This document shows, one piece after another, positions 1-64,000 of a stretch of 64,000 nt of DNA. The translations under genes were made by a program, and so were the position numbers. The notes beneath the pieces are model-generated. The model saw nothing but the letters and a program-made list of their open reading frames with translations. It was not told the DNA's origin and made no database searches. The first letter of the stretch is position 1, and every line of letters begins with the position of its first letter. The stretch lies in the IMG/VR virus record IMGVR_UViG_3300021963_000023, positions 1 through 64,000 of that record. The stretch is one strand, 5' to 3'.

Positions 1-1
1 A

Positions 2-472
2 ATGGATATGGATTATGAGGGAGCCAAGCATCATGATGAAATTCCTGGATCAATTCCAACACATAAAAAATACACAGATTCTGATGGTACCACATATAAC
101 AATTATAATCCATTTTATTATAACCCTAAAACTAAAACTGATGAAATGGGCTATTATGCCAAAACATATGGTACAGCAGACCCAGATATGGAATCAGAAA
201 CATTGGCCGATTTAAAAAAGAATCAACCTATTAACTGGCCAAAGTATACAGAAAAAGACAGACGTGATCCAGAAAACATGTTATCATGGGAGCAGAAAAA
301 AGCTTTGATTGCGCAAAGAGCTGAAAAAGCCGCAGCAAGAGAAGCAGCCAAGGAAAAAAGATTGGCGGCCGCTTCGCTAAAACCAGGTGTAAACGAATCG
401 GTTGTTAGGTTAACCGAAAGCGAATTGATAGAGCTGGTAAAAAAGATAATGAAACAAACAACAAAAAAATAA
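2..472 (+). CDS. hypothetical protein (5' partial) with C-terminal VVRLTESELIELVKKI motif
   Basis: ORF runs from the window edge; carries the LTES motif found at the N-termini of neighbouring genes. Confidence 0.7.
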   Translation: MDMDYEGAKHHDEIPGSIPTHKKYTDSDGTTYNNYNPFYYNPKTKTDEMGYYAKTYGTADPDMESETLADLKKNQPINWPKYTEKDRRDPENMLSWEQKKALIAQRAEKAAAREAAKEKRLAAASLKPGVNESVVRLTESELIELVKKIMKQTTKK

Positions 473-475
473 ATG

Positions 476-501
476 AAAGCCCCGATTTTTCGGGGTTTTT
501 T
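476..501 (+). terminator. intrinsic terminator
   Basis: AAAGCCCCGA-TTTT-TCGGGGTTTT followed by a T-tract. Confidence 0.75.
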
Positions 502-550
502 ATTGGTAACCATTTTGGATACATATGGGTTTTACCTATATTTATATACT

Positions 551-1051
551 ATGAAGTTTAAGGACATAATTAAGGACATTTTGATCGCTGAGAGTGAGGG
601 GCCGTCTGAACACGCAAAATGGGTTGCAAAACAAGTCTTGGTTAAGTTTATGTTTGCTGATTATAAAGAACAAAGGGGATTTGTTTGGGACTATGATCTT
701 GATGTGAGTGGGGTTTCTAATTTTGTTTTATCCGCCGGCGGTGCTGAGGATTATTACCTTCAGTATAACTTTGAAATTGATATTAGCTCATATCCTTCTT
801 ATACCCCAGCAACTTATGATGACCCAGGAGATTATGATCCCGCAGAATATGAAATTGAAATAAAACAAATTACCGTTTTTGATAACGATCAGATCATTTA
901 TGAGGGGCCAGACTTTACAAACTTCGCATCATTAAAAATTGGTGAGGTGGAATCCAGATATGGTCAAAACCGTATTAGTTATGGGGAAGGTTTTCTATAT
1001 GATTACTTTGGTGATAAAATTGAAGAAATATTAAGTGACAACGCAGACTAA
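551..1051 (+). CDS. acidic hypothetical protein with MKFKDII..E leader
   Basis: ATG at 551, 4 nt after TATTTATA; the ORF-track extension from 473 overlaps the terminator. Confidence 0.75.
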   Translation: MKFKDIIKDILIAESEGPSEHAKWVAKQVLVKFMFADYKEQRGFVWDYDLDVSGVSNFVLSAGGAEDYYLQYNFEIDISSYPSYTPATYDDPGDYDPAEYEIEIKQITVFDNDQIIYEGPDFTNFASLKIGEVESRYGQNRISYGEGFLYDYFGDKIEEILSDNAD

Positions 1052-1064
1052 AAAAATATAGTAT

Positions 1065-1178
1065 ATGGCAAACAAAAAGAAAAAACCCGTAGCTAAAAGA
1101 TCAAGAAGATCTGGGGTTAAAACAATGGAACTAGTTAAAAGAAATAACGAAATACTAAAAAAGTTTTTAACAAAATGA
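1065..1178 (+). CDS. 37-aa basic peptide (MANKKKKPVAKRSRRSG...)
   Basis: read by eye; fills the intergenic gap and its stop overlaps the next ATG (ATGA). Confidence 0.6.
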   Translation: MANKKKKPVAKRSRRSGVKTMELVKRNNEILKKFLTK

Positions 1179-1654
1179 AACAAACGTTAAACGAACAAGT
1201 TGCTAGAATTAAAGCTATGATGGTTCTTAAAGAACAACAGGAAATGACTCTTGAGCAATATATGGATGAGTTGTTAAAAGATCCTGTTGGGTTTTTAAAT
1301 AAATTAAATACTGATGAGCAATTTAAAAATGATTATATTAAATCTTACGGGCCGCAACAACCCGGTAATCCGAACAGAGCTATTTTGGAAAATGCTAAAA
1401 CTAAATTTATGATAAATAATGGGAGTACAATTACAGGACAGTTAAAAAATGATAAAACAAATGAGATTGTACTGAATTATGAAATATCCTCTTTAGATGA
1501 ATTTTTAAAATTAAACCAATTTATTAAAGATTATGAAGCAAAAGGAACACCTTTATTTGATGTAGGATTAGTAGGGCTTCTTAGAGATGTGAAAAATGGT
1601 AACGAGTTTGCTCAAGCTTTGAATATAGCAAGGGGTGCAAAGGTGTTCACATAA
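1175..1654 (+). CDS. hypothetical protein with MKQTLNEQVARIKAMM leader
   Basis: leader identical to that of the next gene. Confidence 0.8.
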   Translation: MKQTLNEQVARIKAMMVLKEQQEMTLEQYMDELLKDPVGFLNKLNTDEQFKNDYIKSYGPQQPGNPNRAILENAKTKFMINNGSTITGQLKNDKTNEIVLNYEISSLDEFLKLNQFIKDYEAKGTPLFDVGLVGLLRDVKNGNEFAQALNIARGAKVFT

Positions 1655-1682
1655 AAAAAAATACAAAAATTAATAATATATT

Positions 1683-2186
1683 ATGAAACAAACATTAAAC
1701 GAACAAGTCGCAAGAATTAAAGCCATGATGAGTCTTAATGAAGATGAGTCACAAACAATGGCCATGTTGCAACAAGAGACCGAAGAATTTAACCAGAAGG
1801 TTGATGAAGATTTAAGTCCGGAAGAATATAAGGAGCTAACATGCTCAGATCCAGATGATATGGAATTGCCTAATATTGGTGATGAAGAGAAGCAAAAGGT
1901 GATGGAGTTAAAAGAAAAGATGAAAACCGCATCATTCGCTGAACTAATGCAATTGAAAAAACAATTGAAGGAATTAAAAAGACAACAACAAAACGAGCAA
2001 GTTGCCGGACCGGCCGTTATATCCTTATTGGGTGTTAGCATGCCTCCTGCTTTTGCAATGGTTATTGGTGGAATCATCTTTATAATGATATTATCTTTTT
2101 TAAGTAAGTTTATTAGATTTAATAGAACAACCACATATTGGTGTGATGGGAAGAAATCACGTCTATTTGGTTTGTTAAGATGGTAA
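1683..2186 (+). CDS. membrane-anchored protein with MKQTLNEQVARIKAMM leader
   Basis: shared leader; C-terminal hydrophobic helix. Confidence 0.8.
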   Translation: MKQTLNEQVARIKAMMSLNEDESQTMAMLQQETEEFNQKVDEDLSPEEYKELTCSDPDDMELPNIGDEEKQKVMELKEKMKTASFAELMQLKKQLKELKRQQQNEQVAGPAVISLLGVSMPPAFAMVIGGIIFIMILSFLSKFIRFNRTTTYWCDGKKSRLFGLLRW

Positions 2187-2228
2187 TAATTGAACAACGG
2201 CCGCGGCTTCGCCGCTACATTTAATGAA

Positions 2229-2969
2229 ATGAAACAGAATATTAACGAAGAGATTAGAAAAATAAAACACATGATGCGCCTTAATGAGGAGGGCAATCTT
2301 GGTGTGTTTGATAATTTTCCGCCGGAATTATTAGAATTTCTGGAAAGCAATTATTCTCACATGTACAGATTTAAGTATGATTATAATGAGAAGGCCTCTA
2401 GATTTGTGAATAGAGAGACGGGAGAGTATGATGGTGCAGGGTTTAGAAAATGGATGGATGAGAATACAGCTGATGAGTTTGTTAAAAATAAATCTAGAAT
2501 AATTAGTGCAATTAGATCTGACTTAATTACCCTTAGAAGAAGAAAACTCACAAAATTAAAATTAGACGCATATGAGGAGTTGCTAATTTCACTTCTTGGT
2601 AATAACATTACCGGGCAAGCATTAACCAGATTTGAGGCGGATATTATAATGGACCCATATGCAACAGTAGAAAGCATTAGGAGAGGTTTTGAAGAGGCTA
2701 AAAATATTCTAGATAAACACGGTAGAGTAAATCCTGATAAGGTTGAACTATCAACGGTATTCCCAGGTGGTCATATTAATTACCCAACATTTGAAAGATT
2801 TGTTGAAGATAACCCAAAATACTTAAGCACATATGAAACTTGGGACAAGTTACATAAAGAATATCAAAAACATGATATGAAAGAACTAAATGGATTTAGA
2901 ATTTATGATGGGCATTATAAAGAACTTAGATCACTATATGATTTTTTAACATCAGACAAAAAAGATTAA
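2229..2969 (+). CDS. hypothetical protein with MKQNINEEIRKIKHMM leader
   Basis: leader variant fixes the start at 2229. Confidence 0.75.
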   Translation: MKQNINEEIRKIKHMMRLNEEGNLGVFDNFPPELLEFLESNYSHMYRFKYDYNEKASRFVNRETGEYDGAGFRKWMDENTADEFVKNKSRIISAIRSDLITLRRRKLTKLKLDAYEELLISLLGNNITGQALTRFEADIIMDPYATVESIRRGFEEAKNILDKHGRVNPDKVELSTVFPGGHINYPTFERFVEDNPKYLSTYETWDKLHKEYQKHDMKELNGFRIYDGHYKELRSLYDFLTSDKKD

Positions 2970-2970
2970 T

Positions 2971-3387
2971 ATGAAATTAATAGATTTATTAACAGAAGCT
3001 AAGGATAAAAAAATTAAATGCAATCATTGTGATTGGTCATGGAAAGAATCTGAAGGCGGTAAGAAGAAATACTTGTGCCACAAGTGTGGTCATGACAATA
3101 CACCAAAATCATTTGACGAGTTTGCTGAAACAAGAATGAAAGGAGCGGACAAGATTGCAACAACAGCAAAAGAGAAAGGTGGTTTAGCAATGCTTACTTA
3201 TCATCACTTTAACGTTAAAAAACCTTATTATAATAAAGCGGCCGAAGGTAAGTTTGATCTTGCTGCGGCCAAAAAAGAATTTAAACAATGTGTTAAGGAC
3301 TTATCTTCTGATATGGAACAAGTTGCATTTCAGAAATTGGTTGGACGCATTGAGGTGCTTGGTGAATTAATCATCAAACACAAATAA
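2971..3387 (+). CDS. zinc-ribbon protein with MKLIDLLTE leader
   Basis: CNHC...CHKC. Confidence 0.7.
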   Translation: MKLIDLLTEAKDKKIKCNHCDWSWKESEGGKKKYLCHKCGHDNTPKSFDEFAETRMKGADKIATTAKEKGGLAMLTYHHFNVKKPYYNKAAEGKFDLAAAKKEFKQCVKDLSSDMEQVAFQKLVGRIEVLGELIIKHK

Positions 3388-3393
3388 AGAGAA

Positions 3394-3477
3394 CCAGGGT
3401 TTGAAGACCCTGCTTAGGACCGGGACTAGTTACTAATCCCGTTGGGATATGAATTCGCTACTCATATCCCTTTTTTA
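3394..3477 (+). other. three consecutive hairpins ending in an intrinsic terminator
   Basis: CAGGGT/ACCCTG; CGGGA/TCCCG; GGGATATGA/TCATATCCC plus T-tract. Confidence 0.6.
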
Positions 3478-3494
3478 TTGTATTTATATATTAG

Positions 3495-4130
3495 ATGAAA
3501 TTTAAAGACATATTAGTTACAAAAGGATTAGATGAAGCAACACCAGTTGAAAAACCTGAACTAGGTTCTGGAGCAGATCATTATATATTCCCATCCAAGC
3601 GTAATCCAAACAAAGTATATAAACTAGGTTCAGAACATGCTGTGGATTTCTGGTATGATTTATTTAAAAACCATCCATCAATTTTCCCTGTTGTTTATAA
3701 GAGAGGTAAAACCAGAATGAAACTAGATCGAGATAAGGTGGTGTTTCAAGACAATAACTTTGTTAAACTTAAAGCCGGGTCTATTGTCCCTGTTGCTTAT
3801 GTTGAAATGGAAAAGTTAGACCCCAAGAGAGCTGAAAACGAATGGAAGATGTTGGATTTTGCGATTACAGATATAACTGAAGATCAATGGGATTTTCAAG
3901 ACTATGTTCTCCATTTTGCAATATTTGAAAGCTCCAACATGAAACCAGATTTTGATTTAATGTTACACGTTTTTGACGAGCTAAAGATAAATTATCCAGA
4001 TGAATATAAAATGATTACAAGATTTTTGGATTTAATCATTGAAGTCAAGAAAGTTAACAAACATCCCGATTTACATATGTATAACTTTGGCTATGACATG
4101 AAGGGTAATCTAAAATGTTTGGATATATAG
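3495..4130 (+). CDS. protein-kinase-like fold protein
   Basis: LGSGADHYIF Gly-loop, VYK, MEKL, DLHMYN catalytic loop, C-terminal CLDI. Confidence 0.65.
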   Translation: MKFKDILVTKGLDEATPVEKPELGSGADHYIFPSKRNPNKVYKLGSEHAVDFWYDLFKNHPSIFPVVYKRGKTRMKLDRDKVVFQDNNFVKLKAGSIVPVAYVEMEKLDPKRAENEWKMLDFAITDITEDQWDFQDYVLHFAIFESSNMKPDFDLMLHVFDELKINYPDEYKMITRFLDLIIEVKKVNKHPDLHMYNFGYDMKGNLKCLDI

Positions 4131-4166
4131 AATTTTTTATTAACTTTACAATCTAAATCATAAATT

Positions 4167-4292
4167 ATGGCAAAATCAGTAGTAGTAAAACCAACACAAT
4201 ATTCCTACAGAACTAAATCTGGAGGGATTGTAACTAGAACTCGTAAGGCCCATATTAGAAAGGTCAAAACGACAACTAGGAAAAGAGGATAA
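4167..4292 (+). CDS. 41-aa basic peptide (MAKSVVVKPTQYSYRTKSG...RKRG)
   Basis: read by eye; fills the gap and is followed by a terminator at 4298-4327. Confidence 0.6.
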   Translation: MAKSVVVKPTQYSYRTKSGGIVTRTRKAHIRKVKTTTRKRG

Positions 4293-4357
4293 CATATAGC
4301 CCCAGGTGATGAACTTGGGGTTTTTTATTGAAGATAGTTTCCCTATATTTATATTAT

Positions 4358-4810
4358 ATGAAAAAAATTAAAATAACAGAATCGCAGCTAAAGAGATTAG
4401 TTCTTAATGAACAAGGACTTAAGAATATTGGTAACAAGATTAAAGGTGGTATTCAAACTGTGGTGGATAAGGTAAAGGGTGCCCCAAAGGATAAAGAACT
4501 TACTCAACCAGGAAAACAAAGTCAGAACAGAGATCTTGATCAACTTAGAGCAGAGTGGTCTAAAATTAATCAGGACACAACCAATATGAAAGGTTATGGT
4601 GAAGCTGTTGGTCAACAAGAAAATTCAGCTAAAACCGCAGCAATGATGAAAGCTAGAATGGTCATTTTAAAAAAACTAAATAAACAACAAGCTAAATTCG
4701 GATCTGTTATTGTGGATGAAGCTCTATTCCAATTAGAAAATGGTAATTATATTAAGTTAATCGTTTTGGAATTAACAAAAGTTTGGGAAGACGAAAACGG
4801 TATTAATTAA
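4358..4810 (+). CDS. hypothetical protein with MKKIKITESQL leader
   Basis: ATG 4 nt after TATTTATA. Confidence 0.75.
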   Translation: MKKIKITESQLKRLVLNEQGLKNIGNKIKGGIQTVVDKVKGAPKDKELTQPGKQSQNRDLDQLRAEWSKINQDTTNMKGYGEAVGQQENSAKTAAMMKARMVILKKLNKQQAKFGSVIVDEALFQLENGNYIKLIVLELTKVWEDENGIN

Positions 4811-4816
4811 TAGATA

Positions 4817-5584
4817 ATGAAAAAAATTGTAAAATTAACAGAATCAGATTTAACTAAATTGGTTAAAACAATTGTTGAAAATATATCAACAGAAGGTATT
4901 CCACAGGAAGATCTTGATGTTTTAACAGCTGAAGCGCATAAGATGGTTGAAAAAGATAGAGTTAAAGCACAGGAAATCAAGCAAGAATTAGATGCAATGA
5001 GAGAAAGAATGGAGGATATGGTTAAAGGTGGAAAATTAAATTTTGATGACACTACTGTGGAAGAGGTAATGAAAGCATATACTAGTCAAAAACAACAAGA
5101 ATATGACTACTATAGTACATCATCTGCAGATCGTTATTTACAAAACTTAATTTTTGAATTTAAAAGGAAGAAAGCATACGAAGATTACGAGAGAGAAAAA
5201 ATTGAAAGAAGAAAAACAAAGAAAATCGATAAAAAAGATATTATAAATCTATTTGTAACCGCATTAGAAGGTGGTTCAAATTATTGGTATTACTTACCTA
5301 GAATTCCAGATGGGGTAAGAGAGATAATGGCAGAATTAGACATGGAACTAACTGAAGCAATAGGTGAATACGTGCTTAGAGGTGGTAGTATTGACATAAA
5401 CGACGCTGAAGACGAAGAAACTAAACTTGGTACCGTTGATATGACTAGTCTATTAGAAGCAATAGATATCCTTAAAAATGATTACACACGCGCATACGAG
5501 AATATTATTGATGAAGAATATGACGCTGATGATGCTGACATATTTTTTCAATTAGCAGTTATGGGTGAGCTTACTTTCGGATAA
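4817..5584 (+). CDS. hypothetical protein with MKKIVKLTESDL leader
   Basis: ORF; shared leader. Confidence 0.8.
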   Translation: MKKIVKLTESDLTKLVKTIVENISTEGIPQEDLDVLTAEAHKMVEKDRVKAQEIKQELDAMRERMEDMVKGGKLNFDDTTVEEVMKAYTSQKQQEYDYYSTSSADRYLQNLIFEFKRKKAYEDYEREKIERRKTKKIDKKDIINLFVTALEGGSNYWYYLPRIPDGVREIMAELDMELTEAIGEYVLRGGSIDINDAEDEETKLGTVDMTSLLEAIDILKNDYTRAYENIIDEEYDADDADIFFQLAVMGELTFG

Positions 5585-5614
5585 TACCGATATTTATATA
5601 TAAAACTTGAAATA

Positions 5615-6538
5615 ATGAAAAGAACAATTAGATTGACGGAAAGCGAATTAACAGCTTTGGTAAAAAAAATATTAAATGAAGTTGCTGAAGAACCGGTACT
5701 AGATAAACAAACCAAAATATTTGGTAATTTCTTCTTCGGTGAGGGTAAAACAAAACCAATGAGTTTCAACGGTGCACAAGTTACACAAGCCGATGTTGAT
5801 AGATTAATTAAAGAAATGGCGATGTTTATTAAGAATACAGGTACACTTCAAACATTACAAAAATTTGGTAGAACCGAAGGAGGTTATTCTAATAACCAAA
5901 ATATACCAAAATTCATTAGTCTTAACATAGGTACATCACACACAGGATCGGGCGAAGCAAATTCAAATGTTGCTCAAGGTAGATTTAGTTTCTTAAGTGG
6001 TATGGTGATGAAAGCGTTTGATTTACTTGGTGTCGATACATCAATAGCTAGATCGGTAGTAATCACAAATTCTAACACATCTTATTCACCAACAAGTTTG
6101 GATAAAAATTTCTTTGACCCTAAAAAACTTAAACCAGAAGATATTGAAAGATGGGGACACATTAGTATTACCAACTTAGCTACTATGGGTCATAAAACAG
6201 GTGGTATTCAACAAATACAAAGAAATTTAAATAATGCTTCAAGTGATATTAACAATATATTTGTTGATGGGGTTAACGAAGAAAAGGTTGTTTTTTTTAT
6301 TAAGAGACTTCAAACATTCTCCGACATTCAAGATTTAAGCAATTCAATCAATGCCGGCGGTCAATGGGCTTCGTTAGAGGATTTTTTAAACGACCAGCTT
6401 TTTGATGATATGGATGAAATGAGAGCAGTCGCCACCCATTTACAAAAATGTGCAGCCACTAGTGGAAAACAAAAAGATACTATTAGATTGGTACCAAAAA
6501 CAGGAGGAATGTTTATCAGTATTGGATTAGGTAACTAA
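5615..6538 (+). CDS. LTES-leader protein with possible OmpA_C-like domain
   Basis: FFFGEGK...TSHTGSGEANSNVAQGR resembles the OmpA peptidoglycan-binding motif. Confidence 0.55.
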   Translation: MKRTIRLTESELTALVKKILNEVAEEPVLDKQTKIFGNFFFGEGKTKPMSFNGAQVTQADVDRLIKEMAMFIKNTGTLQTLQKFGRTEGGYSNNQNIPKFISLNIGTSHTGSGEANSNVAQGRFSFLSGMVMKAFDLLGVDTSIARSVVITNSNTSYSPTSLDKNFFDPKKLKPEDIERWGHISITNLATMGHKTGGIQQIQRNLNNASSDINNIFVDGVNEEKVVFFIKRLQTFSDIQDLSNSINAGGQWASLEDFLNDQLFDDMDEMRAVATHLQKCAATSGKQKDTIRLVPKTGGMFISIGLGN

Positions 6539-6571
6539 TAAAACTAAAACTAAAATAAAAATAAAACTAAA

Positions 6572-7156
6572 ATGATATTAACAGAAGCTCAATTATCAAC
6601 TTTGATAAAAAAAATTATAAGGGAACAGGTAGATAGTACATCAATAACATCAAAACCAACATCTTCTTCTGGTGCAAAACTACCAACCCCAATACAAATA
6701 AAAATATTATTATCTACTAAAAAGGGTGAAGAAACATATTTGGTCTCTTTTGATAAAGTAAAACAAGTTAAAGATGGATGTGAATTTGAGGGAACATTTA
6801 GAGGCGACACAAAAAGACACACTTTTATGTATAAGTGTGATGGGACATTATATTGGAAACAGGGTATGCTTTCATCAAATACTGAGGTAGAAATTTCTGC
6901 AGAAGCGGCTAAATTACTAGCAAAAGCGTGTGGTTGCGATGTATATGCATCCAATAAGCCTGCATCGGGAATGCAGAGTCAAATGGCTGAAAATAATGGC
7001 AGTGTAACTAAATCAATTTCCTTTGAAAGTATTGAAGAGTTTATGTACAACGAATATAGTAAGAAAAACAATAAAAATATAAGTGTTAATTTAACATTTG
7101 ATGGTAGACAAGTTTTAGCAAATATAAACGGCTCAAAAGTCCCAGTAAAAAGATAA
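6572..7156 (+). CDS. hypothetical protein with MILTEAQL leader
   Basis: ORF; shared leader. Confidence 0.75.
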   Translation: MILTEAQLSTLIKKIIREQVDSTSITSKPTSSSGAKLPTPIQIKILLSTKKGEETYLVSFDKVKQVKDGCEFEGTFRGDTKRHTFMYKCDGTLYWKQGMLSSNTEVEISAEAAKLLAKACGCDVYASNKPASGMQSQMAENNGSVTKSISFESIEEFMYNEYSKKNNKNISVNLTFDGRQVLANINGSKVPVKR

Positions 7157-7163
7157 TAAAAAT

Positions 7164-7188
7164 AAACCCCGATAATTCGGGGTTTTTT
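7164..7188. terminator. bidirectional terminator
   Basis: AAACCCCGA/TCGGGGTTT between convergent genes. Confidence 0.75.
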
Positions 7189-8090
7189 TATTTAATTTGG
7201 AATATATTAATTTCTAAATTTGGATTCTCTTCCTTAAACTTGTTGAATCTCATTATTTGTTCATCCATATCATCAAATATGTTGATGGTATCAATTGAAG
7301 GATTATTCTTTAACATGTCCTTAATCCTTTCAGGTTTTTCCCTATTGTCGTTTTTAAAGTCATAGTAATCAAATACATACAAACCATCTAGTTTTTCTTT
7401 AACTACCGGCTCAAACTTAGCCATTCTGTTTGTCATCAATATCGTTATGGAATTTGGAATAGTTGAATATTCATTATAAAAACCTTTGGTTTGTTCAATT
7501 GGTTGAACATCAAATGGTTTAAGACTATCTATCTGTCCCCACCAACCTTTGTGTGGCCAATCCTTACCGGTTAACTCTTTATATTTTTCTTTACCAGGAT
7601 TTGGCATTGGTGAATCCATTAATGTCCCGTCAAAATCAAAAACATTTAATGTTGTTGGGGCACCCTTTGCTTTGAATGGAACTTGATATAATATCTCTTC
7701 AATCTTACCTGTAACGTTAAATGATTCCGCCAATTCTTCCCATGCTGTAATCTCGTTAGAATCCTTCGGTTTAGCCCCATTTGCGGCGTTTATAGCCACG
7801 GTTATATGTGGAATAGCATTCTGTGATAAAGACGTCTCTATACCCACCGCAATGGCCTTATCTGACTTACCTAGTTTGGTTACTCTTAATGTAACCGTCT
7901 GTCCTATCTTTTCTTTTAAATTTTCAGGTAACTCACCCATTTTAATTGTCATATGATGACATATTGCTTTCCAATCATTAGGGAACGCCACATGGTTAAG
8001 AATAGCCGATCTAGATCCGGGGTCTAAAACAACAGCAGAATAGGATACTTTATAACTTTGGTCTTCAGTAAGAATGTCTAATAATCTCAT
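7188..8090 (-). CDS. RNA end-healing enzyme: 2H cyclic phosphodiesterase + HAD phosphatase (Swiss-army-knife RNA repair-like)
   Basis: two HxT motifs (HMTI, HITV), then FDFDGTL and FDD HAD motifs; MRLLDILTE leader. Confidence 0.7.
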   Translation of the reverse strand: MRLLDILTEDQSYKVSYSAVVLDPGSRSAILNHVAFPNDWKAICHHMTIKMGELPENLKEKIGQTVTLRVTKLGKSDKAIAVGIETSLSQNAIPHITVAINAANGAKPKDSNEITAWEELAESFNVTGKIEEILYQVPFKAKGAPTTLNVFDFDGTLMDSPMPNPGKEKYKELTGKDWPHKGWWGQIDSLKPFDVQPIEQTKGFYNEYSTIPNSITILMTNRMAKFEPVVKEKLDGLYVFDYYDFKNDNREKPERIKDMLKNNPSIDTINIFDDMDEQIMRFNKFKEENPNLEINIFQIK

Positions 8091-8139
8091 AATTGATAAA
8101 TACATCACAAAATTAAGTAATTTTTTTATATTTATGTAT

Positions 8140-9294
8140 ATGAAGATTGTGATTTCTGAAGAACAATTAAATAAAATTGTTAAAAATATTAGAGAAGCAA
8201 CTAATCAAAGAAAAACATTGAATTTTTTTGATTTGGTTAGTAAGGGGATTCTGTGGGTAGTAGAACCTCATGAAAACGGGGAAAGAGTAAAACCAAGGTG
8301 GGAACACGATAGTAACCTTATAACATTATGGAATATAGAACATCCAGAGCCTGGTCAAGAATGGGTTAAAAAAGCAAAACATTTCACTAAAACCGGGTCA
8401 ATTTGGTGGTGGAATGATATTGGTCAATTCGATTTGTCAGATGAAAAATATAATCAAATACTACGAAGTATAGACCTATATAAAGAAAAAAATAAAAAAG
8501 ACGATAGCGCAAAGTTCTTAAAATGCACAGCTTGTAAAAAATGGTTTACACAAACCATATATAAAAAGAAAAAGTCATTACCTATATGTCCTTGGTGTGG
8601 CAAACACAATACGGATTTAAAAGAAAGTGAACTTGATGAAAGAAGTAGAAGTTTTGCTTTTACTAGAAAAATGAGGTTGTTTAGTAAGGCGGAAATGATG
8701 GCTAATCCAATGAGGTATAAGAAGAACGATTTAGATAAGAAAAATATTGAGTTGGATGAAATAGGTGTCTATAAGTTTTCAGAAAGGTCCTCATATGGTG
8801 TGCCAGGTGAAAAAGAATATGATGAAGTTCTTAACAATAATATTTTTTTAAAGGAGATTGGTGATTTTGGTTATTTGTATAGCATGACAGAAGATTATAT
8901 GTCTCAGGTGATAACAATATATGTTGTAGATAAACAAAAGAAAAGACAAGTCGGAGTTGCTGAATTTGAAATGAGGGGAGAAGATTTCTTTGTTACTTTA
9001 CCATATGTAATTGAGGAATATAGAGGTAGAGGAATCGCAACAGAAATTTATAAAATGATATTAACATTTGGTGGGTTAGTTTCTGGTAAAGCACAATCAG
9101 AACAAGCCGTTGGATTGTGGAAAAAACTATATAAAGAGTTACCCAATAAAATGGTATATGTTGATGATTCTGGAAAATATTTTGATGTTGAACTAGTCAA
9201 TAATGATTTAGTTTATGGAGATGATAAACAAAGCGTCTATAAGGAAATGGGTGGGTATTTAAAATTATTTCAGAATGAGAATAGTAATAACTGA
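8140..9294 (+). CDS. multidomain protein: zinc ribbon + GNAT acetyltransferase
   Basis: CTAC...CPWC; V.EEYRGRGIA acetyl-CoA motif; MKIVISEEQL leader. Confidence 0.7.
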   Translation: MKIVISEEQLNKIVKNIREATNQRKTLNFFDLVSKGILWVVEPHENGERVKPRWEHDSNLITLWNIEHPEPGQEWVKKAKHFTKTGSIWWWNDIGQFDLSDEKYNQILRSIDLYKEKNKKDDSAKFLKCTACKKWFTQTIYKKKKSLPICPWCGKHNTDLKESELDERSRSFAFTRKMRLFSKAEMMANPMRYKKNDLDKKNIELDEIGVYKFSERSSYGVPGEKEYDEVLNNNIFLKEIGDFGYLYSMTEDYMSQVITIYVVDKQKKRQVGVAEFEMRGEDFFVTLPYVIEEYRGRGIATEIYKMILTFGGLVSGKAQSEQAVGLWKKLYKELPNKMVYVDDSGKYFDVELVNNDLVYGDDKQSVYKEMGGYLKLFQNENSNN

Positions 9295-9877
9295 GAGACA
9301 GCTTAATAATTTGATCTCACCTAACGTTGAGGGTTTAGAAGATTTGATGAATCAGATCATTGATAAATTCCCGGAGGTTGAGGATTATAAAGATAAGCTA
9401 ATAGATTTCATAAATAAATCTAATTGTAAGAAAATTGAATTTGCTACAATGCAGCATGCTGGCGGGTTATCTTTACATAATTCAGTGTTATTAAATAAGA
9501 TTTTATTAAATAGAGATCTTAATTCATTAATTTTTATTATATTTCATGAAATTGCTCACCAATATCAGTTTAAAAAATATGGTGCAGAAAAAATGTATGA
9601 GCTTTACACAGGGAAAATACATTTAGAAGATGCTGTTGATTTTTTATATAATACAGAAATAACTGCGGATGAATTTGCATTTAGAAAAGTAAAAGAGTTT
9701 TACAAATTGGGTTTATTAAAAACCATAACAGATATGCGTATGTATAAAAAAATGGGTAAACACAATTTAGCCAATATGTATAATCAGGTTAAGAAAATCT
9801 TATCAGTAAGAAAAGGTGATAGCCCCGATGAGGTGAGCGAAGTCCTTTATAATTTTATTAAAATTAAAATAGAATAA
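9275..9877 (+). CDS. zincin-like metallopeptidase-motif protein
   Basis: HEIAH...EITADEFA; MRIVITERQL leader. Confidence 0.65.
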   Translation: MRIVITERQLNNLISPNVEGLEDLMNQIIDKFPEVEDYKDKLIDFINKSNCKKIEFATMQHAGGLSLHNSVLLNKILLNRDLNSLIFIIFHEIAHQYQFKKYGAEKMYELYTGKIHLEDAVDFLYNTEITADEFAFRKVKEFYKLGLLKTITDMRMYKKMGKHNLANMYNQVKKILSVRKGDSPDEVSEVLYNFIKIKIE

Positions 9878-10854
9878 TGAATATATTATTAACAGAATCA
9901 CAACACAATCGTTTGGTTAAGCATCTTTATCAACCAGATGGTATTAGCTGTGGCCCAACATGTATAAAAATGGTTGGTGATTTTTTCAAGGGTGAGGTTG
10001 ATAGTATCGATGAAATATGTAAATCATGTGGAACTGACAACATAACTGGAACTCCACCAGAAAGAATGAGAAAAGGTTTAGACTCTTTGGATATACAGTA
10101 TGTTGAGCATATGGACGAAGAAAGCCCGTATGATTCCCTAAGAAGTGTTATTGATAATGGAAGCGTTGCAATGCTTAGAACTCTAACACAAAGGGTACCA
10201 CATTGGATTGTTGTTCATTCATATGATGATGATATCTTTTATGTAAACGATCCATGGTTAGGTCAGTTAACATATAGTGAAACAGATTTAGAAGAAATTT
10301 GGAAAGAAAGAAATTATTTCTTTTTTGAGGTGATCAAGGAAAATAATAAGGAAGAAGATTTAGATGAACACTCATATAGTGGCAATGTTACCTTAAGACC
10401 ATATAATGAAGCAAAAGATGCATTAGAAATATTTAATAAACTAGAAGAAGTATACAGTAAAATAGGCTGGCCTAAAGAAGCCATATGGAACGAATTACAA
10501 CCAATAGATTCCAGTTTAAGTATTGTGGCGGAAGTTGATGGTAAAGTGGGTGGTTTTTATATTATAAAAGACGCTAACATACCGTTACTCGGTAAAGAAG
10601 ATGATGAGATGTTATCTAAACTAAATGGTATTGAGGGCGTTGCTCTAGGTATCTTCAATGAGTATAAGAATTATGGTATCGGTAAAGATATGATCGAATA
10701 CCCCAAAACGATTGGGGCTGATTATATTTGGGGATTACAACTAAAAGGACTTGGAAATATCGACGATTGGTTAAAGAGAAGAAAACTTTATGCTGACGTT
10801 GGACAAATGTATATAACTTATCAAATATTTAATAATAATGAGCAAAGTAATTAA
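9877..10854 (+). CDS. C39-like cysteine peptidase fused to a GNAT-like domain
   Basis: Q...SCGPTC, HWIVV, VNDPW; C-terminal EYKNYGIGK. Confidence 0.7.
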   Translation: MNILLTESQHNRLVKHLYQPDGISCGPTCIKMVGDFFKGEVDSIDEICKSCGTDNITGTPPERMRKGLDSLDIQYVEHMDEESPYDSLRSVIDNGSVAMLRTLTQRVPHWIVVHSYDDDIFYVNDPWLGQLTYSETDLEEIWKERNYFFFEVIKENNKEEDLDEHSYSGNVTLRPYNEAKDALEIFNKLEEVYSKIGWPKEAIWNELQPIDSSLSIVAEVDGKVGGFYIIKDANIPLLGKEDDEMLSKLNGIEGVALGIFNEYKNYGIGKDMIEYPKTIGADYIWGLQLKGLGNIDDWLKRRKLYADVGQMYITYQIFNNNEQSN

Positions 10855-11701
10855 AATTAAGGAATCTGAGGTTTTTGATATGATCACCCAGATTATAAAC
10901 GAACAATCAGCTAGTGAAATTAAAGTAACCGCAAGTGGTGAACTGGGTACTTACCCGGAATTCAGTGGTTTAAAGAAACTATTAGCACAATTAAGAAATA
11001 ATGTACAAAAAGCATTAAGAGGGAATATTCCATATGTGATAAAATCAAACGAAGCATTGGGAACCATTTTACCTAGAAAAGTTGGTGGTACGCTAAGTTT
11101 AACTGTTACATTAATACCTTCTGAAGAATCAAAAAGACATTGGTATTTCGATGGCTCGGCTGGTATATATAGCTATATTAACACCACAAGTATCAGCGCA
11201 GTTAACGCTAAAGTTAGAATGTCAGTAATGGATAAGGCTCAGGCTGGGTTTGTTGGATCTAGTCCAATAGAAATTTACCCTAATACTTTTGGCTTATCCT
11301 CGTTCACAAATTTAAACCCCACTGAACCAAATAAACAGTATAGCATTATACTTAAATTTCTTGTTGGTTTAAGACCGGGCGGATTTTATGAAGTAGGTGA
11401 TGAGGATCCAACACAACCTAATCAAGATTCAAAACTTAAAAATGTGGAGGATTTAAAGGAAGGTTATAGTTTTTATGCAATTAGAAGTACCGATAATCAA
11501 AAATATAAATTAGTTATTGGTAAGTTAATGCAAAATTATAACGGGTTTCCAGCAGTCTTTATAACCGGACCTGGTACTTATGAAGGTAAAAATTTAGACG
11601 GGACAGCTCCGTATAATTTAGTTCCTTCCACTGAAAAACCAGGAGAATTAACTGGGAATACAGAAATGGGTTCATTTAGACTTATTTCATATGCTGGATA
11701 A
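10838..11701 (+). CDS. hypothetical protein with leader (KIKESEV...IINEQ)
   Basis: ORF; leader. Confidence 0.75.
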   Translation: MSKVIKIKESEVFDMITQIINEQSASEIKVTASGELGTYPEFSGLKKLLAQLRNNVQKALRGNIPYVIKSNEALGTILPRKVGGTLSLTVTLIPSEESKRHWYFDGSAGIYSYINTTSISAVNAKVRMSVMDKAQAGFVGSSPIEIYPNTFGLSSFTNLNPTEPNKQYSIILKFLVGLRPGGFYEVGDEDPTQPNQDSKLKNVEDLKEGYSFYAIRSTDNQKYKLVIGKLMQNYNGFPAVFITGPGTYEGKNLDGTAPYNLVPSTEKPGELTGNTEMGSFRLISYAG

Positions 11702-11725
11702 TATAAACCAACATCAGTATAGGTA

Positions 11726-12184
11726 ATGAAAATAGTGATAAGTGAAGAACAATTCAATATGTTGTATAGTGTACCGGATAGACCAAGTTTAACCGAAGTT
11801 GAATATGTTGTTAATATTTTACAAGAAGAAGATGAGGATGATACTTTTGACTTAGGAATGAGTGGAGAAACCAATGAACATCACTTATATTATTTTTATA
11901 TTGGTGAGGCATTCTTTGATGAATTCTATGACAAAACATATCTAGAGTTATTTGATGAGTACAAACAAAATCCTGAAGATTGTACGCCGTTTGTTGATGC
12001 TGTCATTAAGTCCATAATAGAAAAAATGAAGCAGTCAATAGAAGAAAAAAAAGCAGCGAAAATTTTAAAAAAAGTAATAAAAAAACAAATTGTTGTTAAA
12101 TTTAAAGAAAGTGATATTCTTAAAATTTTAGATGCTCATTTTGGTAACTTTATTTGTAGCGAGTTTCTTGAGGAGGCTCGTTAA
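11726..12184 (+). CDS. hypothetical protein with MKIVISEEQ leader
   Basis: leader nearly identical to that of the 8140 gene. Confidence 0.75.
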   Translation: MKIVISEEQFNMLYSVPDRPSLTEVEYVVNILQEEDEDDTFDLGMSGETNEHHLYYFYIGEAFFDEFYDKTYLELFDEYKQNPEDCTPFVDAVIKSIIEKMKQSIEEKKAAKILKKVIKKQIVVKFKESDILKILDAHFGNFICSEFLEEAR

Positions 12185-14022
12185 TTAATATTCTTTAATA
12201 TTGATTTAAAACTAAGTCTTTCAAATAATGGTTCTATTTGCATATGATTGACTAGGTTGTCCACCTGAACATAACCTTCTTCAGTTTTATTAGTCTTCTT
12301 ATTATGTAATTTTATATTAACACCATCTTCACATGTAAAGTTTTTAAACCAAGGTTGTTTTAATTCAATTTTAACAAATTCATTTTCATACATACCAGAA
12401 TCACTAAAATACTTTTCGAAGATCTTAATTAATTTTTCTCTTATTTCTTTACATCCAGTTTCTTCATTATCATAAAAATCTTCATGTCTGTCATCAAAAT
12501 AATCATCAAAGGCTTCATTCATGGTTGCTTGTGTAGGATAACCATAATCATATTCTGGATATTCAACATAATCAGTATCTGGTAAATCGTGATAATCCAT
12601 ATAATCACGAATAAACATTTCAAAAGATTCTATTGAGTAAATTTCTTTTTCATTAACAAATTCAATAATTTTTTCTATTGGTGCTTTTATTATTTTAAAA
12701 GTACCCCAATGTGTTTCAAGTTCTAGTTTTTCCTCATAATTTTTAATTTCTTCTCGAACAGCGCTTTCTAAAGAACTAGAAGTTTCTGATGCAAAATCAT
12801 CAAGATATTTATCTCTAACTTTTTCGTTATTATATAAACCCGAATTATCGGCAAATTCAATAAAACTATCATAGTTTGCACAATAAAATCCAAAAAGATC
12901 AATTAATTTGGCTCTATTATCTTCATAATAATTTGATAGATACCCAGATAAAATTTCGCTAGCCTCGCTTTTGTAATTGTAATATTCTGAATCTAAAACA
13001 TCATTGTATGCGTTATACTCCCAATTTCTTAGTGTTCTTAAGGCGTCATCATAACCATCAAGAGAAGGCGGTAAACTTTTAACTTCAAATTCTAATTTAC
13101 CATCACTTACAGAACATTTAACAATATCATCTGAAATAAACGCAACTATATCATCTTCATCCTCACCGTTTAACGCATCAATAAATGGATTAACACCGCC
13201 ATATTCTTTATATATAATTTCTCTTAATATTAATAAATCAGACTGACTCAAGAATTTTTTAGCTTTCGATAATTCTATTTTAACATTATCAAGTTCTGGG
13301 TTTGAAATATATAATGATGGAAAAAATATTTTTTTAACTTCTAGCCTATCATTAAAGAATTGGGGTCTATTGGTTATTTCGTTATCTGCTGGGTTTTTAA
13401 GTTGATCAGTTGAAAAATGTAATTGGTATTTATCGTTCTCATTTTCTTTATTAACAATGATGTATAATGGATTTTGTGGTGAAGAATATGTATCAAAACG
13501 ATTTGTTCTGTCTTTGTGTTCAGGATTTAAACTATATTCTCCCCAAGCGGTACACCACTCAGTGTTAACACCAAGATAAGATGCTGCCTTTTCACTTTTA
13601 GGTACAATCACAAACCAGCTATCACCATTGTGTTTAACTTCATATTCATTTGGTTCTAACGCTTTAATTAACGAAGCTAGTGTTGTTTGGGTTTTTACTA
13701 TTTTATCTTTTACAAGGTCATAAAGCTGTGGTATAGACGTAATTTTCATTTGTCCAATCTTCATTTGATATTTGTAAACCAATTCAAGATATTCCGTTGC
13801 TTTTGGTAAATCCTCTAATTTTAAGTTACCATTCCTGTACATGTTAATTAAAAAGGGATAATAAGATCCTAACTTAATAATTTTGTTATCAATTATTTTT
13901 GTCTTGGGATCAGCGTCCGCTATTCTAATAAATGTTCTTCTTTCAACATCAGAGAAATATTTTTTATAAATACCTTCTTGATTTTCAGTTAATAAACTGT
14001 ATATTACTTCTTTAAATTTCAC
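12181..14022 (-). CDS. large acidic phage protein with MKFKEVI..LTE leader
   Basis: 613-aa ORF; ASYLGVNTEWCTA motif. Confidence 0.75.
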   Translation of the reverse strand: MKFKEVIYSLLTENQEGIYKKYFSDVERRTFIRIADADPKTKIIDNKIIKLGSYYPFLINMYRNGNLKLEDLPKATEYLELVYKYQMKIGQMKITSIPQLYDLVKDKIVKTQTTLASLIKALEPNEYEVKHNGDSWFVIVPKSEKAASYLGVNTEWCTAWGEYSLNPEHKDRTNRFDTYSSPQNPLYIIVNKENENDKYQLHFSTDQLKNPADNEITNRPQFFNDRLEVKKIFFPSLYISNPELDNVKIELSKAKKFLSQSDLLILREIIYKEYGGVNPFIDALNGEDEDDIVAFISDDIVKCSVSDGKLEFEVKSLPPSLDGYDDALRTLRNWEYNAYNDVLDSEYYNYKSEASEILSGYLSNYYEDNRAKLIDLFGFYCANYDSFIEFADNSGLYNNEKVRDKYLDDFASETSSSLESAVREEIKNYEEKLELETHWGTFKIIKAPIEKIIEFVNEKEIYSIESFEMFIRDYMDYHDLPDTDYVEYPEYDYGYPTQATMNEAFDDYFDDRHEDFYDNEETGCKEIREKLIKIFEKYFSDSGMYENEFVKIELKQPWFKNFTCEDGVNIKLHNKKTNKTEEGYVQVDNLVNHMQIEPLFERLSFKSILKNIN

Positions 14023-15577
14023 TTAATCTATCGTTTAATATTTCATTAAAATTATTTCTATCTATTGATGGGTACCATCTATTATCAACATCAAATCTAG
14101 CTTTTTCAATATACCCGTCACCCAATAATTCACTAAATAAACATTCACCATCTGCACTATCATCACCACAACGCTCAATTAATTCATCTATTGTTTCATC
14201 ATCAATTTTGTTTGATGAAATTAAATCTTCTAAATTAATTTCAATAGCAACACCCTCGTCATTCATATTAATTACATTACCAAATTCACTAAAGGCACTT
14301 TTTAATTCATCATACATATATCTTTCATAATCTTGGGCCTCAGCATCATTTATTGATGCGCGTAATCTATCTTTAATTTCATCATCATGATCATACTCTT
14401 CAATTATTTCTTTTAAATCCGTTTCATCAAACTCATCAACACCATTTTTTTGTTTTAAAATCCCTATAATTTTTTCTGAGTTCTCCTCATTTAGATCATA
14501 ATCAATAGCCGATCTCCACTCAGCATACTCGTAATTATCCCAGTATTGGTATGTGTCACCCATTAAAATATCATATACCACATTTGTCAACTCACCTCTA
14601 ATATAATCCTCCGCATTTTTAGGGTGGATATTTAAAGTGAAATTAAAATTATATTGTGATGGTTCTATTAAACCTAAACTCTTTAATAATTTCTTTTCTT
14701 GTCTACCTGTAAATAATTCTGGACGATCTGAATATAATTTTTTTACTTCTCCCTCAGTTAAATCAGAGATTTTAAAATCTCTTGTACTATCATATTCATA
14801 ACCAATATGATTAATCAAATATCCATTATAATCTCCATTATCAATATGATGATATAATAATGGTAGGATTAATGAATGTGAATCATTTGAAGGTTTTGAA
14901 TTTTTAGGCCCCTTTAATTGTAATAAAGTACCCGAACCATCAACTGATGCTGTTAAATAACTTTTATTTAATGTGTGATTGTTTTCAATTTTCTTATAAT
15001 GTCTTAATGAATATATGTTACCTCTACTACTCCCACAGTGACCCATTCTTTCCGCTTCATCCGGACAGTTTGTTGTTCCTAAATCAGCCCAATAATAACC
15101 AACTCCGTTTTTTCTAAAATCTAATATAATGTCATTCGTTTCTTTATAATCTATTTTAGATTCACCGATACCTAAAGATTCGTGCCATCTTTCTGATTCA
15201 TCAAATAACTCATTAAATGTAAAATTTTCATATGGTTTTATTACACCACCAAGACCAACTCTATACCAATCCACAATTGATCTAACGCTATTTCTCTCAC
15301 TAATAAAAGCATTTTCATTATTTATTAATTGGAATCTTTTTTTGAGATCATTTGATATATCCGTTTTTGACATATCATATCTTGATTCTAAATCAGCATA
15401 TTCCTTTTCGTATTTCTCTAGTATTCTAAAAGCTAATAAACGATATATCGAACCAGCAATATTACCTAATGCTTTTGCATTATTATCATTAATCCCCAAA
15501 TTTTTTAATTTTTGAATTGCTTTTTCAGAGGTTTTAGACTCTATTAAAATTGAGGTTAATATTTTTTTAAATTTCAT
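14012..15577 (-). CDS. PcfJ-like domain protein, paralog of 18376-19623
   Basis: WHESL...NGVGYYWADL...EAERMGHCG...LQLKGPKN shared with the paralog. Confidence 0.6.
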   Translation of the reverse strand: MKFKKILTSILIESKTSEKAIQKLKNLGINDNNAKALGNIAGSIYRLLAFRILEKYEKEYADLESRYDMSKTDISNDLKKRFQLINNENAFISERNSVRSIVDWYRVGLGGVIKPYENFTFNELFDESERWHESLGIGESKIDYKETNDIILDFRKNGVGYYWADLGTTNCPDEAERMGHCGSSRGNIYSLRHYKKIENNHTLNKSYLTASVDGSGTLLQLKGPKNSKPSNDSHSLILPLLYHHIDNGDYNGYLINHIGYEYDSTRDFKISDLTEGEVKKLYSDRPELFTGRQEKKLLKSLGLIEPSQYNFNFTLNIHPKNAEDYIRGELTNVVYDILMGDTYQYWDNYEYAEWRSAIDYDLNEENSEKIIGILKQKNGVDEFDETDLKEIIEEYDHDDEIKDRLRASINDAEAQDYERYMYDELKSAFSEFGNVINMNDEGVAIEINLEDLISSNKIDDETIDELIERCGDDSADGECLFSELLGDGYIEKARFDVDNRWYPSIDRNNFNEILNDRLSEI

Positions 15578-16046
15578 TTATATCAAATTTTGCTCTTATT
15601 ATGTCCATACTATGTTGTGATAAAACCCACTGAATGTTGTAAGCAACTTCCGGCGGTAATTGTTTTATAAGCCTTTTTTGTTCTAAATTATTATCCCCAT
15701 ATATCTTGTGAACAACAAAAGAAACTATATCAAACGCATTGAATTCACTAGCCATACCCATTAGTATTTCAACTTTTTGGCGATTATCTAATTTGGTTAG
15801 ATCAATATACGGGAATATAACTGGTAGTTTTTTAGTTAATTCTAAGATCTGATCGCAATTATCAAATTCCCTACACTTAACCCACATGTCCCAAACGTCA
15901 TCTGAGGTTAAACCATCACCAAATTCATATTGTTGCGAAAGCTCTGTACCATACAGATCATCGAATATAACAGCCGGTTTTTCATTGCTTTCTATATGGT
16001 TTTCAATTAGTTTCTTATATTGAGCCTCAGTAATCTGAATATTCAT
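15567..16046 (-). CDS. hypothetical protein with MNIQITEAQY leader
   Basis: ORF; TATTTATA 4 nt upstream. Confidence 0.75.
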   Translation of the reverse strand: MNIQITEAQYKKLIENHIESNEKPAVIFDDLYGTELSQQYEFGDGLTSDDVWDMWVKCREFDNCDQILELTKKLPVIFPYIDLTKLDNRQKVEILMGMASEFNAFDIVSFVVHKIYGDNNLEQKRLIKQLPPEVAYNIQWVLSQHSMDIIRAKFDINEI

Positions 16047-16081
16047 ACTTTATAAATATTTATATAACAAAGATAGTTCAA

Positions 16082-17194
16082 ATGAAGAAAATAATAGTGA
16101 CAGAAAATCAAGCAAAAACAATTGTTGATTATATTATTAGTGAACAGGCTGTTATTGGCACCAACACTGAGACTAAACAATCAAAAGTATATAATATTAG
16201 TAATTCCTTTGCTAGCGGACAATATAAGCTAACAAACACTAAAGATATCATTGCAGCAATGCAAGCTATAAATAAGGAAATCGCGGGTTATCCAGAAAAT
16301 CAACAATTTATAATAAATGTCGAATCTTCTGAATCTGCAGTTCCACCACCGGCTGGAATGAACGTAGGAGATCTTTCGAGATTAAGAGGTGAAGCTGTTG
16401 AAAATTTCTTGAGAAGTGGTAAATATATTACAGACAAGGTACAGGTTAAAAAAGTAGATAAAGGTGTTCAGGGCCCTGCTTGGGATGTAAATAAGGGTAA
16501 AAATGCAAAAGAATATAAGGATAATCAATATGTTACACTTTCTCTACAAGTGATTGGAAGTAAGGTGACATCAATAATTTGTGATTTTAATGAGACAAAA
16601 CAGGGTGGTGTCGCTAGAGCGGAAGATGATTTTGTTGGTTATAATAAAACAATAGATGTTAGTGGATTACCGAATGGAACTAAATTTAAAATAGCATTTT
16701 CTCCGTTAAGTATGGCGGACATGATGGTTGTTACAGCAGGTTCAGAGACCAGAAGTACAGGTCTTGTATCAAGCGCACCAACAAGCCCAATGATTAAGGC
16801 TGCCGTAGCAACAGCACTTTGGTATGGGTATGATGGGAATGTTCCAAAACATTTTTACGGATCGGCCATTCGTGAATTAAGTAAACAAGAAAAGCAAGAA
16901 TTATTTGGCCTTTGGTCTATGGATAACCTTAAATATATGTGGGGCCATGTTATGAAAAAAGCTGATTGGGATTGGCCAGAGGCTTTTTTAACTAACAATA
17001 GATTGTATACATATGCGGCTAACGTTATCAGAGGTACATTTAAGGATCCTGATATCCAAAAACTAACACCAAATGGTGATGGTTCGGGAGTTCAAATGAT
17101 ATTCACGAAGGATCAAAGTATGTCATCTATTACCATAAAGGTATATAGCCCTGTTGGTGGTACGATTTGGAGTCTGGGTGCTAAATGTGTCTAG
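16082..17194 (+). CDS. leader-bearing protein with OmpA_C-like N-terminal domain
   Basis: FASGQYKL...SSES...LSRLRGEAVENFL...QYV pattern; ends in TAG. Confidence 0.6.
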   Translation: MKKIIVTENQAKTIVDYIISEQAVIGTNTETKQSKVYNISNSFASGQYKLTNTKDIIAAMQAINKEIAGYPENQQFIINVESSESAVPPPAGMNVGDLSRLRGEAVENFLRSGKYITDKVQVKKVDKGVQGPAWDVNKGKNAKEYKDNQYVTLSLQVIGSKVTSIICDFNETKQGGVARAEDDFVGYNKTIDVSGLPNGTKFKIAFSPLSMADMMVVTAGSETRSTGLVSSAPTSPMIKAAVATALWYGYDGNVPKHFYGSAIRELSKQEKQELFGLWSMDNLKYMWGHVMKKADWDWPEAFLTNNRLYTYAANVIRGTFKDPDIQKLTPNGDGSGVQMIFTKDQSMSSITIKVYSPVGGTIWSLGAKCV

Positions 17195-17410
17195 TTGAAA
17201 TCCAACCAAAGAAAGCTCGTATTCTCTACCATTTTTAATATGTTGGATGTGGGTTATTTTACCATTAATTGTTGTATATCCAATAACAACTCTATTGTGT
17301 ACCTTACTTAATGAATCGGTTATGCGTTTACCTTCCTTGGATGGTGTGTCAATTTGAGAATATGCACAATAGTTCATTAAACAAAACACAGATAGTAATA
17401 TCTTTTTCAT
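17123..17410 (-). CDS. small secreted protein
   Basis: signal-peptide-like N-terminus; overlaps the 3' end of the convergent gene. Confidence 0.5.
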   Translation of the reverse strand: MKKILLSVFCLMNYCAYSQIDTPSKEGKRITDSLSKVHNRVVIGYTTINGKITHIQHIKNGREYELSLVGFQLDTFSTQTPNRTTNRAIYLYGNR

Positions 17411-17509
17411 AATCTATTTTTTTACAAAACTAATGTTATTTTCTTAATTCTACAAAATTTTTTGGGATATTTATTAATGAAATAACTAAACATTGAAAAT
17501 CAATATATT

Positions 17510-18352
17510 ATGCTTTTAAAATTAGGATCTGAAGGAGAAGACGTAAAAAAACTCCAAACTAAACTGGGTGTTGACCCAATTGGCAAATTTGGCCCTAAAA
17601 CTGATGCCGCTGTTAGATCGTGGCAAGCCGCTAATGGACTTACAGCTGACGGTATTGTTGGTGATGGTACATGGGCTAAAATGTTTGGAGAAGGGATTGT
17701 TAGTGCGCCGACAGTTATTACTGAGCCTGCACCAGTTGCAAGCGCCGGTGGATTAAAATTAGAAAAATTAAAGGGACACATCCCTGATGCTGTTATTGCT
17801 CAAATACCAGATACTGCAGCTAAATTCCAAATTAATACACCATTAAGGTTAGCACACTTCTTAGCACAGTGTGGTCATGAATCTGGTGGATTTAGAGCGA
17901 CACAAGAAAACTTGAATTATTCAGCTAAAGGTTTGAATGGTATTTTTAAGAAATACTTCCCAACTGAAGCTGCAGCTAAAGCATATGAAAGACAACCAGC
18001 TAAAATCGCATCTAAGGTTTATGGTGGCAGAATGGGTAACGGTCCAGAATCAACTCAAGAGGGTTACAAGTTCCGTGGACGAGGATATATCCAATTGACG
18101 GGTAAGGAAAATTATACAGCATTTGGTAAAGCAATTAATGAAGATATTTTATCTAACCCAGATAAAGTTGCATCAAGTTATGCATTATTATCTGCCGCTT
18201 GGTTCTTTAATAAAAATGGTTTACACAAAATGGCGGATGGTGGAGCAACTGATGCGGTTGTAACATCTATCACTAAAAGAGTAAATGGTGGAACAATTGG
18301 ATTACCGGACAGAATAAAACACTTTAAAGAGTATTATTCATTACTATCATAA
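17510..18352 (+). CDS. endolysin: peptidoglycan-binding domain + GH19 catalytic domain
   Basis: DGIVGDGTW PG_binding_1 motif; HFLAQCGHESGG, FRGRGYIQLTG, VNGGTIGL. Confidence 0.9.
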   Translation: MLLKLGSEGEDVKKLQTKLGVDPIGKFGPKTDAAVRSWQAANGLTADGIVGDGTWAKMFGEGIVSAPTVITEPAPVASAGGLKLEKLKGHIPDAVIAQIPDTAAKFQINTPLRLAHFLAQCGHESGGFRATQENLNYSAKGLNGIFKKYFPTEAAAKAYERQPAKIASKVYGGRMGNGPESTQEGYKFRGRGYIQLTGKENYTAFGKAINEDILSNPDKVASSYALLSAAWFFNKNGLHKMADGGATDAVVTSITKRVNGGTIGLPDRIKHFKEYYSLLS

Positions 18353-18375
18353 AAAAAGGGGTTTAAACCCCTTTT

Positions 18376-19623
18376 TTATTTTGCAATACTATTTTCGTCA
18401 TCCCTTTCTTCAGGATTATCCTCAATTATTTTTTTAGCTTCTTCTTTTGAAATTATTTTAAATTTTCTGTTTTTATCTTTTCCTTTTGATGGGTCAGTTA
18501 ATAAAACAATAAATTCATCATTATTTTTAACATTCTTAAAATGTTTTAAATTAAACAAAGCAGAACCAGCAAAAATAACATCGGTAAGCTCACTACTTTC
18601 ATCAATAAGGTATTCATAGTCTTTCACAACCTCTAATGTTTCTACATTAACAATACCATAAAATTGTTTAGTCACACCTCTTGTTGGCTGTTGTTTAAAA
18701 AGTATAACATCACTATTGCTAGCTAACTCATATAATTTTTTCTTATCTGAAAAGAGATAATCATATTTAACTTCTTTATTTTTTGAAAAAATATAGTTTA
18801 ATTGTTCTTCGGTTAAATCACTTAGTTGAAAATTTGTTTCATACGCGTAAATGTTTTTTTCAAAGCCATCTACAGGGTACTTATTATTTATTACAATATC
18901 AACAATATATTTGTGAAATATTTCTTTTGGTTTTCTATTTTTAGGTCCCTTCATTTGACCTAAGGTTCTTTTAGTTGGATCATACGAAATAGTCACATAT
19001 GATCTACCGTCTCTAATTTCATCAATACTTCTTAATGAAAAAATCACCTTACCTGGATCATTTCCACAATGACCCATTCTTTGTTTTTCTTCTTCTGACA
19101 TTGAGGTGTTTAAGTTGGCCCAATAAAATCCAACACCATTTACTCTATAATCAATTATAATCTCATTTTCTTCTTTATAATTTGAATTAACCCCTGTTTC
19201 TAATGATTCATGCCAAATTCTAGATTTTTCATATGCTTTTTGAAAGTCTATTCCTTTGAGATCAACTCTATCCGCAATTCTTGGGCTTGTTAACCAATCA
19301 AGAATGTATTTATACTTATTCTCATAATCTTCTTTCCAGATAAGATTTCTTGGACCACTAGTATTTAAAATTTCTCTGGCGGCTCTTTTTAACTCAATTT
19401 CACCTTTGATGGGCTTATTATATTTCTTTTCAATTGTTTTCTTATGCGTTGAGGTATAATCATTTAAAAATGTGTTCGCTATCCATATACAGTGCTTTTC
19501 ATTTAATTGATAAAACTCTTCAGCCCATGCGGGACTAAACCCCATGGCTCTTTCTATCGTTTTTCGCTTATCGGCTGCGTTTTCACTGATAAGCATTTCG
19601 TAAATAATATCTTTAAAGTTCAT
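18376..19623 (-). CDS. PcfJ-like domain protein, paralog of 14012-15577
   Basis: WHESL...NGVGFYWANL...EKQRMGHCG...GQMKGPKN; MNFKDII..ISE leader. Confidence 0.6.
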   Translation of the reverse strand: MNFKDIIYEMLISENAADKRKTIERAMGFSPAWAEEFYQLNEKHCIWIANTFLNDYTSTHKKTIEKKYNKPIKGEIELKRAAREILNTSGPRNLIWKEDYENKYKYILDWLTSPRIADRVDLKGIDFQKAYEKSRIWHESLETGVNSNYKEENEIIIDYRVNGVGFYWANLNTSMSEEEKQRMGHCGNDPGKVIFSLRSIDEIRDGRSYVTISYDPTKRTLGQMKGPKNRKPKEIFHKYIVDIVINNKYPVDGFEKNIYAYETNFQLSDLTEEQLNYIFSKNKEVKYDYLFSDKKKLYELASNSDVILFKQQPTRGVTKQFYGIVNVETLEVVKDYEYLIDESSELTDVIFAGSALFNLKHFKNVKNNDEFIVLLTDPSKGKDKNRKFKIISKEEAKKIIEDNPEERDDENSIAK

Positions 19624-19701
19624 TGTTTATATAAATATAAATAAATGACAAAATAATTAACCCTCCAATTTGGAGGGTTAATTTATTAATCTGGAAACCA
19701 A

Positions 19702-20046
19702 TTAAACACTTATTTTGTCCTTATTTATGGTATCGGCCAGATCCCTTAACTCGGAACCAACGGTTAACATTAATCTCTGTATTAGTGCTATTTGTAGTGC
19801 AATATCAGTTTTTTTGGAACCAAGAGACGCGAAATTAGCTGGGAAAATAACATCCTTAATTTGAATGCCATTGTTTTCACCCGCCTGTTTAAGTAATTTT
19901 TGTTGGTAATACTTTTTGGCATTCAACTTGGTGCACACTTTACAATAGATGCTTTTACCATCCTCGGTAGTTTTGTTTTTATAAAACAAATTTAATGAAA
20001 GGGTCTTTTTACACCCAGTACAACATTTTTCTTTATTTTCCACCAT
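19702..20046 (-). CDS. zinc-finger protein
   Basis: CTGC...CKVC; host-type promoter upstream. Confidence 0.65.
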   Translation of the reverse strand: MVENKEKCCTGCKKTLSLNLFYKNKTTEDGKSIYCKVCTKLNAKKYYQQKLLKQAGENNGIQIKDVIFPANFASLGSKKTDIALQIALIQRLMLTVGSELRDLADTINKDKISV

Positions 20047-20065
20047 AGTTATTGTTTATGAATTG

Positions 20066-20096
20066 CAAATATAGTAGATATGTTTTAATATTCAAA
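20066..20096 (-). promoter_or_regulatory. Bacteroidetes primary-sigma promoter
   Basis: TTTG-N19-TATATTTG. Confidence 0.65.
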
Positions 20097-20111
20097 AACA
20101 ATTAGTAAAAT

Positions 20112-20684
20112 ATGGAGAGTAAAAAAGAAATTTGTAAAGTTGGGTTTTATCAAATATGCGAGATAAATAACGGTAAATCAATTAGTTACGAGGCTGATAG
20201 TGGCCAATATATTTTTATCGAGCGATTTAAAAAATACATAATTAATAAAAATAGGGATAAAAAAAGATTTAAAACACTAGAAAAGGCTAAAGATTACGCA
20301 TCCATAAAACTTGGTAATTATAAAAAAATTAAAGAAACAAAATTAAAAACCCTGCCTAAATCTCTTTATTTAGTTTTAATTAAAGAGGAGGCGTCGGGTA
20401 AAACGTTTGTTAAGGTTGGGATAACATCTAAGAGATTTATCATGAGAAGATTTAGTAAGGCGTATGGTTATGAGGGTTACACCCTAGAGTCTATACTAAG
20501 AAGAATTGACACTCCAGAAGCTGAAAGATTAGAAGGGGAAATAAAAGATAAATTAAATAAAAAAAGGTCTGTAAAAAAATACAGACCACTTTTAGAATCT
20601 TTTTCCGGGTATTCAGAATGTTTTAATTATCTATGTTTAGATGATATCATCGAGGTTTTTGATAAAACAACTAAAAATGTTTAA
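20112..20684 (+). CDS. GIY-YIG/T5orf172-like nuclease domain protein
   Basis: LYLV...VKVGIT...RF...LE...GYSECF. Confidence 0.55.
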   Translation: MESKKEICKVGFYQICEINNGKSISYEADSGQYIFIERFKKYIINKNRDKKRFKTLEKAKDYASIKLGNYKKIKETKLKTLPKSLYLVLIKEEASGKTFVKVGITSKRFIMRRFSKAYGYEGYTLESILRRIDTPEAERLEGEIKDKLNKKRSVKKYRPLLESFSGYSECFNYLCLDDIIEVFDKTTKNV

Positions 20685-21127
20685 TCCCAAGCAAAATCTA
20701 AACGAAGCTTACCGCCCTCATTTGTGAGACTTAAACCACCATTTGCTTCGGCATATCTTTTATTAACACCAACAATACCGAATACCAGTGTTGCACCATT
20801 ATTTAATTTAATAATAGTGTCATTATCAAATTGTTTTCCTGTTGCGTCTTTATCAATAGGCGTTCCAGCAATTAAGCCAACAACTGTTGGTCTTTTATAA
20901 TTTTTATTATAAACGTCAGCATTTGAAACTGATGAACGGAAGCCTAACACAACTAATTTAACTTTTTTAGTTTTTAAATTTTGTATTGTATCAATATCAT
21001 CCTGAATTGTTTCCGCCTTTCTAATTGTTCCAGAAACACTTGAAGGTTTTGTTGATGACATTTGCTCATTCAATATTTGATCTAAAACTCTTTTTACTTG
21101 TGATTCTGTTAAAATATATTTTTTCAT
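20681..21127 (-). CDS. hypothetical protein with MKKYILTESQV leader
   Basis: leader fixes the start at 21127. Confidence 0.75.
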   Translation of the reverse strand: MKKYILTESQVKRVLDQILNEQMSSTKPSSVSGTIRKAETIQDDIDTIQNLKTKKVKLVVLGFRSSVSNADVYNKNYKRPTVVGLIAGTPIDKDATGKQFDNDTIIKLNNGATLVFGIVGVNKRYAEANGGLSLTNEGGKLRLDFAWD

Positions 21128-21128
21128 A

Positions 21129-21431
21129 TTACTTTGTAATGGGTCTTCTTTTTTTATGTAATTCTTCATTCTCTTTAGTCAAGTATTCTACCTTAACAGT
21201 AAGGGCCGCCACATCTCTAGTTAATCCCAATACCATACTACGAAGTTCGTCTTTTTCTCTGGATGATTCACTTAACAAAGCCTCTAACTTGGTTATTCTA
21301 TCTTTGCAGTCGTGTTTTATAAACTCTTCGTCTCTTTCTTTATTTAGAGCTCTTTTTTCGTAATACCTCCAAGCTGTGGTTGATCCCAATATTGTTACTA
21401 TTGTAATTAAGACTGAATATACATTTTCCAT
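21129..21431 (-). CDS. N-terminal TM + coiled-coil protein (possible lysis accessory)
   Basis: hydrophobic N-terminus, heptad C-terminus. Confidence 0.55.
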   Translation of the reverse strand: MENVYSVLITIVTILGSTTAWRYYEKRALNKERDEEFIKHDCKDRITKLEALLSESSREKDELRSMVLGLTRDVAALTVKVEYLTKENEELHKKRRPITK

Positions 21432-21645
21432 ACTACATAAATACTAAATAAAAATAAAAATTCCACATTTTTCTCGATATTGGATTTATTAAACCAATTT
21501 TATTTTAACATGACAAATAGACATACCATTTTTAAGTGTTTTTTTGATATTTTGTTTATTTATTTTTGAATGTTGGGGAACATTTAAGGTCAATCGACAA
21601 GGGGAAAGTTTGTAATTTTCCCTTTTTTTAGTTATATTAATAGAT

Positions 21646-22194
21646 ATGAAAAGCAAAATTATTAATTTTTTTGGTGGACCTGGAATAGGTAAATCAACAC
21701 AAGCCTGTGGTTTATACACAGAGATGAAGAAACATCATATGAATGTTGAATATACGTATGAATTCCCTAAAGAAGTTGCTTGGGAGGGTAATGTATCTCA
21801 ATTAAGTGATCAATTTTTTATAACGGCAAACCAACATAGAAACATAAGTAGGTTATATGGTAAGGTCGAATATATAATCGTCGATTCACCAATCGTTTTG
21901 GGGTGTTTTTATGAACAGCGTTACGGTAGTGATTACCCATCTTCGTTTTATGGAATGACGGGCTTGAGTAAGTTCTTATGGAATTTATTTCGTCAATATG
22001 ATAACATAAACATCCTCTTAACTAGAAACAATGAGACATATGATCAAAATGGTAGATTACAGGATTTGCATGAAGCTAAGGAAATTGATAATGACATTAA
22101 AGAAACATTATTGGTTAATTCTATACCTTTTGTTGAATTTTGTGTTGATACAAATACTGCTACGGACATATTTAAGTATATAACACAGCTATAG
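21646..22194 (+). CDS. P-loop nucleoside/nucleotide kinase (AAA_28/NadR-like)
   Basis: GGPGIGKST Walker A; IVDSP. Confidence 0.75.
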   Translation: MKSKIINFFGGPGIGKSTQACGLYTEMKKHHMNVEYTYEFPKEVAWEGNVSQLSDQFFITANQHRNISRLYGKVEYIIVDSPIVLGCFYEQRYGSDYPSSFYGMTGLSKFLWNLFRQYDNINILLTRNNETYDQNGRLQDLHEAKEIDNDIKETLLVNSIPFVEFCVDTNTATDIFKYITQL

Positions 22195-22195
22195 C

Positions 22196-22798
22196 ATGAA
22201 AAAAACAATACTTCTAATAGGGATTATTTTTATTTCCTTAAACTCATTTTCACAAGACACAATAAGGGTTAAAAATCAAGTATTTGAGGTTTTATATTCT
22301 CAAAAATTAGAATCACCTATATGGTTAAAATATCGATCAACTAATCGACCAACTAATGTTAATAGGGGTAGTATGGATTTTTACACGGAAAAAAACATAC
22401 ATACATCTGACGCTGAGGATTATGTTAAAAACATATATGACAAAGGCCACCTGGCGCCAGCAGCTTCTTTCTCGGACAATATGGTTAATCTTAAGCAAAC
22501 CTTTTCATATCTAAATTCAATGTTACAAGATCAATATATGAATAGAGGTGAGTGGAGACTTTTAGAAGAACAAGAAAGAAAATGGGATGATGCTGAAGAC
22601 TTAACAATATTGATTAAGGTTTTTTTTGATAAACCAGTTAAAGTATTACCAACAAACGCAGCAATACCATCATATATGCAAAAACACATATATTTTGAAA
22701 AACAAAAAAAATGGAGATGCTTTGTTTTTCTAAATGAGAAACCTAAATTTAAATGGCATGAAGTTGAACTGTTATGCTCACCAGGTGATCACAATTAA
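22196..22798 (+). CDS. secreted DNA/RNA non-specific endonuclease (NucA type)
   Basis: signal peptide; YDKGHLAP, N..Q...N.G.W..LE. Confidence 0.85.
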   Translation: MKKTILLIGIIFISLNSFSQDTIRVKNQVFEVLYSQKLESPIWLKYRSTNRPTNVNRGSMDFYTEKNIHTSDAEDYVKNIYDKGHLAPAASFSDNMVNLKQTFSYLNSMLQDQYMNRGEWRLLEEQERKWDDAEDLTILIKVFFDKPVKVLPTNAAIPSYMQKHIYFEKQKKWRCFVFLNEKPKFKWHEVELLCSPGDHN

Positions 22799-22800
22799 GT

Positions 22801-23004
22801 ATGCTATTGAATAAAGAATTAATAAAATATCAAGATAAGTTATTCTGGGTATATAGGAAAGTTAAACAAGGATTAGTAAACGAAAACCATATTCAAGACT
22901 TAAAGGATTTTTGGATGTGTGACACAATACTAAAACAAAAAACCCCACAAGGTGAGGTTTTTATATTTTTAAGGGAAATCCCTGAAGCCGAAATTGTTAG
23001 CTAA
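22801..23004 (+). CDS. hypothetical protein
   Basis: ORF in operon. Confidence 0.6.
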   Translation: MLLNKELIKYQDKLFWVYRKVKQGLVNENHIQDLKDFWMCDTILKQKTPQGEVFIFLREIPEAEIVS

Positions 23005-23542
23005 ATCTACTTTTAAGTCTATTGATCATAGAATGTATAGATTTCACGCCGGACAATACACCAGATAATGAAACTTTAGAACCATTACTATTTTCTTTCA
23101 TTTCACCTTCTTTTGCTTTAACATCAAAAGATGCACTTTTTTTGCTAACATTAGTATTGCTTTCTTTTATTTTTGAAAATACCTCTCTTAATTTGATTGA
23201 GACTTTAGGTAAAAAGTCCTCCAATATTTTAGCATAACTTGCTGTTTCTGTTACAGAACTCTTTCTAGTCATTTTAACAACATATTGTTTTGTTTCCAGA
23301 ACGTCATGGCCAGTTTCTTTTAATTCTTCCATGATTTGTGTTATCTTTTCTTTAGATTCAACATATTTTGGATCTTTTTCTAATTTAGCCAAATCAGATT
23401 TTAATTTCTGAATTTGTGAATGGATTGACGCAAATTCATCTAATTGTTTAGCTAGTTTACCTTTTGCTTCTTTTGTTTCGCCACCTTGTTTTGCTTCAAC
23501 TAAGTTTCTAAGGTGGGTTTTAATGATTTCTTCTAATAACAT
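22997..23542 (-). CDS. coiled-coil protein with leader (..LRNLVEA)
   Basis: ORF. Confidence 0.7.
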   Translation of the reverse strand: MLLEEIIKTHLRNLVEAKQGGETKEAKGKLAKQLDEFASIHSQIQKLKSDLAKLEKDPKYVESKEKITQIMEELKETGHDVLETKQYVVKMTRKSSVTETASYAKILEDFLPKVSIKLREVFSKIKESNTNVSKKSASFDVKAKEGEMKENSNGSKVSLSGVLSGVKSIHSMINRLKSRFS

Positions 23543-23557
23543 AATTTGTAAGTTTTA

Positions 23558-23956
23558 TTATAAATATTTCTTTATTTCTTTAATACAGAGTGTTGTATAT
23601 TTTTTTTCATTTCTTTTAGCTTCCCTTTCGTATGGGTTAGTGGAGTAATAATATAGTTTTTCGTACTTTTGGTATAAATTTCTAGATTGAAGGTAATGGG
23701 TGTACTCGTGAATTACTGTTGATACAACGTCATGTATTGTTTCGCAGGTTGGTTCATGTATTGTCATTTTGTTTCTATAAAAACAGTAATTTCCATAAAC
23801 CTCACATTTTTTTATTCTTCTCTTTCTTGTGGTAAACTCCACCGATAGTTTGGTTCTTTTTCGATCGTTTATACCCAGGTTTTTTTTACACCATTTTATG
23901 GCTAGCATTGCATATTTCTTTTTTCTTAAGTAATTGTCAATAACTTTTTTAGCCAT
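23558..23956 (-). CDS. small HExxH metallopeptidase-motif protein
   Basis: HEYTH...NPYEREA. Confidence 0.65.
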   Translation of the reverse strand: MAKKVIDNYLRKKKYAMLAIKWCKKNLGINDRKRTKLSVEFTTRKRRIKKCEVYGNYCFYRNKMTIHEPTCETIHDVVSTVIHEYTHYLQSRNLYQKYEKLYYYSTNPYEREAKRNEKKYTTLCIKEIKKYL

Positions 23957-24308
23957 TTGGTTTTTTCTCTGGTTTTGATGGTTTTTTTATGGTTTTTAAC
24001 GGTTTGTTTAACTCGTTTATTGAATCATAATTTTTAATTATATCGTTTAAAATAGCCGCAACTTCATAGTTTTCGCTTTCCTCATTCTTTTTCCACAACG
24101 CAATCAAAAAAGCTTTAAACTCATTATCCCCTAGTGTAACCCTCTTTTCACTACTACTTTTAATAATTTTAAAAACAGCATATGTCAAAGCTGACTTCTT
24201 CTCTTCAGTAAGTGTAAAATACTGATCGATTGAAATATTTGACACAATATTACTGGTAATATCTGATAAAAACTTAACAATAGATGGGTGATTCACATTT
24301 ACATTCAT
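23949..24308 (-). CDS. hypothetical protein with UVR-like motif
   Basis: ESENYEVAAILND. Confidence 0.6.
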   Translation of the reverse strand: MNVNVNHPSIVKFLSDITSNIVSNISIDQYFTLTEEKKSALTYAVFKIIKSSSEKRVTLGDNEFKAFLIALWKKNEESENYEVAAILNDIIKNYDSINELNKPLKTIKKPSKPEKKPNG

Positions 24309-24400
24309 ACTCTCTTGCTTTATTAATAAATAGTTTGGTTTAAGTTAATAAAAAAGGGGTAGACGAAATCCACCCCCATTTTATAAAAAAAATTGGCAAA

Positions 24401-24760
24401 TTACTTAGCCCATTTACCCCTAATTACAATTTGTGCAATGATGTTATATACAGATAAATCTTGATATGTATCTTCGATAGCCTCGCCAACTGCGTCCGGT
24501 TTACCCAGCAATACCAGTTGTTTTAATCTCTGGATCTTATCGTTCATTCTAAACCAAAGACCAGTTTGTGATAATTTTATTTCTTCTGGCGTTTCTAGCT
24601 TGGTGCCAACAGAAATATTATCCGGCCCATAATTTAACTGTTTCCTACAAAAGATCTCATATTGTTCTTTTAGAATTTTTTTAAATTCTCTTGTGGTTTC
24701 TGGATACTTTTCTTCGCATAATTTAATCGGGTCAAATTGTTGTTCTTTTTCTTCTGACAT
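24401..24760 (-). CDS. nucleotide-modification-associated domain protein (DUF1599/Nmad1-like)
   Basis: KQLNYG...RMNDKIQRL...EAIEDTYQDLSVY. Confidence 0.7.
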   Translation of the reverse strand: MSEEKEQQFDPIKLCEEKYPETTREFKKILKEQYEIFCRKQLNYGPDNISVGTKLETPEEIKLSQTGLWFRMNDKIQRLKQLVLLGKPDAVGEAIEDTYQDLSVYNIIAQIVIRGKWAK

Positions 24761-24833
24761 AGTATTTATTGTTTATAGTTCTAATATACCTAAAATTAAA
24801 CGTTTTTCCAAATATTTATAATAAATTAATAAT

Positions 24834-25085
24834 ATGGCTTCTAACAAATATAAAGAAATGCAAGGCTCAAGAAAAGACAATGTCGGTTCAGATATGCCAA
24901 AGCATAAACAATTGATCCAAATGCTTTCATTTAGGGTTGTACCAGCCTACTATAAAGAAATAGAGAAGGTTGCAAACAAAAAGAAAATAACGGTTTCAAA
25001 GCTTATAAGAAGTTACATTAAAGATGGTATGAAACGTGATAAAGAAATTACCGGTTCTGATGAAACCGACTACAGAGTAGATTAA
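24834..25085 (+). CDS. ribbon-helix-helix DNA-binding protein
   Basis: LSFRV...IEKVA...TVSKLIRSYI. Confidence 0.6.
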   Translation: MASNKYKEMQGSRKDNVGSDMPKHKQLIQMLSFRVVPAYYKEIEKVANKKKITVSKLIRSYIKDGMKRDKEITGSDETDYRVD

Positions 25086-26135
25086 TCATTTACTAAATCT
25101 TTTAAATGAGTTTTGGGATATAAAGTTAAAATCAGCTCCACCAATAAAATGGTGGAGTTCTTTTTTACCACTATAGCTCATTGCAGAACGTAAATAATCT
25201 TCGAAATTTTGAACCCAACTTTCTATTGTATAGTTTACTTCATTTCTTCTAACAACGCCCTCAGACGTCTTTAAATCCTCTCTACCCCACGATTTTTGAA
25301 CCTCCTTGGTGCTCATACCTCTAAAGTTTTTATAAAGTGGGATGTCGGCCATAAACATTTCATTTGTTTCTTTAGAATATTGATTTACTGTTTCGTAGTT
25401 TTCCCTACTTGTTTCACCAGCACTTTCTAGACATTTATTCAACATTGACCCCAACATGACATAGTCGGCACCCAATCCCAATGCTTTAATGATGTCAGAA
25501 TATTTCTTAAATCCACCATCAGCAACTATTTCAGTCCTAAATCCACCATTTTTTCTAATATCATTGCATTCTTTGATTAAAGACGCCATGGGATAACCAA
25601 CGCCGGTTTGGACTGTGGTTAAACATCCACCACCGTTACCAATACCAACCCTAACCATATCCACACCAATAGAACAGTATTCTTTGAATGTATTAGGATT
25701 GGCTACGTTACCAACCATGAGACACATTGAATAACCATATAATGTTTTGGCTCTTTTAGTCATTTCATATAAATCTCTCATATGACCATTAGCAACATCA
25801 ATTAACGCCATTATTCTACTCCCATCTGGCACATAAATTTTAGTGTCCAAAAACATTTTTTTAAAGTCATCCAACCCATATGATAGGAACATGTTTACAT
25901 CAAAATGATCTTTTGATGGGTTCATAACTCTAGGTAAGACTGGTAATATTCCGTGTTTAGAAAATAGATGGAAATTGTTTTCATCAACGACGGTATCCAT
26001 CGGTGCTGTCATTAGAGGGAGATAACCATAAAGGTTTTTAACATTAATTTCACTTCTAGATCTAATTGAAGACAAAACAGCCGGTTCAATTAAAAGATCA
26101 TCAAAATCATAGAGTTGTTCAGTCATTTCGCGCAT
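25086..26135 (-). CDS. GMP reductase / IMP dehydrogenase family
   Basis: APMDTV, IDVANGH, RVGIGNGGGCLT, ADGG, MLGSML, FRGMS, SEG, LRSAMSY. Confidence 0.9.
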   Translation of the reverse strand: MREMTEQLYDFDDLLIEPAVLSSIRSRSEINVKNLYGYLPLMTAPMDTVVDENNFHLFSKHGILPVLPRVMNPSKDHFDVNMFLSYGLDDFKKMFLDTKIYVPDGSRIMALIDVANGHMRDLYEMTKRAKTLYGYSMCLMVGNVANPNTFKEYCSIGVDMVRVGIGNGGGCLTTVQTGVGYPMASLIKECNDIRKNGGFRTEIVADGGFKKYSDIIKALGLGADYVMLGSMLNKCLESAGETSRENYETVNQYSKETNEMFMADIPLYKNFRGMSTKEVQKSWGREDLKTSEGVVRRNEVNYTIESWVQNFEDYLRSAMSYSGKKELHHFIGGADFNFISQNSFKRFSK

Positions 26136-26215
26136 TATTTGTGTTTTACATAGCTAATATAAGAAAAAAAAACGTAAATTAAAAAATTAAGCAATAAAAA
26201 GGTATTTATATTATT

Positions 26216-26545
26216 ATGGGAGATAAGATAATTTCTGAAAACACAATAAAGGAGGTTTTGGACCAGATACTAAGCGAAGAGGTTTCAAAAGTTAAAAGAG
26301 AAGACTTTGCAAGGGTTCAATTTAAAATTGACGAGTTACAAAACTCTCTAAACGAAACACTTAAGGAATTTAGAAAACTACAAGATTCTGTACCAGGTGG
26401 TTTAAAAACAATTACAAATGGTAGATTAACTGGAATTTCACAAAGTTTAAGTTCAGCACAAAAATTAACAACACAGTTAAAGGAAAAAATAAAACTATTT
26501 AAAAAGTCTCTTTATACACAACAAGTAGAAGAAAAAAAGAAATAA
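26216..26545 (+). CDS. coiled-coil protein with IISEN...ILSEE leader
   Basis: ORF; TATTTATA 5 nt upstream. Confidence 0.7.
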   Translation: MGDKIISENTIKEVLDQILSEEVSKVKREDFARVQFKIDELQNSLNETLKEFRKLQDSVPGGLKTITNGRLTGISQSLSSAQKLTTQLKEKIKLFKKSLYTQQVEEKKK

Positions 26546-26568
26546 CAAACCGTTTGGTTTAGAATAAA

Positions 26569-26967
26569 TTATTCGTCTTCTTCGTCATTATCTAGAAATA
26601 CTCTTAAACCTTTAACGTCCTCAATATCGGTTAGATTATGAATCTCTTTCTTACCCAAATCACTTAAAAAGAAAACTTCCTCTGTTTCATCATCCTCGTA
26701 AGAGTTTATTAAACCTTTTTTCTGTAAACTTCTCAAAAGGTCTTCTGCAACAATTTCTTTTAAAATAGCCTCAAACTCATCTTCATTAAGATAACCCTCA
26801 TCCTCATTATCCAAGCCATCCTCCAAGAATTTCTTTGTTAATTCATCTGATATTCTTTTTCTAGCATAATCTTGGCTAGATATTTCAAAATCGGTAAAGT
26901 AATTGTCATCAACTAAGGTTTTTATAATACCTTCTGTTATTTCTTGGATTTTAGGTAGGTAGCTCAT
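26569..26967 (-). CDS. acidic protein with winged-helix-like C-terminus
   Basis: LRSLQKKGLI...FFLSDLGK. Confidence 0.55.
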   Translation of the reverse strand: MSYLPKIQEITEGIIKTLVDDNYFTDFEISSQDYARKRISDELTKKFLEDGLDNEDEGYLNEDEFEAILKEIVAEDLLRSLQKKGLINSYEDDETEEVFFLSDLGKKEIHNLTDIEDVKGLRVFLDNDEEDE

Positions 26968-27077
26968 CTTTTAAATAATATTTTCTACTAAGATAAGTAA
27001 AAAAAATGAAATAAAAAAACGCACTTAGAATTTAAAAATAGAGCAATTTTACTTATATTTTATAATAAAAATATACA

Positions 27078-28361
27078 ATGGGAAATAGAAAGATTTTCAT
27101 TCAAATTGCGTCATATCGAGACCCACAGTTAATTCCAACATTAAAGGATTGTATTTCTAAAGCAAAAAATCCAGAGAACTTAGTATTTGCAATTGCTTGG
27201 CAACATTCAAAAGATGATGTTTGGGATAACTTAGATGAGTATTTAAGCGACGATAGATTTAAAATAACGGATATACCATATGAGTTATCTAAAGGGGCTT
27301 GTTGGGCCAGAAATCAATTACAACAGAGTTATACCGATGAGGAGTATACATTACAATTAGATTCACATCACAGATTTATTGAAAATTGGGACGAAGAATT
27401 AATAACAATGTATAATGGTTTGCAAGATAAAGGTTATGGTAAACCATTATTGACCAGCTACATCTCTTCTTATGACCCAGATAACGATCCAGGCGGTAGA
27501 GGTATGGTTCCGTGGAAAATGAACTTTGATAGATTTATACCAGAAGGTGCGGTATTCTTTTTACCAGCAGCGATTGATAATCACAAAGAATTGACAGAAC
27601 CAATTCCGGCTAGATTCTATTCCGCACACTTTGCGTTTACTGGTGGGGCTTTTGTTAAAGAGGTACCACATGATCCTGAATACTATTTTCATGGTGAGGA
27701 GATCTCAATTGCTGTTAGGGCATACACCTGGGGCTATGATCTATTTCATCCACACAAAATAATTGCTTGGCATGAATATACTAGAAAGAATAGAATAAAA
27801 CAGTGGGATGATGATAAGTTTTGGGGTGAAAAAAATGGTAATTCACATTTGAGGAATAGAAAACTTTTTGAGATGGATGGACTTGTCAAAGATATTGATT
27901 TTGGTATATATGATTTTGGTAAAGTTAGAAGTGTTGAGGATTATGAAAGGTATGCTGGTGTGTCCTTCAAAAAAAGATCGGTTCAAAAATTCACACTAGA
28001 TAACAATATCGCACCAAACCCACCACTATATGGACAAGAGTTTGATGATTCGTTTTTAAGAATATTTAAACATTGTATAGATATTCATAGAAATTCATTT
28101 ATTGATAACGATTATAATTTTTGGGCTGTAATATTTGAAGATGAGGTTGGTAAAACCTTACATAGACAAGATATGAATTCCGAGGAAATTAAAACTGCTC
28201 TTAGAACAACAGATGATTTTATAAAAATATGGAGAACATTTAATGCGGAGAAAAACCCAGCTAAATGGATTGTCTGGCCACATTCAGAGTCAAAGGGTTG
28301 GTTAAATAAAATCGAGGGAACACTATTCGATATCCCCAAAAAGGATCAAACATTAATATAA
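27078..28361 (+). CDS. GlcNAc-transferase (Skp1-hydroxyproline GnT / GT60-like)
   Basis: IFIQIASYRDP, GACWAR, LQLDSHHRF..NWD, FHGEE, GYDLFHP. Confidence 0.8.
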   Translation: MGNRKIFIQIASYRDPQLIPTLKDCISKAKNPENLVFAIAWQHSKDDVWDNLDEYLSDDRFKITDIPYELSKGACWARNQLQQSYTDEEYTLQLDSHHRFIENWDEELITMYNGLQDKGYGKPLLTSYISSYDPDNDPGGRGMVPWKMNFDRFIPEGAVFFLPAAIDNHKELTEPIPARFYSAHFAFTGGAFVKEVPHDPEYYFHGEEISIAVRAYTWGYDLFHPHKIIAWHEYTRKNRIKQWDDDKFWGEKNGNSHLRNRKLFEMDGLVKDIDFGIYDFGKVRSVEDYERYAGVSFKKRSVQKFTLDNNIAPNPPLYGQEFDDSFLRIFKHCIDIHRNSFIDNDYNFWAVIFEDEVGKTLHRQDMNSEEIKTALRTTDDFIKIWRTFNAEKNPAKWIVWPHSESKGWLNKIEGTLFDIPKKDQTLI

Positions 28362-28401
28362 TATGTTAGATATATCTAAGTAAAATTGAGAAAATATTAT
28401 A

Positions 28402-29226
28402 ATGAAAAAAATATTAACAGGATTATCAAACAATATTTCACTAAACAAACAAAAAATAAAAGTTTGGTCAGAAAGTTTTAAAAAACACTCTGATGGTGAG
28501 GTGGTTTTAATAGCAGCAAATGCTACCGATGAAGATATACAAGCATGTATTGATCTAAACATAAAATATTATCAAGTAACCGTTGAAGACACTTGGCATA
28601 TTAATAATAAAAGATTAAAACACACTAAAGATTTTTTAGAACAATCCGATGGTGATGTCTTTTTAATCACAGATGTGTTTGATGTTTTATTTCAATCAGA
28701 TCCATTTATTAAAATGGATTTAGAAAATAACGATATCTTTATTAGTAAGGAGGGTATCTTGGTTTGTGAAGAGCCTTGGAATGCTGATGTTATTAATAAG
28801 GTATTTCCCAATGAAACGGCAGCTTGTATGCAAACAGAAATTGTTTGTTCTGGTATAATTGGTGGTAAAAAAGAACCGTTGATAAAGTTATATCATAAAC
28901 TTGATCATATGTGTGAAAATAGTTTAGATGGTCACAATATTAAGGATCAAGCCGCACTTATTATCATGGTAAAGAATAATGAAATAGAAAGATTAAAAAA
29001 CTTTTCATTAGATGAGGGATGGGCGATGCATTGTCAATCATCAGGGCCAACACAATTTTTTGAATCATGGGGGCTTAAAAATGCAATAATCAGAAAGGGT
29101 TATGGAATACCAGAACTAAAAGAAGATGGTGTTGTTTACACACACTCTGGAATAAAATATGATATGGTTCACCAATTTAATAGAGTTGATGAATGGAAAA
29201 AAATAATAACTAAAGAATATGAATAA
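28402..29226 (+). CDS. GT-A fold glycosyltransferase-like protein
   Basis: TDVFDVLFQSDPF, SGIIGG, DQA, VHQFNR. Confidence 0.65.
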   Translation: MKKILTGLSNNISLNKQKIKVWSESFKKHSDGEVVLIAANATDEDIQACIDLNIKYYQVTVEDTWHINNKRLKHTKDFLEQSDGDVFLITDVFDVLFQSDPFIKMDLENNDIFISKEGILVCEEPWNADVINKVFPNETAACMQTEIVCSGIIGGKKEPLIKLYHKLDHMCENSLDGHNIKDQAALIIMVKNNEIERLKNFSLDEGWAMHCQSSGPTQFFESWGLKNAIIRKGYGIPELKEDGVVYTHSGIKYDMVHQFNRVDEWKKIITKEYE

Positions 29227-29974
29227 TGCAATATGTGTTTGTTCAACTAGCGACCTATATGGTCCGTTTATTGAAGAATGGTTAAATGAACCAGTAGTTA
29301 ATAGTGATAAGTTTGTAATTGTTGATGTAACAAAAGATCACACATTTAATAAGGGGTTTACATTTACTGAACAACAATTAAAAGAGAAATTAAACTTTAC
29401 ACAAGAGGTTAGCAAATTTAATTGGTGGAATTCTTACGGTAATAGAAATATTGCTTGGTTTTATGCGCATTTAAGAATGATAAATTTTTATATGGAACAT
29501 CCAAATTATGATTATTATTGGTTTTTTGATGATGATATTAAAATGAATAATTGGAATTTATTTTTTGATTCATTTAAAAATGAGGATGCGGACTTCTTAA
29601 CATATTTTTTATTTAAAAATACTGATGTTGAAACTCAACCAGATGTTCCTATGATTGATGATAGAACATACTCTAGAACTGAGTGGTTTAAAAGATTCCC
29701 AGGTATTGATGCTAACTTACCAAAAGACATGACCAAATTATTTGGGTCGTTTTTTCCAACAACCAGATTTTCTAACAAGGCGTTAAAAACAATTATGGAT
29801 TACAATTTAAATGGTTATCATGCATATCATGAAGGAATGGTTCCAACCATATTAAATTACGAAGGCCAGAAAATGAAAACAATAATAACTCCTGAAAATA
29901 CATCAAATTACTTTGATGTTAACGAGGTTAACATTCTACATAAGAATCAAAAAATAAATTGGGAATGGTTATAA
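29219..29974 (+). CDS. glycosyltransferase-like protein
   Basis: YDYYWFFDDD DxD motif; RFS; E...PT. Confidence 0.55.
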   Translation: MNNAICVCSTSDLYGPFIEEWLNEPVVNSDKFVIVDVTKDHTFNKGFTFTEQQLKEKLNFTQEVSKFNWWNSYGNRNIAWFYAHLRMINFYMEHPNYDYYWFFDDDIKMNNWNLFFDSFKNEDADFLTYFLFKNTDVETQPDVPMIDDRTYSRTEWFKRFPGIDANLPKDMTKLFGSFFPTTRFSNKALKTIMDYNLNGYHAYHEGMVPTILNYEGQKMKTIITPENTSNYFDVNEVNILHKNQKINWEWL

Positions 29975-31317
29975 AGAAAACGGCCATCGTAACGGCCATA
30001 TTTGACATCGGTAGAGATAAGTGGGATAATTTTACAATGTCCTATCACACGTATTTGTGGTGGATGAGAAATTTACTTTATTTAGATACCGATCTCATCA
30101 TATACACAGAAGAGAAGTTCAAGAACGATATATTAAACTATAGAAAAGAGGTAGATCCTAAATTAGAAAAAACTATTTTAATTATTCAACCATTAGAATC
30201 AATAGAAGGTTATAAAACATTCTATGAACCATTAAATGATTTAATGACTAGTGATGAGTTTAAAAAAGATGTTCAATTTGATGTGCCAGAGATGATTAAA
30301 CCATTATATAATGTTGTAATGTTTGCTAAACTTTTTTATATTTTAGATTCAGCAAAAAAGAATTTGTTTAATGCTGACTTATATGTTTGGGCGGATGCCG
30401 GTGTTATAAGAAATGATCAACCAGAAAAAAACCTAAAGTGGCCAGATATTCAAAAAATTAATGAATTAGATAATAATAAAGTTACTTTCTTTTGTCATCA
30501 CCCATATGTTAGAGTGGCTAATGATCAATATAAATTTCACGCCTTATCTCAAATGAGATACATTCAAGGCGGTGCTGTTTTTGTTCCTAAAAAATGTATA
30601 GAAGAGATTTGTGAATTATTTAAAAATACAGCATTAGATTGTATATCAAAAGGTTTTGTTGGTAGTGATGAGAAAATATTTGATTTTACCTATCTAACGA
30701 ATCCAGATAATTACAATTTAATACAATGTGGGTGGAGAGAATATATTGATTTATTCACAACCAAAAAAGATTTGGAGGTTGTTGTTGCTAGATACAATGA
30801 AGATCTTGAATGGATAAAAGAACTTAATTACAAAGTAACGGTTTATAATAAAAATGTTGACGATAACCATTTATTCTCAAATAACTTGCCAAATGTTGGT
30901 AGAGAAGGCCATACGTTTTTTAATCACATTGTTAACAATTATGATAACCTACCAGAATATCTAGTATTTTTACAAGGTAAGCCACAAGATCACTGTAATG
31001 ACATTATTAGTTTAATTAATAATTTTGACTTCAAGACAGAATTTAAACCATTAGGTGTTTTGCACCAGTTAACTATGGAATATGATGCAATCAATCAGCA
31101 AGTAGAATCATACGCTAAATCAATTGGATTTGATATTACATATCCGATTTATATGACACCTGGGGCTCAATACATTATTAGTAGAAGAATAATAAAAACC
31201 AAACCATTAGAATATTATAAAAGAATATTAGATTCACTATCGCATGAATCATATCCACAATCCGGTTTGGATGTTGAAAAAACATTATTTCAAATATATG
31301 GGGTTTATAAAAGTTAA
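29965..31317 (+). CDS. HtrL-like glycosyltransferase fused to a DUF3431-like domain
   Basis: IVTAIFDIGR...WADAG; VVARYNEDLEW, PNVGREGHT, FLQG. Confidence 0.7.
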   Translation: MVIKKTAIVTAIFDIGRDKWDNFTMSYHTYLWWMRNLLYLDTDLIIYTEEKFKNDILNYRKEVDPKLEKTILIIQPLESIEGYKTFYEPLNDLMTSDEFKKDVQFDVPEMIKPLYNVVMFAKLFYILDSAKKNLFNADLYVWADAGVIRNDQPEKNLKWPDIQKINELDNNKVTFFCHHPYVRVANDQYKFHALSQMRYIQGGAVFVPKKCIEEICELFKNTALDCISKGFVGSDEKIFDFTYLTNPDNYNLIQCGWREYIDLFTTKKDLEVVVARYNEDLEWIKELNYKVTVYNKNVDDNHLFSNNLPNVGREGHTFFNHIVNNYDNLPEYLVFLQGKPQDHCNDIISLINNFDFKTEFKPLGVLHQLTMEYDAINQQVESYAKSIGFDITYPIYMTPGAQYIISRRIIKTKPLEYYKRILDSLSHESYPQSGLDVEKTLFQIYGVYKS

Positions 31318-31384
31318 AAACGAATATATTTATAAAAAACGGTTATACACCATAAATCGATAAATAAATTATACATGGACCCTG

Positions 31385-31627
31385 ATGATGAACAAAATCA
31401 AAAATTTAAAGAACAAGGAAAAGAGACTGGTCCTATACAAAGATACATCACTAATGTTAGCGATGTTCTTTCTCCCATTTGGCTACGATGCTTTATTCAA
31501 ATTAATAATGGACATGAGTGGTTCATATTGGGTAGCCGATATCGTTTTTTATTCTATTTCAGGTTGTTTTTGGTTGTCTTATATACTTCTTACGAAGTAC
31601 TTAAATAAAAAAGAAACCTCCAATTAG
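31385..31627 (+). CDS. small two-TM membrane protein
   Basis: two hydrophobic segments. Confidence 0.6.
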   Translation: MMNKIKNLKNKEKRLVLYKDTSLMLAMFFLPFGYDALFKLIMDMSGSYWVADIVFYSISGCFWLSYILLTKYLNKKETSN

Positions 31628-31755
31628 GAGGTTTTTTTATTTTCTGGTTTGTCTGGTTGTTGTAAACCTTTTTTAGTTTCATCTTTTTTAACATAATGAT
31701 TTTTTGTGGCATCCTTATGTTTTTCTAAGATCTTCTTTTTTTCTTCTTCGGTCAT
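31624..31755 (-). CDS. 43-aa charged peptide MTEEEKKKILEKH...
   Basis: read by eye; continues the minus-strand operon. Confidence 0.5.
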   Translation of the reverse strand: MTEEEKKKILEKHKDATKNHYVKKDETKKGLQQPDKPENKKTS

Positions 31756-31765
31756 TTTAAACACA

Positions 31766-32086
31766 TTACTCATATTTTAATTGTTTTTTGTTTTCTTGGA
31801 GACATCTCTCTTTTTTATTTTTTAATACTAGACATTTTTCATATTCTTCAGTTTCTTCTAATATTTCAATCATTCTGTCTATGATTTCGATTAATAATTC
31901 TAAATCATTATTGTAGCTTAATATTGTCTTTTTATTAATATACTCAAAAATCATATCATTGTCAACGTTTCTTATGTAGTCATATATCATTCTAACCTCA
32001 TCATCATCATAATTACCGACGTGAAGTACCCTAGTTGCTTGCAAAAGAAATGATACTGACATATTCATAAATATCCCTTCATTCAT
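31766..32086 (-). CDS. hypothetical protein with UVR-like C-terminus
   Basis: ETEEYEKCLVLKN. Confidence 0.6.
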   Translation of the reverse strand: MNEGIFMNMSVSFLLQATRVLHVGNYDDDEVRMIYDYIRNVDNDMIFEYINKKTILSYNNDLELLIEIIDRMIEILEETEEYEKCLVLKNKKERCLQENKKQLKYE

Positions 32087-32402
32087 TGATTAACTTTTTT
32101 TCTAATATCCTGAAACATTCAAAGAAACCATCTTTCTCAATATCTTCTCTATTTTCTTTTGATGATTGAGCTGGCCCGAAAACAATTCCATTATTTAATG
32201 AAATACTAAAAACCCATTGTTTAGGGTTATACATTTCAATTGTTAGATATACACCTTCTTTATCAAAGAATCTATAAAGCTTCTTCAAATCATATGTGGC
32301 AATCGTTGAAATACTCAACACCCCAATATTTGGAAACATATTATCGTTAAACCTTCTAAAGGCTTTCGGATACAAATATTCTATGGAATACCAATCTAAC
32401 AT
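32079..32402 (-). CDS. hypothetical protein
   Basis: ORF. Confidence 0.65.
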   Translation of the reverse strand: MLDWYSIEYLYPKAFRRFNDNMFPNIGVLSISTIATYDLKKLYRFFDKEGVYLTIEMYNPKQWVFSISLNNGIVFGPAQSSKENREDIEKDGFFECFRILEKKLINE

Positions 32403-32487
32403 AATAACTAATATAAGAATTTTCTTTCAATAATTACATTATTATGGATTTTATAAAATAAACATATACTTATTTGGTATTAATAAA

Positions 32488-32721
32488 ATGATTATACGAG
32501 AATTTTACATTAATGAGGATAACGGCGGGTTATATGTCGAATTCTCCACAAAAAAAGACGGTGACGACTTTTATCGAGTTATTGAATTCAATAAGGAAGA
32601 TATTGAATATTACTCGCCCACAATATTAGACGATGATACGGAAATAGACGAGGAGTTTATAACAGAGCTAATACTTGAGTATTCAAAAAATAATGAACTG
32701 CCAGAAGAAGAAATGTTGTGA
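32488..32721 (+). CDS. small acidic protein
   Basis: ORF. Confidence 0.6.
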   Translation: MIIREFYINEDNGGLYVEFSTKKDGDDFYRVIEFNKEDIEYYSPTILDDDTEIDEEFITELILEYSKNNELPEEEML

Positions 32722-32733
32722 TATTTATAAGAT

Positions 32734-33102
32734 ATGGAGTTTCTAAATGACCAACAAAAAGAAAAATTAACCGAGTTTGTTAAATTCGTAAAGGGTGAAC
32801 TTAAATTAAAGTCTACCCCTAAGGTTGTTGTCCAAAATGGAAGAAAGGATCTTAAAACAACTGCAAACTATGATTATACCCAATCAGATAAAATAATCAA
32901 GGTTAACGCTAAAAATAGAATGCTTGTAGATGTTATGAGAAGTGTGGCACACGAGTTGGTTCACCACAAACAATACGAAGACAAGCGTCTAGAGGTCAAA
33001 CCACCGGATATTGGTGGTGAAATCGAAGACGAAGCAAACGCAAAAGCTGGTCAATTTATTAAGATGTTTGCTCAGAAGGATCAAACCATTTATGATGAAT
33101 AA
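32734..33102 (+). CDS. small HExxH metallopeptidase-motif protein
   Basis: RSVAHELVHHKQ...EDEANAKAG. Confidence 0.65.
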   Translation: MEFLNDQQKEKLTEFVKFVKGELKLKSTPKVVVQNGRKDLKTTANYDYTQSDKIIKVNAKNRMLVDVMRSVAHELVHHKQYEDKRLEVKPPDIGGEIEDEANAKAGQFIKMFAQKDQTIYDE

Positions 33103-33681
33103 TTAACGTCTTGTAAATTTTAAAATAATCATAACGGTAACCGCCTTATCTCTCATACCAGTACTTAAATATAAATCTGTAGTTATTGGTGTACTCGTTA
33201 ATGTTAGTTTTTTAGCTAACGATCCCATTGCATCCGTAGAAAACGTATAGCTGGTATAACTACCAGTAGTTAAATTCTTAACATACAGGTCGCTATATTC
33301 ATTAGCTAGATATGGTCTAGGAAAATCCGCTTTTAATTGATCACTCCTCGTATTGTTAGTAACATATAAATCATATGATGTTGCTTGAGGGGCACCATCA
33401 AACTCCCAAATATCACCAATAACAAATCTTCGATCTGGAGATGTTTGATTGTAATTTTGTTTCATTATTATTCCACCAGAAACAAAGCTTTGGTTGTTAA
33501 ATGCATTAATACAAATTGTGTCCGTTTTTATTATGTCAATTGGTGATATTGAACTTATTTTCACAATTTGATAATCAGTAAAAATCCATCTACCAGAAAT
33601 AGAGGGCTCACTTATCATTTCGTACTTCTCACAACCCCAAAATAATGGAGTAATTAATAGAATTAAGAATAGTTTTTTCAT
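33103..33681 (-). CDS. lipoprotein (lipocalin-like)
   Basis: lipobox FWGC; ISGRW; C-terminal FTR. Confidence 0.65.
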   Translation of the reverse strand: MKKLFLILLITPLFWGCEKYEMISEPSISGRWIFTDYQIVKISSISPIDIIKTDTICINAFNNQSFVSGGIIMKQNYNQTSPDRRFVIGDIWEFDGAPQATSYDLYVTNNTRSDQLKADFPRPYLANEYSDLYVKNLTTGSYTSYTFSTDAMGSLAKKLTLTSTPITTDLYLSTGMRDKAVTVMIILKFTRR

Positions 33682-33763
33682 TATTATTGATTTTGAAGTA
33701 CAAAACTCGTATATTTTATTGATATTAACAAAAGAAACTGAAATTATTTTATATTTATAAGGT

Positions 33764-35209
33764 ATGCATTTAGTAATAACTGAAAGACAGCTAAAGGATT
33801 TAATCAGATTAAGCTCTGTAAATCAAGATCTTAGTGAAGAGGGTGAGATTGGTTCACCGGAAGCTGGAACATCTAGTGATGGGGAGCAAAAGACTGGTGC
33901 AACCAAGTGGGAGAGCGGTGTAACTAGAGGACCGGCTAATCAAATTGGACCGACCACATGGTCAAACATTGTGGGTTCAACCTTAAAAAGAGGTAAAGCT
34001 AATCCATTAGGTGAGCAAATTAACCCAGTAGTTGACATGGTAACTAACGCTATGGCTATTGATTCTGCCATGAATGATACCAAGTATGTGGAACTTACAA
34101 CCCCATGGAGAACAAAAATAAAAATACCTGCAGACGCTCAATATAAACTTTGGGAACCTGAAGCAGATAGAACAAAATCAATATCAAAAGATCGAATAAG
34201 AGAAATTGGTAGTAGAGTATATTGGAGGGTTGGGTATGATAAAAAAATTGAGGACGATGTTTATGAATTGGTTAAAAATGAACAATTAACAGGAGTTTTA
34301 CCGGATGGATCTTTAAGATATTTCACAACAAATGACGGTAAAGATTGGATTTTCGTAGTAACAAGAACCGGTGTTGATCCATCAGATAAATCTGGTATTT
34401 GGACCATTAAATATAAAACCTTTGTGCACCATCCAAGCCCAACAGCAGCATATGAGAATTATGATGACAAAAAATACATTAAAAAAAGTACATCAACAAT
34501 AATTGTTGAGTTTTTTAATGAATATGGTGAATTAATTTTACAAGTAACTCTTAGTGTTGCATTGGGAATATTAACAATGGGGCAAAGTTTATGGATACAA
34601 GCGTTAGCTGAATTTGCATTAAATGCAGCATTTGCTGCCAAACAATTACTTGTTGATAAAAATAATTTTGGAGCCGCATTGTCCTTAATTATTGGCGTGG
34701 TGCCATTTGCATCAATAGGCTTAAGATATGGGTTAGGTAAATCATTAGCAGCATTATCAAAGTACGGCCCGGAATTATCGGCTGCAAAAAGTTTAGATGA
34801 GGCACAAGAAATTATATCCAGATTTTCGGCTACAGAACAAACATTAATAAAAAAAGCGTTATCTCTACCTGAAGCGACGCTAAAAAAAGCGATGAATGAA
34901 GGTTCTGTAAAAATTTTCCTAGAAGGAATAAAAAAAGGAACTATAGATATTGCTAAAATCCCGTTACAACAAAGAACGTGGGTCTGGCAGACCACATTTG
35001 AGTTACTTACAGGTGGCCTTATTATTTGGCAAGGTATTAAGTATAAAAAAGAAATGATGGAGAAAGAAAGTAAAGAATTTTCAAATCTTTCATTAACAAT
35101 GTGGACCCCACAAAATGGTTTCGATACTCCAGAATTTAGGAAATGGGCGGAAGAAATGGGTGTAAAATATGGTGAGGGGTATAAAAAAGAAGAAAACCAA
35201 CCTAAATAA
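33764..35209 (+). CDS. leader-bearing multi-TM protein
   Basis: MHLVITERQL leader; hydrophobic helical cluster around aa 255-330. Confidence 0.75.
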   Translation: MHLVITERQLKDLIRLSSVNQDLSEEGEIGSPEAGTSSDGEQKTGATKWESGVTRGPANQIGPTTWSNIVGSTLKRGKANPLGEQINPVVDMVTNAMAIDSAMNDTKYVELTTPWRTKIKIPADAQYKLWEPEADRTKSISKDRIREIGSRVYWRVGYDKKIEDDVYELVKNEQLTGVLPDGSLRYFTTNDGKDWIFVVTRTGVDPSDKSGIWTIKYKTFVHHPSPTAAYENYDDKKYIKKSTSTIIVEFFNEYGELILQVTLSVALGILTMGQSLWIQALAEFALNAAFAAKQLLVDKNNFGAALSLIIGVVPFASIGLRYGLGKSLAALSKYGPELSAAKSLDEAQEIISRFSATEQTLIKKALSLPEATLKKAMNEGSVKIFLEGIKKGTIDIAKIPLQQRTWVWQTTFELLTGGLIIWQGIKYKKEMMEKESKEFSNLSLTMWTPQNGFDTPEFRKWAEEMGVKYGEGYKKEENQPK

Positions 35210-35241
35210 CAAAAGATAATATTTATAAATAAAATAAAAAG

Positions 35242-36270
35242 ATGAAAGAAATTTTAAGTGAAATTAATAGAAACAGAACATTGATGGGATTACCAGTGTT
35301 AACAGAAGGAACCGGATTAGCAGGTATACTTGACGCCGCAGTAGGCGGAATGGAATTAACCATGCAGAAACAAGTGACCAAAGAGATTGTTGACAAGTTT
35401 GCTGGTAGTTTCACTTTTGGCAATGCCGCGGCTAAAACTAAATTCATAAACGGTGGTCTGGCTAGTGTTAAAACTGCATTAGGAAAAATATCAAGAAAAG
35501 AAGCGTTAGCAATAATTGTTCAAATAGATAATTCACAAATTCCTAAATTAGCGTCATTTATAATGAAAAATGAAGATGGTTTGGTTGATACTGTAAGTCA
35601 ATTGATTCAAAAAGGGGTTCCAGTAAAAGATATTAAAGCGAAGCTTGGTACACTTACTGATATTCCTGATACGGTAATCAATACAATGATTAAAAATATT
35701 GAAATAGATGTTCTATTTACACCAGAAAGAATAACATCATTTGCAAAAGCTATTGAAACTTCTGGAGGTAAAAACTTAAAAAAGTTAACACAGGAAGCTA
35801 TTGATACATTTAGAACATCAAATCCAGGTGCTACGGAACAACAAATTGCTGAGCATATGGTTAGGAATCTACCAGATAACTTTTTTAGTGCTAAGAATGT
35901 TGAATTATTAACTAGAAAATTTGGTAGTGGATTTAAATCTATTTTGGGGGTGCTTATTTTGAATAAAAAACGTTCTGCCCCATCATGGTGGAAGATACTT
36001 GGTATATTGGGTGCTTCAACCACTATTGCTATTTATACCGCAATTGGCGATCATATTAGTAGAGAATATATTCCTGATGCGATAGACATTCTTGAGAAGA
36101 ATCCAAAATATAAATGTTACGCTAAGTACGTTACACCAGGTAAAGATAAAAACCATTTTGTTGTGGTAGAACCAGATAATACACGAGCTATTATTAAATT
36201 CGACAATAAAAGATTTTGGTATGTGGATAAAAATGATACACCAATAAAAGAATTGACTTGTAACGAGTAA
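35242..36270 (+). CDS. leader-bearing membrane protein
   Basis: MKEILSEINR...LTE; TM segment WWKILGILGA. Confidence 0.7.
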   Translation: MKEILSEINRNRTLMGLPVLTEGTGLAGILDAAVGGMELTMQKQVTKEIVDKFAGSFTFGNAAAKTKFINGGLASVKTALGKISRKEALAIIVQIDNSQIPKLASFIMKNEDGLVDTVSQLIQKGVPVKDIKAKLGTLTDIPDTVINTMIKNIEIDVLFTPERITSFAKAIETSGGKNLKKLTQEAIDTFRTSNPGATEQQIAEHMVRNLPDNFFSAKNVELLTRKFGSGFKSILGVLILNKKRSAPSWWKILGILGASTTIAIYTAIGDHISREYIPDAIDILEKNPKYKCYAKYVTPGKDKNHFVVVEPDNTRAIIKFDNKRFWYVDKNDTPIKELTCNE

Positions 36271-36272
36271 TT

Positions 36273-37214
36273 ATGCTAAAAAATTTAAAGGAACAAGCAG
36301 ATAAAAGGGCTGGTGCACCAAAAGGCGCAGCAACAGTGAATGACACAAATTCTTCCGCAGATGCTAGAGCCGGTGGAAGTGCTGGTTCTCAAGATAAAAG
36401 AGCCGGTGGAAATGCTGGTGGAAGTGCTGGTTCTCAAGATAAAAGAGCCGGTGGAAATCCAGCAACAGTGACTTCTGATGTATTTGCGTGTTTATTAAAT
36501 TCTAAAGAAACCGATACTCAACCAAAAATTGTAAAAACAAGTAGTCCAAATCAGGTAAGACAAGTCTTTTCTGATGTTATTTTTTACTTTTTTAGTAATT
36601 ATTATTTTCAATTTACGGATAAGACCGGTAAATTCGACAAAACAAAACATTATAAGGGCACTTGGAAATGTGATGGAGATAAAGATTATATAATAAACAC
36701 CGAGGATGGTGATGATTATAGTAGTAAAAGAGGAAATTGGAAAGGAGTTCCTAACAATAGTAATAACAACAACAATAATAACAATAATAACAATACAGGA
36801 TTAGTAGATACAACTTTAACAGGCGATGAATTGAAGGCCGGTAAAGTTGTTAAAATTGGTATGAAAGGTTCAATTGTTGGAACCATACAAGATTTATTAA
36901 TTAAATTAGGATATACAAATGTAAGTAGTTCTGGTGAAAAAGACAATAAGTTTGGGAGAAGAACAAAACAAATGGTGAAAGATTTCCAAACAAACAATGG
37001 TTTAACCGATGATGGTGAAGTAGGTAAAGATACGTGGCCAAAATTAAACGATCCAGCAGCAGTTAAAAATAGTGCATCAAGCACATCTAGTTTAAGTGGA
37101 TCTGCCAAAACTTCAGTTGCTAAAGATGGTGAAACAGTTGCTGGTTCAGATGTTATTATTGTTAACGAAAAACTTAAAAAAACATTAAGAGAAAACCTAT
37201 TAAAGTTTAATTAA
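36273..37214 (+). CDS. peptidoglycan-binding domain protein with low-complexity repeats
   Basis: IQDLLIKLGY...FG...VKDFQ...GLTDDGEVGKDTW; poly-Asn. Confidence 0.75.
   Translation: MLKNLKEQADKRAGAPKGAATVNDTNSSADARAGGSAGSQDKRAGGNAGGSAGSQDKRAGGNPATVTSDVFACLLNSKETDTQPKIVKTSSPNQVRQVFSDVIFYFFSNYYFQFTDKTGKFDKTKHYKGTWKCDGDKDYIINTEDGDDYSSKRGNWKGVPNNSNNNNNNNNNNNTGLVDTTLTGDELKAGKVVKIGMKGSIVGTIQDLLIKLGYTNVSSSGEKDNKFGRRTKQMVKDFQTNNGLTDDGEVGKDTWPKLNDPAAVKNSASSTSSLSGSAKTSVAKDGETVAGSDVIIVNEKLKKTLRENLLKFN
36366..36457 (+). repeat. in-frame 45-bp tandem duplication (GGSAGSQDKRAGGN)
   Basis: ggtggaagtgctggttctcaagataaaagagccggtggaaat occurs twice. Confidence 0.85.
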
Positions 37215-37240
37215 TAGTTAATTAGTAGATATTTATATTA

Positions 37241-37338
37241 GGAGTTTGATTGGTTTGGTCACCATCAAATGATAATACGAAAAAAACGAAAGGAGGTATT
37301 CTAAATCTCGACAAAGGAGCTCTAAAGGCTCTTTTGTT
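37241..37338 (+). ncRNA. candidate ~100-nt sRNA
   Basis: TATTTATA 3 nt upstream, 5' hairpin, AAAGGAGGT, terminal hairpin with T-tract. Confidence 0.4.
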
Positions 37339-37368
37339 CGTTTATAGTGTTAAGGGTATTTATTATAT

Positions 37369-38259
37369 ATGAAATTCAGGGATTTATTACAAGATTTATT
37401 GGAAGAACAATTACCCTGCGAAAAGGTAGTAACGTATGATATGCTTAAACAAGCAAAAGATTGGTGGAATAATCGTTTAAGTGATCCAAATATAATTATG
37501 AAAATTCTTAGAGCAAAATTTACTGTTGATGAGTTAAAGACTTGGACCGATAAAGAAATTGATAGAACTGTGAATTATACGGTTCAGGATTTGCAAGCAG
37601 CTAGAAAAAAAATTGATTTAATAAATAAATTGTCATATTATAATGACCCTAAGGGCAGTGAGTTTATGTATGTAAAATCAAATGAACCAAATATCATAAA
37701 TATTAATTGTGCATATGTTCCTAAGTATAACAATGACCAATTGGTTTCATCCTTGGTTCACGAAATACAACATCATATACATTATTTAATTGGTGGTGAT
37801 GAGTATTTGAATGATATACGTGGTGGTATAAAAATTGAAAAGAATCCATATCGTCCACAGGTTCCAGTGTCCGAGAAAAGTTGGTTTGATAAAGCAAAGG
37901 AATATATTAATAGTTTAACTGGTTCAAAAAAGGTAGATAAGTTAATTCCTGTTAATGATGGTCAGTTTACAAAGAGGTACCAAAGCCGAGTTTGGGAGTA
38001 TTTTAAATCTAAACAATCTTATGCGTGTAATCCAACTGAAATACAATCAAGGGTAGCTCAAGTTAGAATGCTTTTAAATTTAAAGCCTGGCCAAGACATT
38101 ACAATAGAGATGTTAAAAAATCAAAAAGTATATGAAGAATTTGAGCTCAATTTAATGTGTTGGGGAGGTAGAAAAGATAATGTTTCTTTACAAGATTATT
38201 TGAATAACCTAAATTCATTGGTAAAGAACGATACACTAAATAAATCAACACAAGTATAA
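37369..38259 (+). CDS. HExxH metallopeptidase-motif protein with MKFRDLL..LEE leader
   Basis: HEIQH...PTEIQSR. Confidence 0.65.
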   Translation: MKFRDLLQDLLEEQLPCEKVVTYDMLKQAKDWWNNRLSDPNIIMKILRAKFTVDELKTWTDKEIDRTVNYTVQDLQAARKKIDLINKLSYYNDPKGSEFMYVKSNEPNIININCAYVPKYNNDQLVSSLVHEIQHHIHYLIGGDEYLNDIRGGIKIEKNPYRPQVPVSEKSWFDKAKEYINSLTGSKKVDKLIPVNDGQFTKRYQSRVWEYFKSKQSYACNPTEIQSRVAQVRMLLNLKPGQDITIEMLKNQKVYEEFELNLMCWGGRKDNVSLQDYLNNLNSLVKNDTLNKSTQV

Positions 38260-38286
38260 CAAAAACCCCTCGTCTAATATTTTAAT

Positions 38287-38490
38287 ATGGCTCTACCTTG
38301 TCCCAATTGTAAAAAACCAATCGGTTTAACTTTAGAATTTATCATAAAACATCCCGTATCTGCTTGTCCACATTGTGAGGTTGTTATGGATTTTACAGTA
38401 AATGAAGAAATCAAAAAAAGTTTTAACGAAGCAATATCTGAAATTGAAAAAATAAAGGGGCAGTATAAAGGAATGGTCAAGTTTACTTAA
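38287..38490 (+). CDS. small zinc-ribbon protein
   Basis: CPNC...CPHC. Confidence 0.7.
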   Translation: MALPCPNCKKPIGLTLEFIIKHPVSACPHCEVVMDFTVNEEIKKSFNEAISEIEKIKGQYKGMVKFT

Positions 38491-38541
38491 TAAATTTTTC
38501 AAAGTATTTATAGATAATAAAACGTATTAAAAAAAAATATT

Positions 38542-39138
38542 ATGGCAGGAATTGCTGATCAATTTGCGGGTCTTCCAATTGAAGATCTAATTGTTTCACC
38601 TATAGTCGGGATGGCTAAGGGTCAAGCAAAATTAAACGAAGTTACTTGGAGATACATCTCTGAGGTTGCTTTTGAAAAAGATAAGGACGGAAAAACAACC
38701 GCTCGTTCATTAGATGTAGAAATGAACAGAGTTGTTACTGACGGCGCCACAGGTGAACAAACTATACAGAAATTGTATAACAAGGTTCCGATGTTACCAT
38801 TAGTTCCACTTCCTTCTTTAGCAATTACGTCGGCTGATATTAACTTCACTATGGAGGTAAAAACATCTGAAACATCAAAAGAAAGTTCAGATAGTGAGTC
38901 TTCTTATGAGGCTTCCGCTTCTGGTGGTTGGTGGGGTATGAAATTTTCAGCAACAGTTGCTGGAAAGGTTGCAACACACAAAGAAAACACTAGAAGTACG
39001 GATAACTCAGCAAAATATGAAGTTAAAGTACATGCAGAACAATTACCACCAACTGAAGGTATGTTGAAATTATCAGATTATCTAACTCAAATGTTAGAAC
39101 CATCTTTAATTCCACTTACAGCAGACCCAAGTAAATAA
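38542..39138 (+). CDS. DUF2589-like protein
   Basis: FAGLPIEDLIVSP...AKGQAKL...VPMLPLVPLPSLAI...FTMEV...RSTDNSAKYEVKV.AEQ..P.EG. Confidence 0.75.
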   Translation: MAGIADQFAGLPIEDLIVSPIVGMAKGQAKLNEVTWRYISEVAFEKDKDGKTTARSLDVEMNRVVTDGATGEQTIQKLYNKVPMLPLVPLPSLAITSADINFTMEVKTSETSKESSDSESSYEASASGGWWGMKFSATVAGKVATHKENTRSTDNSAKYEVKVHAEQLPPTEGMLKLSDYLTQMLEPSLIPLTADPSK

Positions 39139-39191
39139 TGGTTGATTTTGTCAATAATTTATGTTATATTGTAATATAAGATAAAATTATT

Positions 39192-39671
39192 ATGGCAAGA
39201 TTAAATGTTGAGGAATTAGTTGGGGGTCTTTTAGAGGCCGCCATGGTTTCTCAAGGTATAAGTGAAAGACAGCATATTAATGCTCTCAGAAACTATTTCA
39301 ATGAAGATGGAACACCCAAAACTACTTCCTTTAATATAGGTGGTAAAGATTTGGTTGTTCCTCTTTATATTTTAGCGGACCACTCATCTATTGGATTAGA
39401 TGAATTGGATATTGAGTTCTCTTGTAGGCTTATATTTGGTGATGAAGATAAAGAAGTATCCAGTCTTAAAAAATCTCTATTGGGGTTATTTAAGAAAAAG
39501 GGATATGAACACAATATCAAAGGTATTGAAGTTGATTCCGGTTATAATCCAACTGAAGCAGGTATGGCTAAAATAAAGGTTAAATTCAAAGCCGATGAGA
39601 AACCAGAAGCGGTTAGTAGGTTGATTGATGAATATATTAAAAATTTAGGTGACCCAAATAATAATCTTTAA
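39192..39671 (+). CDS. DUF2589-like partner protein
   Basis: LEAA...YF..DG.P...VPLYILADHSSIGLDELDIEF...PEAVSRLID. Confidence 0.65.
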   Translation: MARLNVEELVGGLLEAAMVSQGISERQHINALRNYFNEDGTPKTTSFNIGGKDLVVPLYILADHSSIGLDELDIEFSCRLIFGDEDKEVSSLKKSLLGLFKKKGYEHNIKGIEVDSGYNPTEAGMAKIKVKFKADEKPEAVSRLIDEYIKNLGDPNNNL

Positions 39672-39719
39672 ATTTAGTAATTAAATAAAAAACCCCTTGA
39701 GTTCAAGGGGTTTAATTTT

Positions 39720-40116
39720 TGGTGGAGGTGACGGGACTCGAACCCGTGTCTTTCCTGTTCAACAATAAATGACTACACGTTTATTCAATTGGTTCTCAAC
39801 TGACAAATAGTAAATTAATTACAGGAAATTTACAATACTGTTTTTGACTGGATTTTCAAGAGCCGTCAAATTTGCTCCAACACTCTTCGGGTGGTATTAC
39901 ACCTTAAAGGCTTCTGTTCCTAGGTTATATGCCAGTCGACCCGATTGTAGTTTCGCCTTAGGCTACTGCTACGTTAGAAGTTGCAAGCAAGCCTGCTACT
40001 TCCATGTTGTTATAAACGTTGCCGTCTAAAATTTTCCACCATGTATTAAAGTCATAGATGAAGTCTGACTACGTGCCATTTACCCCTGATACCTGAAATC
40101 AATGCCAGGCACCCCC
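39720..40116 (-). ncRNA. ssrA: tmRNA, tag (A)GNVYNNMEVAGLLATSNVAVA*
   Basis: 5' GGGGGUG pairs with 3' CACCUCC-ACCA with G3.U70; GGUUCGAGUCC T-arm; UAGAC before the resume codon; tag ORF 40023-39958; 397 nt. Confidence 0.93.
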
Positions 40117-40119
40117 ATA

Positions 40120-40144
40120 TTTTAAAGAACTATTAGCAAATATA
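40120..40144 (-). promoter_or_regulatory. host-type -7 element + boxA-like motif upstream of tmRNA
   Basis: TATATTTG (40137-40144), AGTTCTTTAAAA (40120-40131). Confidence 0.6.
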
Positions 40145-40202
40145 GATAAAAATGGGTTAAAATAAAAATCTTAACCCAATAATTTAAATATAAAGCAAAG
40201 TA

Positions 40203-40496
40203 CTAAGATTTTTTCTTAGCACCCTTTCTAGCCCCACCTTTAACAGCATCCGCGATGTCTTTTGTTTGATCAACAACTTTTTTAGTTGCTTTAACAACAT
40301 CAGCCACTTCTTCTTTAACGCGCTTAGCTCTTTCTTTAACAACTTCAACTTTTTCCTTAACTTCTTCAACTTTTTTCTCAATAGCATCAGGAATGTTATT
40401 GTTGTTAGCGTCTTCAATCTTTCCAGATTTCATCAATAAATAAGCGATACCGCCAGCAACCAATAAAGCTAATAAAATTAAAAATAATGTAGTCAT
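40203..40496 (-). CDS. N-terminal TM + coiled-coil basic protein
   Basis: ORF; TATTTATA upstream. Confidence 0.7.
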   Translation of the reverse strand: MTTLFLILLALLVAGGIAYLLMKSGKIEDANNNNIPDAIEKKVEEVKEKVEVVKERAKRVKEEVADVVKATKKVVDQTKDIADAVKGGARKGAKKKS

Positions 40497-40550
40497 AATT
40501 TGTTTGTTTATATATAAATATTCGTTAGTTTACTAAAATCAATATTCCAT

Positions 40551-41231
40551 TTACGCAATAGCTGGAAGCTCTTTTTCATATAAAGCCTCAAAAAATAGTT
40601 TATTTTTTTCCCATTGCTTATTAACCATACCGATGGATTTGTGAGTTAAACTGATCTTGGTTGTAACACCAATTTTAACACCTTCTTTGAAGTTCTCATA
40701 ACAAAATGAAATATCATAGAAGTGAAACCCTTTGAACTCCTCATTAAACTGTTTTTTCAGTCTTCTCCTGTCAACCATAAAGAATAAACCATCAACAACC
40801 ACAACAGGCTTTAAAACGTCCACAAAGGACCCTTTGGAGTAATGGTTAACGTGTCTTTTACCTTCATGAAGATGGCCAACAACACCAAACATATTATCTC
40901 TACTATCCCACCATCTTCCGCTTGTTAATTTATCGGTACCGGCTATACCGATAATACCATATTCAGAATGTTTTTGAAATAACTTAACTATTTTGGGAGT
41001 TATGTTAGCTGTCTCCAAAATAAGATCATCATGCATAAAAACAATAATATCATTTTTAGCTTCTTTTAGCCCTATGTTATAAATTTCAGTTAATGAATTA
41101 ACACCATCATTTTCATAAATTAATATTTCAGTTTTTGGGTGTGAAAACATTCTCTCAACATGTTTGAGATAAACATCATCAATTTTTCTTGTGGATATTA
41201 CCACCGTTACTACTTCGTTAGTCTTCGACAT
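40551..41231 (-). CDS. GT2-like glycosyltransferase
   Basis: YN.G...IIVFMHDD, GIIGIAG, VVVDGLF, GFHFYD. Confidence 0.75.
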   Translation of the reverse strand: MSKTNEVVTVVISTRKIDDVYLKHVERMFSHPKTEILIYENDGVNSLTEIYNIGLKEAKNDIIVFMHDDLILETANITPKIVKLFQKHSEYGIIGIAGTDKLTSGRWWDSRDNMFGVVGHLHEGKRHVNHYSKGSFVDVLKPVVVVDGLFFMVDRRRLKKQFNEEFKGFHFYDISFCYENFKEGVKIGVTTKISLTHKSIGMVNKQWEKNKLFFEALYEKELPAIA

Positions 41232-41967
41232 ATGTTGCTATTATTTGTCCGTCATATTCTTTTAATTCTACAACGATTGGTTTATTAATTGGGTTATAAC
41301 CCGGATTACAAATTGAGGCGTTTACAAATAATGTATCATCAACTTGTTTATCACCATACCCTTCATGAATATGACCAAACACATTTAATGCTGGTTTAAC
41401 ACGTTCCACATGGAACCTGAGTAATTCACAACCAACATTTACATTGGGTTGTCTCCAATTATTAACAAGATCTAATATACCATTTGGTGGACCATGTGTA
41501 ATTAATACGTCGGTATCTTCCGGAATCATCAACCACTTCTCTTCTAATTCTTTCCCTGATCTTTCCAAATTAAATGCCCAATCATAAAACCATGGTTGCC
41601 ATGGCGATCCATAAATTTTAATAGGTCTTGAAAATTCTGGTCTTTCAATTATCATAAAATCATCTTCCAAATAATATACATCAGATTGTGCTAAATTCTC
41701 TGGCGCCATTAAATTACGTAACCAATCATAATCACGTTTGTGATGTGGTTTATTAACTTGTTCAAAACAATGATCATGATTACCTGAAATGAAAATCTTA
41801 GCATCAAATCCTTGAATGTTTTGAAACCAATAGATAAACTTGGTAACATCCTTTTCTCCTCCTCTATTTGAGATGTCACCAGCATGGATCAATATGTCTC
41901 CTGATGGAATTTCATGCAACATATTATCATGCAAGCTATGCGTATCTGATATACAAACTATTCTCAT
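41218..41967 (-). CDS. calcineurin-like metallophosphoesterase
   Basis: SDTH, HAGD, GNHD, THGPP, FGHIHE. Confidence 0.9.
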   Translation of the reverse strand: MRIVCISDTHSLHDNMLHEIPSGDILIHAGDISNRGGEKDVTKFIYWFQNIQGFDAKIFISGNHDHCFEQVNKPHHKRDYDWLRNLMAPENLAQSDVYYLEDDFMIIERPEFSRPIKIYGSPWQPWFYDWAFNLERSGKELEEKWLMIPEDTDVLITHGPPNGILDLVNNWRQPNVNVGCELLRFHVERVKPALNVFGHIHEGYGDKQVDDTLFVNASICNPGYNPINKPIVVELKEYDGQIIATYVED

Positions 41968-41998
41968 ATTACTAATATAGATATTTTTTGTTTAAATT

Positions 41999-42649
41999 TC
42001 AAATAATTTTCTTATTTTCTTTTCTATTGGTAAATAACATTTTATCGAATTTAACGAATTCAATCTTATTTTTATCTAGTACGTGTGATAACCCCAATCC
42101 CTCTCCATTACCGTTACCAATATATTGAGACGGCACTACAGTGCTTATCCAATCAAATATTGGTTTTATCTTTTCAAGATCAAATAAAACTTGTGACACA
42201 TTATTAATATTGGGAAAATAGAAAATCCACTCTAGTGGTAATTTTAAATGATTGTATTCTATTTTATTTAAATTAAAATAAAACAATAAATCTTTCCAAT
42301 AAAAGTCTTCAATATAGTTTATAAAAAGATCATTTTCCCAGTTGTCATAATAAAGTACATTTTTATCACCGGAAAAGTTTTTTATAAATTCATCATTTAC
42401 ATTACCTATCCAATCAGAGTCAATATATAACACATCTGTTTTATGCTTTTCTATTAACCTAAGTGAAAAAATTAATTTATCAAAATATGAAAAAATCTTA
42501 TTTTCATATAGTTGAGTATCATATCCAGTAAAAAAATTGGGGTTATCTGTTAATATTTTAATATCATATCCACGTTTTTTAAATCTATCTAAATGTGGTA
42601 AGCAAATTTTAGCATATTGTTCACCAACAGCAACAATTGATAAAATCAT
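41999..42649 (-). CDS. glycosyltransferase-like protein
   Basis: ILTDNP, YIDSD DxD motif. Confidence 0.5.
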   Translation of the reverse strand: MILSIVAVGEQYAKICLPHLDRFKKRGYDIKILTDNPNFFTGYDTQLYENKIFSYFDKLIFSLRLIEKHKTDVLYIDSDWIGNVNDEFIKNFSGDKNVLYYDNWENDLFINYIEDFYWKDLLFYFNLNKIEYNHLKLPLEWIFYFPNINNVSQVLFDLEKIKPIFDWISTVVPSQYIGNGNGEGLGLSHVLDKNKIEFVKFDKMLFTNRKENKKII

Positions 42650-43791
42650 TATATTAGACTTGAATTTTTTGTGAATATGGTATTATTGGTTATTTTCTCA
42701 TATAACAATTCTGCTTCCGAATATTTTGGTAATTTTAACCCTGGGTATATTTCTGCAAAATATTTGTGAACATTAATAACATACTCTTCACCAAATGTTT
42801 CGATTATTTCATTTATAACAATAACCTGCCATAGTTGATACCATTGCATAAATGAAAAATGGGTATACCCAAAGAATTTAAAATTAAGCATGTTTTTTAT
42901 ATCATCAATTGACACTATAGTGTGATCATTTAATTTTTGTTCATTACAGCACGAGCATCTAGATGTTGTTCTAAAATCAAACGGGAATTGTGTTTTGTAT
43001 ATACTAGGATTTGTTTTGGCTTGAGTTTCAAGGGTAATGGATAATGGAACATCTTTAAACAAAAATGTTTCATCTTTTTTAACCAGTTCTTTATAGTCTG
43101 ACTCACCAGACAAAAGATATTGATGTATCATTAATTGTTCTATATAACAAGGGCCCATTTCTTGTTTATCAATGACTTCCTTATTTTCATAATAATGTGC
43201 AATAGCTTGTTCACACGCAATTTTAAAATTTTTGTGATCTCTAACCAACACAATACTCATGTTTGGTATATGGGTGAAATTAAAATTAGTTTTAAGTTCT
43301 GTTGAATGTTTATCAAAAAGATCTAGGTATAATTTTAAATAAACGTGATTAATCCAAAAGTGATTATGACTATTTAATTTTTCATCTTTATTATTAATTA
43401 AAAACGGTATATGCTCACCTAAAGTACCTTTCATATTACTTAAGTGTTTCATATCCGGATGCGAGAATAAAAAAGAAGATTTAATTTGAGTGAAATCAAC
43501 CTTAGAAAAGAAAACGGAGTCCGTATCAATATGTAAAAAGGGTTCTTCTATTTCCTTATATGTGTAGATCTTGCTTAAGCTATATTGTGTGCAGTCTACG
43601 TTGTTTAATAATTCAGTGTTAATGGTTGTGTATGGGACACCAATTTTAGTTATTTGCTTCGCTTCTATTTCTGTTGTATATAGATGTATATTCCCATAAT
43701 GTTTTTTAGCATATAATGCACTCAGCATTTGAATGTATATCCTTTCTTTCCATATAATTTCTCTGGATGCAAATGTGTGAACTATTTTCAT
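42649..43791 (-). CDS. glycosyltransferase-like protein (DUF6734-like)
   Basis: HYGNIHLYT, KIYTY...EPFLHIDTD, IEQ. Confidence 0.55.
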   Translation of the reverse strand: MKIVHTFASREIIWKERIYIQMLSALYAKKHYGNIHLYTTEIEAKQITKIGVPYTTINTELLNNVDCTQYSLSKIYTYKEIEEPFLHIDTDSVFFSKVDFTQIKSSFLFSHPDMKHLSNMKGTLGEHIPFLINNKDEKLNSHNHFWINHVYLKLYLDLFDKHSTELKTNFNFTHIPNMSIVLVRDHKNFKIACEQAIAHYYENKEVIDKQEMGPCYIEQLMIHQYLLSGESDYKELVKKDETFLFKDVPLSITLETQAKTNPSIYKTQFPFDFRTTSRCSCCNEQKLNDHTIVSIDDIKNMLNFKFFGYTHFSFMQWYQLWQVIVINEIIETFGEEYVINVHKYFAEIYPGLKLPKYSEAELLYEKITNNTIFTKNSSLI

Positions 43792-43823
43792 AATAAAATA
43801 TACACATTTTTTAAATAAAAAAC

Positions 43824-43851
43824 AAAAAAAAAGTCAGAATTTCTTCTGACT
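43824..43851 (-). terminator. intrinsic terminator downstream of the large ncRNA
   Basis: AGTCAGAA-GAAA-TTCTGACT followed by a T-tract. Confidence 0.7.
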
Positions 43852-43926
43852 GGTTTTTCTTAAGGCCGAACGGTTTTAAAACGTTCCAATTCCACCACTT
43901 TGTTTTATTAAACAAAGAAAATAAAA

Positions 43927-44728
43927 AGGCTGAGATTACACCATTTAACGATTGACTTTGAGACATTATTTTTTTCTTCTCTTATCCACTACCTTTTGAG
44001 TAGTACCAATCAGCGACGGTCAATTAGATTAACCAATCCTTAAGTCGTTAGATACTCTTTTAATACTTATTACTCTTCGAGGTTGCCACCCCAATTAGTC
44101 CTTGCGGGACTAGAGAACTTTCTCAAAAATCATGTTGGGCTTGGGACCCCTTCATGGCCGAGAACCTCTCTCGACTGTGTAGTCACCTGTCTCCAACGAC
44201 TGACGAGCACTTTTCCTTTATTGTTTGTAGTTGTTAAACCAAAATTAACAAAGTTTGTTGGTTCCGAATGTGGAAAGTAGCGGCTCGTCTGCCAGCCAAG
44301 CCACCTTTTGAGCGACTCGATACTAAACTACTCTCTGAGATATCCCTATCTCCATATTTTTGGACTCCTTCGAAATTAAACTCTTGGTAGAATTTAACTA
44401 AGGATGACAACAGCACCACCTGTTTTTCACCATACCTTTCGGTTTTAAGACGCCCCTAATATTGAATCACACAATTATAAGATTGGAAATCCTACTTCTC
44501 GTAATAACTCTACAGATTATTCTTATTGGTGTTCCCACCTCAATCAAACAACTCGGATTGCTTGATCATCGAACCACTTTCCCTACAGTGTTACCCTCAG
44601 TACTTAAGGTTCAACGATATTCTGCTTGCCTACTCAAGATCCATTACTGAATCCGCAAAACACTTAACCAAATGCTTCACTTTATCCCACTTTCATGGTT
44701 TATTTTAATCGACCATAGGCGGCCAATA
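43927..44728 (-). ncRNA. large (~800 nt) structured ncRNA, GOLLD-like
   Basis: no credible ORF; GC-richer than flanks; many hairpins (ACC-GAAA-GGT, TAGTCC-CGCAA-GGACTA, CTAC-TCAAAAG-GTAG); own promoter and terminator; next to a phage tRNA array; size fits GOLLD; ends approximate. Confidence 0.65.
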
Positions 44729-44734
44729 TTTTTA

Positions 44735-44815
44735 AATCAAAGAACTATTTCTTGTTTTAGAAACCATCTATCTGATTTCTTTTACAAAGATACATAACAT
44801 TTTTGAAAAAACAAA
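44735..44815 (-). promoter_or_regulatory. Bacteroidetes promoter + boxA-like motif
   Basis: TTTG(44812-15)-N19-TATCTTTG(44785-92); AGTTCTTTGATT (44735-46). Confidence 0.7.
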
Positions 44816-44838
44816 CACTTTGTAAAAAATATTTTTTT

Positions 44839-45300
44839 TTATATTCTAACTAGGTGATTTGCGGCATAGGTTGTTAATGCGCCTAGGTGTTTATACCTAA
44901 CTTTATACCCCATACCTTCAACCATTCCAACAGCTTGTCTAAGAACAGAGTTTGACTTAAACCTTGAATCTGGATTTAAATCAATATCTATCCATGTTGG
45001 CTTTGGCAAACCGTTCTCTTTTAGATATTCCGCAATTTCAATGGATTTCCAAACTTCATTTAACAACCTAATTGGCATGTTATATTCCATTGGTAAAATC
45101 TCTTTATTACATAAAACGTGTGCACCTTTACCTGGAGTATATAGTGCAATCACAACACCATAAATTGTTTTTTTATGACCATAGCATTGTGAATCTGATC
45201 CAATAAGAATTTCCACCCCACTTCTTAGTGAAACATATTCTTTGATGTAATTGATTACATCTGGTACTGGTGTCCCGTAGAGTGTTTTAAATTCTTTCAT
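44839..45300 (-). CDS. RNase H-like YkuK/DUF458 family protein
   Basis: IGSDSQ, GKGA, RLLNEVWKS, IDIDLN, AANH. Confidence 0.8.
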   Translation of the reverse strand: MKEFKTLYGTPVPDVINYIKEYVSLRSGVEILIGSDSQCYGHKKTIYGVVIALYTPGKGAHVLCNKEILPMEYNMPIRLLNEVWKSIEIAEYLKENGLPKPTWIDIDLNPDSRFKSNSVLRQAVGMVEGMGYKVRYKHLGALTTYAANHLVRI

Positions 45301-45327
45301 TTTTTTTTAATTTAATTCATTTTATTG

Positions 45328-45499
45328 CTGTGGTAGCAGGATTCGAACCGTGCAGATGGAGATTCAATTAGTAACAAAGCGCTTGCAAGCCGGTGGTCTA
45401 CCCCGATATTACTAATCTATTTCTTTGTCCACGTCCGGGAGACAACCGGATGCGTTTGCCAAGGTCATAACTGAGACAACCAAATTTCGCCATACCACA
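45328..45499 (-). ncRNA. giant tRNA-like RNA (GUC anticodon, D-loop insert, ~80-nt variable arm)
   Basis: 7-bp acceptor UGUGGUA/UACCACA, UCCGG/CCGGA anticodon stem, GGUUCGAAUCC. Confidence 0.65.
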
Positions 45500-45593
45500 A
45501 TATTTGAACTAACTCGCTGGAAACCTTATAACTGATCTGATCAGCTTATGGGTTAAGTACTCCGTTTATGTTAGTTCCTCGTACTCCAAGTTG

Positions 45594-45677
45594 CGGAGAG
45601 TACTGGATTCGAACCAGTGCACCGATTGCTCGATGACAGTTTAGCAAACTGCTCCATTACCGCTCTGGCAACTCTCC
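45594..45677 (-). tRNA. tRNA-Ser(GCT)
   Basis: cloverleaf with long variable arm. Confidence 0.9.
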
Positions 45678-45682
45678 TAAAT

Positions 45683-45982
45683 TTATTTTTTAACTTTTCT
45701 TTTATTTAAAAATTCATAAAACTTATTTTCATAGTTTATAAAGTGTGTCATAGCAAACCATTTACCAAAAACACTACCACCTATATAAACAATAATAACA
45801 ACCCAATCACTTGCAAATAATCTTTCTAATGAAAAATATATTGAACCCAAAGAAACGAGATTAATCCATATTGAATTGAATACAAGTTGCTTAACCTTAT
45901 TCTCATAGGTATATTTTATTTCCATTGTTTTAAAAATGTTGAATAATACCTGAAAGAAAAACACTAATACATATAACCACAT
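45683..45982 (-). CDS. small three-TM membrane protein
   Basis: hydrophobic ORF between tRNAs. Confidence 0.7.
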   Translation of the reverse strand: MWLYVLVFFFQVLFNIFKTMEIKYTYENKVKQLVFNSIWINLVSLGSIYFSLERLFASDWVVIIVYIGGSVFGKWFAMTHFINYENKFYEFLNKRKVKK

Positions 45983-45998
45983 AACATCATTTTTTTTG

Positions 45999-46069
45999 TT
46001 GTCCCTCTAGGATTCGAACCTAAACAAACTGCACCAAAAACAGTTGTGCTACCGTTACACCAAAGGACA
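45999..46069 (-). tRNA. tRNA-Gln(TTG)
   Basis: cloverleaf. Confidence 0.88.
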
Positions 46070-46134
46070 ATATAATCATCACGGAGAATGTAGATTTTCA
46101 CTAACTCGATTTAGCGGCCTCTATGATGATTTTG

Positions 46135-46207
46135 AGCGAATAACAGGCTTCGAACCTGCAACCCCCAGTTTGGAAAACTAGTGCTCTACCAATTGAGCTA
46201 CATTCGC
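46135..46207 (-). tRNA. tRNA-Gly(TCC)
   Basis: cloverleaf. Confidence 0.9.
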
Positions 46208-46305
46208 ATTCATAGTAGGTATGTGAGTACCCACCTCACAACACTACTACGTTTTAATGGATGAAAAACATCTATCTTTCTTTCGGGCTACCATTAAGCC
46301 CCATG

Positions 46306-46379
46306 AGCTTCCTGTCAGAATCGAACTGACGACCTACTGATTACAAATCAGTCGCTCTGGCCTGCTGAGCTAAGGAAGC
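46306..46379 (-). tRNA. tRNA-Thr(TGT)
   Basis: cloverleaf. Confidence 0.9.
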
Positions 46380-46384
46380 GTTTG

Positions 46385-46458
46385 TGGACCAGCCTGGGCT
46401 CGAACCAGGGACCTATTCATTATGAGTGAAGTGCTCTAACCAACTGAGCTACAAGTCC
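46385..46458 (-). tRNA. tRNA-CAT (Ile2 or Met)
   Basis: cloverleaf, CTCATAA loop, Ile-like body. Confidence 0.85.
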
Positions 46459-46464
46459 AAAAGG

Positions 46465-46583
46465 TGCCGGTGGAAGGATTGCTTACCTCCACGGTGTCCA
46501 TTTCGGATACACCACCTATCTAGAATACGGGACGTCTAATAATTTCTATTCGAATTCAAAATTATTCATTCCGCCACACCGGC
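46465..46583 (-). ncRNA. aberrant tRNA-Leu-like RNA with D-loop hairpin insert and probable CUA anticodon
   Basis: GCCGGUG/CACCGGC acceptor, A73, long variable arm, loop UUCUAGA, non-canonical T-loop. Confidence 0.55.
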
Positions 46584-46591
46584 ATATATCT

Positions 46592-47131
46592 TTACTCTAC
46601 ATTAGTTGTTGGATCATACTGAAATTTAATATGTGTGAATCCAAGTTCTAAATTATTCGTTATTTCAATTTTATCTTCGTCAATGTTATATGAACACATG
46701 TCACAATTCCAAAGCGAATTCCTTAATCCTTCTTTAAATTTTTTCATGTCTTTAATCCCAATTAAATTAAACACACATTCTAAAGTTTCTGGTAGATATT
46801 TTTTTTCTAAAAACTTGTTATGATTAAAATATGCTTCCCATTTTTCTTTGTTTCCTGAATCACCTCTTTCATGTGTGCAACTGTTAAACCACTCATCATC
46901 TAGTCTATTATTTTCAATTTCATCTTTTTCACTTACCTTAATAACTTTTCTTGAATGGATCATATCAGTTGATAATGTTGGGAGGTGATTATCGACAATA
47001 TTTTCGCCAATATAATATCCTAATTGGTAATCCATACTTACATTCTCAAGATACTCTTCATTTTTTTTAATTTGACCAATCTTATATTCTGGTTTTTTTA
47101 TTTCTTCTAATATTTCTTCAAGCGATCTCAT
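46592..47131 (-). CDS. hypothetical protein
   Basis: 179-aa ORF within the tRNA array. Confidence 0.75.
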   Translation of the reverse strand: MRSLEEILEEIKKPEYKIGQIKKNEEYLENVSMDYQLGYYIGENIVDNHLPTLSTDMIHSRKVIKVSEKDEIENNRLDDEWFNSCTHERGDSGNKEKWEAYFNHNKFLEKKYLPETLECVFNLIGIKDMKKFKEGLRNSLWNCDMCSYNIDEDKIEITNNLELGFTHIKFQYDPTTNVE

Positions 47132-47158
47132 GTTAATTAAATTTATTTCATTTTATTG

Positions 47159-47239
47159 TTGGGATAGACGGACTCGAACCGCCGAACTCGATGAGAGCTG
47201 ATTTACAGTCAGCCGCAATTGCCACTATGCGATATCCCA
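47159..47239 (-). tRNA. tRNA-Tyr(GTA)
   Basis: cloverleaf with variable arm. Confidence 0.88.
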
Positions 47240-47247
47240 ATTTAATG

Positions 47248-47329
47248 TGACCAAGGAGAGACTCGAACTCTCAAGCCTTACGGCACCAGATCCTAAATCT
47301 GGCGTGTCTACCAATTCCACCACTCGGCC
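47248..47329 (-). tRNA. tRNA-Leu(TAG)
   Basis: cloverleaf. Confidence 0.92.
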
Positions 47330-47336
47330 ATTGTTG

Positions 47337-47409
47337 CGCTCCCTGAGGGTCACGATCCCCCGACCCCAAAATTAACAGTTTTGTGCTCTACCAACTGAGC
47401 TAAGGAAGC
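47337..47409 (-). tRNA. tRNA-Asn(GTT)
   Basis: cloverleaf; atypical T-loop ATCGTGA. Confidence 0.82.
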
Positions 47410-47414
47410 GAATG

Positions 47415-47489
47415 TAGGGTAAAGAGGACTCGAACCTCCACGATGTCTTGCTCCCAAAGCAAGCGGCCTAGCCATTGGCCCATTACCCT
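47415..47489 (-). tRNA. tRNA-Pro(TGG)
   Basis: cloverleaf. Confidence 0.85.
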
Positions 47490-47496
47490 ATTTTAG

Positions 47497-47570
47497 TGAT
47501 TCGGAAAGGATTCGAACCTTTGACCCCAAACTTAGAAGGTTTGTGCTCTATCCAGCTGAGCTACCGAACC
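47497..47570 (-). tRNA. tRNA-Arg(TCT)
   Basis: cloverleaf. Confidence 0.92.
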
Positions 47571-47685
47571 AATTAATGTAATGTCTGTACGGTTTGTATC
47601 AAATCCGCACCTTTATACGTGCTTCAAATGTTTCCATTTCATACATAGCGTCCGTTCCGTCACCTATTTCTAAGTCATTACATTG

Positions 47686-47770
47686 TACCTGGGGCGGGAC
47701 TTGAACCCGCACGGAACTTTCGTCCCAACAGATTTTAAGTCTGTCATGTATACCATTTCATCACCCAGGC
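47686..47770 (-). tRNA. tRNA-Leu(TAA)
   Basis: cloverleaf. Confidence 0.9.
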
Positions 47771-47786
47771 ATTTGTTTTTCCAATA

Positions 47787-47833
47787 TGTCAAAGAACTTT
47801 ATCAAATATAAGAATAATAAATTATAAAACAAA
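47787..47833 (-). promoter_or_regulatory. Bacteroidetes promoter + boxA
   Basis: TTTG-N19-TATATTTG (47803-47833), then AGTTCTTTGACA (47787-47798). Confidence 0.72.
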
Positions 47834-47863
47834 AAACCCGAACATTTTTAGTTGTTCGGGTTT
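47826..47863 (-). terminator. terminator of putative attenuator 2
   Basis: AAACCCGAACA/TGTTCGGGTTT plus T-tract. Confidence 0.75.
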
Positions 47864-47884
47864 CGATATTAGTTAAAAAAAGTA

Positions 47885-47992
47885 TTATCCTTTATTGATA
47901 TCCGAACATATGTAGCATAATGGTTGCACACCATACCCATTACCATTGTTAAGGGGTCTCGTACTTGTCAATATGTTATTTATATTCTTCAT
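47885..47992 (-). CDS. 35-aa putative leader peptide MKNINNILTSTRPLNNGNGYGVQPLCYICSDINKG
   Basis: read by eye; lies between a TATCTTTG promoter (48011-48018) and a terminator. Confidence 0.55.
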   Translation of the reverse strand: MKNINNILTSTRPLNNGNGYGVQPLCYICSDINKG

Positions 47993-48041
47993 CGTTTTAA
48001 TAAGTATACGCAAAGATAAGAAAAAACTGAATACTAAAAAA

Positions 48042-48455
48042 TTATTTTATTTTATAAGATAAACCAATTCCTGGTGAAAAATTAGAACCCACTAAATTTC
48101 CTATTATCCATAGTTTCAAATCAGAAGATTTTAATGCGTTATACCCAATAAATGCGTTTATCTTGTTTTCGTTATTAACTGGTTGTATACCAGCCCCGAT
48201 TAAAATTTTATCGGGTTGTAACATTTTTAAAATTCCTAATTTTAAATTCGACGTGATTGAACCAGTTTTTTGGTTTGCCAAATTTGTGTCATTGTAAGGT
48301 GCTCCGACGTATAACCCCCACGTGTTTTTTAATGCGCCGACCGTAATGTAACCATCTAATCCTTTGTTTGTTGCTGATACGAACACTTCTTTTTGTCCGT
48401 AGGTCACTGCCTTCACTCCCAATAGCATCATGACCAATATAATTTTTAGTTTCAT
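48042..48455 (-). CDS. small secreted beta-strand/barrel-like protein
   Basis: signal peptide; C-terminal GIGLSYKIK. Confidence 0.65.
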   Translation of the reverse strand: MKLKIILVMMLLGVKAVTYGQKEVFVSATNKGLDGYITVGALKNTWGLYVGAPYNDTNLANQKTGSITSNLKLGILKMLQPDKILIGAGIQPVNNENKINAFIGYNALKSSDLKLWIIGNLVGSNFSPGIGLSYKIK

Positions 48456-48512
48456 CTATGTAGAGACCGTAGTCTCTGTCTATCTTAATAAATATAAAGA
48501 TAAATTTGTTTG

Positions 48513-48584
48513 TACTCGGTACGGGATTCGAACCCGTGCTACGTCCGTGAAAGGGACGCGACCTAACCACTAGTCGAACCGAGC
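48513..48584 (-). tRNA. tRNA-Glu(TTC)
   Basis: cloverleaf. Confidence 0.92.
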
Positions 48585-48589
48585 AATCA

Positions 48590-49018
48590 TTAATGATTTT
48601 TATGATTACCCTTGTGATTATCAATTAAAGGAAATTTTAAACCAAACGTTTTTAATTCTTTATCAGTTGATTGAGAATAAACAAAACTAATTGGAGAATT
48701 TTTTATTGGTTTAAAATCAATACCCCACATTGCCATAGTTGAGTGATTTTGCATATAACAAGCGGATAGCATTGCCCCAACTCTATTTTTTAAAAATCCA
48801 TATCTACTTCCCACCATTGTAATATCATAACCACCAATCGTTTTTGTAAAAGATATATGGGCCGCAATGTTTTTTGTTATGTTTTGCATTGCTTCAACTT
48901 CTATATAACCTTTATTCTTTCCGTGTAGATTTAGATTACCTCCCGTAACCGAAATCATTTGTCCTTTTGCAATTGTAGAAAGAAATACAACACATAGGAT
49001 TAAAAATGAATGTTTCAT
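48590..49018 (-). CDS. small secreted beta-strand/barrel-like protein
   Basis: signal peptide; alternating beta pattern, TFGLKFPL. Confidence 0.65.
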   Translation of the reverse strand: MKHSFLILCVVFLSTIAKGQMISVTGGNLNLHGKNKGYIEVEAMQNITKNIAAHISFTKTIGGYDITMVGSRYGFLKNRVGAMLSACYMQNHSTMAMWGIDFKPIKNSPISFVYSQSTDKELKTFGLKFPLIDNHKGNHKNH

Positions 49019-49035
49019 ATATTTTATTTTTTTTT

Positions 49036-49125
49036 TGGCGGAGGCTCAGGGATTCGAACCCCAGATACCGTTTCCGGTATGACGGTTTTCAAGACCGTTC
49101 CATTCAACCACTCTGGCAAGCCTCC
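49036..49125 (-). tRNA. tRNA-Ser(TGA)
   Basis: cloverleaf, encoded CCA. Confidence 0.93.
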
Positions 49126-49148
49126 ATTAAAGGAACAAAAATTCAAGG

Positions 49149-49222
49149 CGGACTGTACGGGACTCGAACCCGTGAACTCTACCGTGACAGGGTAGCATGA
49201 TAACCAACTTCACCAACAATCC
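49149..49222 (-). tRNA. tRNA-Asp(GTC)
   Basis: cloverleaf. Confidence 0.9.
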
Positions 49223-49224
49223 GT

Positions 49225-49492
49225 GTTTGATCCTAACTCAGCTTAAGTTGCTCCATCCAAGTCTTGCTCTGGTTAACAAAGTCCTCGATGAGTTAGTTTC
49301 AAATAAAATAACAAGTTTTTCGTACGCTTTTGTACATCATAACCGATTATTTCTAACCGGTGGTTACATTTTCGTCAATTGGTTAATTACTCCCGACTTA
49401 TTGTAACTCTACCCACACCGCTTTAATACCGCGAATCAAGACGGCTTTTCGGGATTTATATACCGTGGGCTTCCACCACAGTCGTCACCTGT
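49225..49492 (-). ncRNA. candidate ~265-nt ncRNA
   Basis: no credible ORF; own TTTG-N19-TATATTTG promoter (49497-49527); local hairpins. Confidence 0.45.
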
Positions 49493-49535
49493 TATACAAA
49501 TATAAATTAAATTTTTTAAAATTCAAAATATATTT

Positions 49536-49608
49536 TGGTTGCGGAGCCAAGAATCGAACTTGGATGCACAGGCTTATGATACCTGGCGGGTTACCTAACC
49601 TCTCCGCA
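49536..49608 (-). tRNA. tRNA-Met(CAT) with reduced D-arm
   Basis: UGCGGAG/CUCCGCA acceptor, CAT loop, TTCGA, encoded CCA. Confidence 0.75.
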
Positions 49609-49611
49609 ATA

Positions 49612-49688
49612 TGGGGTGATCGACGAGATTCGAACTCGCTTTATTCTAGCGCCACAAGCTAGTGCTCTACCATACGAGCATCGATCAC
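49612..49688 (-). tRNA. tRNA-His(GTG)
   Basis: cloverleaf, C73, CCA. Confidence 0.88.
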
Positions 49689-49690
49689 AG

Positions 49691-49761
49691 AGTCAAGTAT
49701 TGGATTCGAACCAATGTACGAGGTTTTGCAGACCTCTACCTAACCACTCGGCCAACCTGAC
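49691..49761 (-). tRNA. tRNA-Cys(GCA)
   Basis: cloverleaf, U73. Confidence 0.9.
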
Positions 49762-49821
49762 TTTTTGTTCACTTATGTTCTCTGTTCACGGACCGTGAAC
49801 AAACAAAATTTGTGAACACTG

Positions 49822-49893
49822 AGGTCTCTAAAGGATTTGAACCCTTACTTCAACGTCCGTAGCGTTGCGTGCTATCCGTTACACCAAAAGACC
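49822..49893 (-). tRNA. tRNA-Arg(ACG)
   Basis: cloverleaf. Confidence 0.88.
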
Positions 49894-49897
49894 AATT

Positions 49898-50101
49898 TTA
49901 CTTCCATTGAGTTTTTCGGTTATACTTCCAACCTCTATACTCTCTTCTTTTATGGGATTCAATCGGTTTCCCGTTACCGTGTCTTCCATGAACAAAAGTT
50001 GGGGAACAGTCATAATACCAACTTCCGTTTCTTTTCTGACATATGAAACAATAGTTGTGTGATTGTTTCTTTGCTTTTACTTTGTACTCTTTGTTTGTCA
50101 T
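49898..50101 (-). CDS. small basic Cys/His protein
   Basis: CFIC...C...H; co-oriented with the tRNAs. Confidence 0.55.
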   Translation of the reverse strand: MTNKEYKVKAKKQSHNYCFICQKRNGSWYYDCSPTFVHGRHGNGKPIESHKRREYRGWKYNRKTQWK

Positions 50102-50180
50102 ATTGCATTAGTTTAACTAATGCTGGTCATATTTCTTTTTCATACTTTACAAATTGTAAGTGTTTTACTTTACATATTAT

Positions 50181-50254
50181 TGGCACGGGTGGAGAGATTC
50201 GAACTCCCATCGACGGTTTTGGAGACCGGAATGCTACCATTGCACCACACCCGT
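50181..50254 (-). tRNA. tRNA-Trp(CCA)
   Basis: cloverleaf, CCA. Confidence 0.9.
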
Positions 50255-50259
50255 GTATG

Positions 50260-50333
50260 TGATCCCTACAAGACTCGAACTTGTGACTCCCTCATTAAAA
50301 GTGAGGTGCTCTAGCCAACTGAGCTAAGAGATC
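50260..50333 (-). tRNA. tRNA-Lys(TTT)
   Basis: cloverleaf. Confidence 0.92.
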
Positions 50334-50338
50334 AATTG

Positions 50339-50411
50339 TGGAGAAAGTTGGTTACGCTCCAACTCCTAAGGATTTTCAGTCCTTCGCTTCTACTAAGTTA
50401 GCTTCATCTCC
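50339..50411 (-). tRNA. tRNA-Phe(GAA)
   Basis: cloverleaf; atypical T-loop AGCGTAA. Confidence 0.78.
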
Positions 50412-50416
50412 TTATG

Positions 50417-50489
50417 TTGGAATGATAAGACTCGAACCTATAACCTTCCGCGTATCAGGCGGATGCTCTCACCATTGAGCTACATTCCA
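50417..50489 (-). tRNA. tRNA-Ile(GAT)
   Basis: cloverleaf, loop CTGATAC. Confidence 0.85.
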
Positions 50490-50492
50490 ATT

Positions 50493-50565
50493 TGGTGGAC
50501 ACGTAGGGAATCGAACCCTTTCACTCTGATTGCAAATCAGGTGGTCTGCCATTGACATCCGGCCC
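50493..50565 (-). tRNA. tRNA-Ala(TGC)
   Basis: G3.U70, TGC loop, CCA; imperfect acceptor stem. Confidence 0.75.
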
Positions 50566-50613
50566 ATTATATTCTGCCAAAACTTGCTTTTTTTATAAGA
50601 TTTGGCACGGTAT

Positions 50614-50652
50614 AAAACAAAAAACCCTGAGATTTTGTAGTCTCAGGGTTTC
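50614..50652 (-). terminator. terminator of putative attenuator 1
   Basis: AAACCCTGAGA/TCTCAGGGTTT plus T-tract. Confidence 0.78.
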
Positions 50653-50674
50653 TAATATTTTAAGTTAAACTAAA

Positions 50675-50773
50675 TTAACCAACATCAGTATCTTCGAGAC
50701 TATCGGACATAGCACGCTCATCCGCCCATTTTGAGCAGATAATAAACGACATTGTATGTTTTTGTTGTCTCAT
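50675..50773 (-). CDS. 32-aa putative leader peptide MRQQKHTMSFIICSKWADERAMSDSLEDTDVG
   Basis: read by eye; lies between a TATCTTTG promoter (50802-50809) and a terminator. Confidence 0.55.
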   Translation of the reverse strand: MRQQKHTMSFIICSKWADERAMSDSLEDTDVG

Positions 50774-50911
50774 TGAATTTAGTTTTACCTTTTTTCTTTT
50801 ACAAAGATACTAATAAGTATTCGTAAAGTCAATAAAAACTCTAATTTTTATTTTTTTGAGTAAAAAACAAGTTAAGAGTTGCCGAGACTTGCCTTGTTGA
50901 TATTTATCAAT

Positions 50912-51454
50912 ATGGCAAAAAATAATAGACTAAACGTCTCTCTATTACCTTTATTGGTACTGTTTAGCTTCTATGGGTTATATTCTTATATAGTTAGCCC
51001 AATAGAAGAAACTAGATCTGTTTATATCTCAAAAGTTGAGAACAAAATTAAGATCGGTAAATTGGCAAACAATAGGAATTTAGCTTTTGGTTGTAAGAAT
51101 ATTTTTGAAGAAATCTTACAAGAAAAGGAATTTGTTATTGTTGATAACCCAAATTCTGCAGATTTGATATTCAATGCTGAGATTTTGTATTTTGACGTTA
51201 ATCGCACAAAAAGAAATATATCAGTATTTCATTCTGACATTGAGGAAACTCTGGTTGTTATGAAAGGAACACTTACAGATAAGAATGGTAAAAAAATAAA
51301 AGAAGCCGTTGCAGAGGAATCTAGTTCAGAAATATCAACATCGACTTTAATAACTGATGAGGGAAGTGATAAAATAAATCAACAAGCACTTTCGTCTGCA
51401 ATAAAAAAAACATCGGAATCACTAATAAATAAAATATTATTTAATAAAAAGTAA
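50912..51454 (+). CDS. membrane-anchored periplasmic protein, CsgG/LptE/TolB_N-like fold
   Basis: N-terminal TM; VYISKVENK...EEILQEK...ADLIFNAEIL...ALSSAIKK. Confidence 0.55.
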   Translation: MAKNNRLNVSLLPLLVLFSFYGLYSYIVSPIEETRSVYISKVENKIKIGKLANNRNLAFGCKNIFEEILQEKEFVIVDNPNSADLIFNAEILYFDVNRTKRNISVFHSDIEETLVVMKGTLTDKNGKKIKEAVAEESSSEISTSTLITDEGSDKINQQALSSAIKKTSESLINKILFNKK

Positions 51455-51455
51455 A

Positions 51456-53099
51456 ATGAAAAAAGCACTCTCTCTTTGTATTTTTTTATTAGTTGCCATG
51501 ACTTCTTTTGGTCAACTAACAATTAATCAAACAATAACACCAACAACAGGATTAAAAGTTGGTGACACATTAACAGTAAAATACACTGTTGTAAGGGGCA
51601 CCACAACCCCTCGTTATTTTTGGTTAAGATACTCATTTAATAATAAAGCATTAACAATGGTACCTAATAGTACTGTTTTTTCACAAGGTAATTCCGTACA
51701 GACATTTTATACTGGTTGGGATAACTATAAGTTTACACCAGCTGCAAATATTGCAGATACACAATTATATTTACAATATCAATCAACTCCTTGGGCATAC
51801 GCCGCTAACACAGATTGGAATGTTGGACAACTTACACTACAAAGAGCTGATGCATCAATTAATGGTGATATCGCAAGTCAAAAATATGTTTTAAAAGATC
51901 AAAACACATATAACAATATTCATAAACTTGATTTATCATATGCTATAAATGATTCGTCTACAAATATTTCTCCAATAACTAGAAATGCAACTAATATTTC
52001 ATTGTCCAATGTTCTTGGAAATACTTCACAGTTTAAGGTAAAAGTTTTGTTTCCACAAGGGTACACAATAACGGATCATAATATTCAGTTAATGAAATTA
52101 AAATCGGATGGTAGTGGTGATATAGATTGGTCACAACAACCCATTGCACAATTACCATTAGACGCTACTGGTGAAGCACTTTTCACAACACAAGTTAAAG
52201 TAGGTGATAGTATAGGATTATGGGTTAGTCCGGCGTCATCAAAAGCTTGGATGAATAACGTAATTACAGTTTCAGATGCATATAAAGCATTCTTAGGCCA
52301 TTCACAAACAGATATTAGTGGTACAGCCAACTTTTTTACATATCCAGTTTTAGAAAAGAAAATTGGTAATGTTACTAAAAACGATGCGATTTTTAACGAA
52401 AGTGACTCATATAATTTATTTGCACATGTCATGGGACAAAACGTATCTGCCAATGCATTTATACCAACTCAAACAGCAACGTCTTGGAGATTTCATAGTG
52501 GGTTATTAAATCAAAGTTGGTTAGATGGTATTCCAAAGTATAAGGTAACTATTGATACACCAATTAAAGAGGTTTATGCAGTATTTGCGTGGGGTGGTGA
52601 TTTAGATTGGTCACATTCATCTGATCCTGCGGTAATTGCTAGTAGAATATCATCAGGACAATTCACAAACTCAATTAATAATACTAAATCAACAATGTCT
52701 ACACAATCAATGGCATATAAAACCGAGGCATTGGAAACAGCTAAATTAAGTGTTGTATCTACATTAGAAAATGGTAAAGTTGTGCTAACAACGAATCTAA
52801 CGAAAGAGGGGTTAGCCGGATTAGAAGTTATAATGAATTATGATAATTCAAAATTAACTTTAGATAATATCATATTTGATTCTGGATCAAACATCACCAA
52901 TTTTTCAACTAAAGAAGAAGGTAGATTAACATTTGGTTCTATTGATCAATTAAAAACAGCTAGAATAAAAGTTGGTACACCATATAAATTAATATTTACA
53001 CCAAAAGATACCTTAACAAATACCGCTGGGTTATTCTACTTTGTTTTGTCTGATGCTGTTGATGGTTTCGGTAACAAAATAAATTTAATTGTAGAATAA
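51456..53099 (+). CDS. secreted protein with cohesin-like ends and a dockerin-like segment
   Basis: signal peptide; VGDTLTVKY..F.LRYSFNNKAL; ITVSDAY...FNESDSY; GLAGLEVIMNYDNSKL. Confidence 0.6.
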   Translation: MKKALSLCIFLLVAMTSFGQLTINQTITPTTGLKVGDTLTVKYTVVRGTTTPRYFWLRYSFNNKALTMVPNSTVFSQGNSVQTFYTGWDNYKFTPAANIADTQLYLQYQSTPWAYAANTDWNVGQLTLQRADASINGDIASQKYVLKDQNTYNNIHKLDLSYAINDSSTNISPITRNATNISLSNVLGNTSQFKVKVLFPQGYTITDHNIQLMKLKSDGSGDIDWSQQPIAQLPLDATGEALFTTQVKVGDSIGLWVSPASSKAWMNNVITVSDAYKAFLGHSQTDISGTANFFTYPVLEKKIGNVTKNDAIFNESDSYNLFAHVMGQNVSANAFIPTQTATSWRFHSGLLNQSWLDGIPKYKVTIDTPIKEVYAVFAWGGDLDWSHSSDPAVIASRISSGQFTNSINNTKSTMSTQSMAYKTEALETAKLSVVSTLENGKVVLTTNLTKEGLAGLEVIMNYDNSKLTLDNIIFDSGSNITNFSTKEEGRLTFGSIDQLKTARIKVGTPYKLIFTPKDTLTNTAGLFYFVLSDAVDGFGNKINLIVE

Positions 53100-53100
53100 T

Positions 53101-55386
53101 ATGAAGAAACTATTAGTAATATGTTTTTTACTAATTTCATTTTTAGGGTTCGGACAGAGCGTATCTGCTCCGGACTCTAAATCGTTTACACCATCCACAA
53201 ACGGACAAGATGGAAGTGGGTTTGTGTTAAGTGGATTTACCGCAACATCTACCTTACTGGCATCCATCAGTTTAATCAACCCATCAACAAATACTACATT
53301 CTATTTAACCACTACAACAGGTTTAACCGCCGCAAGTGGATTTACTTTAAGTGGTAACAAAACTCGTTTGGTTGTAACGGGAACTATGGCAGATATTAAT
53401 ACTGCATTGGCATCCTTAAAAGTGAATACCGGTTCGGTGGTGGGCAATGTTCAATTATCGGTAGCGGCAACTGTAAACCCTGTTGGTTATTTTTATAATG
53501 GTGTCAATGGACACTTTTATAGACCTATATCAAGTGGAGCAACTTATACAAACGCAAGAACATTATCGTCTGAACAAACATTCAAAGGCCAGCAAGGGTA
53601 TTTGGTAACAATAACATCAGCTTCCGAAGACGCTTTTATATTCGCTAATGTTCCACAATCTAGTATTTGGTTTGCATTAACAGATGAAGCATCCGAAGGT
53701 CAATGGAGAATTGATGCGGGGCCCGAAGCGGGAACTTTAATCAAAACATCAAACGGACAGACTGCTGGAAACATACAAGGACAGTACAATAACTGGGCGG
53801 GTGGTGAACCAAATAATAGTGGTAATGAAGATTATGCAGTAACTAAATGGGGTGGTGGAAACCAATGGAACGATTTACCCAATAATTTTAGTTGTGCTTA
53901 TGTAGTTGAATTTGGAACTTGGACTAACCCCGATGATGCAACCTTTACTGAATTTTATACTAATAGCGTAACTCACTCAAACGGAGAAGTATTAAGAGCC
54001 TCATTCAATATCGATTTTGGTAGTAATGTAGATGAAACCAAATTTTCAGCAAAAGGATATACATATACAAATAATACTTGGAATGTAGTAAACGGAACCG
54101 CTAAACAATTAAGTGGTTTGGGTAAAGTTGATTTGACAAGTTTATTGGATACCGCAAAAGTTTCAAATGGAGGGGTTAAAGCAAACACAACATCAGGACA
54201 AGTTGAATGGTGTGTGATTTATCAATATGATGCAACTAACCAAAGATATAGAATTGGGATAGATAGTAGAGAAGTAAATGGAATCCTATCAGACCCCACT
54301 AAAATTAGTAGTTTACAATTATTTGATTTATGGAACGGGCCTGTAACATTTAATTCTTATGACCAAAATGGTTGGACAGAAGTTTATATTTATACTCAAA
54401 CTCAATTCAATTTTAGTGGTTCATCTTTTGCGTCTAATATAAGAGCAGGAAATGGATTTTATGGATTACAAGCGGAGTTTACATTTACCGAAATTACCGC
54501 ATATAAACCACATGGAATTGAATTAACACATTCAAATCAAACCGAATTAAACACATTGTATAATAGTATAGTTGGTGTATCGGATGTGTATTTAGCATTT
54601 AAGGAATTAGCGGATGGTGGATTATTTGGAAATCAAAGTGGGATGGGATTAACAAATGGTATCCAGTATTTGAACGCTGATGTTGATGGAAATGGTATAT
54701 TCAATGAATCAGACACATACAAATTATTGCAACATCTTACAGGTGTTCAACCACTTTCACAATCTACAGCATTAACATATTTGATGAAGTTATATAACAA
54801 ATCGGATTATGATGCGGTAACAACATCAAATTGGGGAACTAAATTTAATTCAACTCGTAATTTAATTCCTTTTACTTTGGGTGGATTAAATAATGCATAC
54901 AATATAAGTGTAACTTGGTTAGGTGATGTAAACCTTTCGCATTCTGCACAACAAAGTGTAAGTGGTGTTAGTAGTAATTCTGTTAAGAGTATGGGATTAA
55001 TGAGTAATTCTATTACAAACGAGGTAAATGTTATACTAATGGGCGAAATTGTGGGTAATAAAATTATAAAGACATTATCAGTAGATCCATTACAACAGGA
55101 ATTAGTTGGAATTCAATTTCAGTTAAACTATGATAACACTAAATTAAAATTTGAAAAAGTCGAATTTAACACAAAGGGTAACCCCACAAATTTTGGAACG
55201 GATAAGGGTAATTTCATTAATGTTGGTTCTTTACTAACGAGTGGGGATGTATTAGATAAAACAACCGAATATAAAGTTGTTTTTTCACCTATAAATAATG
55301 TAACTGATATGTTAGGGCTAACATCAATATCAACAACTGATGCGGTTAATAAAAGTGGGAAACAATTAAAAATAAAAATAAACTAA
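53101..55386 (+). CDS. secreted C-type lectin + dockerin-like + cohesin-like adhesin
   Basis: signal peptide; GYLVTITS..E, WAGGEPNN, WNDL; ADVDGNGIFNESD; GIQFQLNYDNTKL. Confidence 0.75.
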   Translation: MKKLLVICFLLISFLGFGQSVSAPDSKSFTPSTNGQDGSGFVLSGFTATSTLLASISLINPSTNTTFYLTTTTGLTAASGFTLSGNKTRLVVTGTMADINTALASLKVNTGSVVGNVQLSVAATVNPVGYFYNGVNGHFYRPISSGATYTNARTLSSEQTFKGQQGYLVTITSASEDAFIFANVPQSSIWFALTDEASEGQWRIDAGPEAGTLIKTSNGQTAGNIQGQYNNWAGGEPNNSGNEDYAVTKWGGGNQWNDLPNNFSCAYVVEFGTWTNPDDATFTEFYTNSVTHSNGEVLRASFNIDFGSNVDETKFSAKGYTYTNNTWNVVNGTAKQLSGLGKVDLTSLLDTAKVSNGGVKANTTSGQVEWCVIYQYDATNQRYRIGIDSREVNGILSDPTKISSLQLFDLWNGPVTFNSYDQNGWTEVYIYTQTQFNFSGSSFASNIRAGNGFYGLQAEFTFTEITAYKPHGIELTHSNQTELNTLYNSIVGVSDVYLAFKELADGGLFGNQSGMGLTNGIQYLNADVDGNGIFNESDTYKLLQHLTGVQPLSQSTALTYLMKLYNKSDYDAVTTSNWGTKFNSTRNLIPFTLGGLNNAYNISVTWLGDVNLSHSAQQSVSGVSSNSVKSMGLMSNSITNEVNVILMGEIVGNKIIKTLSVDPLQQELVGIQFQLNYDNTKLKFEKVEFNTKGNPTNFGTDKGNFINVGSLLTSGDVLDKTTEYKVVFSPINNVTDMLGLTSISTTDAVNKSGKQLKIKIN

Positions 55387-56276
55387 TGAAAAAGATATTA
55401 TTAATTATATTGCTAATTTCAACAACACTTGTTTCAACCGCACAAACACAAACACCCGATACATTACAACTATCACCAAAAGAATTATTTGGAGAGAGTG
55501 ATGATTGGAATGATGTGGGTATATTACAATCTTATGTGGATTTTTCAAAAGATGTTCTTTCATCCTCAAACCTATCGGTTGGTATAATCGGAAAGCAAGT
55601 ATCTACAACTCTTAATTTAGGATATAGTAAGTCATCTAAAAATGGACAATGGGGTCACTCATTTGCAGCATCAATAAATCCTATATGGAATTATTATGGT
55701 GTGGGATATGGCTTTTCAAAAAATACCGAAAAGAGAACAACAACAATACAAACATTCTATTCAACCGATTTTGACTTCCAAAAGGATATTAACATTTCAT
55801 TTATAGATGTATTCAGAACTAAAAAGTGGGGAACTTTTGGATATAGTTTAACGGCATCTAAAACATATTGGGATTCATATCAAGGGGAATGGGAAGGAAA
55901 ATATACTATTGATGTAAATGGCAATTTTTTAGATTTGATTTATCCGCAAATGCCGGCATCATCACAAACCACTTATAAAGGAATGTTGATGTACACATAT
56001 ACACTTAAAACAAAGAGAGTTAATATATCTCCGCAAATATTTGCTATGAGTGATGTGTATGTAGATTTCAAAGATGGTGAATCTGATTTTGGTTATAAAA
56101 ATGATTTTAATTTGGACTTATATTATGGTACATCTATGGATTGGAAAATAACTAAAAGGTTCATATTAAACACAAATGTCAGATATAACACAACTTGGGA
56201 TAAGTTGTCAGAATCCGTAGGATATAAAAAGAGTAACCCATTAATGTTTATGATAGGAACAAACTTTCAATTTTAA
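55386..56276 (+). CDS. outer-membrane beta-barrel protein
   Basis: signal peptide; amphipathic strands; C-terminal GTNFQF beta-signal. Confidence 0.7.
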   Translation: MKKILLIILLISTTLVSTAQTQTPDTLQLSPKELFGESDDWNDVGILQSYVDFSKDVLSSSNLSVGIIGKQVSTTLNLGYSKSSKNGQWGHSFAASINPIWNYYGVGYGFSKNTEKRTTTIQTFYSTDFDFQKDINISFIDVFRTKKWGTFGYSLTASKTYWDSYQGEWEGKYTIDVNGNFLDLIYPQMPASSQTTYKGMLMYTYTLKTKRVNISPQIFAMSDVYVDFKDGESDFGYKNDFNLDLYYGTSMDWKITKRFILNTNVRYNTTWDKLSESVGYKKSNPLMFMIGTNFQF

Positions 56277-56279
56277 GAT

Positions 56280-56621
56280 ATGAAAAGATTATTATATATG
56301 TTTCTTTTTTTACTATGGGGATGTACTAAACCGGAGTTACCCACACCAACACCATCTGTTCAGAAAATTTTCAGTGTAAGTGAAAGTAGCGTTACAGATG
56401 GGCAATCTATTCATTTTGACTTACCATCGTCAGGTACCTATATATTAACACTTATTGATGTTGAGAGCGGACAAGTTGTTAGTCGAGAAAAATTTATTGG
56501 CGTTGCCGGGGAAAATATCAAAAAAATATATACCAAATCTATAGTATCGAAGTATTTATATTTGACACTTGCTTCGGCAGATAATGCCCAAATAAGTAAA
56601 ACAAAATTAACGCTAAACTAA
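56280..56621 (+). CDS. lipoprotein with Ig/T9SS-CTD-like domain
   Basis: lipobox LWGC; LTLID..GQVV...Y.LTL. Confidence 0.6.
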   Translation: MKRLLYMFLFLLWGCTKPELPTPTPSVQKIFSVSESSVTDGQSIHFDLPSSGTYILTLIDVESGQVVSREKFIGVAGENIKKIYTKSIVSKYLYLTLASADNAQISKTKLTLN

Positions 56622-56622
56622 A

Positions 56623-56997
56623 ATGAAAAAAACATTAACATTTGGATTATTAATACTTGGCTTAATTGGTTGCACTAAAGACGATCTTTTTATCAACCAA
56701 GAGATTAACCAAATTAAACCAGAGTTACAAATAAAGAATTCGGTTGGCCTTAAACTAGAGACAGCGTTTGTAACCGGAGAGGTTGCTATGAACGTGAAAA
56801 GTGAAGTTGGACAATCGGTAACCATAAAGATTTTTGATATTTCCAATAGAGTGGTATCAAAAGAGACCATGACCGTTAAATCTGGTGATAATATTTTAAA
56901 GGTATATACATCAGCTTTACCGTCATCAGCATATAGAATTGGTTTATATGACTCTAAGGGTAATCAATTGGGAATTACAGATTTTAATAAATTATAA
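56623..56997 (+). CDS. lipoprotein with T9SS-CTD-like domain
   Basis: lipobox LIGC; IKIFDISNRVV...G.N....S.LPS.AY.I...FNK. Confidence 0.65.
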   Translation: MKKTLTFGLLILGLIGCTKDDLFINQEINQIKPELQIKNSVGLKLETAFVTGEVAMNVKSEVGQSVTIKIFDISNRVVSKETMTVKSGDNILKVYTSALPSSAYRIGLYDSKGNQLGITDFNKL

Positions 56998-57012
56998 ATA
57001 AAAATACATAAA

Positions 57013-57327
57013 ATGTCAGAAGAATTAGAACAAAATAACGATGGTACATGGACTGGGTTAAAGAAAACCATTGTCGGTGTAATAACAACAGCAGTAATGG
57101 GCTTAGGAACTTGGGGAGTAACTCAGTTAACAGGTGGTGATGAGCCGGCTCCAGTACAACAATCGGCTCCTGTAATTAACATTACAAACTCAAATCAACA
57201 ATCTCAATCAGCAGGTGGTACAACTAAAATTATCGAAAGAGAAAGAGTTGTGGAAAAACCAGCAGCGGCACCAAAACCTAAGAAAAAAGAAGGTGATGAG
57301 TTTAAAGAAGAAGCACCTAAGTGGTAA
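57013..57327 (+). CDS. single-TM protein
   Basis: hydrophobic helix; P/Q/K-rich tail. Confidence 0.65.
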   Translation: MSEELEQNNDGTWTGLKKTIVGVITTAVMGLGTWGVTQLTGGDEPAPVQQSAPVINITNSNQQSQSAGGTTKIIERERVVEKPAAAPKPKKKEGDEFKEEAPKW

Positions 57328-57328
57328 T

Positions 57329-57502
57329 ATGGAACAGGGATTAAGTTTTATAGTGGTAGTTGCTTTGTGTAATATAGCTATGTTTGTATTTAATTCACCA
57401 ATTATGTTTTTAACATTTTTTATGGCGGGTGGTTGTTATTTGGTAATAAGAGGAAGAAAAAAAGGTTGGAAATTACCTAAAAACATAAAGGAGACACATT
57501 AA
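57329..57502 (+). CDS. small two-TM protein
   Basis: MEQGLSFIVVV...; start taken from the internal ATG of ORF 57215-57502. Confidence 0.5.
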   Translation: MEQGLSFIVVVALCNIAMFVFNSPIMFLTFFMAGGCYLVIRGRKKGWKLPKNIKETH

Positions 57503-57528
57503 TTAATTAATTTAAAAAAAAATAAAGT

Positions 57529-58137
57529 ATGAATAATCAACAACCAAGCGGTTTTAAAGAGTTATTAAACTCAATGATGAATAGAAGGTGGTTAATGACC
57601 TTAATTGTATTAATCACATTTATGTGCACTACATTTGGAATTTTAATTTCTATCCACGCAGAGGCAACTGTTGGACAGGAATGGAAAGAACTTATGTTAT
57701 TGTTATTAGGTGCTTTCATTGGTTCTTATGGTAAAATCATTGATTATTGGTTTAGTGATACCGATAAGGATAAGATGCTAGTGCAAAAGATGGATGAGGA
57801 AGATGGTGTTAGTTTAAGTAATACTGCAAATATGAAAGATTCTGAACCTAAACAATACTCACCTATTATTCCAGAAGCATTTCAAACAGATATCGAAAAG
57901 GTAAATGATACATTTAAACAAGTACCAACAACACAATCAAGGACCGGTATTGAAGTTGATGAAGATGGTGATGGGACTATGGATGGTATTGACTTCGATG
58001 GTGATGGTAAGATCGATGTATATTTCGCACACAGACAATGTCAACACGTTTGGGGAGATTCAGATGGGGATGGCGACCTAGAATGTCTGATATGTGGTAA
58101 AATAAAAGATCCTGAACCTGGCGAGGAAGAAGGATAA
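57529..58137 (+). CDS. two-TM protein with DxDGDG Ca-binding repeats
   Basis: LLLGAFIGSYGKIIDYWF; DEDGDG, DFDGDG, DSDGDG; C.H...C..C. Confidence 0.7.
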   Translation: MNNQQPSGFKELLNSMMNRRWLMTLIVLITFMCTTFGILISIHAEATVGQEWKELMLLLLGAFIGSYGKIIDYWFSDTDKDKMLVQKMDEEDGVSLSNTANMKDSEPKQYSPIIPEAFQTDIEKVNDTFKQVPTTQSRTGIEVDEDGDGTMDGIDFDGDGKIDVYFAHRQCQHVWGDSDGDGDLECLICGKIKDPEPGEEEG

Positions 58138-58167
58138 TAAAAATAATACGCGTAAAAATTTTAAAAT

Positions 58168-58455
58168 ATGGCAAGTTTTTTAAAAGAATTATTTAATGAC
58201 AATAACACAATTAACGAAAAATCAGTAGTTGGTTTTGCATCATTTGTTTGTATGGTTATAGCACTAGTTGTTGATTTAGTAACCGGGTACATGGGTAAAC
58301 CATTAGTAATAAACGAGTTCATTTTTGATGGCTTTTTAGTTATCACTCTTGGTTCTTTTGGTATCGCATCTGTTGATAAATGGATCAACAACAAAGGTGG
58401 TAAAAAAGAAGAAAGTGATAAAAAAGACGACGCACAAATTGAAATGGAGGGATAA
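58168..58455 (+). CDS. small two-TM protein (holin-like)
   Basis: two TM segments, charged tail. Confidence 0.6.
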   Translation: MASFLKELFNDNNTINEKSVVGFASFVCMVIALVVDLVTGYMGKPLVINEFIFDGFLVITLGSFGIASVDKWINNKGGKKEESDKKDDAQIEMEG

Positions 58456-58473
58456 TAACTAAAAACAAAAAAA

Positions 58474-58701
58474 ATGACAAACTTTATAAATAAGGCTAAA
58501 AATATGATTTTTAGTTTAACACTTGTTCTTACAGGTACCTGGATACTATTTGCGCTTTCTTTCCAATTGTATGCAGTGTTTTTACAAGTAAGTGGACAAG
58601 AAGAAAAAATGACCAGAATATCTAATGAGATATCTTGGAGAGTTGATGGTACGTTTAAAAATAACCCAGATAATATCTGGTACGAAGGCCCTTCTAAGTA
58701 A
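58474..58701 (+). CDS. small single-TM protein
   Basis: ORF in operon. Confidence 0.6.
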   Translation: MTNFINKAKNMIFSLTLVLTGTWILFALSFQLYAVFLQVSGQEEKMTRISNEISWRVDGTFKNNPDNIWYEGPSK

Positions 58702-58722
58702 TTTAGGTTAAAAAATATAGAC

Positions 58723-59454
58723 ATGATACAAAAGATAAAAGCATTTGTAATTGGATTATTATTATGCACCTTTGCACAAGATATAATCGCACAAACAATC
58801 GGTAAAACAAAAACAGAAGATTACAAGGCCGATTTTGAAAAAAAGAAAGACATATCGGCTTACTTAGATTATGATGGCCCTCAAATACCAATTCAAATAT
58901 TAAAAGCAGGTATATCAGATGAAATATACGAAATGTATCCCGAATTAAAAGAAAAACGTGTTGGTTTAGGTGTTGCCAATATTTCTATGGAATACTTGGA
59001 GAATTTAAATAGATTTATTTTTACTGAGGATAAAACAGAAATAAAGAACCGTATGGTTAAACAGTTTCAAGCGTCACAATCAGGTATTTCAGAAGATAAA
59101 TTAGATGGCCGAGGTAAAATTAGATTAGCAAAATATTTTGTAACAATTGAGTGTTACGATTATTCAATATCTGAAGACGAAACGATTAATCTAAAAGACG
59201 GTATAAAAGATAATATGGTAACTCGTATAGGTCTTCAGGTTAGATTTACCGATGCGGAAACTGGAGCTATGTTTGGGGCGTCTGGATTAGGTGAAGCGAC
59301 AACAAGAAGAGAATTAACTCTTTTATCTGATGCAACGATCGACCCAATTAAATTCAATCAATCAACAATTTCAATTGCAACTAAAAAGGCCTTAGACATC
59401 GCTTGTGCAAATATTCTTGACAGAATGATTAAAAAGGGCGTTTTTACAAAATAA
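58723..59454 (+). CDS. CsgG/HfaB-like secretion channel protein
   Basis: signal peptide; LENLNRFIFTE, AKYFVT..CYDY, IGLQVRFTDAETG...SGLGEA, ATKKAL..A. Confidence 0.7.
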   Translation: MIQKIKAFVIGLLLCTFAQDIIAQTIGKTKTEDYKADFEKKKDISAYLDYDGPQIPIQILKAGISDEIYEMYPELKEKRVGLGVANISMEYLENLNRFIFTEDKTEIKNRMVKQFQASQSGISEDKLDGRGKIRLAKYFVTIECYDYSISEDETINLKDGIKDNMVTRIGLQVRFTDAETGAMFGASGLGEATTRRELTLLSDATIDPIKFNQSTISIATKKALDIACANILDRMIKKGVFTK

Positions 59455-59525
59455 TAATTATTTAAATAGTAGTATAAAGGGGTTTAATTGCCCCTTTTTT
59501 TATATTTATAATAAAACGATAAAGT

Positions 59526-60341
59526 ATGAAAACGTTATTAATTACATTATTATTCATTCCAACTATTATGTTAGGACAGGTTTCATCTTGGAGAAGTAAT
59601 CCTCCTCAACCACAAAGAACTGAAACACCCAGAGTCCAACCAACAACCCCACAAAGAAATGATGTGAGTAGATGGAGAACACAAACAGAACCAATTAGAC
59701 CTGGTCAAGCTGTTCCACAACAACCATTGGTTAGAAGATGGAGAAGTAATGTGGCAAACCCATATGGCTACTATTGGGGAGATTGGGGTTGGTATCAACC
59801 GTTTCCTTACATTTGGTATGACGATTTTGGATGGAGACAAAGAAGTGTAGTTAGAATATATGAAAACGGTAAAAAAGATACAATTAGAAAAGAAACAGTT
59901 TACACATCTTTTGGTATTGGACATACAAATAATAAACAAGCCTCTTTTTGGGGCGCGGTAGGAGGTAAAAAAAGTTATTTTATTTTAGATTATACAATGT
60001 CATATGATATTGATCAAAATCAATATTATCCATACGGTACAATTAATGAGGTAGATTTCACACTAAGTAAAAACGATTTTATTAAACAAGGTGCTTTATA
60101 TCTTGGCGGAGGTAAAAGATTTGGTAAGTTAGGCGTTCATGGTATGATTGGATTTGGTAATGAGAATGTTAGATATCAAGGTAGAGACGCTCTTGGTGGT
60201 ATATCATTTCCAAAATCAAATTCAAATTTCACAACATTTAAAATTGGTATTATTAGAGACTTCAAATTTTTTACAATAAAATTAGATAGAGATCCAATAA
60301 GAAATTATAACCAAGTAAGTGTTGGTTTCCATAATAAGTAA
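59526..60341 (+). CDS. outer-membrane beta-barrel protein with P/Q/R-rich N-terminus
   Basis: signal peptide; C-terminal beta strands. Confidence 0.6.
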   Translation: MKTLLITLLFIPTIMLGQVSSWRSNPPQPQRTETPRVQPTTPQRNDVSRWRTQTEPIRPGQAVPQQPLVRRWRSNVANPYGYYWGDWGWYQPFPYIWYDDFGWRQRSVVRIYENGKKDTIRKETVYTSFGIGHTNNKQASFWGAVGGKKSYFILDYTMSYDIDQNQYYPYGTINEVDFTLSKNDFIKQGALYLGGGKRFGKLGVHGMIGFGNENVRYQGRDALGGISFPKSNSNFTTFKIGIIRDFKFFTIKLDRDPIRNYNQVSVGFHNK

Positions 60342-61756
60342 TGAAAAAAATATTATTTTTTATTTTTATTTTTATTTCGATAAAGTCATTTGGCCAAACC
60401 TATACACAAACATTTATTGATAAATGTAGTGGGGAAAAAAAGGTTGCTACAACAACAATGATGAATGGTTATGCAACAGTATCTTTTTATAATCAAGTAA
60501 GGACATTTTCACCATTAGAGGTTCAGTCAGGGGTTGTACAAGCTTGGTTATTAACAACTAAGACCACTTATGAAGCAATTACATGTCCAGTAATAAATAA
60601 CCCCATTGTACAACAAACGGTAACAAATGCTGCGGCACAAACGGCAGCAAATGCAGCATCATCAGCAGCTAGTAGTGCAGCTGCGGCGGCTAGTAGTTCA
60701 GCAAGTTCTGCAGCTAGCAGTTCTGCAAGTAGTGCTGCAGCAAGTTCAGCGGCATCAACACCGCCACCTATAACACCACCACCAGCTAGTAGTAGTTCAA
60801 CGCCACCACCGGCTAGTAGTTCTTCTTCATCAAGTAGTTCTTCTTCATCAAGTAGTTCTTCATCTTCTAGTTCATCATCCTCATCAGAATCTAAAACAGA
60901 AACAAAAACAGAGGCTAAAACAGAATCTAAGTCTGAAAGTAAAAGTGAGTCAAAATCAGAAAGTAAAAGCGAGGAAAAAAAGGAAGAGTCTAAATCAGAA
61001 ACTAAGGAAGAAAAGAAAGAAGAATCTAAATCAGAAGAAAAGAAGGAGGAAGAAAAGAAAGAGGAAAAAAAAGAAGAGAAGAAAAAAGAAAAAGCTGTTG
61101 CATCAAACCCTATGTTGTTATCCTCCGATTTGTCCGTTATTGAATCACCAGATGGTAGATGGTTACAATCGGCAACAGTTGGTGTATCAAAATCTTCATT
61201 AATGGGTGATGAAAGTTATTCTGCCAACGCGGTAATCATGAGTGATTTAAAAACGTTTATTGTCAGTGGTGGATATACTAAAATGGATTTTTCTAGTGGT
61301 AAGTTAAAAGCAATACATTCATATTCAACAGCCTTTGCATATCTAAATGGGGTATACATGAATTTGATGGGGTATACATACATTAAGCCAACAACAAAAT
61401 ATGGTGTGTTTGGATATAACGTTGGTTTAATAAATTTACTTATTAAGAACTCTACAGGTGGATATGATCATAATATGTCATCATCTGTTGTTGGATTTTG
61501 GACAAAACCATATCAGTACAATAAAAAATTAAGTATTTCACCACAGGTATTTACTATGTTCGCGCCATTATCTTGGAATAGTGTTACGGGCGGATCAACA
61601 GTAAACAGAAGTGTTGGGTTTTTATTAGGTTCTTCTTTTGATTATAAAATAACAAAAAGATTTGGATTCACAATAAACTATAAATTAAGCGGTAACACAT
61701 CAGCAGGATCACCATTTTTAAGTAACTTTTTAATTGGATCAAGGATGATTTTATAA
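60341..61756 (+). CDS. beta-barrel protein with Ser/Ala/Pro and Glu/Lys-rich stalk
   Basis: signal peptide; poly-S/EK linker; C-terminal barrel similar to 55386 (ISPQ.F.M; S.D.KITKRF.L..N). Confidence 0.65.
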   Translation: MKKILFFIFIFISIKSFGQTYTQTFIDKCSGEKKVATTTMMNGYATVSFYNQVRTFSPLEVQSGVVQAWLLTTKTTYEAITCPVINNPIVQQTVTNAAAQTAANAASSAASSAAAAASSSASSAASSSASSAAASSAASTPPPITPPPASSSSTPPPASSSSSSSSSSSSSSSSSSSSSSSSESKTETKTEAKTESKSESKSESKSESKSEEKKEESKSETKEEKKEESKSEEKKEEEKKEEKKEEKKKEKAVASNPMLLSSDLSVIESPDGRWLQSATVGVSKSSLMGDESYSANAVIMSDLKTFIVSGGYTKMDFSSGKLKAIHSYSTAFAYLNGVYMNLMGYTYIKPTTKYGVFGYNVGLINLLIKNSTGGYDHNMSSSVVGFWTKPYQYNKKLSISPQVFTMFAPLSWNSVTGGSTVNRSVGFLLGSSFDYKITKRFGFTINYKLSGNTSAGSPFLSNFLIGSRMIL

Positions 61757-61761
61757 AATAA

Positions 61762-61792
61762 AAAAACCCTTGTAAAAACAAGGGCCTTTTTT
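61762..61792. terminator. terminator between convergent operons
   Basis: CCCTTGT/ACAAGGG flanked by A and T tracts. Confidence 0.65.
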
Positions 61793-61842
61793 GGCAAGAA
61801 ATGACTAAACGCACTCTCTATACGTTTATGATACAATATAAA

Positions 61843-62196
61843 TTATTTTTTATTTTTTGTCAAGCTTTTATACAAACTTATTATTTCAGAACATTTTTCA
61901 TAATCTTCTATATCTTCAAAATATGGGATTACATGATCAATAAGAATATCGGGATCTTTTTTAGATAATTGAAATTCTGTTTTCCAGTCCATTATCTCAC
62001 CTTTACTCAATAATAAGCTAGCATTAACAACAAATTTAATTTCTTTTTTTCTTGTTGTTATTAAATGTTTAAACGAATCAACAACACCACCATAAATTAA
62101 TGGTTTGTTTTTATCTAAAAAATCTTCAAAAGAGTTATATTTTCCAGTTACGTGAACATCAAGTGTTTCTGGTTCGTTGGTGTTAGTTGTTCTCAT
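61843..62196 (-). CDS. hypothetical protein with UVR-like C-terminus
   Basis: EDIEDYEKCSEI. Confidence 0.6.
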   Translation of the reverse strand: MRTTNTNEPETLDVHVTGKYNSFEDFLDKNKPLIYGGVVDSFKHLITTRKKEIKFVVNASLLLSKGEIMDWKTEFQLSKKDPDILIDHVIPYFEDIEDYEKCSEIISLYKSLTKNKK

Positions 62197-63430
62197 TTTT
62201 AAATGGTTTTGAGTATGTTGGGTATAATAATTTCCAAATAGTTTGTTTAGGGTTTATCGAATCTAACATGTTAAATAAAATATTAGAGTGCCTATATTGT
62301 TTTGCTCTTAAAGCAAAGTCTTTTCTACTTAAATTTCGACCATTTAAATTTTCAAATATTTCTCTATAATCTTTTTCTATGTTTTCAAATCTTACTGTTA
62401 AATCACGGGCGGTTTCTTTTACCCAATTATTAAATTCATCCGGCACCTTTTCAAGTAATTCATCGAATGGTTTATTGTCTTTTAGGTATTCCCAAATATC
62501 TCTATTCGAGATGTTTGTTAGGATTCTGTGTAGGCGAATGTATTCGTCACCTTTTATTTTCATTCGAAAGCCATTCTTAAATCTGATTACATACCCTTCT
62601 TTATCGTTACTAATCTCTTCTTTAAGTAAATCATATCCTTCTCCCCATGTTTTATATAGGGTAACAACATTAATGTTTAAATTTTTTATTAGATTTTTTA
62701 ATCTAATATCTTCATTATTATCGTTGTGTATATTAACCTCATCACCAGTTTTGGTGTGGATCATACCAAGTAAAATTAAATCTTCAAAATCATAGTTACA
62801 AACTATTCTGTTTTCTGGGTAAATAATTTCAAACAAATATGTGTAATCTTTTGCCAATCGATTGTAGTCATATTTCTCTAATAATTCTCGACCTTTAATT
62901 GCTTGTGGCGAAGTAAATGAACCACGTGTTGCTAATATCCATTCACCCTTTGTTTTTGGTGTTGGGTCATAATAAGTGTTATCAAAATCAGGTAAATTGT
63001 TTGGATCAAAGAATCTTTCCATACCCGTTTCATAATTGTTATTAAACCATATGTTATATCTTCTTTCATCAGTTAATTCTTCTTCATAATAAAAAAGAAT
63101 ACCTAATGAACCATCCATTTTTTCATATACCTCAAAATTTTCATTTGGTAAATCCTCAGGTTTATGTTCCTCATAATTGAAGAATTTCTTGAATGGTCTT
63201 GCAACAATTTCACCTTTAGTGTTTGTAACTAGCCCACGACATTGTATGGTAATATCATCCCATAGTCTCTCATATTGAACTCTTGGAGAATAATTCCAAA
63301 TAGTTAAATCAAGAGTCGGGTGAGTTTGTTTATGCAACAAACCATCTTTGTAATATTTTTCTAATGTTGCTAACACAGTTCTTGAAAGGATTTTTTGATG
63401 GAGGATAAAGAGTCTTGGTAAACGATTCAA
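62183..63430 (-). CDS. T4 Rnl1-type RNA ligase
   Basis: CRGLV, PFKKFFN, EKMDGS motif I, TRGSF, FEII, EGYVI, KIK; true start may be the GTG at 63376. Confidence 0.88.
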   Translation of the reverse strand: MNRLPRLFILHQKILSRTVLATLEKYYKDGLLHKQTHPTLDLTIWNYSPRVQYERLWDDITIQCRGLVTNTKGEIVARPFKKFFNYEEHKPEDLPNENFEVYEKMDGSLGILFYYEEELTDERRYNIWFNNNYETGMERFFDPNNLPDFDNTYYDPTPKTKGEWILATRGSFTSPQAIKGRELLEKYDYNRLAKDYTYLFEIIYPENRIVCNYDFEDLILLGMIHTKTGDEVNIHNDNNEDIRLKNLIKNLNINVVTLYKTWGEGYDLLKEEISNDKEGYVIRFKNGFRMKIKGDEYIRLHRILTNISNRDIWEYLKDNKPFDELLEKVPDEFNNWVKETARDLTVRFENIEKDYREIFENLNGRNLSRKDFALRAKQYRHSNILFNMLDSINPKQTIWKLLYPTYSKPFKNENN

Positions 63431-63443
63431 TAAACTTACTCAT

Positions 63444-63866
63444 TTACAATTTGATTTGAAACCTATTTTTCATTTGTTTGAGTTTGTCTTCCGGAACGTT
63501 GTGTATGTTTTTACTATCGTGCCTGTTTTCAACAATTAAAGTGTGAATTCGATATTTGTATCTTTCTGCCATTTCAAAATACGGTTCCATTTCCCACTCT
63601 TCAGTAAAAGTATTGGCAATAACAATTTTTGAAAATTCTAATTTCATTCTATCTGCACATATTTGTTGACAATTAATATGTGCCTCTTTAATTTTACTAG
63701 CATCAAAGTGGTAAACACCCTTATCATCAGTAAAATAATTGTCTGCAGAAATAATATCTGGTTTAGTCCCCTGATTTGAATGAAGTATTACTTCTGCCAA
63801 TGTCGTTTTACCGGCGCCTGGCAGTCCTCTTAGTAATATTACATCACCGACCCATTCTTTTTCCAT
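63444..63866 (-). CDS. polynucleotide-kinase-like P-loop protein (AAA_33)
   Basis: LRGLPGAGKTT, SADNYF, NT, HNVP; adjacent to the RNA ligase. Confidence 0.8.
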   Translation of the reverse strand: MEKEWVGDVILLRGLPGAGKTTLAEVILHSNQGTKPDIISADNYFTDDKGVYHFDASKIKEAHINCQQICADRMKLEFSKIVIANTFTEEWEMEPYFEMAERYKYRIHTLIVENRHDSKNIHNVPEDKLKQMKNRFQIKL

Positions 63867-64000
63867 GCTACTTATCTTTATTAATAATTACTTCCAATTT
63901 CTTAATTCTAACGTCTAAAGACTTCATTTCGTCTCTATAATGGTTTACAATTGAGAGGACCATTAATAACATTAAAATGGTAACCACAAATAAAATAAAG

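What the first reader, a model, noticed from the sequence alone, without database searches (positions are those of the whole stretch)
46465..46583. Aberrant Leu-type tRNA with D-loop hairpin insert and probable amber (CUA) anticodon
Seen: a Leu-like body with a ~29-nt AU-rich hairpin (AATAATTT/AAATTATT) in the D-loop, the same position as the insert in the 45328 RNA. The best anticodon register is CC(G)UA-UUCUAGA-UAGG, which reads CUA, and the T-loop is non-canonical. TAG is used as a real stop in this window (4130, 17194, 22194), so the genome is not recoded. Inference: a conditional suppressor, a mimic, or a D-loop intron class processed by phage healing/sealing enzymes.
Basis: partly seen in the sequence, partly recalled or inferred. 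Interest (0 to 1): 0.66.

Follow-up and report, generated by a model that had tools for sequence, protein, structure and literature searches.

The report
Phage tRNA-Leu-like RNA with CUAG loop
This is a real, conserved and so far undescribed phage RNA that evolved from a leucine tRNA, gained a hairpin in its D-loop and kept an invariant CUAG at the tip of a degraded anticodon arm; it looks more like a tRNA mimic than a working stop-codon suppressor.

Summary
Window 46463-46583 (- strand) encodes a 121-nt RNA with a 7-bp acceptor stem, A73-CC, a Leu-type D stem, a 29-nt D-loop hairpin, a long variable arm and a T stem with an 8-nt non-UUC loop.

It belongs to a family of 84 distinct sequences on 125 phage or lake-metagenome contigs, always inside tRNA arrays. 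ARAGORN and Rfam miss it. Acceptor, T, D-hairpin and variable stems show compensatory changes.

In this copy the best register is a 7-nt loop UUCUAGA, which reads CUA. The family does not behave like a decoding anticodon arm:
- CUAG is invariant in 83/84 sequences, but 'U33' is present in only 51/84.
- Positions 33 and 38 covary (U/A, C/G, A/U).
- Spacing around CUAG varies.
- The stem is weak and mismatched.
- One clade folds as a 5-bp stem with a CUAG tetraloop.

The 251-kb phage uses the standard code, and TAG stops have no back-up stops. A natural variant lacks the hairpin and still lacks G18G19, so an intron is not supported.

Best reading: a non-decoding tRNA-Leu mimic matured like a tRNA. 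A weak amber suppressor remains possible, and so does a self-pairing RNA with palindromic loops. The phage also carries GOLLD, tmRNA and a kinase plus Rnl1 repair pair.

The parts
46463..46583 (-). Whole tRNA-Leu-like RNA: 121 nt from G1 to the conserved A73-C-C
   Evidence: Sequence read. CM R1 scores it 114.7 bits. It aligns with 68 homologues in A3.
46577..46583 (-). Acceptor stem, 5' strand (GCCGGUG)
   Evidence: It pairs with 46466-46472. The stem is 99.8% paired across 69 sequences, and 3 pairs changed on both sides.
46463..46472 (-). Acceptor stem 3' strand (CACCGGC), discriminator A73 and encoded CC
   Evidence: GGCACC is nearly invariant; two variants have GGUACC. It is followed by U, G or C, never by A.
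46532..46574 (-). D arm: a 3-bp D stem (G10-U, C11-G, G12-C) enclosing the D loop and its insert
   Evidence: The D stem is 100% paired. UGGCGGAA...AGACG matches the Leu-type D arm. R1's next-best hits are canonical tRNA-Leu at 27-44 bits.
46538..46566 (-). 29-nt D-loop hairpin insert (stem AAUAAUUU/AAAUUAUU, loop containing AUUCGAAU) in place of G18G19
   Evidence: 41 of 43 distinct D-loop fillings fold as hairpins. Their stems covary and their loops hold UUCGAA, UGUACA, GGCC or UGCA palindromes. The insert is absent in L089.
46514..46531 (-). Degenerate anticodon-like arm: C-CCGUA / UUCUAGA / UAGGU
   Evidence: Only 55% of cells are paired in the family. The isolated arm folds at 0 to -4.4 kcal/mol. 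Lengths on each side of CUAG vary.
46520..46523 (-). Invariant CUAG tip (CUA at positions 34-36 and G37 in this copy's 7-nt register)
   Evidence: CUAG is present in 83 of 84 distinct sequences. The flanking positions 33/38 are complementary in 74 of 84.
46493..46513 (-). Long variable arm, 7 bp with one bulge and a CGAAAU loop
   Evidence: 95% paired. The divergent L015 keeps the helix through changes on both sides and keeps the loop.
46473..46490 (-). T arm: stem GGAGG/CCUUC and an 8-nt loop UAAGCAAU without UUC
   Evidence: All 5 stem pairs changed on both sides. Loop pattern is UANNCARN (8 nt) or UGAAAGU-like (7 nt). Its conserved C tracks a D-loop G: 65 G/C and 4 U/A.

Best explanation
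The locus encodes a member of a conserved, phage-specific family of tRNA-like RNAs derived from a type II leucine tRNA.

It is transcribed as part of the polycistronic tRNA array. It lies 8 nt after an ORF stop and 4 nt before tRNA-Met. Its intact 7+5-bp acceptor/T helix, U(-1) leader and A73-CC end should let RNase P, 3' trimming and CCA addition mature it like a tRNA (inferred).

The tRNA core is kept: U8, A14, A15, the 3-bp D stem, the variable arm and the T stem. Two functional poles are rebuilt.
- The elbow has lost G18G19 and UUC and carries a protruding D-loop hairpin.
- The anticodon arm has decayed into a weak, irregular stem that presents an invariant CUAG.

Most likely it no longer decodes. 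It probably acts as a tRNA-Leu mimic that engages a tRNA-binding partner through its tRNA-like body and CUAG tip. Candidate partners are a host or phage tRNA-handling or tRNA-targeting protein, another RNA, or a second copy of itself.

Shown: the family, its structure, its conservation pattern and its genomic context. Inferred: maturation, lack of decoding, and the partner.
For: Leu origin:
- The R1 model scores family members at >=84 bits.
- Its next-best hits are canonical phage tRNA-Leu at 27-44 bits.
- A73, U8, A14, A15 and U48 are conserved.

tRNA-array context:
- tRNA-Met follows within 60 nt in 71 of 112 loci.
- The leader ends in U in most copies.

Signs that the arm is not under decoding constraint:
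- U33 is present in only 51 of 84 sequences.
- Positions 33/38 are complementary in 74 of 84, with the intermediates U/G and A/A also seen.
- 7-9 nt lie 5' of CUAG and 5-7 nt lie 3' of it, and the arm folds at 0 to -4.4 kcal/mol.
- The clade L132/L137/L139/L140 forms a continuous 5-bp stem with a CUAG tetraloop.
- Rfam's tRNA model, run on the insert-free L089, skips the anticodon arm and scores 26.4 bits against a cut-off of 29.

No need for suppression.

tRNA-conflict context:
- An AAA_33 kinase and an Rnl1-type ligase sit together in the window.
- Metallophosphoesterase, HAD_SAK_2 and PF04308 genes lie beside the arrays in relatives.

The family is phage-restricted. The only hit in 185,579 species genomes is a 558-bp MAG contig. 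There is no match in 50,697 isolated-phage records.
Against:
- CUA matches no essential host anticodon, so a simple anticodon-nuclease decoy is not obvious.
- Strict CUAG invariance, a purine at position 37 and canonical 8/6 spacing in about a third of variants, including this copy, are what a CUA anticodon would also show.
- The conserved ACC end and the intact EF-Tu-binding helix are compatible with aminoacylation.
- The family members are fairly close to one another (77% mean column identity), so some conservation may reflect shallow divergence.
Confidence: 0.5

Rival explanations
1. It is a low-efficiency or conditional amber suppressor. Host LeuRS, which does not read the anticodon, charges it with leucine. 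It then reads UAG with a CUA anticodon, perhaps to perturb host termination or as a pre-adaptation to TAG recoding.
For: - CUA sits at positions 34-36 of a 7-nt loop with canonical spacing in this copy.
- CUAG is invariant.
- The RNA has a Leu-type body, A73 and an ACC end.
- ARAGORN at a lowered threshold reads (cta) in 5 of 8 calls.
- The phage is low-GC, few of its stops are TAG, and it carries its own tmRNA.
- Standard-code relatives of recoded phages can carry suppressor tRNAs (bioRxiv 10.1101/2021.08.26.457843).
Against: - U33 is missing in 33 of 84 variants, and positions 33/38 covary.
- Spacing varies, the stem is weak, and one clade forms a tetraloop.
- G37 next to A36 is atypical for tRNAs that read U-starting codons (textbook knowledge).
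- G18G19 and UUC, which matter for LeuRS and the ribosome, are missing.
- The genome has no in-frame TAG, no read-through candidates and no back-up stops. TAG is as common as TGA in relatives.
- Only TAG->Gln and TGA->Trp are reported for phages.
Confidence: 0.25
2. It is a self-associating RNA. The CUAG tip with its complementary flanks, and the palindromic tip of the D hairpin, form symmetric kissing loops between copies. These would build dimers or higher oligomers, as shown for OLE, ROOL and GOLLD.
For: - The hexamer N-CUAG-N' is self-complementary in 74 of 84 variants, switching among UCUAGA, CCUAGG and ACUAGU.
- D-hairpin tips switch among the palindromes UUCGAA, UGUACA, GGCC, UGCA and GUGCAC.
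- Switching between palindromic loop tetramers is the published signature of symmetric intermolecular kissing loops in OLE and GOLLD (bioRxiv 10.1101/2024.12.08.627333).
- GOLLD lies 2.1 kb away in the window and occurs in 3 of 10 large relatives' loci.
Against: - 10 of 84 variants have non-complementary flanks.
- Two D-hairpin classes have non-palindromic tips (GUAA, UUU) and one variant has no hairpin.
- Palindromic tips can arise as a by-product of perfect inverted repeats.
- Pure self-pairing does not explain why CUAG itself never changes.
- AU-rich 4-6-bp contacts are weak.
Confidence: 0.15
3. The D-loop hairpin is an intervening sequence. It is excised, and the phage kinase/ligase pair reseals the halves to give a conventional tRNA.
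For: The phage encodes an AAA_33 polynucleotide-kinase-like protein next to an Rnl1-type RNA ligase, and a metallophosphoesterase. One natural variant lacks the insert.
Against: - The inserts share no boundary motif and vary from 0 to about 31 nt.
- The insert-free L089 still lacks G18G19 and a UUC T-loop and scores below Rfam's tRNA cut-off.
- The stems of the insert covary and its loop sequences are conserved, as expected for a retained functional helix.
- No RtcB or Rnl2 was found.
Confidence: 0.03
4. It is a decaying tRNA-Leu pseudogene or a chance tRNA-like fold.
For: The anticodon stem is mismatched and standard tRNA finders fail on it.
Against: 84 distinct variants on 125 contigs keep four helices through compensatory changes, and they keep CUAG, the variable-arm loop and the ACC end.
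Confidence: 0.01

Closest known systems
Bacterial type II tRNA-Leu
   Same: 7-bp acceptor stem with G1-C72, A73, U8/A14, A15/U48, the UGGCGGAA...AGACG D arm, a long variable arm and a 5-bp T stem. The family model cross-hits phage tRNA-Leu.
   Different: No G18G19. A hairpin sits in the D loop. The T loop has 7-8 nt and no UUC. The anticodon arm is weak and irregular. There is no Leu anticodon.
Phage-encoded suppressor tRNAs of recoded phages (crAss-like, Lak, Agate; Borges et al.)
   Same: Phage-borne, lies in a tRNA cluster, and carries CUA in the anticodon position in this copy.
   Different: Those are canonical Gln- or Trp-type tRNAs in genomes with in-frame stops. This genome is standard-code, the RNA is Leu-type, U33 is not conserved and the elbow is rebuilt.
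Non-canonical tRNAs: tRNASec, tRNAPyl, allo-tRNAs (review PMC7609411)
   Same: An altered D arm (tRNASec has a long D stem and a small loop). Loss of G18G19 and TΨC together with a CUA anticodon (tRNAPyl). A long variable arm with possible five-stem junctions and non-cognate anticodons (allo-tRNA).
   Different: Acceptor/T is the standard 7/5, not 8/5, 9/4 or 8/4. The variable arm is long, unlike tRNAPyl. The extra helix sits inside the D loop. The family is restricted to phage tRNA arrays.
Stable tRNA-like RNAs in the phage T4 tRNA cluster (species 1 and 2, rnaC/rnaD; recalled from memory, not compared here)
   Same: Small stable RNAs of unknown function encoded among phage tRNA genes and matured by the tRNA-processing machinery.
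   Different: No sequence or structure comparison was made. The one paper checked (PMC2330249) did not mention them.
Symmetric kissing loops of OLE, ROOL and GOLLD RNAs (bioRxiv 10.1101/2024.12.08.627333)
   Same: Loop sequences that stay self-complementary while switching between palindromes. The RNAs are phage-encoded and lie near tRNA islands.
   Different: Those are 400-800-nt ornate RNAs with solved multimers. This is a 90-124-nt tRNA derivative, and no assembly has been shown for it.

Membership tests
Canonical tRNA (Rfam RF00005 / ARAGORN) | Score at or above the curated threshold of general tRNA models | tested here: not met
   No RF00005 hit at 46463-46583 even at E<=10. ARAGORN called 0 of 76 at default settings. 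The insert-free L089 scores 26.4 bits against a cut-off of 29.
Canonical tRNA (Rfam RF00005 / ARAGORN) | 7-bp acceptor stem, discriminator base and 5-bp T stem | tested here: met
   The acceptor is 99.8% paired and the T stem 87.5% paired, both with compensatory changes.
Canonical tRNA (Rfam RF00005 / ARAGORN) | G18G19 in the D loop pairing with a U54-U55-C56 T loop | tested here: not met
   The D loop is AAUG + hairpin + UAG. The T loop is UAAGCAAU. A single G-to-C co-variation between the D loop and the T loop is only hinted at.
Canonical tRNA (Rfam RF00005 / ARAGORN) | 5-bp anticodon stem, 7-nt loop and invariant U33 | tested here: not met
   The stem is 55% paired. U33 is present in 51 of 84. 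Spacing is variable and the arm folds at 0 to -4.4 kcal/mol. One clade forms a tetraloop.
tRNA-Leu (type II) | A73, long variable arm, and Leu-type D arm and core (U8:A14, A15:U48) | tested here: met
   All are conserved in A3. The family model's next-best hits are tRNA-Leu(taa/tag).
tRNA-Leu (type II) | A leucine anticodon (NAG or NAA) | tested here: not met
   The loop is UUCUAGA. A UAG register would need C33 and a variable, sometimes pyrimidine, position 37.
tRNA-Leu (type II) | Aminoacylation by LeuRS | not testable with these tools
   This needs a charging assay. No class Ia synthetase is encoded by the phage record.
Amber suppressor tRNA | CUA at positions 34-36 of a 7-nt anticodon loop | tested here: inconclusive
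   Met in this copy and in variants with the same 8/6 spacing. Not met in the clades with shifted spacing or a tetraloop.
Amber suppressor tRNA | Genome shows in-frame TAG, read-through genes or TAG avoidance | tested here: not met
   Code 11 covers 92%, and reading TAG through gives no special gain. TAG junctions are separate genes. TAG-ending ORFs have no back-up stops. Counts in relatives are TAG 74 and TGA 75.
tRNA intron (archaeal bulge-helix-bulge or group I) | Conserved splice-site structure, and a canonical tRNA after removal | tested here: not met
   Inserts of 0 to about 31 nt share no boundary motif. The insert-free L089 is still non-canonical. At 29 nt the insert is far too short for a group I intron.
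Symmetric kissing-loop RNAs (OLE/ROOL/GOLLD type) | Loop stays self-complementary while switching between palindromes | tested here: inconclusive
   The CUAG flanks are complementary in 74 of 84. D-hairpin tips are UUCGAA, UGUACA, GGCC or UGCA, but two classes are non-palindromic.
Symmetric kissing-loop RNAs (OLE/ROOL/GOLLD type) | Demonstrated homo-oligomer | not testable with these tools
   This needs native gels, SEC-MALS or cryo-EM.
tRNAPyl | 3-nt variable loop, 6-bp anticodon stem and a 5-nt D loop | tested here: not met
   The variable arm is 21 nt, the arm is irregular, and the D loop carries a 29-nt insert.

The most novel reading that the evidence does not exclude
The RNA is a tRNA-derived building block that self-assembles. 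Its two self-complementary loop tips, the invariant CUAG with covarying flanks and the palindromic D-hairpin tip, would form symmetric kissing contacts between copies. The result would be dimers, rings or chains of tRNA-shaped units in phages that also make GOLLD nanocages. That would be a new use of the tRNA fold.
Probability: 0.15. Interest if true: 0.85.

Novelty: new variant of a known kind. Interest (0 to 1): 0.6.

Why it matters
Phage tRNA arrays are usually read as sets of decoding tRNAs. Here a whole group of freshwater jumbo phages keeps at least one, and apparently two, elaborately remodelled tRNA derivatives under purifying selection, and every standard tRNA and Rfam search misses them.

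If the RNA is a mimic, it points to an unknown partner in the conflict over tRNAs. That conflict already includes anticodon nucleases, PARIS, retron effectors, Schlafen nucleases and phage repair kits.

If it suppresses UAG, it would be the first Leu-type phage suppressor in a standard-code genome, and one with a non-canonical elbow.

If it self-pairs, it extends RNA-only assembly to the tRNA fold.

In any case the family, now with a covariance model and 84 sequences, can be annotated and tested directly.

Tried and rejected

**Isolated phages.** blastn of the region against 50,697 records matched only the flanking canonical tRNAs.

**Neighbour-protein route.** The 179-aa upstream ORF found only one relative. 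An exact T-arm pattern found none.

**Bacterial genomes.** The scan gave one 558-bp MAG contig with a true copy and one chance hit. This gives no host assignment.

**Recoding.**
- ORF coverage under TAG, TGA or TAA read-through showed no signal.
- Same-frame ORF pairs across TAG are separate genes.
- There are no back-up stops.

**Dedicated machinery in the 251-kb record.**
- Not found: class Ia synthetase, EF-Tu-type GTPase, CCA-adding enzyme, release factor, RtcB, Rnl2.
- HAD_SAK_2 also gave no hit, but its control search detected nothing anywhere, so that result is uninformative.
- The record is about 75% complete, so absence is weak evidence.

**DNA-level explanation for CTAG.** CTAG is not avoided in the genome (observed/expected 1.08).

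**UAG (Leu) register.** Rejected, because it needs an invariant C33 and a variable position 37.

**T4 rnaC/rnaD comparison.** The paper checked did not describe them, so that resemblance rests on memory.

**Chance hits.** L005, L008, L014, L063, L092 and L128 were pattern hits by chance and were excluded.

Full report
**1. What is there**

The window is the first 64 kb of a 251-kb IMG/VR jumbo-phage record with 32% G+C. Its - strand carries several RNA genes.
- A tmRNA at 39720-40116.
- A GOLLD RNA at 43927-44335 (314 bits).
- An array of 21 ARAGORN tRNAs plus a weak tRNA-Ala, spanning 45593-50565.

Neither ARAGORN nor Rfam, even at E<=10, reports anything at 46463-46583.

Read on the - strand, that stretch contains:
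- Acceptor stem GCCGGUG/CACCGGC, followed by A73 and CC.
- U8-G9 and a 3-bp D stem.
- A D loop in which G18G19 is replaced by a 29-nt AU-rich hairpin.
- An arm CC(G)UA / UUCUAGA / UAGG.
- A 7-bp variable arm with a CGAAAU loop.
- T stem GGAGG/CCUUC with an 8-nt loop UAAGCAAU.

The single-sequence fold keeps the acceptor, T and variable helices but is only mildly better than shuffles (z = -1.97).

**2. It is a family, not an accident**

The neighbouring ORF led to one syntenic relative, L002. There the acceptor pair 7-66 changed from U-A to A-U, and the D-loop hairpin has a different, shorter sequence.

Pattern scans then collected more copies.
- Scans used the variable arm and the D arm, across IMG/VR, JGI/ENA metagenomes and GTDB genomes.
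- They yielded 84 distinct sequences on 125 contigs, mostly from lake and freshwater samples.
- All copies lie in phage tRNA arrays.
- tRNA-Met(cat) follows within 60 nt in 71 of 112 loci. tRNA-Ala, Ser or Leu often precedes with a 4-5-nt spacer ending in U.

On the 69-sequence alignment A3:
- The acceptor stem is 99.8% paired, with three pairs changed on both sides.
- All five T-stem pairs are changed on both sides.
- The D stem is 100% paired.
- The variable arm is 95% paired.
- No shuffle of 500 reaches the observed covariation.
- Sliding the partner columns halves the pairing.

A covariance model (R1) scores members at 84-124 bits. Its next-best hits, at 27-44 bits, are the phages' own tRNA-Leu genes, including window 47684-47770. 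This supports a tRNA-Leu origin.

The family has no match among 50,697 isolated-phage records. Among 185,579 species genomes it matches only a 558-bp contig binned with an Algoriphagus MAG.

**3. The D-loop hairpin**

Of 43 distinct D-loop fillings, 41 fold as a hairpin.
- Within the window's class, the stem covaries, for example AAUAAUUUU/GAAAUUAUU, AAUGAUCUC/GAGAUUAUU and AAUAACUUU/AAAGUUAUU.
- In that class the loop GA(A/U)UUCGAAUA is conserved.
- Other classes have different stems with tips UGUACA, GGCC, UGCA, GUAA or UUU.
- One natural variant, L089, has no insert.

L089 still lacks G18G19 and a UUC T loop. It scores 26.4 bits on Rfam's tRNA model, against a cut-off of 29, and the model skips its anticodon arm.

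So the insert is a retained, selected helix and not a removable intron. It is the main reason the gene finders fail.

A D-loop G just before the insert tracks a conserved C in the T loop: G/C 65 times and U/A 4 times. This hints that one elbow pair survives. It is a lead, not a result.

**4. The anticodon question**

In this copy the geometry is canonical for CUA at positions 34-36. There are 8 nt between the D stem and C34, a 7-nt loop UUCUAGA, and 6 nt from G37 to the variable arm. The 5-position stem has three Watson-Crick pairs.

Across the family the picture changes.
- CUAG is present in 83 of 84 sequences.
- The base at '33' is U in only 51 of 84.
- Positions 33 and 38 are complementary in 74 of 84. 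The pairs are U/A 50, C/G 14, A/U 8, and G/U and U/G once each. The apparent intermediates A/A and U/G are also seen.
- 7-9 nt lie 5' of CUAG and 5-7 nt lie 3' of it.
- The isolated arm folds at 0 to -4.4 kcal/mol, and it is predicted unfolded in 25 of 69 sequences.
- In the clade L132/L137/L139/L140 the arm is a continuous 5-bp stem capped by a CUAG tetraloop.

The alternative UAG (Leu) register would require an invariant C33 and a position 37 that varies among A, G and U, so it fits even worse.

A decoding tRNA is expected to keep U33, a 7-nt loop and a stable 5-bp stem. By textbook knowledge, tRNAs that read U-starting codons carry A37, not G37. The family-level constraint is on a CUAG tip, not on an anticodon loop.

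**5. Does the phage need suppression?**

The evidence says no.
- ORFs of >=100 aa cover 92% of the genome under code 11.
- Reading TAG through adds 1.3 points, the same as TGA.
- Stop usage is TAA 208, TGA 34 and TAG 24.
- The ORFs ending at 4130, 17194 and 22194 do stop at TAG.
- Same-frame ORF pairs across a single TAG restart with their own ATG 2-15 codons later.
- TAG-ending ORFs are not followed by nearby back-up stops. The median extension is 13.5 codons, against 7 for TAA.
- In the relatives' contigs TAG (74) is as common as TGA (75).

The record is about 75% complete. In it I found no class Ia synthetase, EF-Tu-type GTPase, CCA-adding enzyme or release factor.

Published surveys report suppressor tRNAs in some standard-code relatives of recoded phages, but only TAG->Gln and TGA->Trp reassignments (bioRxiv 10.1101/2021.08.26.457843).

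**6. Context**

The phage encodes an AAA_33 P-loop kinase (63444-63866, -) directly upstream of a T4 Rnl1-type RNA ligase (62183-63430, -). It also encodes a calcineurin-type phosphoesterase at 41218-41967. Together these resemble a tRNA healing-and-sealing kit.

Beside the arrays in relatives lie several recurring genes.
- PF04308 RNaseH-like, in 23 loci and also at window 44839-45300.
- HAD_SAK_2, an RNA-repair HAD domain.
- Metallophosphoesterase.
- HNH endonuclease.
- Radical SAM/SPASM genes.

GOLLD occurs in 3 of 10 large relatives' loci.

tRNA-targeting defences and phage counter-tRNAs are now well documented (PMC10264068, PMC11464382, PMC11555353, PMC13056530). This makes a role in the conflict over tRNAs plausible, but nothing here shows it.

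**7. Palindromic tips**

The hexamer around CUAG stays self-complementary while switching among UCUAGA, CCUAGG and ACUAGU.

The D-hairpin tips switch among the palindromes UUCGAA, UGUACA, GGCC, UGCA and GUGCAC.

Kretsch et al. use exactly this pattern, loop tetramers switching between palindromes, as evidence for symmetric intermolecular kissing loops in OLE and GOLLD.

Against over-reading:
- 10 of 84 flanks are not complementary.
- Two hairpin classes have non-palindromic tips.
- Perfect inverted repeats give palindromic centres for free.
- Self-pairing does not explain why CUAG itself never varies.
- CTAG is not avoided in the genome (observed/expected 1.08), so a DNA-level cause is unlikely.

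**8. Verdict**

The feature is real. It defines an undescribed, phage-restricted family of tRNA-Leu-derived RNAs with five helices.

My estimates for how it works:
- A non-decoding tRNA mimic matured by the tRNA machinery: about 0.5.
- A weak or conditional Leu-inserting amber suppressor: about 0.25.
- A self-pairing RNA: about 0.15. This reading is a special case of a non-decoding RNA, so it overlaps the first estimate.
- A spliced D-loop intron: about 0.03.
- A pseudogene or chance fold: about 0.01.

The closest known things are type II tRNA-Leu, non-canonical tRNAs (Sec, Pyl, allo-tRNA; PMC7609411), phage suppressor tRNAs and, from memory, the T4 stable RNAs C and D. It fails the membership tests for a canonical tRNA and, at family level, for a suppressor.

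Noticed in passing
window 45324-45500 (-): A second conserved tRNA-like RNA family, about 177 nt. It has a covarying acceptor stem, a canonical GGUUCGAAUCC T arm and a D-loop hairpin (absent in L043). It also has a covarying 5-bp stem with an invariant loop YYGUCUC (GUC plus U37) and a conserved extra region of about 85 nt. Homologues occur in at least 36 of the fetched loci. It is not in Rfam.
   Followed up: partly
window 43927-44335 (-): A GOLLD RNA (RF02032, 314 bits) lies about 1 kb from the start of the tRNA array (45324) and 2.1 kb from this RNA. GOLLD is also present in 3 of 10 large relatives' loci.
   Followed up: partly
window 62183-63866 (-): An AAA_33 P-loop kinase (polynucleotide-kinase-like, 140 aa) sits directly upstream of a T4 Rnl1-type RNA ligase (415 aa). 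This looks like a tRNA healing-and-sealing pair. A calcineurin-type phosphoesterase at 41218-41967 could supply the phosphatase step.
   Followed up: partly
window 44839-45300 (-): A PF04308 RNaseH-like ORF abuts the second tRNA-like RNA. The same family lies beside the arrays in 23 relatives' loci. HAD_SAK_2, HNH endonuclease and radical SAM/SPASM genes also recur there.
   Followed up: partly
window 39720-40116 (-): A phage-encoded tmRNA with tag GNVYNNMEVAGLLATSNVAVA. Several relatives carry tmRNAs with different tags.
   Followed up: no
window 50496-50565 (-): A weak tRNA (29.7 bits) that ARAGORN misses. It reads UGC (Ala) and keeps G3:U70 but has two acceptor mismatches. No tRNA-Val was found in the array.
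   Followed up: no
window 45593-50489 (-), 3' ends of the tRNAs: Most of the phage's tRNAs are followed by C-A directly after the discriminator, not by CCA. A few encode CCA or CC. The Leu-like RNA has CC followed by U.
   Followed up: no
window 46070-46133 and 46208-46304 (-): Two unusually long spacers between tRNAs (64 and 97 nt) contain long imperfect hairpins. I did not check whether they are conserved.
   Followed up: no
window 46548-46554 (-), inside the D-loop hairpin: The conserved loop of this hairpin class contains UUCGAAU, the canonical T-loop heptamer, while the true T loop has lost it. This could be coincidence or a relocated T-loop motif.
   Followed up: no
L127 (JALRIY010000487.1, 558 bp): The only copy in bacterial genome bins is a 558-bp contig binned with an Algoriphagus (Bacteroidota) MAG. 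It carries tRNA-Ala, the Leu-like RNA and tRNA-Met. It is probably a mis-binned phage fragment and gives at most a weak host hint.
   Followed up: partly

Follow-up and report, generated by a model that had tools for sequence, protein, structure and literature searches.

Why phages carry tRNA genes and when they use them is debated, the candidate reasons being compensation of codon usage, replacement of degraded host tRNA and escape from tRNA-cleaving defences. In a freshwater phage contig, a block of tRNA genes is interrupted by a 35-codon open reading frame (ORF) followed by a terminator, in front of a group of tRNA genes. A sequence-only reading had proposed that this element is a leader-peptide attenuator, the second with the same architecture in the region. 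We therefore asked whether the element is real, whether it has the properties of an attenuator and, if so, what it controls and what it senses.

A short ORF and a terminator inside a phage tRNA array

The DNA analysed (the window) is a stretch of 64,000 nucleotides, the first 64 kb of the 251,149-bp virus record IMGVR_UViG_3300021963_000023, with 32% G+C. Between 45.6 and 50.6 kb the minus strand carries 22 tRNAs, 21 of them identified with ARAGORN and one weaker tRNA identified with Rfam, and downstream on the same strand lie a GOLLD RNA and a tmRNA. At gathering thresholds, tRNAs, tmRNA and GOLLD were the only Rfam families found in the window. The element lies inside this array, between tRNA-Glu (48584-48512) with a 137-aa ORF (48455-48042) and tRNA-Leu(taa) (47770-47685). 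Everything described in the sequence-only reading is present at the stated coordinates, and the features, all on the minus strand, are the following:

48018-48011 (-), promoter -7 box TATCTTTG (Bacteroidota type TAnnTTTG) of the leader transcript; the -33 element is weak
48008-47993 (-), short A/U-rich 5' UTR (ATACTTATTAAAACG), nearly invariant in 13 sequences
47992-47885 (-), leader ORF, 35 codons plus TAA (MKNINNILTSTRPLNNGNGYGVQPLCYICSDINKG)
47987-47981 (-), region 1 (GAAUAUA, codons 2-4), pairing with region 2
47977-47912 (-), proposed sensor core, codons 6-27 (NILTSTRPLNNGNGYGVQPLCY)
47910-47902 (-), region 2 (UAUGUUCGG, codons 28-31), pairing either with region 1 or with region 3
47863-47853 (-), region 3, 5' arm of the terminator (AAACCCGAACA), in which CCGAACA (47859-47853) is the antiterminator partner of region 2
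47844-47831 (-), region 4, 3' arm of the terminator (UGUUCGGGUUU, 47844-47834) and U tract (47836-47831)
47833-47803 (-), putative second promoter: TTTG (47833-47830), 19 nt, TATATTTG (47810-47803)
47797-47789 (-), conserved motif GTTCTTTGA in the spacer before tRNA-Leu
47770-45593 (-), tRNA cluster proposed to be regulated: Leu(taa), Arg(tct), Pro(tgg), Asn(gtt), Leu(tag), Tyr(gta), Met(cat), Thr(tgt), Gly(tcc), Gln(ttg) and Ser(gct), with two interspersed ORFs (47131-46592 and 45982-45683)
50809-50614 (-), companion module 1: -7 box 50809-50802, ORF 50773-50675 (MRQQKHTMSFIICSKWADERAMSDSLEDTDVG), region 1 50772-50766, region 2 50702-50694, terminator 50651-50622

The segment TGTTCGG (47908-47902, codons 29-31) lies 5-7 codons before the stop and is the exact complement of CCGAACA in the 5' arm of the terminator, which spans 47864-47833 with 12 pairs and is followed by a T tract. 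An automatically generated list of ORFs extends the reading frame to a TTG at 48013, but the ATG is the start conserved in relatives. The distance from the stop to the terminator stem is 20 nt in this element (module 2) and 21 nt in module 1, and the tail GGGTTTTTTGTTTTATA occurs exactly twice in the window, at 47839-47823 and 50627-50611. The two modules had been considered unrelated in sequence; this has to be corrected, since their terminators are 78% identical over about 55 nt and only the ORFs and the central stem bases differ. Pfam and PHROGs gave no family for either leader peptide and only weak hits for neighbouring ORFs, and the two ORFs within the downstream cluster had no significant family match (only marginal PHROG hits, E about 0.005).

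Coding constraint, alternative pairings and transcripts

To establish whether the element is conserved, a search was done with the 547-aa protein encoded at 51456-53099, which brought in 80 related contigs, and two pattern scans, with the terminator tail and with a module-2 motif, added further relatives. Module 2 is present at full length in 12 distinct relatives, always in phages with the large downstream cluster, and is absent where that cluster is small. The same tRNA order follows the leader in all relatives, usually with Val(tac) and often Gly(gcc) as well. In the alignment, all indels inside the ORF are multiples of three, the start and the N-terminus MKN(I/L)NNI are fixed, and third positions vary synonymously, the Pro codon after CAA being CCA, CCG, CCT or CCC. 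The ORF is therefore under coding constraint. GenBank phages, on the other hand, hold no relative of the region, the 547-aa neighbour protein or the module.

Both leader regions fold better than shuffled controls, with z of -3.5 and -5.3. On 13 distinct sequences, RNAalifold predicted without guidance a helix between codons 2-4 (GAAUAUA) and UAUGUUC at codons 28-30 (helix 1:2), plus the terminator (helix 3:4). Helices 1:2 and 3:4 together are 93.5% paired, a value that no shuffle of 500 reached, and for the terminator 95.8% of cells are paired. The pair formed by alignment columns 28 and 109 is A-U in 7 sequences and U-A in 6, with none unpaired, and pair 30-107 is A-U in 11 and G-C in 2. The antiterminator (helix 2:3, UGUUCGG with CCGAACA, 7 bp) is 97.8% paired, and its only variable pair is U-A in 6 and A-U in 4 sequences, while GTTCGGA in region 2 is invariant. 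Column 109 is thus tied to column 28 in region 1 and to column 166 in region 3, which in turn pairs with column 178 in region 4, and two relatives (L205 and L206) carry T,A,T,A in columns 28/109/166/178 where the window has A,T,A,T. Module 1 behaves in the same way on 17 sequences: its antiterminator is 92.4% paired, and pair 86-138 is A-U in 8 and G-C in 8 sequences, at positions that lie in codons whose amino acids are not conserved. Energies fit a switch that is off by default. The terminator hairpin is -16.8 kcal/mol, the naked leader folds as 1:2 plus terminator at -38.9 kcal/mol, against -27.9 with 2:3 forced, and when region 4 is left out, 2:3 is the minimum-energy fold of 47912-47851, at -10.9 kcal/mol.

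These data bear on one alternative, namely that this is a plain terminator-promoter junction between two operons and that the ORF and the 7-nt complement are chance features. In favour of it, a close relative (L003, with the neighbour protein 85% identical) has the terminator and the downstream promoter-like site directly after the 137-aa gene, with no promoter box and no ORF, and similar terminators appear to end tRNA operons in Bacteroidota genomes. However, the conservation of the ORF with its indels in multiples of three, the covariation of 1:2 and 2:3, and the recurrence in many unrelated contigs described below contradict it, and we consider it very unlikely.

Transcripts were looked for in metatranscriptomes, and four freshwater datasets hold the region as assembled contigs. 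One contig of 358 nt covers 47991-47654 without a break, including leader ORF, terminator, spacer and tRNA-Leu, while no contig piece, and no depth, lies directly upstream at 47992-48075. For module 1, contigs from two runs end at 50796/50795, 6-7 nt after the TATCTTTG box, and run on through the terminator into sequence of a variant strain. These contigs have no strand and flat depth, and show presence and continuity of the RNA rather than termination efficiency, but bins 48628-48995 and 50836-51000 are empty in all runs, which argues against DNA carry-over. Together with the conserved 2:3 pairing, these results support the attenuator proposed in the sequence-only reading. A separate promoter overlapping the T tract, providing a basal level to which attenuation would only add, had also been proposed. 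It is plausible, since TTTG-N19-TATATTTG follows the terminator in all module-2 homologues and is conserved in relatives that lack the leader ORF, although it has not been shown by 5' ends. In module 1 of the relatives, by contrast, the first tRNA begins about 5 to 15 nt after the T tract, so that those tRNAs can only be reached through the terminator.

Leader codons and the tRNA genes behind them

The sequence-only reading did not identify what is regulated or what is sensed. The leader precedes a tRNA cluster, and its codons correspond to those tRNAs. The core of module 2 reads L T S T R P L N N G N G Y G V Q P L, and all 10 amino-acid specificities of the 11 downstream tRNAs (Leu, Arg, Pro, Asn, Tyr, Met, Thr, Gly, Gln, Ser) are represented in the leader. 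Ten of the 11 tRNAs have a strictly cognate codon, Arg being AGA (tRNA-Arg(tct)) and the core Ser being AGT (tRNA-Ser(gct)). The match is imperfect: CCC, CTT and GGT are not strictly cognate to the UGG, UAG and UCC anticodons, and the window keeps a Val codon but has lost tRNA-Val, the gene being encoded in relatives, which explains the codon. Behind module 1 lie Ile, Phe, Lys, Trp, Arg(acg), Cys, His, Asp, Ser(tga) and Glu, and its leader core reads K H T M S F I I C S K W A D E R, with Arg as CGT and Ser as TCN, so that the Arg and Ser codon boxes are split correctly between the two leaders. All ten module-1 tRNAs have a strictly cognate codon (p=0.0015 against windows of the phage's own long ORFs), or eleven of eleven (p=5e-5) if the Ala-like tRNA at 50565-50496, missed by ARAGORN, is counted. 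At the amino-acid level each leader matches its own set best, with a joint probability of coverage and fraction of 1e-2 to 1e-4 per leader.

Leader composition also changes with gene content. Module-1 leaders come in two types: type A (...HTMSFIICSKWADER..., with I or T after HTMSF) precedes [Ala] Ile Phe Lys [Glu] Trp Arg Cys His [Met Thr] Asp Ser Glu, and in one contig (L184) the 13 amino acids of the tRNA set are all present in the leader, whereas type B (...LTN.TS.SNQLNWNEQPM...) precedes Pro Asn Trp Leu Gln Thr Asp Ser Glu. Another contig (L230) has Y where others have H and has gained a CGT Arg codon, and its array holds Tyr and Arg(acg) and no His. A counter-example is L228, in which a type-A-like leader precedes a reduced array. 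In a different phage family (L074, L079) we found a module with the same N- and C-terminal design but with a core reading L N T F N R T E P T P A N D G L G N L, before Pro Asn Gly Asp Thr Ala Leu Arg Leu Val Glu Phe, where region 2 is TGTTCAG, pairing with CTGAACA.

To test the generality of this correspondence, contigs fetched only by the 17-nt terminator tail were used as an unbiased sample. They were scanned automatically for an ATG ORF of 18-60 codons ending 5-90 nt before a hairpin with a T run, followed within 160 nt by a tRNA, without any use of composition and excluding the window's own family. This gave 27 non-redundant modules in 117 loci. On average 0.94 of the tRNAs in the cluster behind a module have a cognate codon in its leader, against 0.605 (sd 0.053) when leaders and clusters are re-paired at random, and the fraction of leader codons that are cognate is 0.34, against 0.20 (sd 0.017); no permutation of 20,000 reached either value (both p<5e-5). 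The matching residues sit in the middle of the leaders, the in-set fraction across 23 modules being 0.71 in the core, 0.26 at codons 2-4 and 0.37 in the last nine codons. Clear cases are L075, with QQQQQQ (MKTIFVQQQQQQ...) before two tRNA-Gln genes, and L028, with LSLHSSLSYLLSYH before Tyr, Ser(tga), His, Ser(gct), Leu(taa), Leu(tag) and Leu(caa), where the codons TTA, CTG, TTG, TCA/TCG, AGT, CAT/CAC and TAC/TAT are all used, matching every isoacceptor box, and a 10-nt copy of the terminator's 3' arm lies inside the ORF. A further contig, L122, splits 21 tRNAs into four such units.

These observations allowed us to evaluate two other explanations. The ORF could encode a small functional phage protein with its own promoter and an ordinary terminator, the tRNAs being expressed from the next promoter and the codon match reflecting only the general codon usage of the phage. 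The strong conservation of the peptide core (NGNGYGVQP), the promoter-like site after the terminator, and the relatives without the ORF that keep the terminator and that promoter would be in agreement with this. However, the match is specific to each leader and its own cluster, two leaders in the same genome differ in the direction of their own tRNA sets, and shuffled pairing destroys the match. In addition, coding positions covary with the terminator arm, the residues over region 2 and behind it vary as amino acids while the RNA pairing is kept, there is no room for another promoter in module 1 of relatives, and leaders such as QQQQQQ before tRNA-Gln genes are hard to read as proteins. This explanation is thus unlikely. 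Alternatively, the leader could be translated and control the terminator in response to general translation capacity (ribosome availability, coupling) or through a peptide-mediated arrest that senses a small molecule, instead of the supply of the specific tRNAs. The order and nucleotide sequence of part of the core are more conserved than a list of codons would need, and single-copy sensor codons give weak specificity, but leader composition follows tRNA gene content across and within families, as in the change from His to Tyr, the gain of Arg CGT and the type A and type B leaders, which a general sensor would not need. We regard this possibility as unlikely.

Proposed regulation and comparison with other systems

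Although there is no experimental evidence that termination changes with tRNA supply, most likely this element is a ribosome-mediated transcription attenuator that controls a cluster of phage tRNA genes. In the proposed model, a transcript starts at the TATCTTTG promoter and its leader is translated while it is being made. If all the charged tRNAs whose codons are present in the core (codons about 6-27) are plentiful, the ribosome keeps up with the polymerase and covers region 2, 15-17 nt before the stop, so that region 3 pairs with region 4 and transcription stops; the stop codon lies 20-25 nt before the terminator stem, so a terminating ribosome does not block the terminator. If any of these tRNAs is scarce, the ribosome would stall in the core, leaving region 2 free to pair with region 3, and the polymerase would read on into tRNA-Leu and the ten tRNAs behind it. 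With no ribosome at all, region 1 pairs with region 2 and the terminator forms. The result would be supply on demand with negative feedback, in which phage tRNAs, once made and charged, shut off their own extra transcription. That stalling drives read-through is an inference that would require coupling of transcription and translation in the presumed host, and the trigger could be a mismatch between phage codon usage and the host tRNA pool, loss of host tRNA during infection, or tRNA-cleaving defences. Some features fit this model less well. Most sensor codons occur once or twice, which may give a shallow response, and they lie in the loop of the 1:2 helix rather than inside region 1, so that a ribosome stalled late in the core need not mask region 1, and queued ribosomes or steric exclusion may be needed to keep 1:2 open. 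Also, close relatives (L003, L124 and others with a small cluster) do without the leader ORF.

The leader-peptide attenuators of enterobacterial amino-acid operons (trpL, hisL, leuL, thrL, ilvL, pheL) share with this element a short ORF, an intrinsic terminator, three overlapping helices and, in the proposed model, translation of the ORF, termination as the default state and regulatory codons that report the supply of charged tRNA, the closest being the thr and ilv leaders, which also sense several amino acids at once. Here, however, the element is viral and tRNA genes lie downstream instead of biosynthetic or aminoacylation genes, so that the product sensed would be the product made, and the leader lists up to 13 different amino acids instead of runs of one codon as in the his or leu leaders. 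No Rfam leader family matches: permissive scans gave only sub-threshold hits, mostly driven by the terminator hairpin, with Leu_leader 17.6 bits (cut-off 50), Phe_leader 16.0 (55) and Thr_leader 13.3 (55), and His_leader 21.8 (49) for module 1. T-box riboswitches also make a terminator/antiterminator decision that depends on the state of a specific tRNA, but they bind uncharged tRNA directly through a specifier codon and the T-box sequence and have no translated ORF, and no T-box match was obtained here, even at E up to 10. With respect to the tRNA arrays of T4, T5, vibriophages, mycobacteriophages and crAss-like phages, thought to offset codon-usage mismatch or loss of host tRNA, we found no report of a dedicated sensor for their expression, nor of leader peptides or attenuators before phage tRNA genes, in full-text searches that did not cover most subscription journals. 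The device is not universal, since the 23-tRNA array of the Bacteroides phage crAss001 has no intrinsic terminators or leader-like ORFs on its strand. The lone tRNA-Arg(ccg) at 246.8 kb of the genome studied here has no leader.

It seems probable, beyond this locus, that many large phages, probably of Bacteroidota, divide their tRNA arrays into sub-operons, each gated by a translated leader that works as a codon checklist, with at least one codon for every tRNA gene behind it. If so, this would be a previously undescribed autoregulatory circuit for viral tRNA supply, extending classical attenuation to RNA genes and to viruses, and it could also act as a sensor of host tRNA depletion or cleavage. 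It would also provide a simple rule for annotation, a short ORF plus terminator before a tRNA block with composition equal to the tRNA set, by which operon structure and cryptic tRNAs could be predicted from the leader alone, as with the Ala codons of the module-1 leader, which point to the Ala-like tRNA mentioned above.

The host is probably a freshwater member of Bacteroidota. This is inferred from the promoters, which appear to fit the Bacteroidota consensus, and from the exact 17-nt terminator tail, which occurs mostly in Bacteroidota genomes, chiefly Flavobacteriaceae. The genome-wide count of TAnnTTTG (364) is, by our own estimate, about what base composition predicts, and was not used as host evidence. 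In bacterial genomes the tail mostly lies just after a tRNA gene, as if ending a tRNA operon, and no clear leader module before tRNAs was found in the 120 loci examined, judging from tail and tRNA positions only and without the ORF scan. Finally, the motif GTTCTTTGA in the spacer before tRNA-Leu, of unknown function, is conserved in relatives and in another phage family, and a second copy lies upstream of the GOLLD RNA.

Sequences around the first tRNA behind module 1

Two features were found behind the module-1 terminator, both on the minus strand:

50566-50613 (-), insertion of about 45 nt with its own hairpin
50496-50565 (-), tRNA-like gene with anticodon TGC (Ala)

The tRNA-like gene has a G3:U70 pair and was scored by Rfam at 29.7 bits, just above the cut-off, while it was not called by ARAGORN. 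The same sequence follows the module-1 terminator in several relatives, whereas others have a canonical tRNA-Ala(tgc) in this place. The presence of Ala codons in the module-1 leader suggests that this gene is functional. The insertion, whose hairpin is formed by GTGCCAAA...TTTTGGCA, lies between the terminator and the Ala-like tRNA, and among the sequences aligned it is seen only in the phage of the window; in most relatives the tRNA follows the T tract directly.

Variation in the tRNA clusters and their division into sub-operons

Differences in tRNA content were also observed in the cluster behind module 2. At 46379-46384 (-), tRNA-Met and tRNA-Thr are adjacent, whereas relatives carry tRNA-Val(tac), and often Gly(gcc), in this part of the cluster. 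The leader still has a GTG Val codon, which suggests a recent loss of the tRNA. In three related contigs (L212, L215 and L221), the tRNA-Asn of the module-2 cluster has anticodon ATT instead of GTT. In addition, one relative (L193) carries, just before module 2 and about 150 nt upstream of its module-2 ORF (position 5809 on the re-oriented array), a tRNA with anticodon CTA, called Pyl by ARAGORN and so of an amber-suppressor type.

In another contig, L122, four successive leader-terminator modules (106-2826 in the coordinates of the reverse-complemented locus) split a 21-tRNA array into sub-operons, namely Trp-Phe-Cys; Lys-Val-Arg-Gly-Gly-Glu-Met-Ile-Ala; Pro-Asp-Thr-Gln-His; and Leu-Leu-Tyr-Ser, with each leader listing its own set.

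Four ORFs of 99-179 aa are interspersed among the tRNAs in the window and would be co-regulated with them:

48590-49018 (-), ORF without Pfam or PHROG match
48042-48455 (-), ORF without Pfam or PHROG match
46592-47131 (-), ORF with only a marginal PHROG hit (E about 0.005)
45683-45982 (-), ORF with only a marginal PHROG hit (E about 0.005), to a holin family

Terminators and shared motifs near other RNA genes

Two other RNA genes of the window were found, with elements near them:

43927-44335 (-), GOLLD RNA (Rfam, 314 bits), at the end of the tRNA array
44745-44737 (-), GTTCTTTGA...ATATTGG motif preceding the GOLLD RNA
44792-44785 (-), TATCTTTG box preceding the GOLLD RNA
39720-40116 (-), phage-encoded tmRNA
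39713-39690 (-), terminator following the tmRNA

The motif preceding the GOLLD RNA is the same that lies between the module-2 terminator and tRNA-Leu, and this may be a shared start-proximal or processing signal. The tmRNA has an unusual predicted tag, GNVYNNMEVAGLLATSNVAVA, and the terminator that follows it has a similar tail. With respect to the exact tail, GGGTTTTTTGTTTTATA, among bacterial genome loci (L232-L351) it occurs mainly in Bacteroidota genomes, where it mostly lies just after a tRNA gene (Phe, Pro, Gly-Leu), as if ending a tRNA operon, and the phage attenuators seem to reuse a host-type terminator of tRNA operons.

Follow-up and report, generated by a model that had tools for sequence, protein, structure and literature searches.

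How phages regulate their own tRNA genes is largely unknown, and tRNA operons in general are thought to be controlled at initiation. In a 64,000-nucleotide stretch of DNA from an uncultured phage of unknown host (positions 1 to 64,000 of IMG/VR record IMGVR_UViG_3300021963_000023, a contig of 251 kb; hereafter the window), a short ORF followed by a strong terminator stands at the head of an array of tRNA genes on the minus strand. We asked whether this is an attenuator in which translation of the ORF could decide whether the tRNA genes are transcribed, and if so, what it senses. A sequence-only reading had proposed that a segment of the ORF can pair with the terminator, that the array is transcribed when translation is impaired, and that the peptide, which uses 17 different amino acids, suits a general sensor. 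The elements it described are all present, and its central reading is supported. The sensor part needs refinement, since the codons of the leader are specifically those read by the tRNAs of the segment that it heads.

The leader and the first tRNA gene

The promoter-like site is of the Bacteroidota type and lies at 50832-50802. It consists of TTG (50832-50830), a 20 nt spacer and the box TATCTTTG (50809-50802). An A-rich 5' untranslated region (50796-50774), counted from the inferred transcription start at about 50796, leads to an ORF of 32 codons plus stop at 50773-50675 (MRQQKHTMSFIICSKWADERAMSDSLEDTDVG). The intrinsic terminator (50653-50620) has 13 pairs followed by T6GT4. Its 5' arm is at 50650-50641, its loop at 50640-50633 and its 3' arm at 50632-50623, and the whole element including the T tract extends to 50611. 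On the other strand, a gene cluster starts at 50879. The region is therefore a divergent intergenic region, and nothing upstream can feed transcription into the tRNA array.

The first gene after the terminator is a tRNA-Ala(UGC)-like gene at 50565-50496. It is atypical. ARAGORN misses it, and Rfam scores it 29.7 bits against a gathering score of 29, but it is conserved in most relatives. Twenty-one further tRNA genes follow, then a GOLLD RNA and a tmRNA. Between the terminator and tRNA-Ala, the window carries a palindromic 45-nt insert (50610-50566; GCCAAA...UUUGGCAgAAUAUAA) that contains a TATAAT and a 7/8 match, AAGTTTTG. A consensus scan calls no promoter in the insert, but one cannot be excluded. 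The insert is found in only 5 of 78 relatives.

In two freshwater metatranscriptomes, a contig with one mismatch begins at 50796/50795, 6-7 nt after the box, covers the leader to 50613, and runs on for 68-80 nt into sequence unlike the window. That is what a strain without the insert would give. There is no coverage at 50797-50984 in any of the four runs. The shared 5' end fits a transcription start, and the extension shows that RNA continues beyond the U tract, although no termination ratio can be read from assembled contigs.

Conservation and alternative pairing in relatives

The complementarity noted in the sequence-only reading is between TAGTCTC (50702-50696) in the ORF and GAGACTA (50644-50638) in the terminator 5' arm and loop. 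Taken alone, it is weak. The best duplex between the ORF and the 5' arm has an energy of -10.4 kcal/mol. An energy at least as good is reached with P = 0.25 in base shuffles and P = 0.14 in codon shuffles, and a perfect match of 7 or more with P = 0.03. It becomes convincing only through conservation and covariation in relatives.

Relatives were sought with the neighbouring proteins and then with an alignment of the peptide itself. This gave 38 viral and 80 metagenome loci containing 80 distinct versions of the module. A blastn search of 50000-52000 against 50,697 phage records found only tRNA-level hits, and a scan of 185,579 bacterial and archaeal species genomes for the peptide found nothing, so there is no prophage or host clue. 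In all 80 versions, the ORF, of 29-34 codons, starts with ATG, stays in frame and stops at nearly the same place, with indels in multiples of 3. The terminator is kept in 78 of 80. TAnnTTTG is present 27-31 nt before the ATG in 71 of 78, and 65 of these also have TTG 19-22 nt upstream of it (61 at 20 nt). In 65 of 78, the first tRNA starts at most 16 nt after the end of the hairpin, at the end of the U tract, which leaves no room for a promoter and agrees with the sequence-only reading, in which no further one was seen before the first tRNA. Codon-position entropy shows no strong third-position excess (0.23/0.29/0.33), so coding is inferred from frame conservation and from the tRNA match described below.

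In all 78 relatives with a terminator, the best duplex between the ORF and the 5' arm falls at the same site in the ORF, the anti-arm (in the window UAGUCUCG at 50702-50695, codons 24-27). The energies range from -9 to -19.5 kcal/mol, except in one locus (-6.6) where the terminator arm was mis-called. In the 54 window-type leaders (class I), the proposed helix is paired in 92.7% of cells, against 10-47% when the partner is slid by 1-3 columns. Its two variable core pairs switch between G-C and A-U in 18 and 23 sequences. The same two columns of the 5' arm covary with the 3' arm in the terminator, which is paired in 100% of cells. In a second group of 18 sequences with the peptide tail MSRGVL (class II), the ORF segment UCCCGAGGU is a perfect 9-base complement of the arm ACCUCGGGA; 95% of cells are paired, two other pairs show compensatory changes, and the terminator is again paired in 100% of cells. 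This covariation comes from few lineages. On a tree built from the flanking columns, the arm type changes about six times, but there are only three well-supported independent contrasts, two concordant and none discordant, which cannot reach significance. The amino acids at codons 24, 25 and 27 vary freely (D/I/N/K, S/C/G and E/D/G/S) and codon 26 (CTC, Leu) never changes, while the nucleotides keep pairing with the arm and the first loop bases.

Folding predicts a four-segment switch. For the full leader, RNAalifold on the 54 sequences gives the terminator (segments 3 and 4) plus a helix between segment 1, UGAGAC at 50772-50767 overlapping the start codon, and segment 2, the anti-arm (GUCUCR). 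The minimum-energy fold of the window agrees, with z = -5.7, and z-scores over the full-length leaders range from -3.5 to -7. Segment 1 is invariant, so the 1:2 helix of this module is predicted without support from covariation. The class II leader L113 and a leader from the Pro clade described below also show the terminating fold at full length. When the 3' arm is removed, the leaders of the window and of L113 fold instead into the 2:3 helix, and in the window a hairpin over the stop codon (50680-50663; GGUUAA...UUAACU) is nested inside it. By eye, variant sequences keep a hairpin there. A further hairpin inside the ORF (50740-50720; AUCUGCUC/GGGCGGAU), over the ICSKWAD codons, is present in both the full and truncated folds of the window, and the third codon positions there are invariant. 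It may be a pause site that synchronises ribosome and polymerase, but that is a guess.

A second module and the codon–tRNA match

The array contains a second module at 48018-47833, with another TATCTTTG box (48018-48011), a 35-codon ORF (47992-47885; MKNINNILTSTRPLNNGNGYGVQPLCYICSDINKG) and a terminator (47864-47833) with the same flanks. The peptide is unrelated to the first, but the architecture is the same. The full leader is predicted to pair GAAUAUA (segment 1, 47987-47981, codons 2-4) with UAUGUUC (anti-arm, 47908-47902) and to form the terminator, while the truncated leader pairs UGUUCGG with CCGAACA. In nine relatives, the 1:2 and 3:4 helices are 94% paired, with four compensatory pairs, and 2:3 is 100% paired. 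The two compensatory pairs in 1:2 come from one lineage only. In L219, one of these relatives, a single A/T flip runs through all three helices. Unlike module 1, terminator 2 is directly followed by a promoter-like site conserved in relatives, TTG-N19-TATATTTG (47832-47803), before tRNA-Leu. Next comes the motif GTTCTTTGACATATTGG (47797-47781), which we considered as a promoter, but its position varies (after a tRNA, or before an ORF), so its role is left open. Another promoter-like site lies inside the first half of the array at 49526-49497. The attenuators would therefore modulate expression rather than fully gate it, and module 1 does not govern all 22 tRNAs.

Module 2 splits the array into two segments. 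Segment 1 has tRNA-Ala and then, at 50489-48512, Ile, Phe, Lys, Trp, Arg(ACG), Cys, His, Asp, Ser(UGA) and Glu, plus a Met(CAU)-like tRNA at 49608-49539. Segment 2 (47832-45593) has Leu(UAA), Arg(UCU), Pro, Asn, Leu(UAG), Tyr, Met/Ile2(CAU), Thr, Gly, Gln and Ser(GCU). Each leader's codons match the tRNAs of its own segment. Codons 2-24 of leader 1 include a cognate codon for 11 of 11 tRNAs of its own segment and 4 of 11 of the other. Codons 2-28 of leader 2 include one for 10 of 11 of its own (11 counting the start codon) and 2 of 11 of the other. Random windows of the same length from the phage's own long ORFs cover 5.8 and 6.8 tRNAs on average, and none of 20,000 reaches the observed fraction and coverage together. 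A Fisher test on the codons gives P = 1.3e-5.

The match follows the gene content in other clades. Phages whose array begins Pro, Asn, Trp, Leu(UAG), Gln (the Pro clade) have the leader core TSNQLNWNEQP in place of FTICSKWA; their leaders cover 10/10 to 11/12 of their own tRNAs, while swapped leaders cover 42-62%. In class II, the Val and Thr tRNAs lie in segment 1. Leader 1 there has gained a Val codon, has three Thr codons, covers 14/14 tRNAs and has 95% of its sensor codons read by its own segment, and leader 2 lacks Thr and covers 12/12. In locus L253, which has a divergent leader, the two modules are in reverse order, and the Asp and Glu tRNAs lie with the other leader. That leader has D and E, and leader 1 has lost them. 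Over 36 leader/segment pairs, own-segment tRNAs are covered 405/444 and other-segment tRNAs 60/229. These pairs are related, so the count is descriptive, and most of the 39 misses come from loci where module 2 was not detected by our script. There are exceptions. The window keeps a Val codon in leader 2 without a Val tRNA, L041 keeps Asp codons without an Asp tRNA in segment 1, and L157 has an unchanged leader in front of a shortened array. A search for a third leader family in 222 loci, before L253 and the class II form of leader 2 were seen in a later set, found only artefacts.

Mode of action and alternatives

We consider it likely that these are two ribosome-mediated transcription attenuators, each at the head of one half of the array. 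That the ORFs are translated and that stalling gives read-through are inferred. In this model, an untranslated leader forms 1:2 and then 3:4, and transcription terminates. It also terminates when a ribosome runs quickly to the stop codon, because the ribosome then covers segment 2 (class II, where the stop is 2-6 nt after it) or abuts it (window class, 16-18 nt). A ribosome held up in codons about 4-20 leaves segment 2 free when segment 3 emerges, 2:3 forms, and RNA polymerase runs on into the tRNA genes. Since the sensor codons sample those read by the tRNAs of the segment that follows, a shortage of any one of those charged tRNAs would raise transcription of that operon and sufficiency would shut it down. 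This is negative feedback on tRNA supply that works as an OR gate. The host anticodon nucleases proposed as the trigger in the sequence-only reading are compatible with this design, but remain speculation.

The leader-peptide attenuators of the trp, his, leu, thr, ilv and pheA operons of Proteobacteria similarly have a short translated ORF (translation being inferred here), the choice between 1:2 plus 3:4 and 2:3 (1:2 being only predicted here), regulatory codons upstream of segment 2, a terminator directly before the regulated genes, and codons cognate to what the operon supplies. Here the regulated genes are tRNAs rather than enzymes, the leader has no run of one codon but one to three codons for each of about 11-14 different tRNAs, segment 1 overlaps the start codon, and the carrier is a phage with Bacteroidota-type promoters. 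In the pheST (pheM leader) and thrS-type systems, genes of the translation apparatus are likewise controlled by how well the leader is decoded, but one amino acid or tRNA is sensed and a protein gene controlled. A T-box riboswitch also feeds back on the supply of charged tRNA through read-through of a terminator, but it binds a single uncharged tRNA directly, without a ribosome. Neither leader region (50613-50811 or 47826-48032) matches an Rfam leader family or T-box at E <= 1. The tRNA clusters of large phages such as T4 and T5 are interspersed with small ORFs and non-coding RNAs and probably compensate for codon-usage differences or host tRNA depletion. We found no description of leader-peptide attenuation, or of any translation-coupled feedback, for a phage or cellular tRNA operon in a full-text literature search that did not cover subscription journals.

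More likely than not, each leader is an evolvable roll-call of the tRNAs behind it, rewritten whenever tRNA genes move between operons. It would let the phage detect a shortfall of any single decoding species, whether from a codon-usage mismatch, starvation or host anticodon nucleases, and answer by transcribing the matching tRNA set. It would then be the first attenuator known to control tRNA genes and the first multi-tRNA sensor. It would also give a testable link between phage tRNAs and host tRNA depletion or cleavage, assign a function to the many small ORFs inside phage tRNA clusters, and provide a compact natural design for codon- or tRNA-specific sensors.

The alternatives seem unlikely. 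The best of them is the reverse logic, in which efficient translation of the leader promotes read-through and tRNA transcription rises when decoding works. The sequence alone does not fix the sign of the switch. Because segment 1 overlaps the start codon, an initiating ribosome frees segment 2, and in the window class a terminating ribosome abuts segment 2 rather than covering it. However, a ribosome at the class II stop codon must cover it, the sensor codons all lie upstream of segment 2, as in the trp, his and pheA leaders, and a positive loop would give no reason to sample every tRNA of the segment.

It is about as improbable that these are ordinary small-protein genes with their own terminators, with a function such as anti-defence, and with the tRNAs made by leaky read-through and internal promoters. 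The peptide core THTMSFTICSKWA is highly conserved, the internal promoter-like sites exist, and the complementarity in the window alone is not significant. Against this, the amino acids over the anti-arm vary while the nucleotides keep pairing, there is three- and four-way covariation, and the match of leader codons to their own segment and mismatch to the other have no explanation under this view. Pfam and PHROGs gave no hits for either peptide, nor for a 67-aa ORF. An arrest-peptide sensor of the TnaC/SecM/Erm-leader type, stalling in response to a small molecule or ribosome state, is suggested by the strongly conserved core with its invariant Trp, but is less likely still, since the core is replaced wholesale exactly where the downstream tRNA set differs, and leader 2 is unrelated in sequence yet has the same architecture and codon–tRNA logic. 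Least likely is an untranslated RNA-only element, a riboswitch or an sRNA released by termination, for although the third positions of codons 10-18 are invariant and lie in a hairpin, the fold z-scores are strong and the leader RNA is present in RNA libraries, there is no Rfam match, the frame, start and stop are kept in 80 of 80 variants, and the codon–tRNA correspondence only makes sense if the codons are read.

Atypical tRNA genes and codon assignments

The first tRNA gene of the array (window 50496-50565, minus strand) is atypical. It has anticodon UGC and a G3:U70 pair, but it also has an extra bulged base in the 3' acceptor strand and weak D and anticodon stems. ARAGORN misses it, and Rfam gives it 29.7 bits. 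The same odd form is conserved in more than 40 relatives, always as the first gene after the terminator. A second marginal tRNA (49539-49608, minus strand; Rfam 28.9 bits) has anticodon CAU and a reduced D arm, and it falls at the position where relatives carry tRNA-Met(CAU).

Leader 2 (47885-47992, minus strand) has three AUA codons that no annotated tRNA reads. The "Met(CAU)" tRNA of segment 2 (46384-46458, minus strand) may be a lysidine-type tRNA-Ile2. Class II relatives carry tRNA-Ile(UAU) in that segment instead. In one relative (contig 3300046787_000508; L215 and L242), ARAGORN calls a tRNA with anticodon CUA, labelled Pyl, at the end of segment 1; this is an amber-suppressor-like tRNA.

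Other RNAs and a small ORF in and near the array

A GOLLD RNA (43927-44335, minus strand; Rfam RF02032, 314 bits) and a tmRNA (39720-40116, minus strand; tag GNVYNNMEVAGLLATSNVAVA) lie just downstream of the tRNA array on the same strand. The presence of a phage-encoded tmRNA next to stall-sensing leaders is suggestive.

Within the array, the interval at 49223-49526 (minus strand) begins with the promoter-like site TTG-N19-TATATTTG (49526-49497), which is followed by about 260 nt of noncoding, relatively G+C-rich sequence before tRNA-Asp. Word depth over this interval in RNA libraries is very high (94-510 in the metatranscriptome run X1), and there is an adapter junction at 49484 and a mismatch-free contig at 49148-49389. 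There is no Rfam match, and the fold z-score is -2.1. This is a candidate unknown RNA or a long pre-tRNA leader. A 67-aa ORF with CxxC...C...H spacing (49898-50101, minus strand) sits inside the array between tRNA-Trp and tRNA-Arg. It has no Pfam or PHROGs match. An RNA contig bridges it and tRNA-Trp.

Repeated motifs and rearrangement of the modules

The palindromic 45-nt insert (GCCAAA...TTTGGCAnAATATAA; 50566-50610, minus strand) lies between terminator 1 and the first tRNA. Related palindromes of 45-75 nt, in either orientation, occur only in the relatives L007/L033, L133, L134 and L149. It looks like a small mobile hairpin element. The motif GTTCTTTGACATATTGG (47781-47797, minus strand) lies about 10-15 nt before tRNA-Leu(UAA), and it is also found in the relatives L113, L119, L122, L127 and others. 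The same motif sits between the first and second tRNA in class II relatives and before a protein ORF in L122.

In the relative L253 (IMGVR_UViG_3300042691_039013), the two modules are in reverse order, with a divergent second leader (MRNLLNIQMIQETPNSVNGYDVPEVYTQVR) and a reshuffled tRNA content per segment.

What the first reader, a model, noticed from the sequence alone, without database searches (positions are those of the whole stretch)
50912..61756. Phage-encoded ~11 kb cell-surface assembly locus: CsgG-like pore, beta-barrels and cohesin/dockerin-like lectin adhesins
Seen: 14 co-oriented genes, nearly all with signal peptides, lipoboxes or TM helices. Two secreted paralogs (51456, 53101) share a C-terminal block: xxVSDxYxAF, then D/N-V-D/T-xN..FNESDxY, then GDxxxSHS, then a cohesin-like GL/IxxxxNYDNxKL. 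The 53101 protein also has a C-type lectin with EPN and WND motifs. The locus further encodes a CsgG-like protein, a second protein of similar fold, three barrels, two CTD-like lipoproteins and a DxDGDG membrane protein. Known: CsgG/HfaB proteins are outer-membrane secretion channels, cohesins bind dockerins, and EPN marks Man/Glc/GlcNAc-type lectins. Inference: subunits carrying both cohesin and dockerin could chain head-to-tail into a lectin-bearing fibre or coat on the infected cell, serving adhesion to new hosts, receptor masking or grazer avoidance. I know of no described phage system like this.
Basis: partly seen in the sequence, partly recalled or inferred. Interest (0 to 1): 0.86.

Follow-up and report, generated by a model that had tools for sequence, protein, structure and literature searches.

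The report
Phage cohesin-lectin cell-envelope gene module
A large family of phages that infect Flavobacterium-like water bacteria carries a conserved block of about 14 genes for exported proteins (sugar-binding lectins with cellulosome-type connector domains, outer-membrane proteins, lipoproteins and a CsgG-shaped protein) that most likely re-dresses the surface of the infected cell; nobody has studied it, and a cultured phage now makes it testable.

Summary
Window 50912-61756 has 14 tightly packed, co-oriented genes, all with a signal peptide, lipobox or membrane helix.

What was verified:
- Two paralogs share a ~290-aa C-terminal block that ends in a true cohesin domain (fold search and an iterative profile link to Pfam-validated cohesins).
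- One paralog has a C-type lectin; EPN and WND are invariant in 55/55 homologs.
- The 58723 protein has a CsgG fold (Foldseek E 1e-8).
- The module is syntenic in more than 100 IMG/VR contigs. A mini-version sits in cultured Flavobacterium phage immuto, among replication genes.

- The CsgG-like protein has no lipobox, no Pfam match and, apparently, no membrane hairpins. A secretion pore is therefore doubtful.
- In three related lineages the cohesin protein ends in a canonical type IX secretion (T9SS) sorting domain. That points to the host T9SS as the export route.
- The barrels and the second CsgG-like fold remain probable, not proven.

Best reading: a phage-made lectin assembly held together by cohesin-dockerin contacts and displayed on the infected cell. 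Its role is unknown; receptor masking and adhesion are the leading candidates. The module is undescribed and directly testable.

The parts
50622..50651 (.). Bidirectional terminator-like hairpin separating the tRNA array from the module
50912..51454 (+). g1: 180 aa, N-terminal hydrophobic anchor plus a small alpha/beta domain. Homolog of immuto gp019. Possible distant paralog of g11.
   Evidence: Present in 36/36 full loci. hhalign to gp019: 88%, E 2.8e-6. Shares the C-terminal motif K.NQ..S.A.KK with g11. Sub-threshold TraT hits.
51456..53099 (+). g2: 547 aa secreted protein. Two beta-sandwich domains, a helical dockerin-like region, a linker and a C-terminal cohesin.
   Evidence: AF2 pLDDT 86.8. 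Foldseek cohesins E 7e-7, TM 0.59-0.68. Iterative profile E 3e-6.
53101..55386 (+). g3: 761 aa secreted protein. N-terminal domain, C-type lectin (about residues 136-277, EPN/WND), middle domain, dockerin-like loop NADVDGNGIFNESD, and a C-terminal cohesin.
55386..56276 (+). g4: 296 aa probable outer-membrane beta-barrel, paralog of the g13 C-terminal domain. The last residue is Phe.
   Evidence: hhalign 95%, E 3e-8. Phe terminus in 16/16 homologs and about 10 amphipathic beta segments.
56280..56621 (+). g5: 113 aa lipoprotein with a small beta-sandwich; paralog of g6
   Evidence: Lipobox in 67/70 homologs. BLASTP to g6 E 3e-6.
56623..56997 (+). g6: 124 aa lipoprotein. Residues after the Cys fit x-K-(D/E)-(D/E), the Bacteroidota surface-export pattern. 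Weak similarity to a T9SS CTD.
57013..57327 (+). g7: 104 aa bitopic inner-membrane protein with a Pro/Ala/Lys-rich tail ending in Trp. Core gene, homolog of immuto gp016.
   Evidence: 36/36 loci
57329..57502 (+). 57-aa two-helix membrane ORF; the 14th gene
   Evidence: Conserved in 24 loci at 70-79% identity.
57529..58137 (+). g8: 202 aa with two hydrophobic helices, then DxDGDG loops and a Cys-rich end. The parts occur separately in other lineages.
58168..58455 (+). g9: 95 aa, two membrane helices and a charged tail (holin-like in shape only)
58474..58701 (+). g10: 75 aa small membrane protein. Its position varies between loci.
58723..59454 (+). g11: 243 aa CsgG-fold protein with a signal-peptidase-I signal, not lipidated. 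It is the most conserved gene of the module.
   Evidence: AF2 pLDDT 75.6. Foldseek CsgG E 1e-8. 79-94% identity across loci. 5740 database clusters.
59476..59497 (+). Internal terminator-like hairpin after g11
59526..60341 (+). g12: 271 aa. Pro/Gln-rich N-terminus with three WR(S/T) repeats, then a probable small beta-barrel. Accessory gene (22/36 loci).
60341..61756 (+). g13: 471 aa. Two-Cys N-terminal domain, a ~170-aa Ser/Pro/Lys/Glu low-complexity stalk and a C-terminal 217-aa barrel-like domain. Homolog of immuto gp018.
61767..61784 (.). Bidirectional terminator-like hairpin closing the module

Best explanation
This is a phage-encoded module that remodels the host cell envelope. It belongs to a large family of phages of Flavobacterium-like Bacteroidota.

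SHOWN. All its products are sent through the Sec pathway into the envelope. Two of them (g2, g3) are multi-domain binding proteins: beta-sandwich domains in g2, and a Ca-dependent EPN (mannose/GlcNAc-type) lectin in g3. Each ends in a dockerin-like module followed by a cohesin.

INFERRED. Cohesin-dockerin contacts join these subunits into a multivalent lectin assembly on the surface of the infected cell. In related lineages the cohesin subunit carries a type IX secretion sorting domain, so the host T9SS is the likely way across the outer membrane. In the window's own lineage that domain is missing from g2 and g3, and CTD-like lipoproteins (g5, g6) lie next to them, so the route here is unresolved.

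The phage-made barrel-type proteins are taken to anchor or assemble the structure: g4, g12, and g13 with its long Ser-rich stalk. So are the surface-type lipoproteins, the bitopic protein g7, and the two CsgG/LptE-fold periplasmic proteins g11 and g1. These are seen as helpers rather than as a curli-type pore.

The pay-off for the phage is not known. The leading ideas are masking of glycosylated receptors (superinfection or progeny-loss avoidance) and sticking infected cells to glycan-rich particles or neighbouring cells.
For: ENVELOPE TARGETING. Signal peptides with the Bacteroidota Gln rule, lipoboxes and membrane anchors are conserved across homologs.

COHESIN. Foldseek E 7e-7, TM 0.59-0.68. 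Pfam Cohesin is above threshold in relatives: L072 34 bits, immuto gp015 36.7 bits. 35/60 family members match it. An iterative profile seeded on gp015-type cohesins (iteration-2 model built from the other cohesin proteins it found) reaches g3 at E 7.8e-8 and g2 at E 3e-6 before either is in the model.

DOCKERIN-LIKE MODULE. An EF-hand-type loop is conserved in 45/55 g3 homologs. Pfam Dockerin_1 gives weak hits in 20/60 members.

LECTIN..

T9SS LINK. gp015 has Por_Secre_tail at 34.6 bits against a cut-off of 27. All 120 listed homologs carry Cohesin plus Por_Secre_tail. L164 encodes a cohesin-dockerin-cohesin-CTD protein with a canonical YPNP motif. T9SS rules follow PMC12618676.

UNITY OF THE MODULE. 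g1, g3, g7 and g11 are in 36/36 full loci; g8 in 35/36; g2, g5 and g6 in 31/36. The same set occurs in immuto (gp013-gp019) and in L164.

NOT VIRION. In immuto the module lies among SSB, RecA, DnaB and RNR genes. There are no PHROG structural hits.

PHAGE-RESTRICTED. Among 185,579 species genomes, only MAG contigs match.
Against: - No binding, localisation or expression data exist.
- In the window itself g2 and g3 lack a T9SS sorting domain, so their passage across the outer membrane is unexplained.
- The dockerin module is atypical. It has one good Ca loop and a degenerate first repeat, and the window's own proteins give no Pfam hit.
- The window's own cohesin scores are below the Pfam cut-off (16.4 and 18.3 bits against 24.1).
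- Barrel folds were not tested, and no known OMP family matches.
- The roles of g11, g1 and g7-g10 are guesses.
- A GH19 endolysin sits inside the module in one lineage, which hints at a link with lysis.
Confidence: 0.45

Rival explanations
1. g11 forms a CsgG-type oligomeric channel in the outer membrane. Through it the phage exports g2 and g3, which then polymerise head to tail into a fibre.
For: The top 23 Foldseek hits are all CsgG, aligned over nearly the full length. A phage protein annotated as CsgG is the top hit in BFVD. g11 is the most conserved gene and is always present. g2 and g3 in the window lack any other recognisable outer-membrane export signal.
Against: - No lipobox (2/49 homologs).
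- No PF03783 hit in 33 homologs.
- No hit to any PDB sequence.
- hhalign against a CsgG profile aligns only 22 columns. In that register the TM1 counterpart is an acidic hairpin (invariant D146, S148, S150, D152, E153) and the TM2 counterpart is a short coil.
- No CsgE, CsgF or amyloid subunit is present.
- TM-scores are only 0.43-0.50.
- CsgG passes unfolded small subunits, not 550-760-aa multi-domain proteins (established knowledge of curli secretion).
Confidence: 0.12
2. The module acts inside the periplasm rather than on the surface. The lectin-cohesin complexes bind peptidoglycan or lipopolysaccharide sugars, or they engage and jam the T9SS through their sorting domains. Either would change what the host can display, for example phage receptors or gliding adhesins.
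For: g2, g3 and immuto gp013 and gp014 have only Sec signals. EPN lectins accept GlcNAc (established knowledge of C-type lectins). g11 and g1 look like soluble periplasmic proteins of the LptE/PelC/CsgG fold class. CTD-like domains occur as separate lipoproteins.
Against: Canonical T9SS sorting domains on the cohesin subunit in three lineages are most simply read as export signals. The sequence after the g6 lipobox fits the surface-export pattern. The long Ser-rich stalk of g13 suits a surface display role.
Confidence: 0.15
3. The module is part of the lysis machinery. Small membrane proteins g7-g10 would act as holin or antiholin, and the lipoproteins and barrels would help to break the outer membrane.
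For: In L072 a GH19 endolysin lies between the lipoprotein and g7. In L164 it lies just upstream on the other strand. g9 has the shape of a class II holin.
Against: In the window the GH19 gene is 33 kb away, at 17753-18349. In immuto the endolysin is about 6 kb outside the module and has its own small neighbours. Lectin, cohesin and CsgG-fold proteins have no known role in lysis. g8-g10 are not part of the conserved core.
Confidence: 0.08
4. The module is a glycan-capture device, like a polysaccharide-utilisation locus. It would feed the infected cell by binding sugars at the surface with lectin and CBM-like proteins and importing them.
For: One lineage adds a TonB-dependent-receptor-like barrel (Plug plus OMP_b-brl_3) followed by a 400-aa lipoprotein. 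The g2 N-terminal domains resemble CBM2 and pilin-type sandwiches. The lectin is conserved.
Against: The transporter is absent from the window, from immuto and from L164. There are no glycoside hydrolases or SusD hits in the module.
Confidence: 0.08
5. The proteins are virion parts, such as decoration or fibre proteins with Ig-like and lectin domains.
For: Lectin and Ig-like domains are common on phage particles (general knowledge). L164 has tail-collar-like genes nearby.
Against: Every product carries a Sec signal, a lipobox or a barrel-type C-terminus. No PHROG structural family matches. In immuto the module sits in the replication gene block.
Confidence: 0.03

Closest known systems
Cohesin-dockerin assemblies (cellulosomes, and the non-cellulosomal cohesin/dockerin proteins of bacteria and archaea such as PDB 2xdh, 2jh2, 4dh2)
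   Same: A nine-strand cohesin sandwich. A Ca-loop-plus-helix dockerin-like element. Subunits that carry both module types, plus an anchoring subunit. In immuto the layout is lectin+dockerin-like, cohesin-like+dockerin-like, and cohesin+anchor signal.
   Different: It is encoded by a lytic phage. The cargo is lectins and binding domains, not enzymes. The dockerin is atypical: one good loop, with an extra beta element and a GD(V/L)(N/D)xSHS motif. Anchoring is by a T9SS sorting domain rather than by SLH domains or sortase. No binding has been shown.
Curli channel CsgG / holdfast HfaB (PF03783), and the wider LptE/PelC/FlgT/HpaA fold class
   Same: g11 has the overall fold, with CsgG as best match. 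It shares the 'R-V-x-D-x-x-T-G-E' strand-turn-strand motif.
   Different: g11 has no lipid anchor, no sequence-family match, no hydrophobic membrane hairpins and no curli partners. It may behave more like the ring-forming or plug-type periplasmic members (PelC, LptE).
Type IX secretion cargo and its shuttle/anchor barrels (PorV for type A, PorP/SprF for type B; PMC12618676, PMC9143113)
   Same: A Sec signal plus a C-terminal Por_Secre_tail domain on the cohesin protein in immuto, L164 and L063/66. Barrel genes are encoded next to the cargo genes, as for type B cargo and PorP/SprF.
   Different: The cargo is phage-encoded. The window's own g2 and g3 lack the sorting domain. The phage barrels show no sequence match to PorV or PorP/SprF.
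Envelope proteins of huge phages (bioRxiv 10.64898/2026.10.24.761521: 1,603 beta-barrel OMPs, sortase B with substrates, PspA)
   Same: Large phages encode outer-membrane proteins and possible routes to display phage proteins on the host surface. 678 of those OMPs come from freshwater phages.
   Different: That survey does not mention CsgG, cohesin, dockerin or lectin. It does not describe this module.
[quoted passage not shown]
   Same: A true homolog of the module: lectin (38% identity to the g3 lectin), cohesin, g7, g11 (52%), g13-like and g1-like genes in one block.
   Different: It is smaller (7 genes). Lectin, adaptor and cohesin are separate proteins, and the cohesin carries the T9SS domain. 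It has no g4, g5, g6, g8-g10 or g12. The genes are annotated only as domain-containing or hypothetical proteins.

Membership tests
CsgG/HfaB (PF03783) | Sequence match to the family profile | tested here: not met
   No Pfam hit for g11 or for any of 33 homologs. No hit to PDB sequences with a profile. hhalign against an enterobacterial CsgG profile: 22 columns, probability 2.7%.
CsgG/HfaB (PF03783) | CsgG three-dimensional fold | tested here: met
   Foldseek top 23 hits are CsgG: E 1e-8 to 1e-5, 220-230 columns, TM 0.43-0.50. The model has pLDDT 75.6.
CsgG/HfaB (PF03783) | N-terminal lipobox (outer-membrane lipoprotein) | tested here: not met
   Lipobox in 2/49 homologs. An A/G/S-Gln signal-peptidase-I site in 48/49.
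CsgG/HfaB (PF03783) | Two amphipathic membrane hairpins per subunit that build the 36-strand barrel | tested here: not met
   In the register, the first hairpin's counterpart (146-163) is acidic, with invariant D146, S148, S150, D152 and E153. The second is a short coil. This rests on a weak alignment and a monomer model.
CsgG/HfaB (PF03783) | Nonameric ring | not testable with these tools
   No multimer prediction was available.
CsgG/HfaB (PF03783) | Partner genes (CsgE/CsgF and an amyloid subunit, or HfaA/HfaD) | tested here: not met
   No such Pfam or NCBIfam hit in any of the 13 larger genes.
Cohesin (PF00963) | Profile match above the curated cut-off | tested here: inconclusive
   The window's g2 scores 16.4 bits and g3 18.3 bits against a cut-off of 24.1. 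Relatives pass: L072 34.0 bits and gp015 36.7 bits. 35/60 block members hit, best E 2e-6. An iterative profile from validated cohesins reaches g3 at E 7.8e-8 and g2 at E 3e-6.
Cohesin (PF00963) | Nine-strand jelly-roll fold | tested here: met
   Nine strands at 428-546, pLDDT above 90. Foldseek to cohesins E 7e-7, rmsd 2.9-5.5 A, TM 0.59-0.68.
Cohesin (PF00963) | Binds a dockerin | not testable with these tools
   Needs a complex prediction or a binding assay.
Dockerin type I (PF00404) | Duplicated ~22-residue segment, each with a Ca-binding loop and a helix | tested here: inconclusive
   One good loop in g3 (NADVDGNGIFNESD plus helix), conserved in 45/55 homologs. The first repeat and the g2 loop are degenerate. 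Pfam Dockerin_1 hits 20/60 members, best E 3.8e-4, and none in the window's own proteins. The region is helical in the model.
C-type lectin domain (PF00059) | Profile match above the cut-off | tested here: met
   25.8 bits against 22.6. PDB langerin and CLEC4D at E about 1e-4. Immuto gp013 at E 3e-15.
C-type lectin domain (PF00059) | Ca/sugar site residues (EPN, Glu, WND) | tested here: met
   Aligned with the same residues of langerin and CLEC4D. EPN and WND are present in 55/55 homologs.
C-type lectin domain (PF00059) | Conserved disulfide pairs | tested here: not met
   Only one Cys lies in the domain of g3 and of gp013.
T9SS type A cargo (Por_Secre_tail, PF18962) | Sec signal plus C-terminal sorting domain | tested here: not met
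   For the window's g2 and g3, the proteins end with the cohesin and have no CTD. The feature is met in relatives: gp015 at 34.6 bits against 27, 120/120 homologs, L164 and L063/66.
Bacteroidota surface lipoproteins | Lipobox Cys followed by a K-(D/E)2-type export signal | tested here: met
   g6 has a lipobox in 70/73 homologs, and the residues after the Cys are mostly x-K-(D/E)-(D/E). The export-signal rule is recalled from the Capnocytophaga/Bacteroides literature and was not checked here. Surface exposure itself is untested.
Outer-membrane beta-barrel proteins (BAM substrates) | Signal peptide, amphipathic strands, aromatic C-terminal residue, barrel fold | tested here: inconclusive
   Signal peptides are present. 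The terminal residue is Phe in g4 16/16, and Phe or Leu in 62/67 of the g13 family. About 10-12 amphipathic segments by a crude scan. Only faint Pfam barrel hits. No fold prediction was run.
Phage lysis cassette | Endolysin with adjacent holin and spanins | tested here: not met
   No muralytic domain in the window's module. The GH19 gene is at 17753-18349. It lies inside the module only in the L072 lineage.
TraT (PF05818), for g1 | Profile match above the cut-off | tested here: not met
   16.4 and 20.5 bits against a cut-off of 31, both to the same profile segment.

The most novel reading that the evidence does not exclude
Phages of Flavobacteriia build a 'lectinosome'. This would be a self-assembling cohesin-dockerin scaffold loaded with Ca-dependent lectins. 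It would be exported by hijacking the host's type IX secretion system and held by phage-made outer-membrane anchors and a ring of CsgG-fold protein. The infected cell would thereby get a new sugar-binding coat that controls which phages, cells or particles can stick to it.
Probability: 0.3. Interest if true: 0.85.

Novelty: new variant of a known kind. Interest (0 to 1): 0.72.

Why it matters
If true, it would be the first cohesin-dockerin assembly found in a virus. It would also be the first case of a phage supplying its own cargo to the Bacteroidota type IX secretion system.

The module is common. The g11 family alone has 509 IMG/VR loci and 5740 protein clusters, mostly from lake and brackish-water metagenomes. 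Whatever it does to infected Flavobacteriia may therefore matter for phage-host dynamics and for particle attachment in natural waters.

It also supplies three protein families without any described relative:
- g11, a non-lipidated CsgG-fold protein kept at 79-94% identity;
- the g4/g13 barrel-type domain;
- the g1 family.

Because phage immuto and its host Flavobacterium sp. LMO8 are in culture, the idea can be tested directly.

Tried and rejected
SEARCHES THAT FOUND NOTHING USEFUL.
- PHROGs gave nothing for 10 module proteins except a low-complexity hit.
- NCBIfam gave nothing meaningful.
- Megablast of the locus against INPHARED phages: no match.
- tblastn of g11 against plasmids: no match.
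- tblastn of two other large window ORFs against phages: no match.
- Profile searches against PDB sequences for g1, the g2/g3 block, g4, g12, the g13 C-terminal domain and g11: no usable hit.
- Literature searches for phage CsgG, phage cohesin/dockerin and phage T9SS cargo found no description of this module.

SEARCHES THAT WERE SATURATED OR UNINFORMATIVE.
- The g11 search of the 5.8-billion-protein set was saturated by close relatives and showed no distant ones.
- Pfam on 67 diverse g13-family proteins gave only low-complexity artefacts.

TESTS THAT FAILED OR WERE TOO WEAK.
- The CTD profile built from immuto-type proteins did not expand under a strict threshold and did not reach the window's g5 or g6. 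The 'CTD-like' label therefore stays weak.
- hhalign of the g2/g3 block against single immuto proteins gave correctly placed but weak matches, E 0.001-0.05.
- My crude scan for uncharged alternate faces did not separate CsgG from g11. The hairpin argument rests instead.
- Sigma-70 promoter counts were below the shuffled expectation and are not relevant to Bacteroidota.

IDEAS CONSIDERED AND DROPPED.
- g7 as a TonB-like or spanin-like protein: it has no C-terminal domain and no coiled coil.
- g8 as a periplasmic dockerin partner: two helices put its tail in the cytoplasm, and in L072 the same domain has no membrane segment.

Full report
SOURCE AND SETTING. The window is the first 64 kb of IMG/VR contig IMGVR_UViG_3300021963_000023 (251 kb); locus and window coordinates coincide. 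GC is about 32%. Several features fit a large phage. There is an array of 21 tRNA genes plus a tmRNA at 39.7-50.5 kb, and Rfam adds a 22nd tRNA-like gene at 50496-50565. There is a T4-type RNA ligase and a P-loop kinase, a phage-type glycosyltransferase and a GH19 endolysin homolog. Most other proteins match nothing. The host is inferred to be a Flavobacterium-like member of the Bacteroidota. Signal peptides end in A/G/S-Gln in nearly all homologs. The only cultured relative infects Flavobacterium sp. LMO8. MAG bins holding related contigs include Sediminibacterium, Flavobacterium and 'Bacteroidetes'.

THE OBSERVATION. Fourteen + strand genes lie between bidirectional terminator-like hairpins at 50622-50651 and 61767-61784, with a third hairpin after g11. 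I call them g1 to g13, plus a 57-aa ORF at 57329-57502 that is conserved in 24 loci. Their targeting signals are as follows.
- g2, g3, g4, g11, g12 and g13 have cleavable signal peptides.
- g5 and g6 have lipoboxes, in 67/70 and 70/73 homologs.
- g1, g7, the 57-aa ORF, g8, g9 and g10 have membrane helices.

g2 and g3 share a C-terminal block of about 290 residues (24% identity, E 1e-14), and its motifs are invariant in 60 sequences.

THE TWO LARGE SECRETED PROTEINS. An AlphaFold2 model of g2 (pLDDT 86.8) shows these parts in order:
- two beta-sandwich domains (21-146 and 156-258);
- a helical region (264-325);
- a small beta element with the GDLDWSHS motif and one helix;
- a disordered linker (405-416);
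- a nine-strand sandwich (428-546).

Foldseek matches the last domain to cohesins (4dh2, 2vn6, 2xdh, 2jh2) at E 7e-7 to 1e-5, TM 0.59-0.68. The window's own Pfam Cohesin scores are below the cut-off. Relatives pass it, however (L072 34 bits, immuto gp015 36.7 bits), and 35 of 60 block members hit it. An iterative profile seeded on gp015-type cohesins (its second-round model was built from the other cohesin proteins found in round 1) reaches g3 (E 7.8e-8) and g2 (E 3e-6) before either is in the model, and it converges without drift.

The helical region carries a dockerin-like Ca loop plus helix. It is clear in g3 (NADVDGNGIFNESD, conserved in 45/55 homologs) and degenerate in g2. Dockerin_1 gives weak hits in 20 of 60 members. 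A profile of the block finds no PDB sequence. 'Cohesin' is therefore solid, and 'dockerin' remains dockerin-like.

g3 also has a C-type lectin domain above the Pfam cut-off. It aligns with langerin and CLEC4D, including EPN, the following Glu, and WND. EPN and WND are present in all 55 distinct homologs. The usual disulfides are absent.

THE CsgG-LIKE PROTEIN. The g11 model (pLDDT 75.6) matches CsgG in its top 23 PDB hits: E 1e-8 to 1e-5, 220-230 aligned columns, TM 0.43-0.50. Next come FlgT, HpaA, GNA1162, PelC and LptE. In the viral structure library the best hit is a metagenomic phage protein named CsgG. The fold claim is therefore right.

Family membership is not supported:
- no PF03783 hit in g11 or in 33 homologs;
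- no hit to PDB sequences;
- only a 22-column hhalign match to a CsgG profile, covering a strand-turn-strand motif;
- no lipobox (2/49 homologs);
- no curli partner genes.

Using the register, the counterpart of CsgG's first membrane hairpin is a strongly acidic hairpin with invariant polar residues. The second hairpin is replaced by a short coil. I therefore regard g11 as a soluble periplasmic protein of the CsgG/LptE/PelC fold class, possibly ring-forming, and not as a demonstrated pore. It is remarkably constrained, at 79-94% identity in loci where its neighbours fall to 22-85%. It is also abundant: 509 IMG/VR loci and 5740 clusters.

g1 is homologous to immuto gp019 (hhalign 88%). It shares only a C-terminal strand-helix motif with g11. 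The 'second protein of similar fold' is plausible but unproven.

BARRELS AND LIPOPROTEINS. The C-terminal 217 residues of g13 are homologous to g4 (hhalign 95%, E 3e-8); g12 is unrelated. A profile of g4 plus the g13 C-terminal domain finds only 163 representative clusters among 1.84 billion proteins. The domain is always at the C-terminus, behind a conserved two-Cys N-terminal domain and a low-complexity stalk. No known OMP family matches. Signal peptides, a terminal Phe (or Leu) and about 10-12 amphipathic segments fit outer-membrane barrels, but no fold test was possible.

g5 and g6 are paralogous lipoproteins. In g6 the residues after the lipid-carrying Cys fit the acidic surface-export pattern of Bacteroidota (the rule is recalled from the literature). 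Similarity to T9SS sorting domains is weak.

CONSERVATION AND RELATIVES. tblastn of all 13 proteins against 160 fetched loci shows one conserved gene order. In the 36 loci with full flanks the counts are as follows.

| Gene(s) | Loci with the gene (of 36) |
|---|---|
| g1, g3, g7, g11 | 36 |
| g8 | 35 |
| g2, g5, g6 | 31 |
| g13 | 29 |
| g4 | 24 |
| g12 | 22 |

Among 185,579 species genomes only six MAG contigs match g11, so the module looks phage-restricted.

[quoted passage not shown] Its genes gp013-gp019 lie among SSB, RecA, DnaB, RNR and a secreted nuclease. They encode the following:
- a lectin with a dockerin-like loop (Lectin_C, E 3e-15);
- a protein that by eye has an N-terminal cohesin-like domain and a C-terminal dockerin-like domain;
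- a 243-aa protein with Cohesin (E 5.9e-9) plus Por_Secre_tail (E 2.4e-8), both above their cut-offs;
- a g7 homolog;
- a g11 homolog (52% identity);
- a g13-like protein;
- a g1-like protein.

All 120 listed homologs of the cohesin protein carry both Pfam domains. In L164 (a 254-kb contig) one 642-aa protein combines cohesin-like, dockerin-like, cohesin and a canonical T9SS sorting domain. It is followed by g7, the membrane part of g8, g11, g13, a dockerin-like protein, a g4-like barrel and a g1-like protein. L063 and L066 show the same cohesin-CTD ending. In L072 the cohesin protein is followed by a separate CTD-like lipoprotein and a GH19 endolysin. That lineage also adds a TonB-dependent-receptor-like barrel and a 400-aa lipoprotein.

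HOW IT MOST LIKELY WORKS.
- Shown: all products are directed to the envelope. Cohesin and a functional-looking EPN lectin are present. The module is a conserved unit. It lies outside structural gene blocks. In three lineages the cohesin subunit has the signal that T9SS uses for export across the outer membrane (rules as in PMC12618676).
- Inferred: the dockerin-like and cohesin modules bind one another, giving a multivalent lectin assembly on the cell surface. The barrels, lipoproteins, g7 and the CsgG-fold proteins anchor or assemble it.
- Unresolved: how g2 and g3 of the window, which lack the sorting domain, cross the outer membrane, and what the phage gains from the module.

Masking of glycosylated receptors and adhesion of infected cells are reasonable ideas without direct evidence. 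Rivals are the curli-type pore model, a purely periplasmic action, a lysis accessory role, glycan capture, and virion parts. They are weighed in the rival list.

COMPARISON AND NOVELTY. The parts are known folds. The combination, and its presence in a phage, are not described in the papers I could search. A 2026 preprint reports many outer-membrane proteins, and a sortase-based display route, in huge phages. It does not mention CsgG, cohesin, dockerin or lectin. GenBank labels immuto gp013 and gp015 by domain only. I rate this a new variant of known kinds (cohesin-dockerin surface assemblies; phage-encoded envelope remodelling), with high interest because it is widespread, unusual and testable in a cultured pair.

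Noticed in passing
window 39720-50565, minus strand: Dense array of 21 tRNA genes plus a tmRNA (tag peptide ending VAVA). Rfam adds a 22nd tRNA-like gene at 50496-50565 (29.7 bits, just above the gathering score) that ARAGORN did not call.
   Followed up: partly
window 22196-22798 (+): Secreted non-specific endonuclease (NUC1 type) with a signal peptide ending SFSQ. It is 48% identical to immuto gp012, which lies directly upstream of the module in that phage. A periplasmic or exported phage nuclease is unusual.
   Followed up: partly
window 17510-18352 (+), homology 17753-18349: GH19-type endolysin, 73% identical to the one that sits inside the module in the L072 lineage. Here it is 33 kb away from the module.
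   Followed up: partly
window 62183-63866 (-): T4 Rnl1-type RNA ligase (E 9e-18) next to a P-loop kinase (AAA_33). This looks like a tRNA-repair pair, close to the tRNA array. The pair is conserved downstream of the module in many loci (d2, d3).
   Followed up: no
window 27078-31317 (+) and 42649-43791 (-): Several glycosyltransferase-type genes (PF11397 GlcNAc transferase at E 4e-70; HtrL_YibB plus DUF3431; DUF6734). L072 also has two GT1 genes just downstream of its module. Together these suggest the phage alters envelope glycans as well.
   Followed up: no
window 48590-49018 (-): A 142-aa ORF with a Bacteroidota-type signal peptide (ending AKGQ) is embedded in the tRNA array. It was found only in the two loci cut from the window's own contig.
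   Followed up: no
L072 6496-9947; L164 4208-5725: Related phages carry extra envelope genes beside the module. L072 has a TonB-dependent-receptor-like barrel with a following 400-aa lipoprotein. L164 has another small barrel and two tail-collar-domain proteins.
   Followed up: partly
window 60620-61100 (within g13): About 170 residues of Ser/Ala, Ser/Pro and Lys/Glu low-complexity sequence. It produces spurious Pfam and PHROG hits (CDC27, TFIIA, phrog_4668) and a spurious overlapping ORF at 60945-61202.
   Followed up: yes
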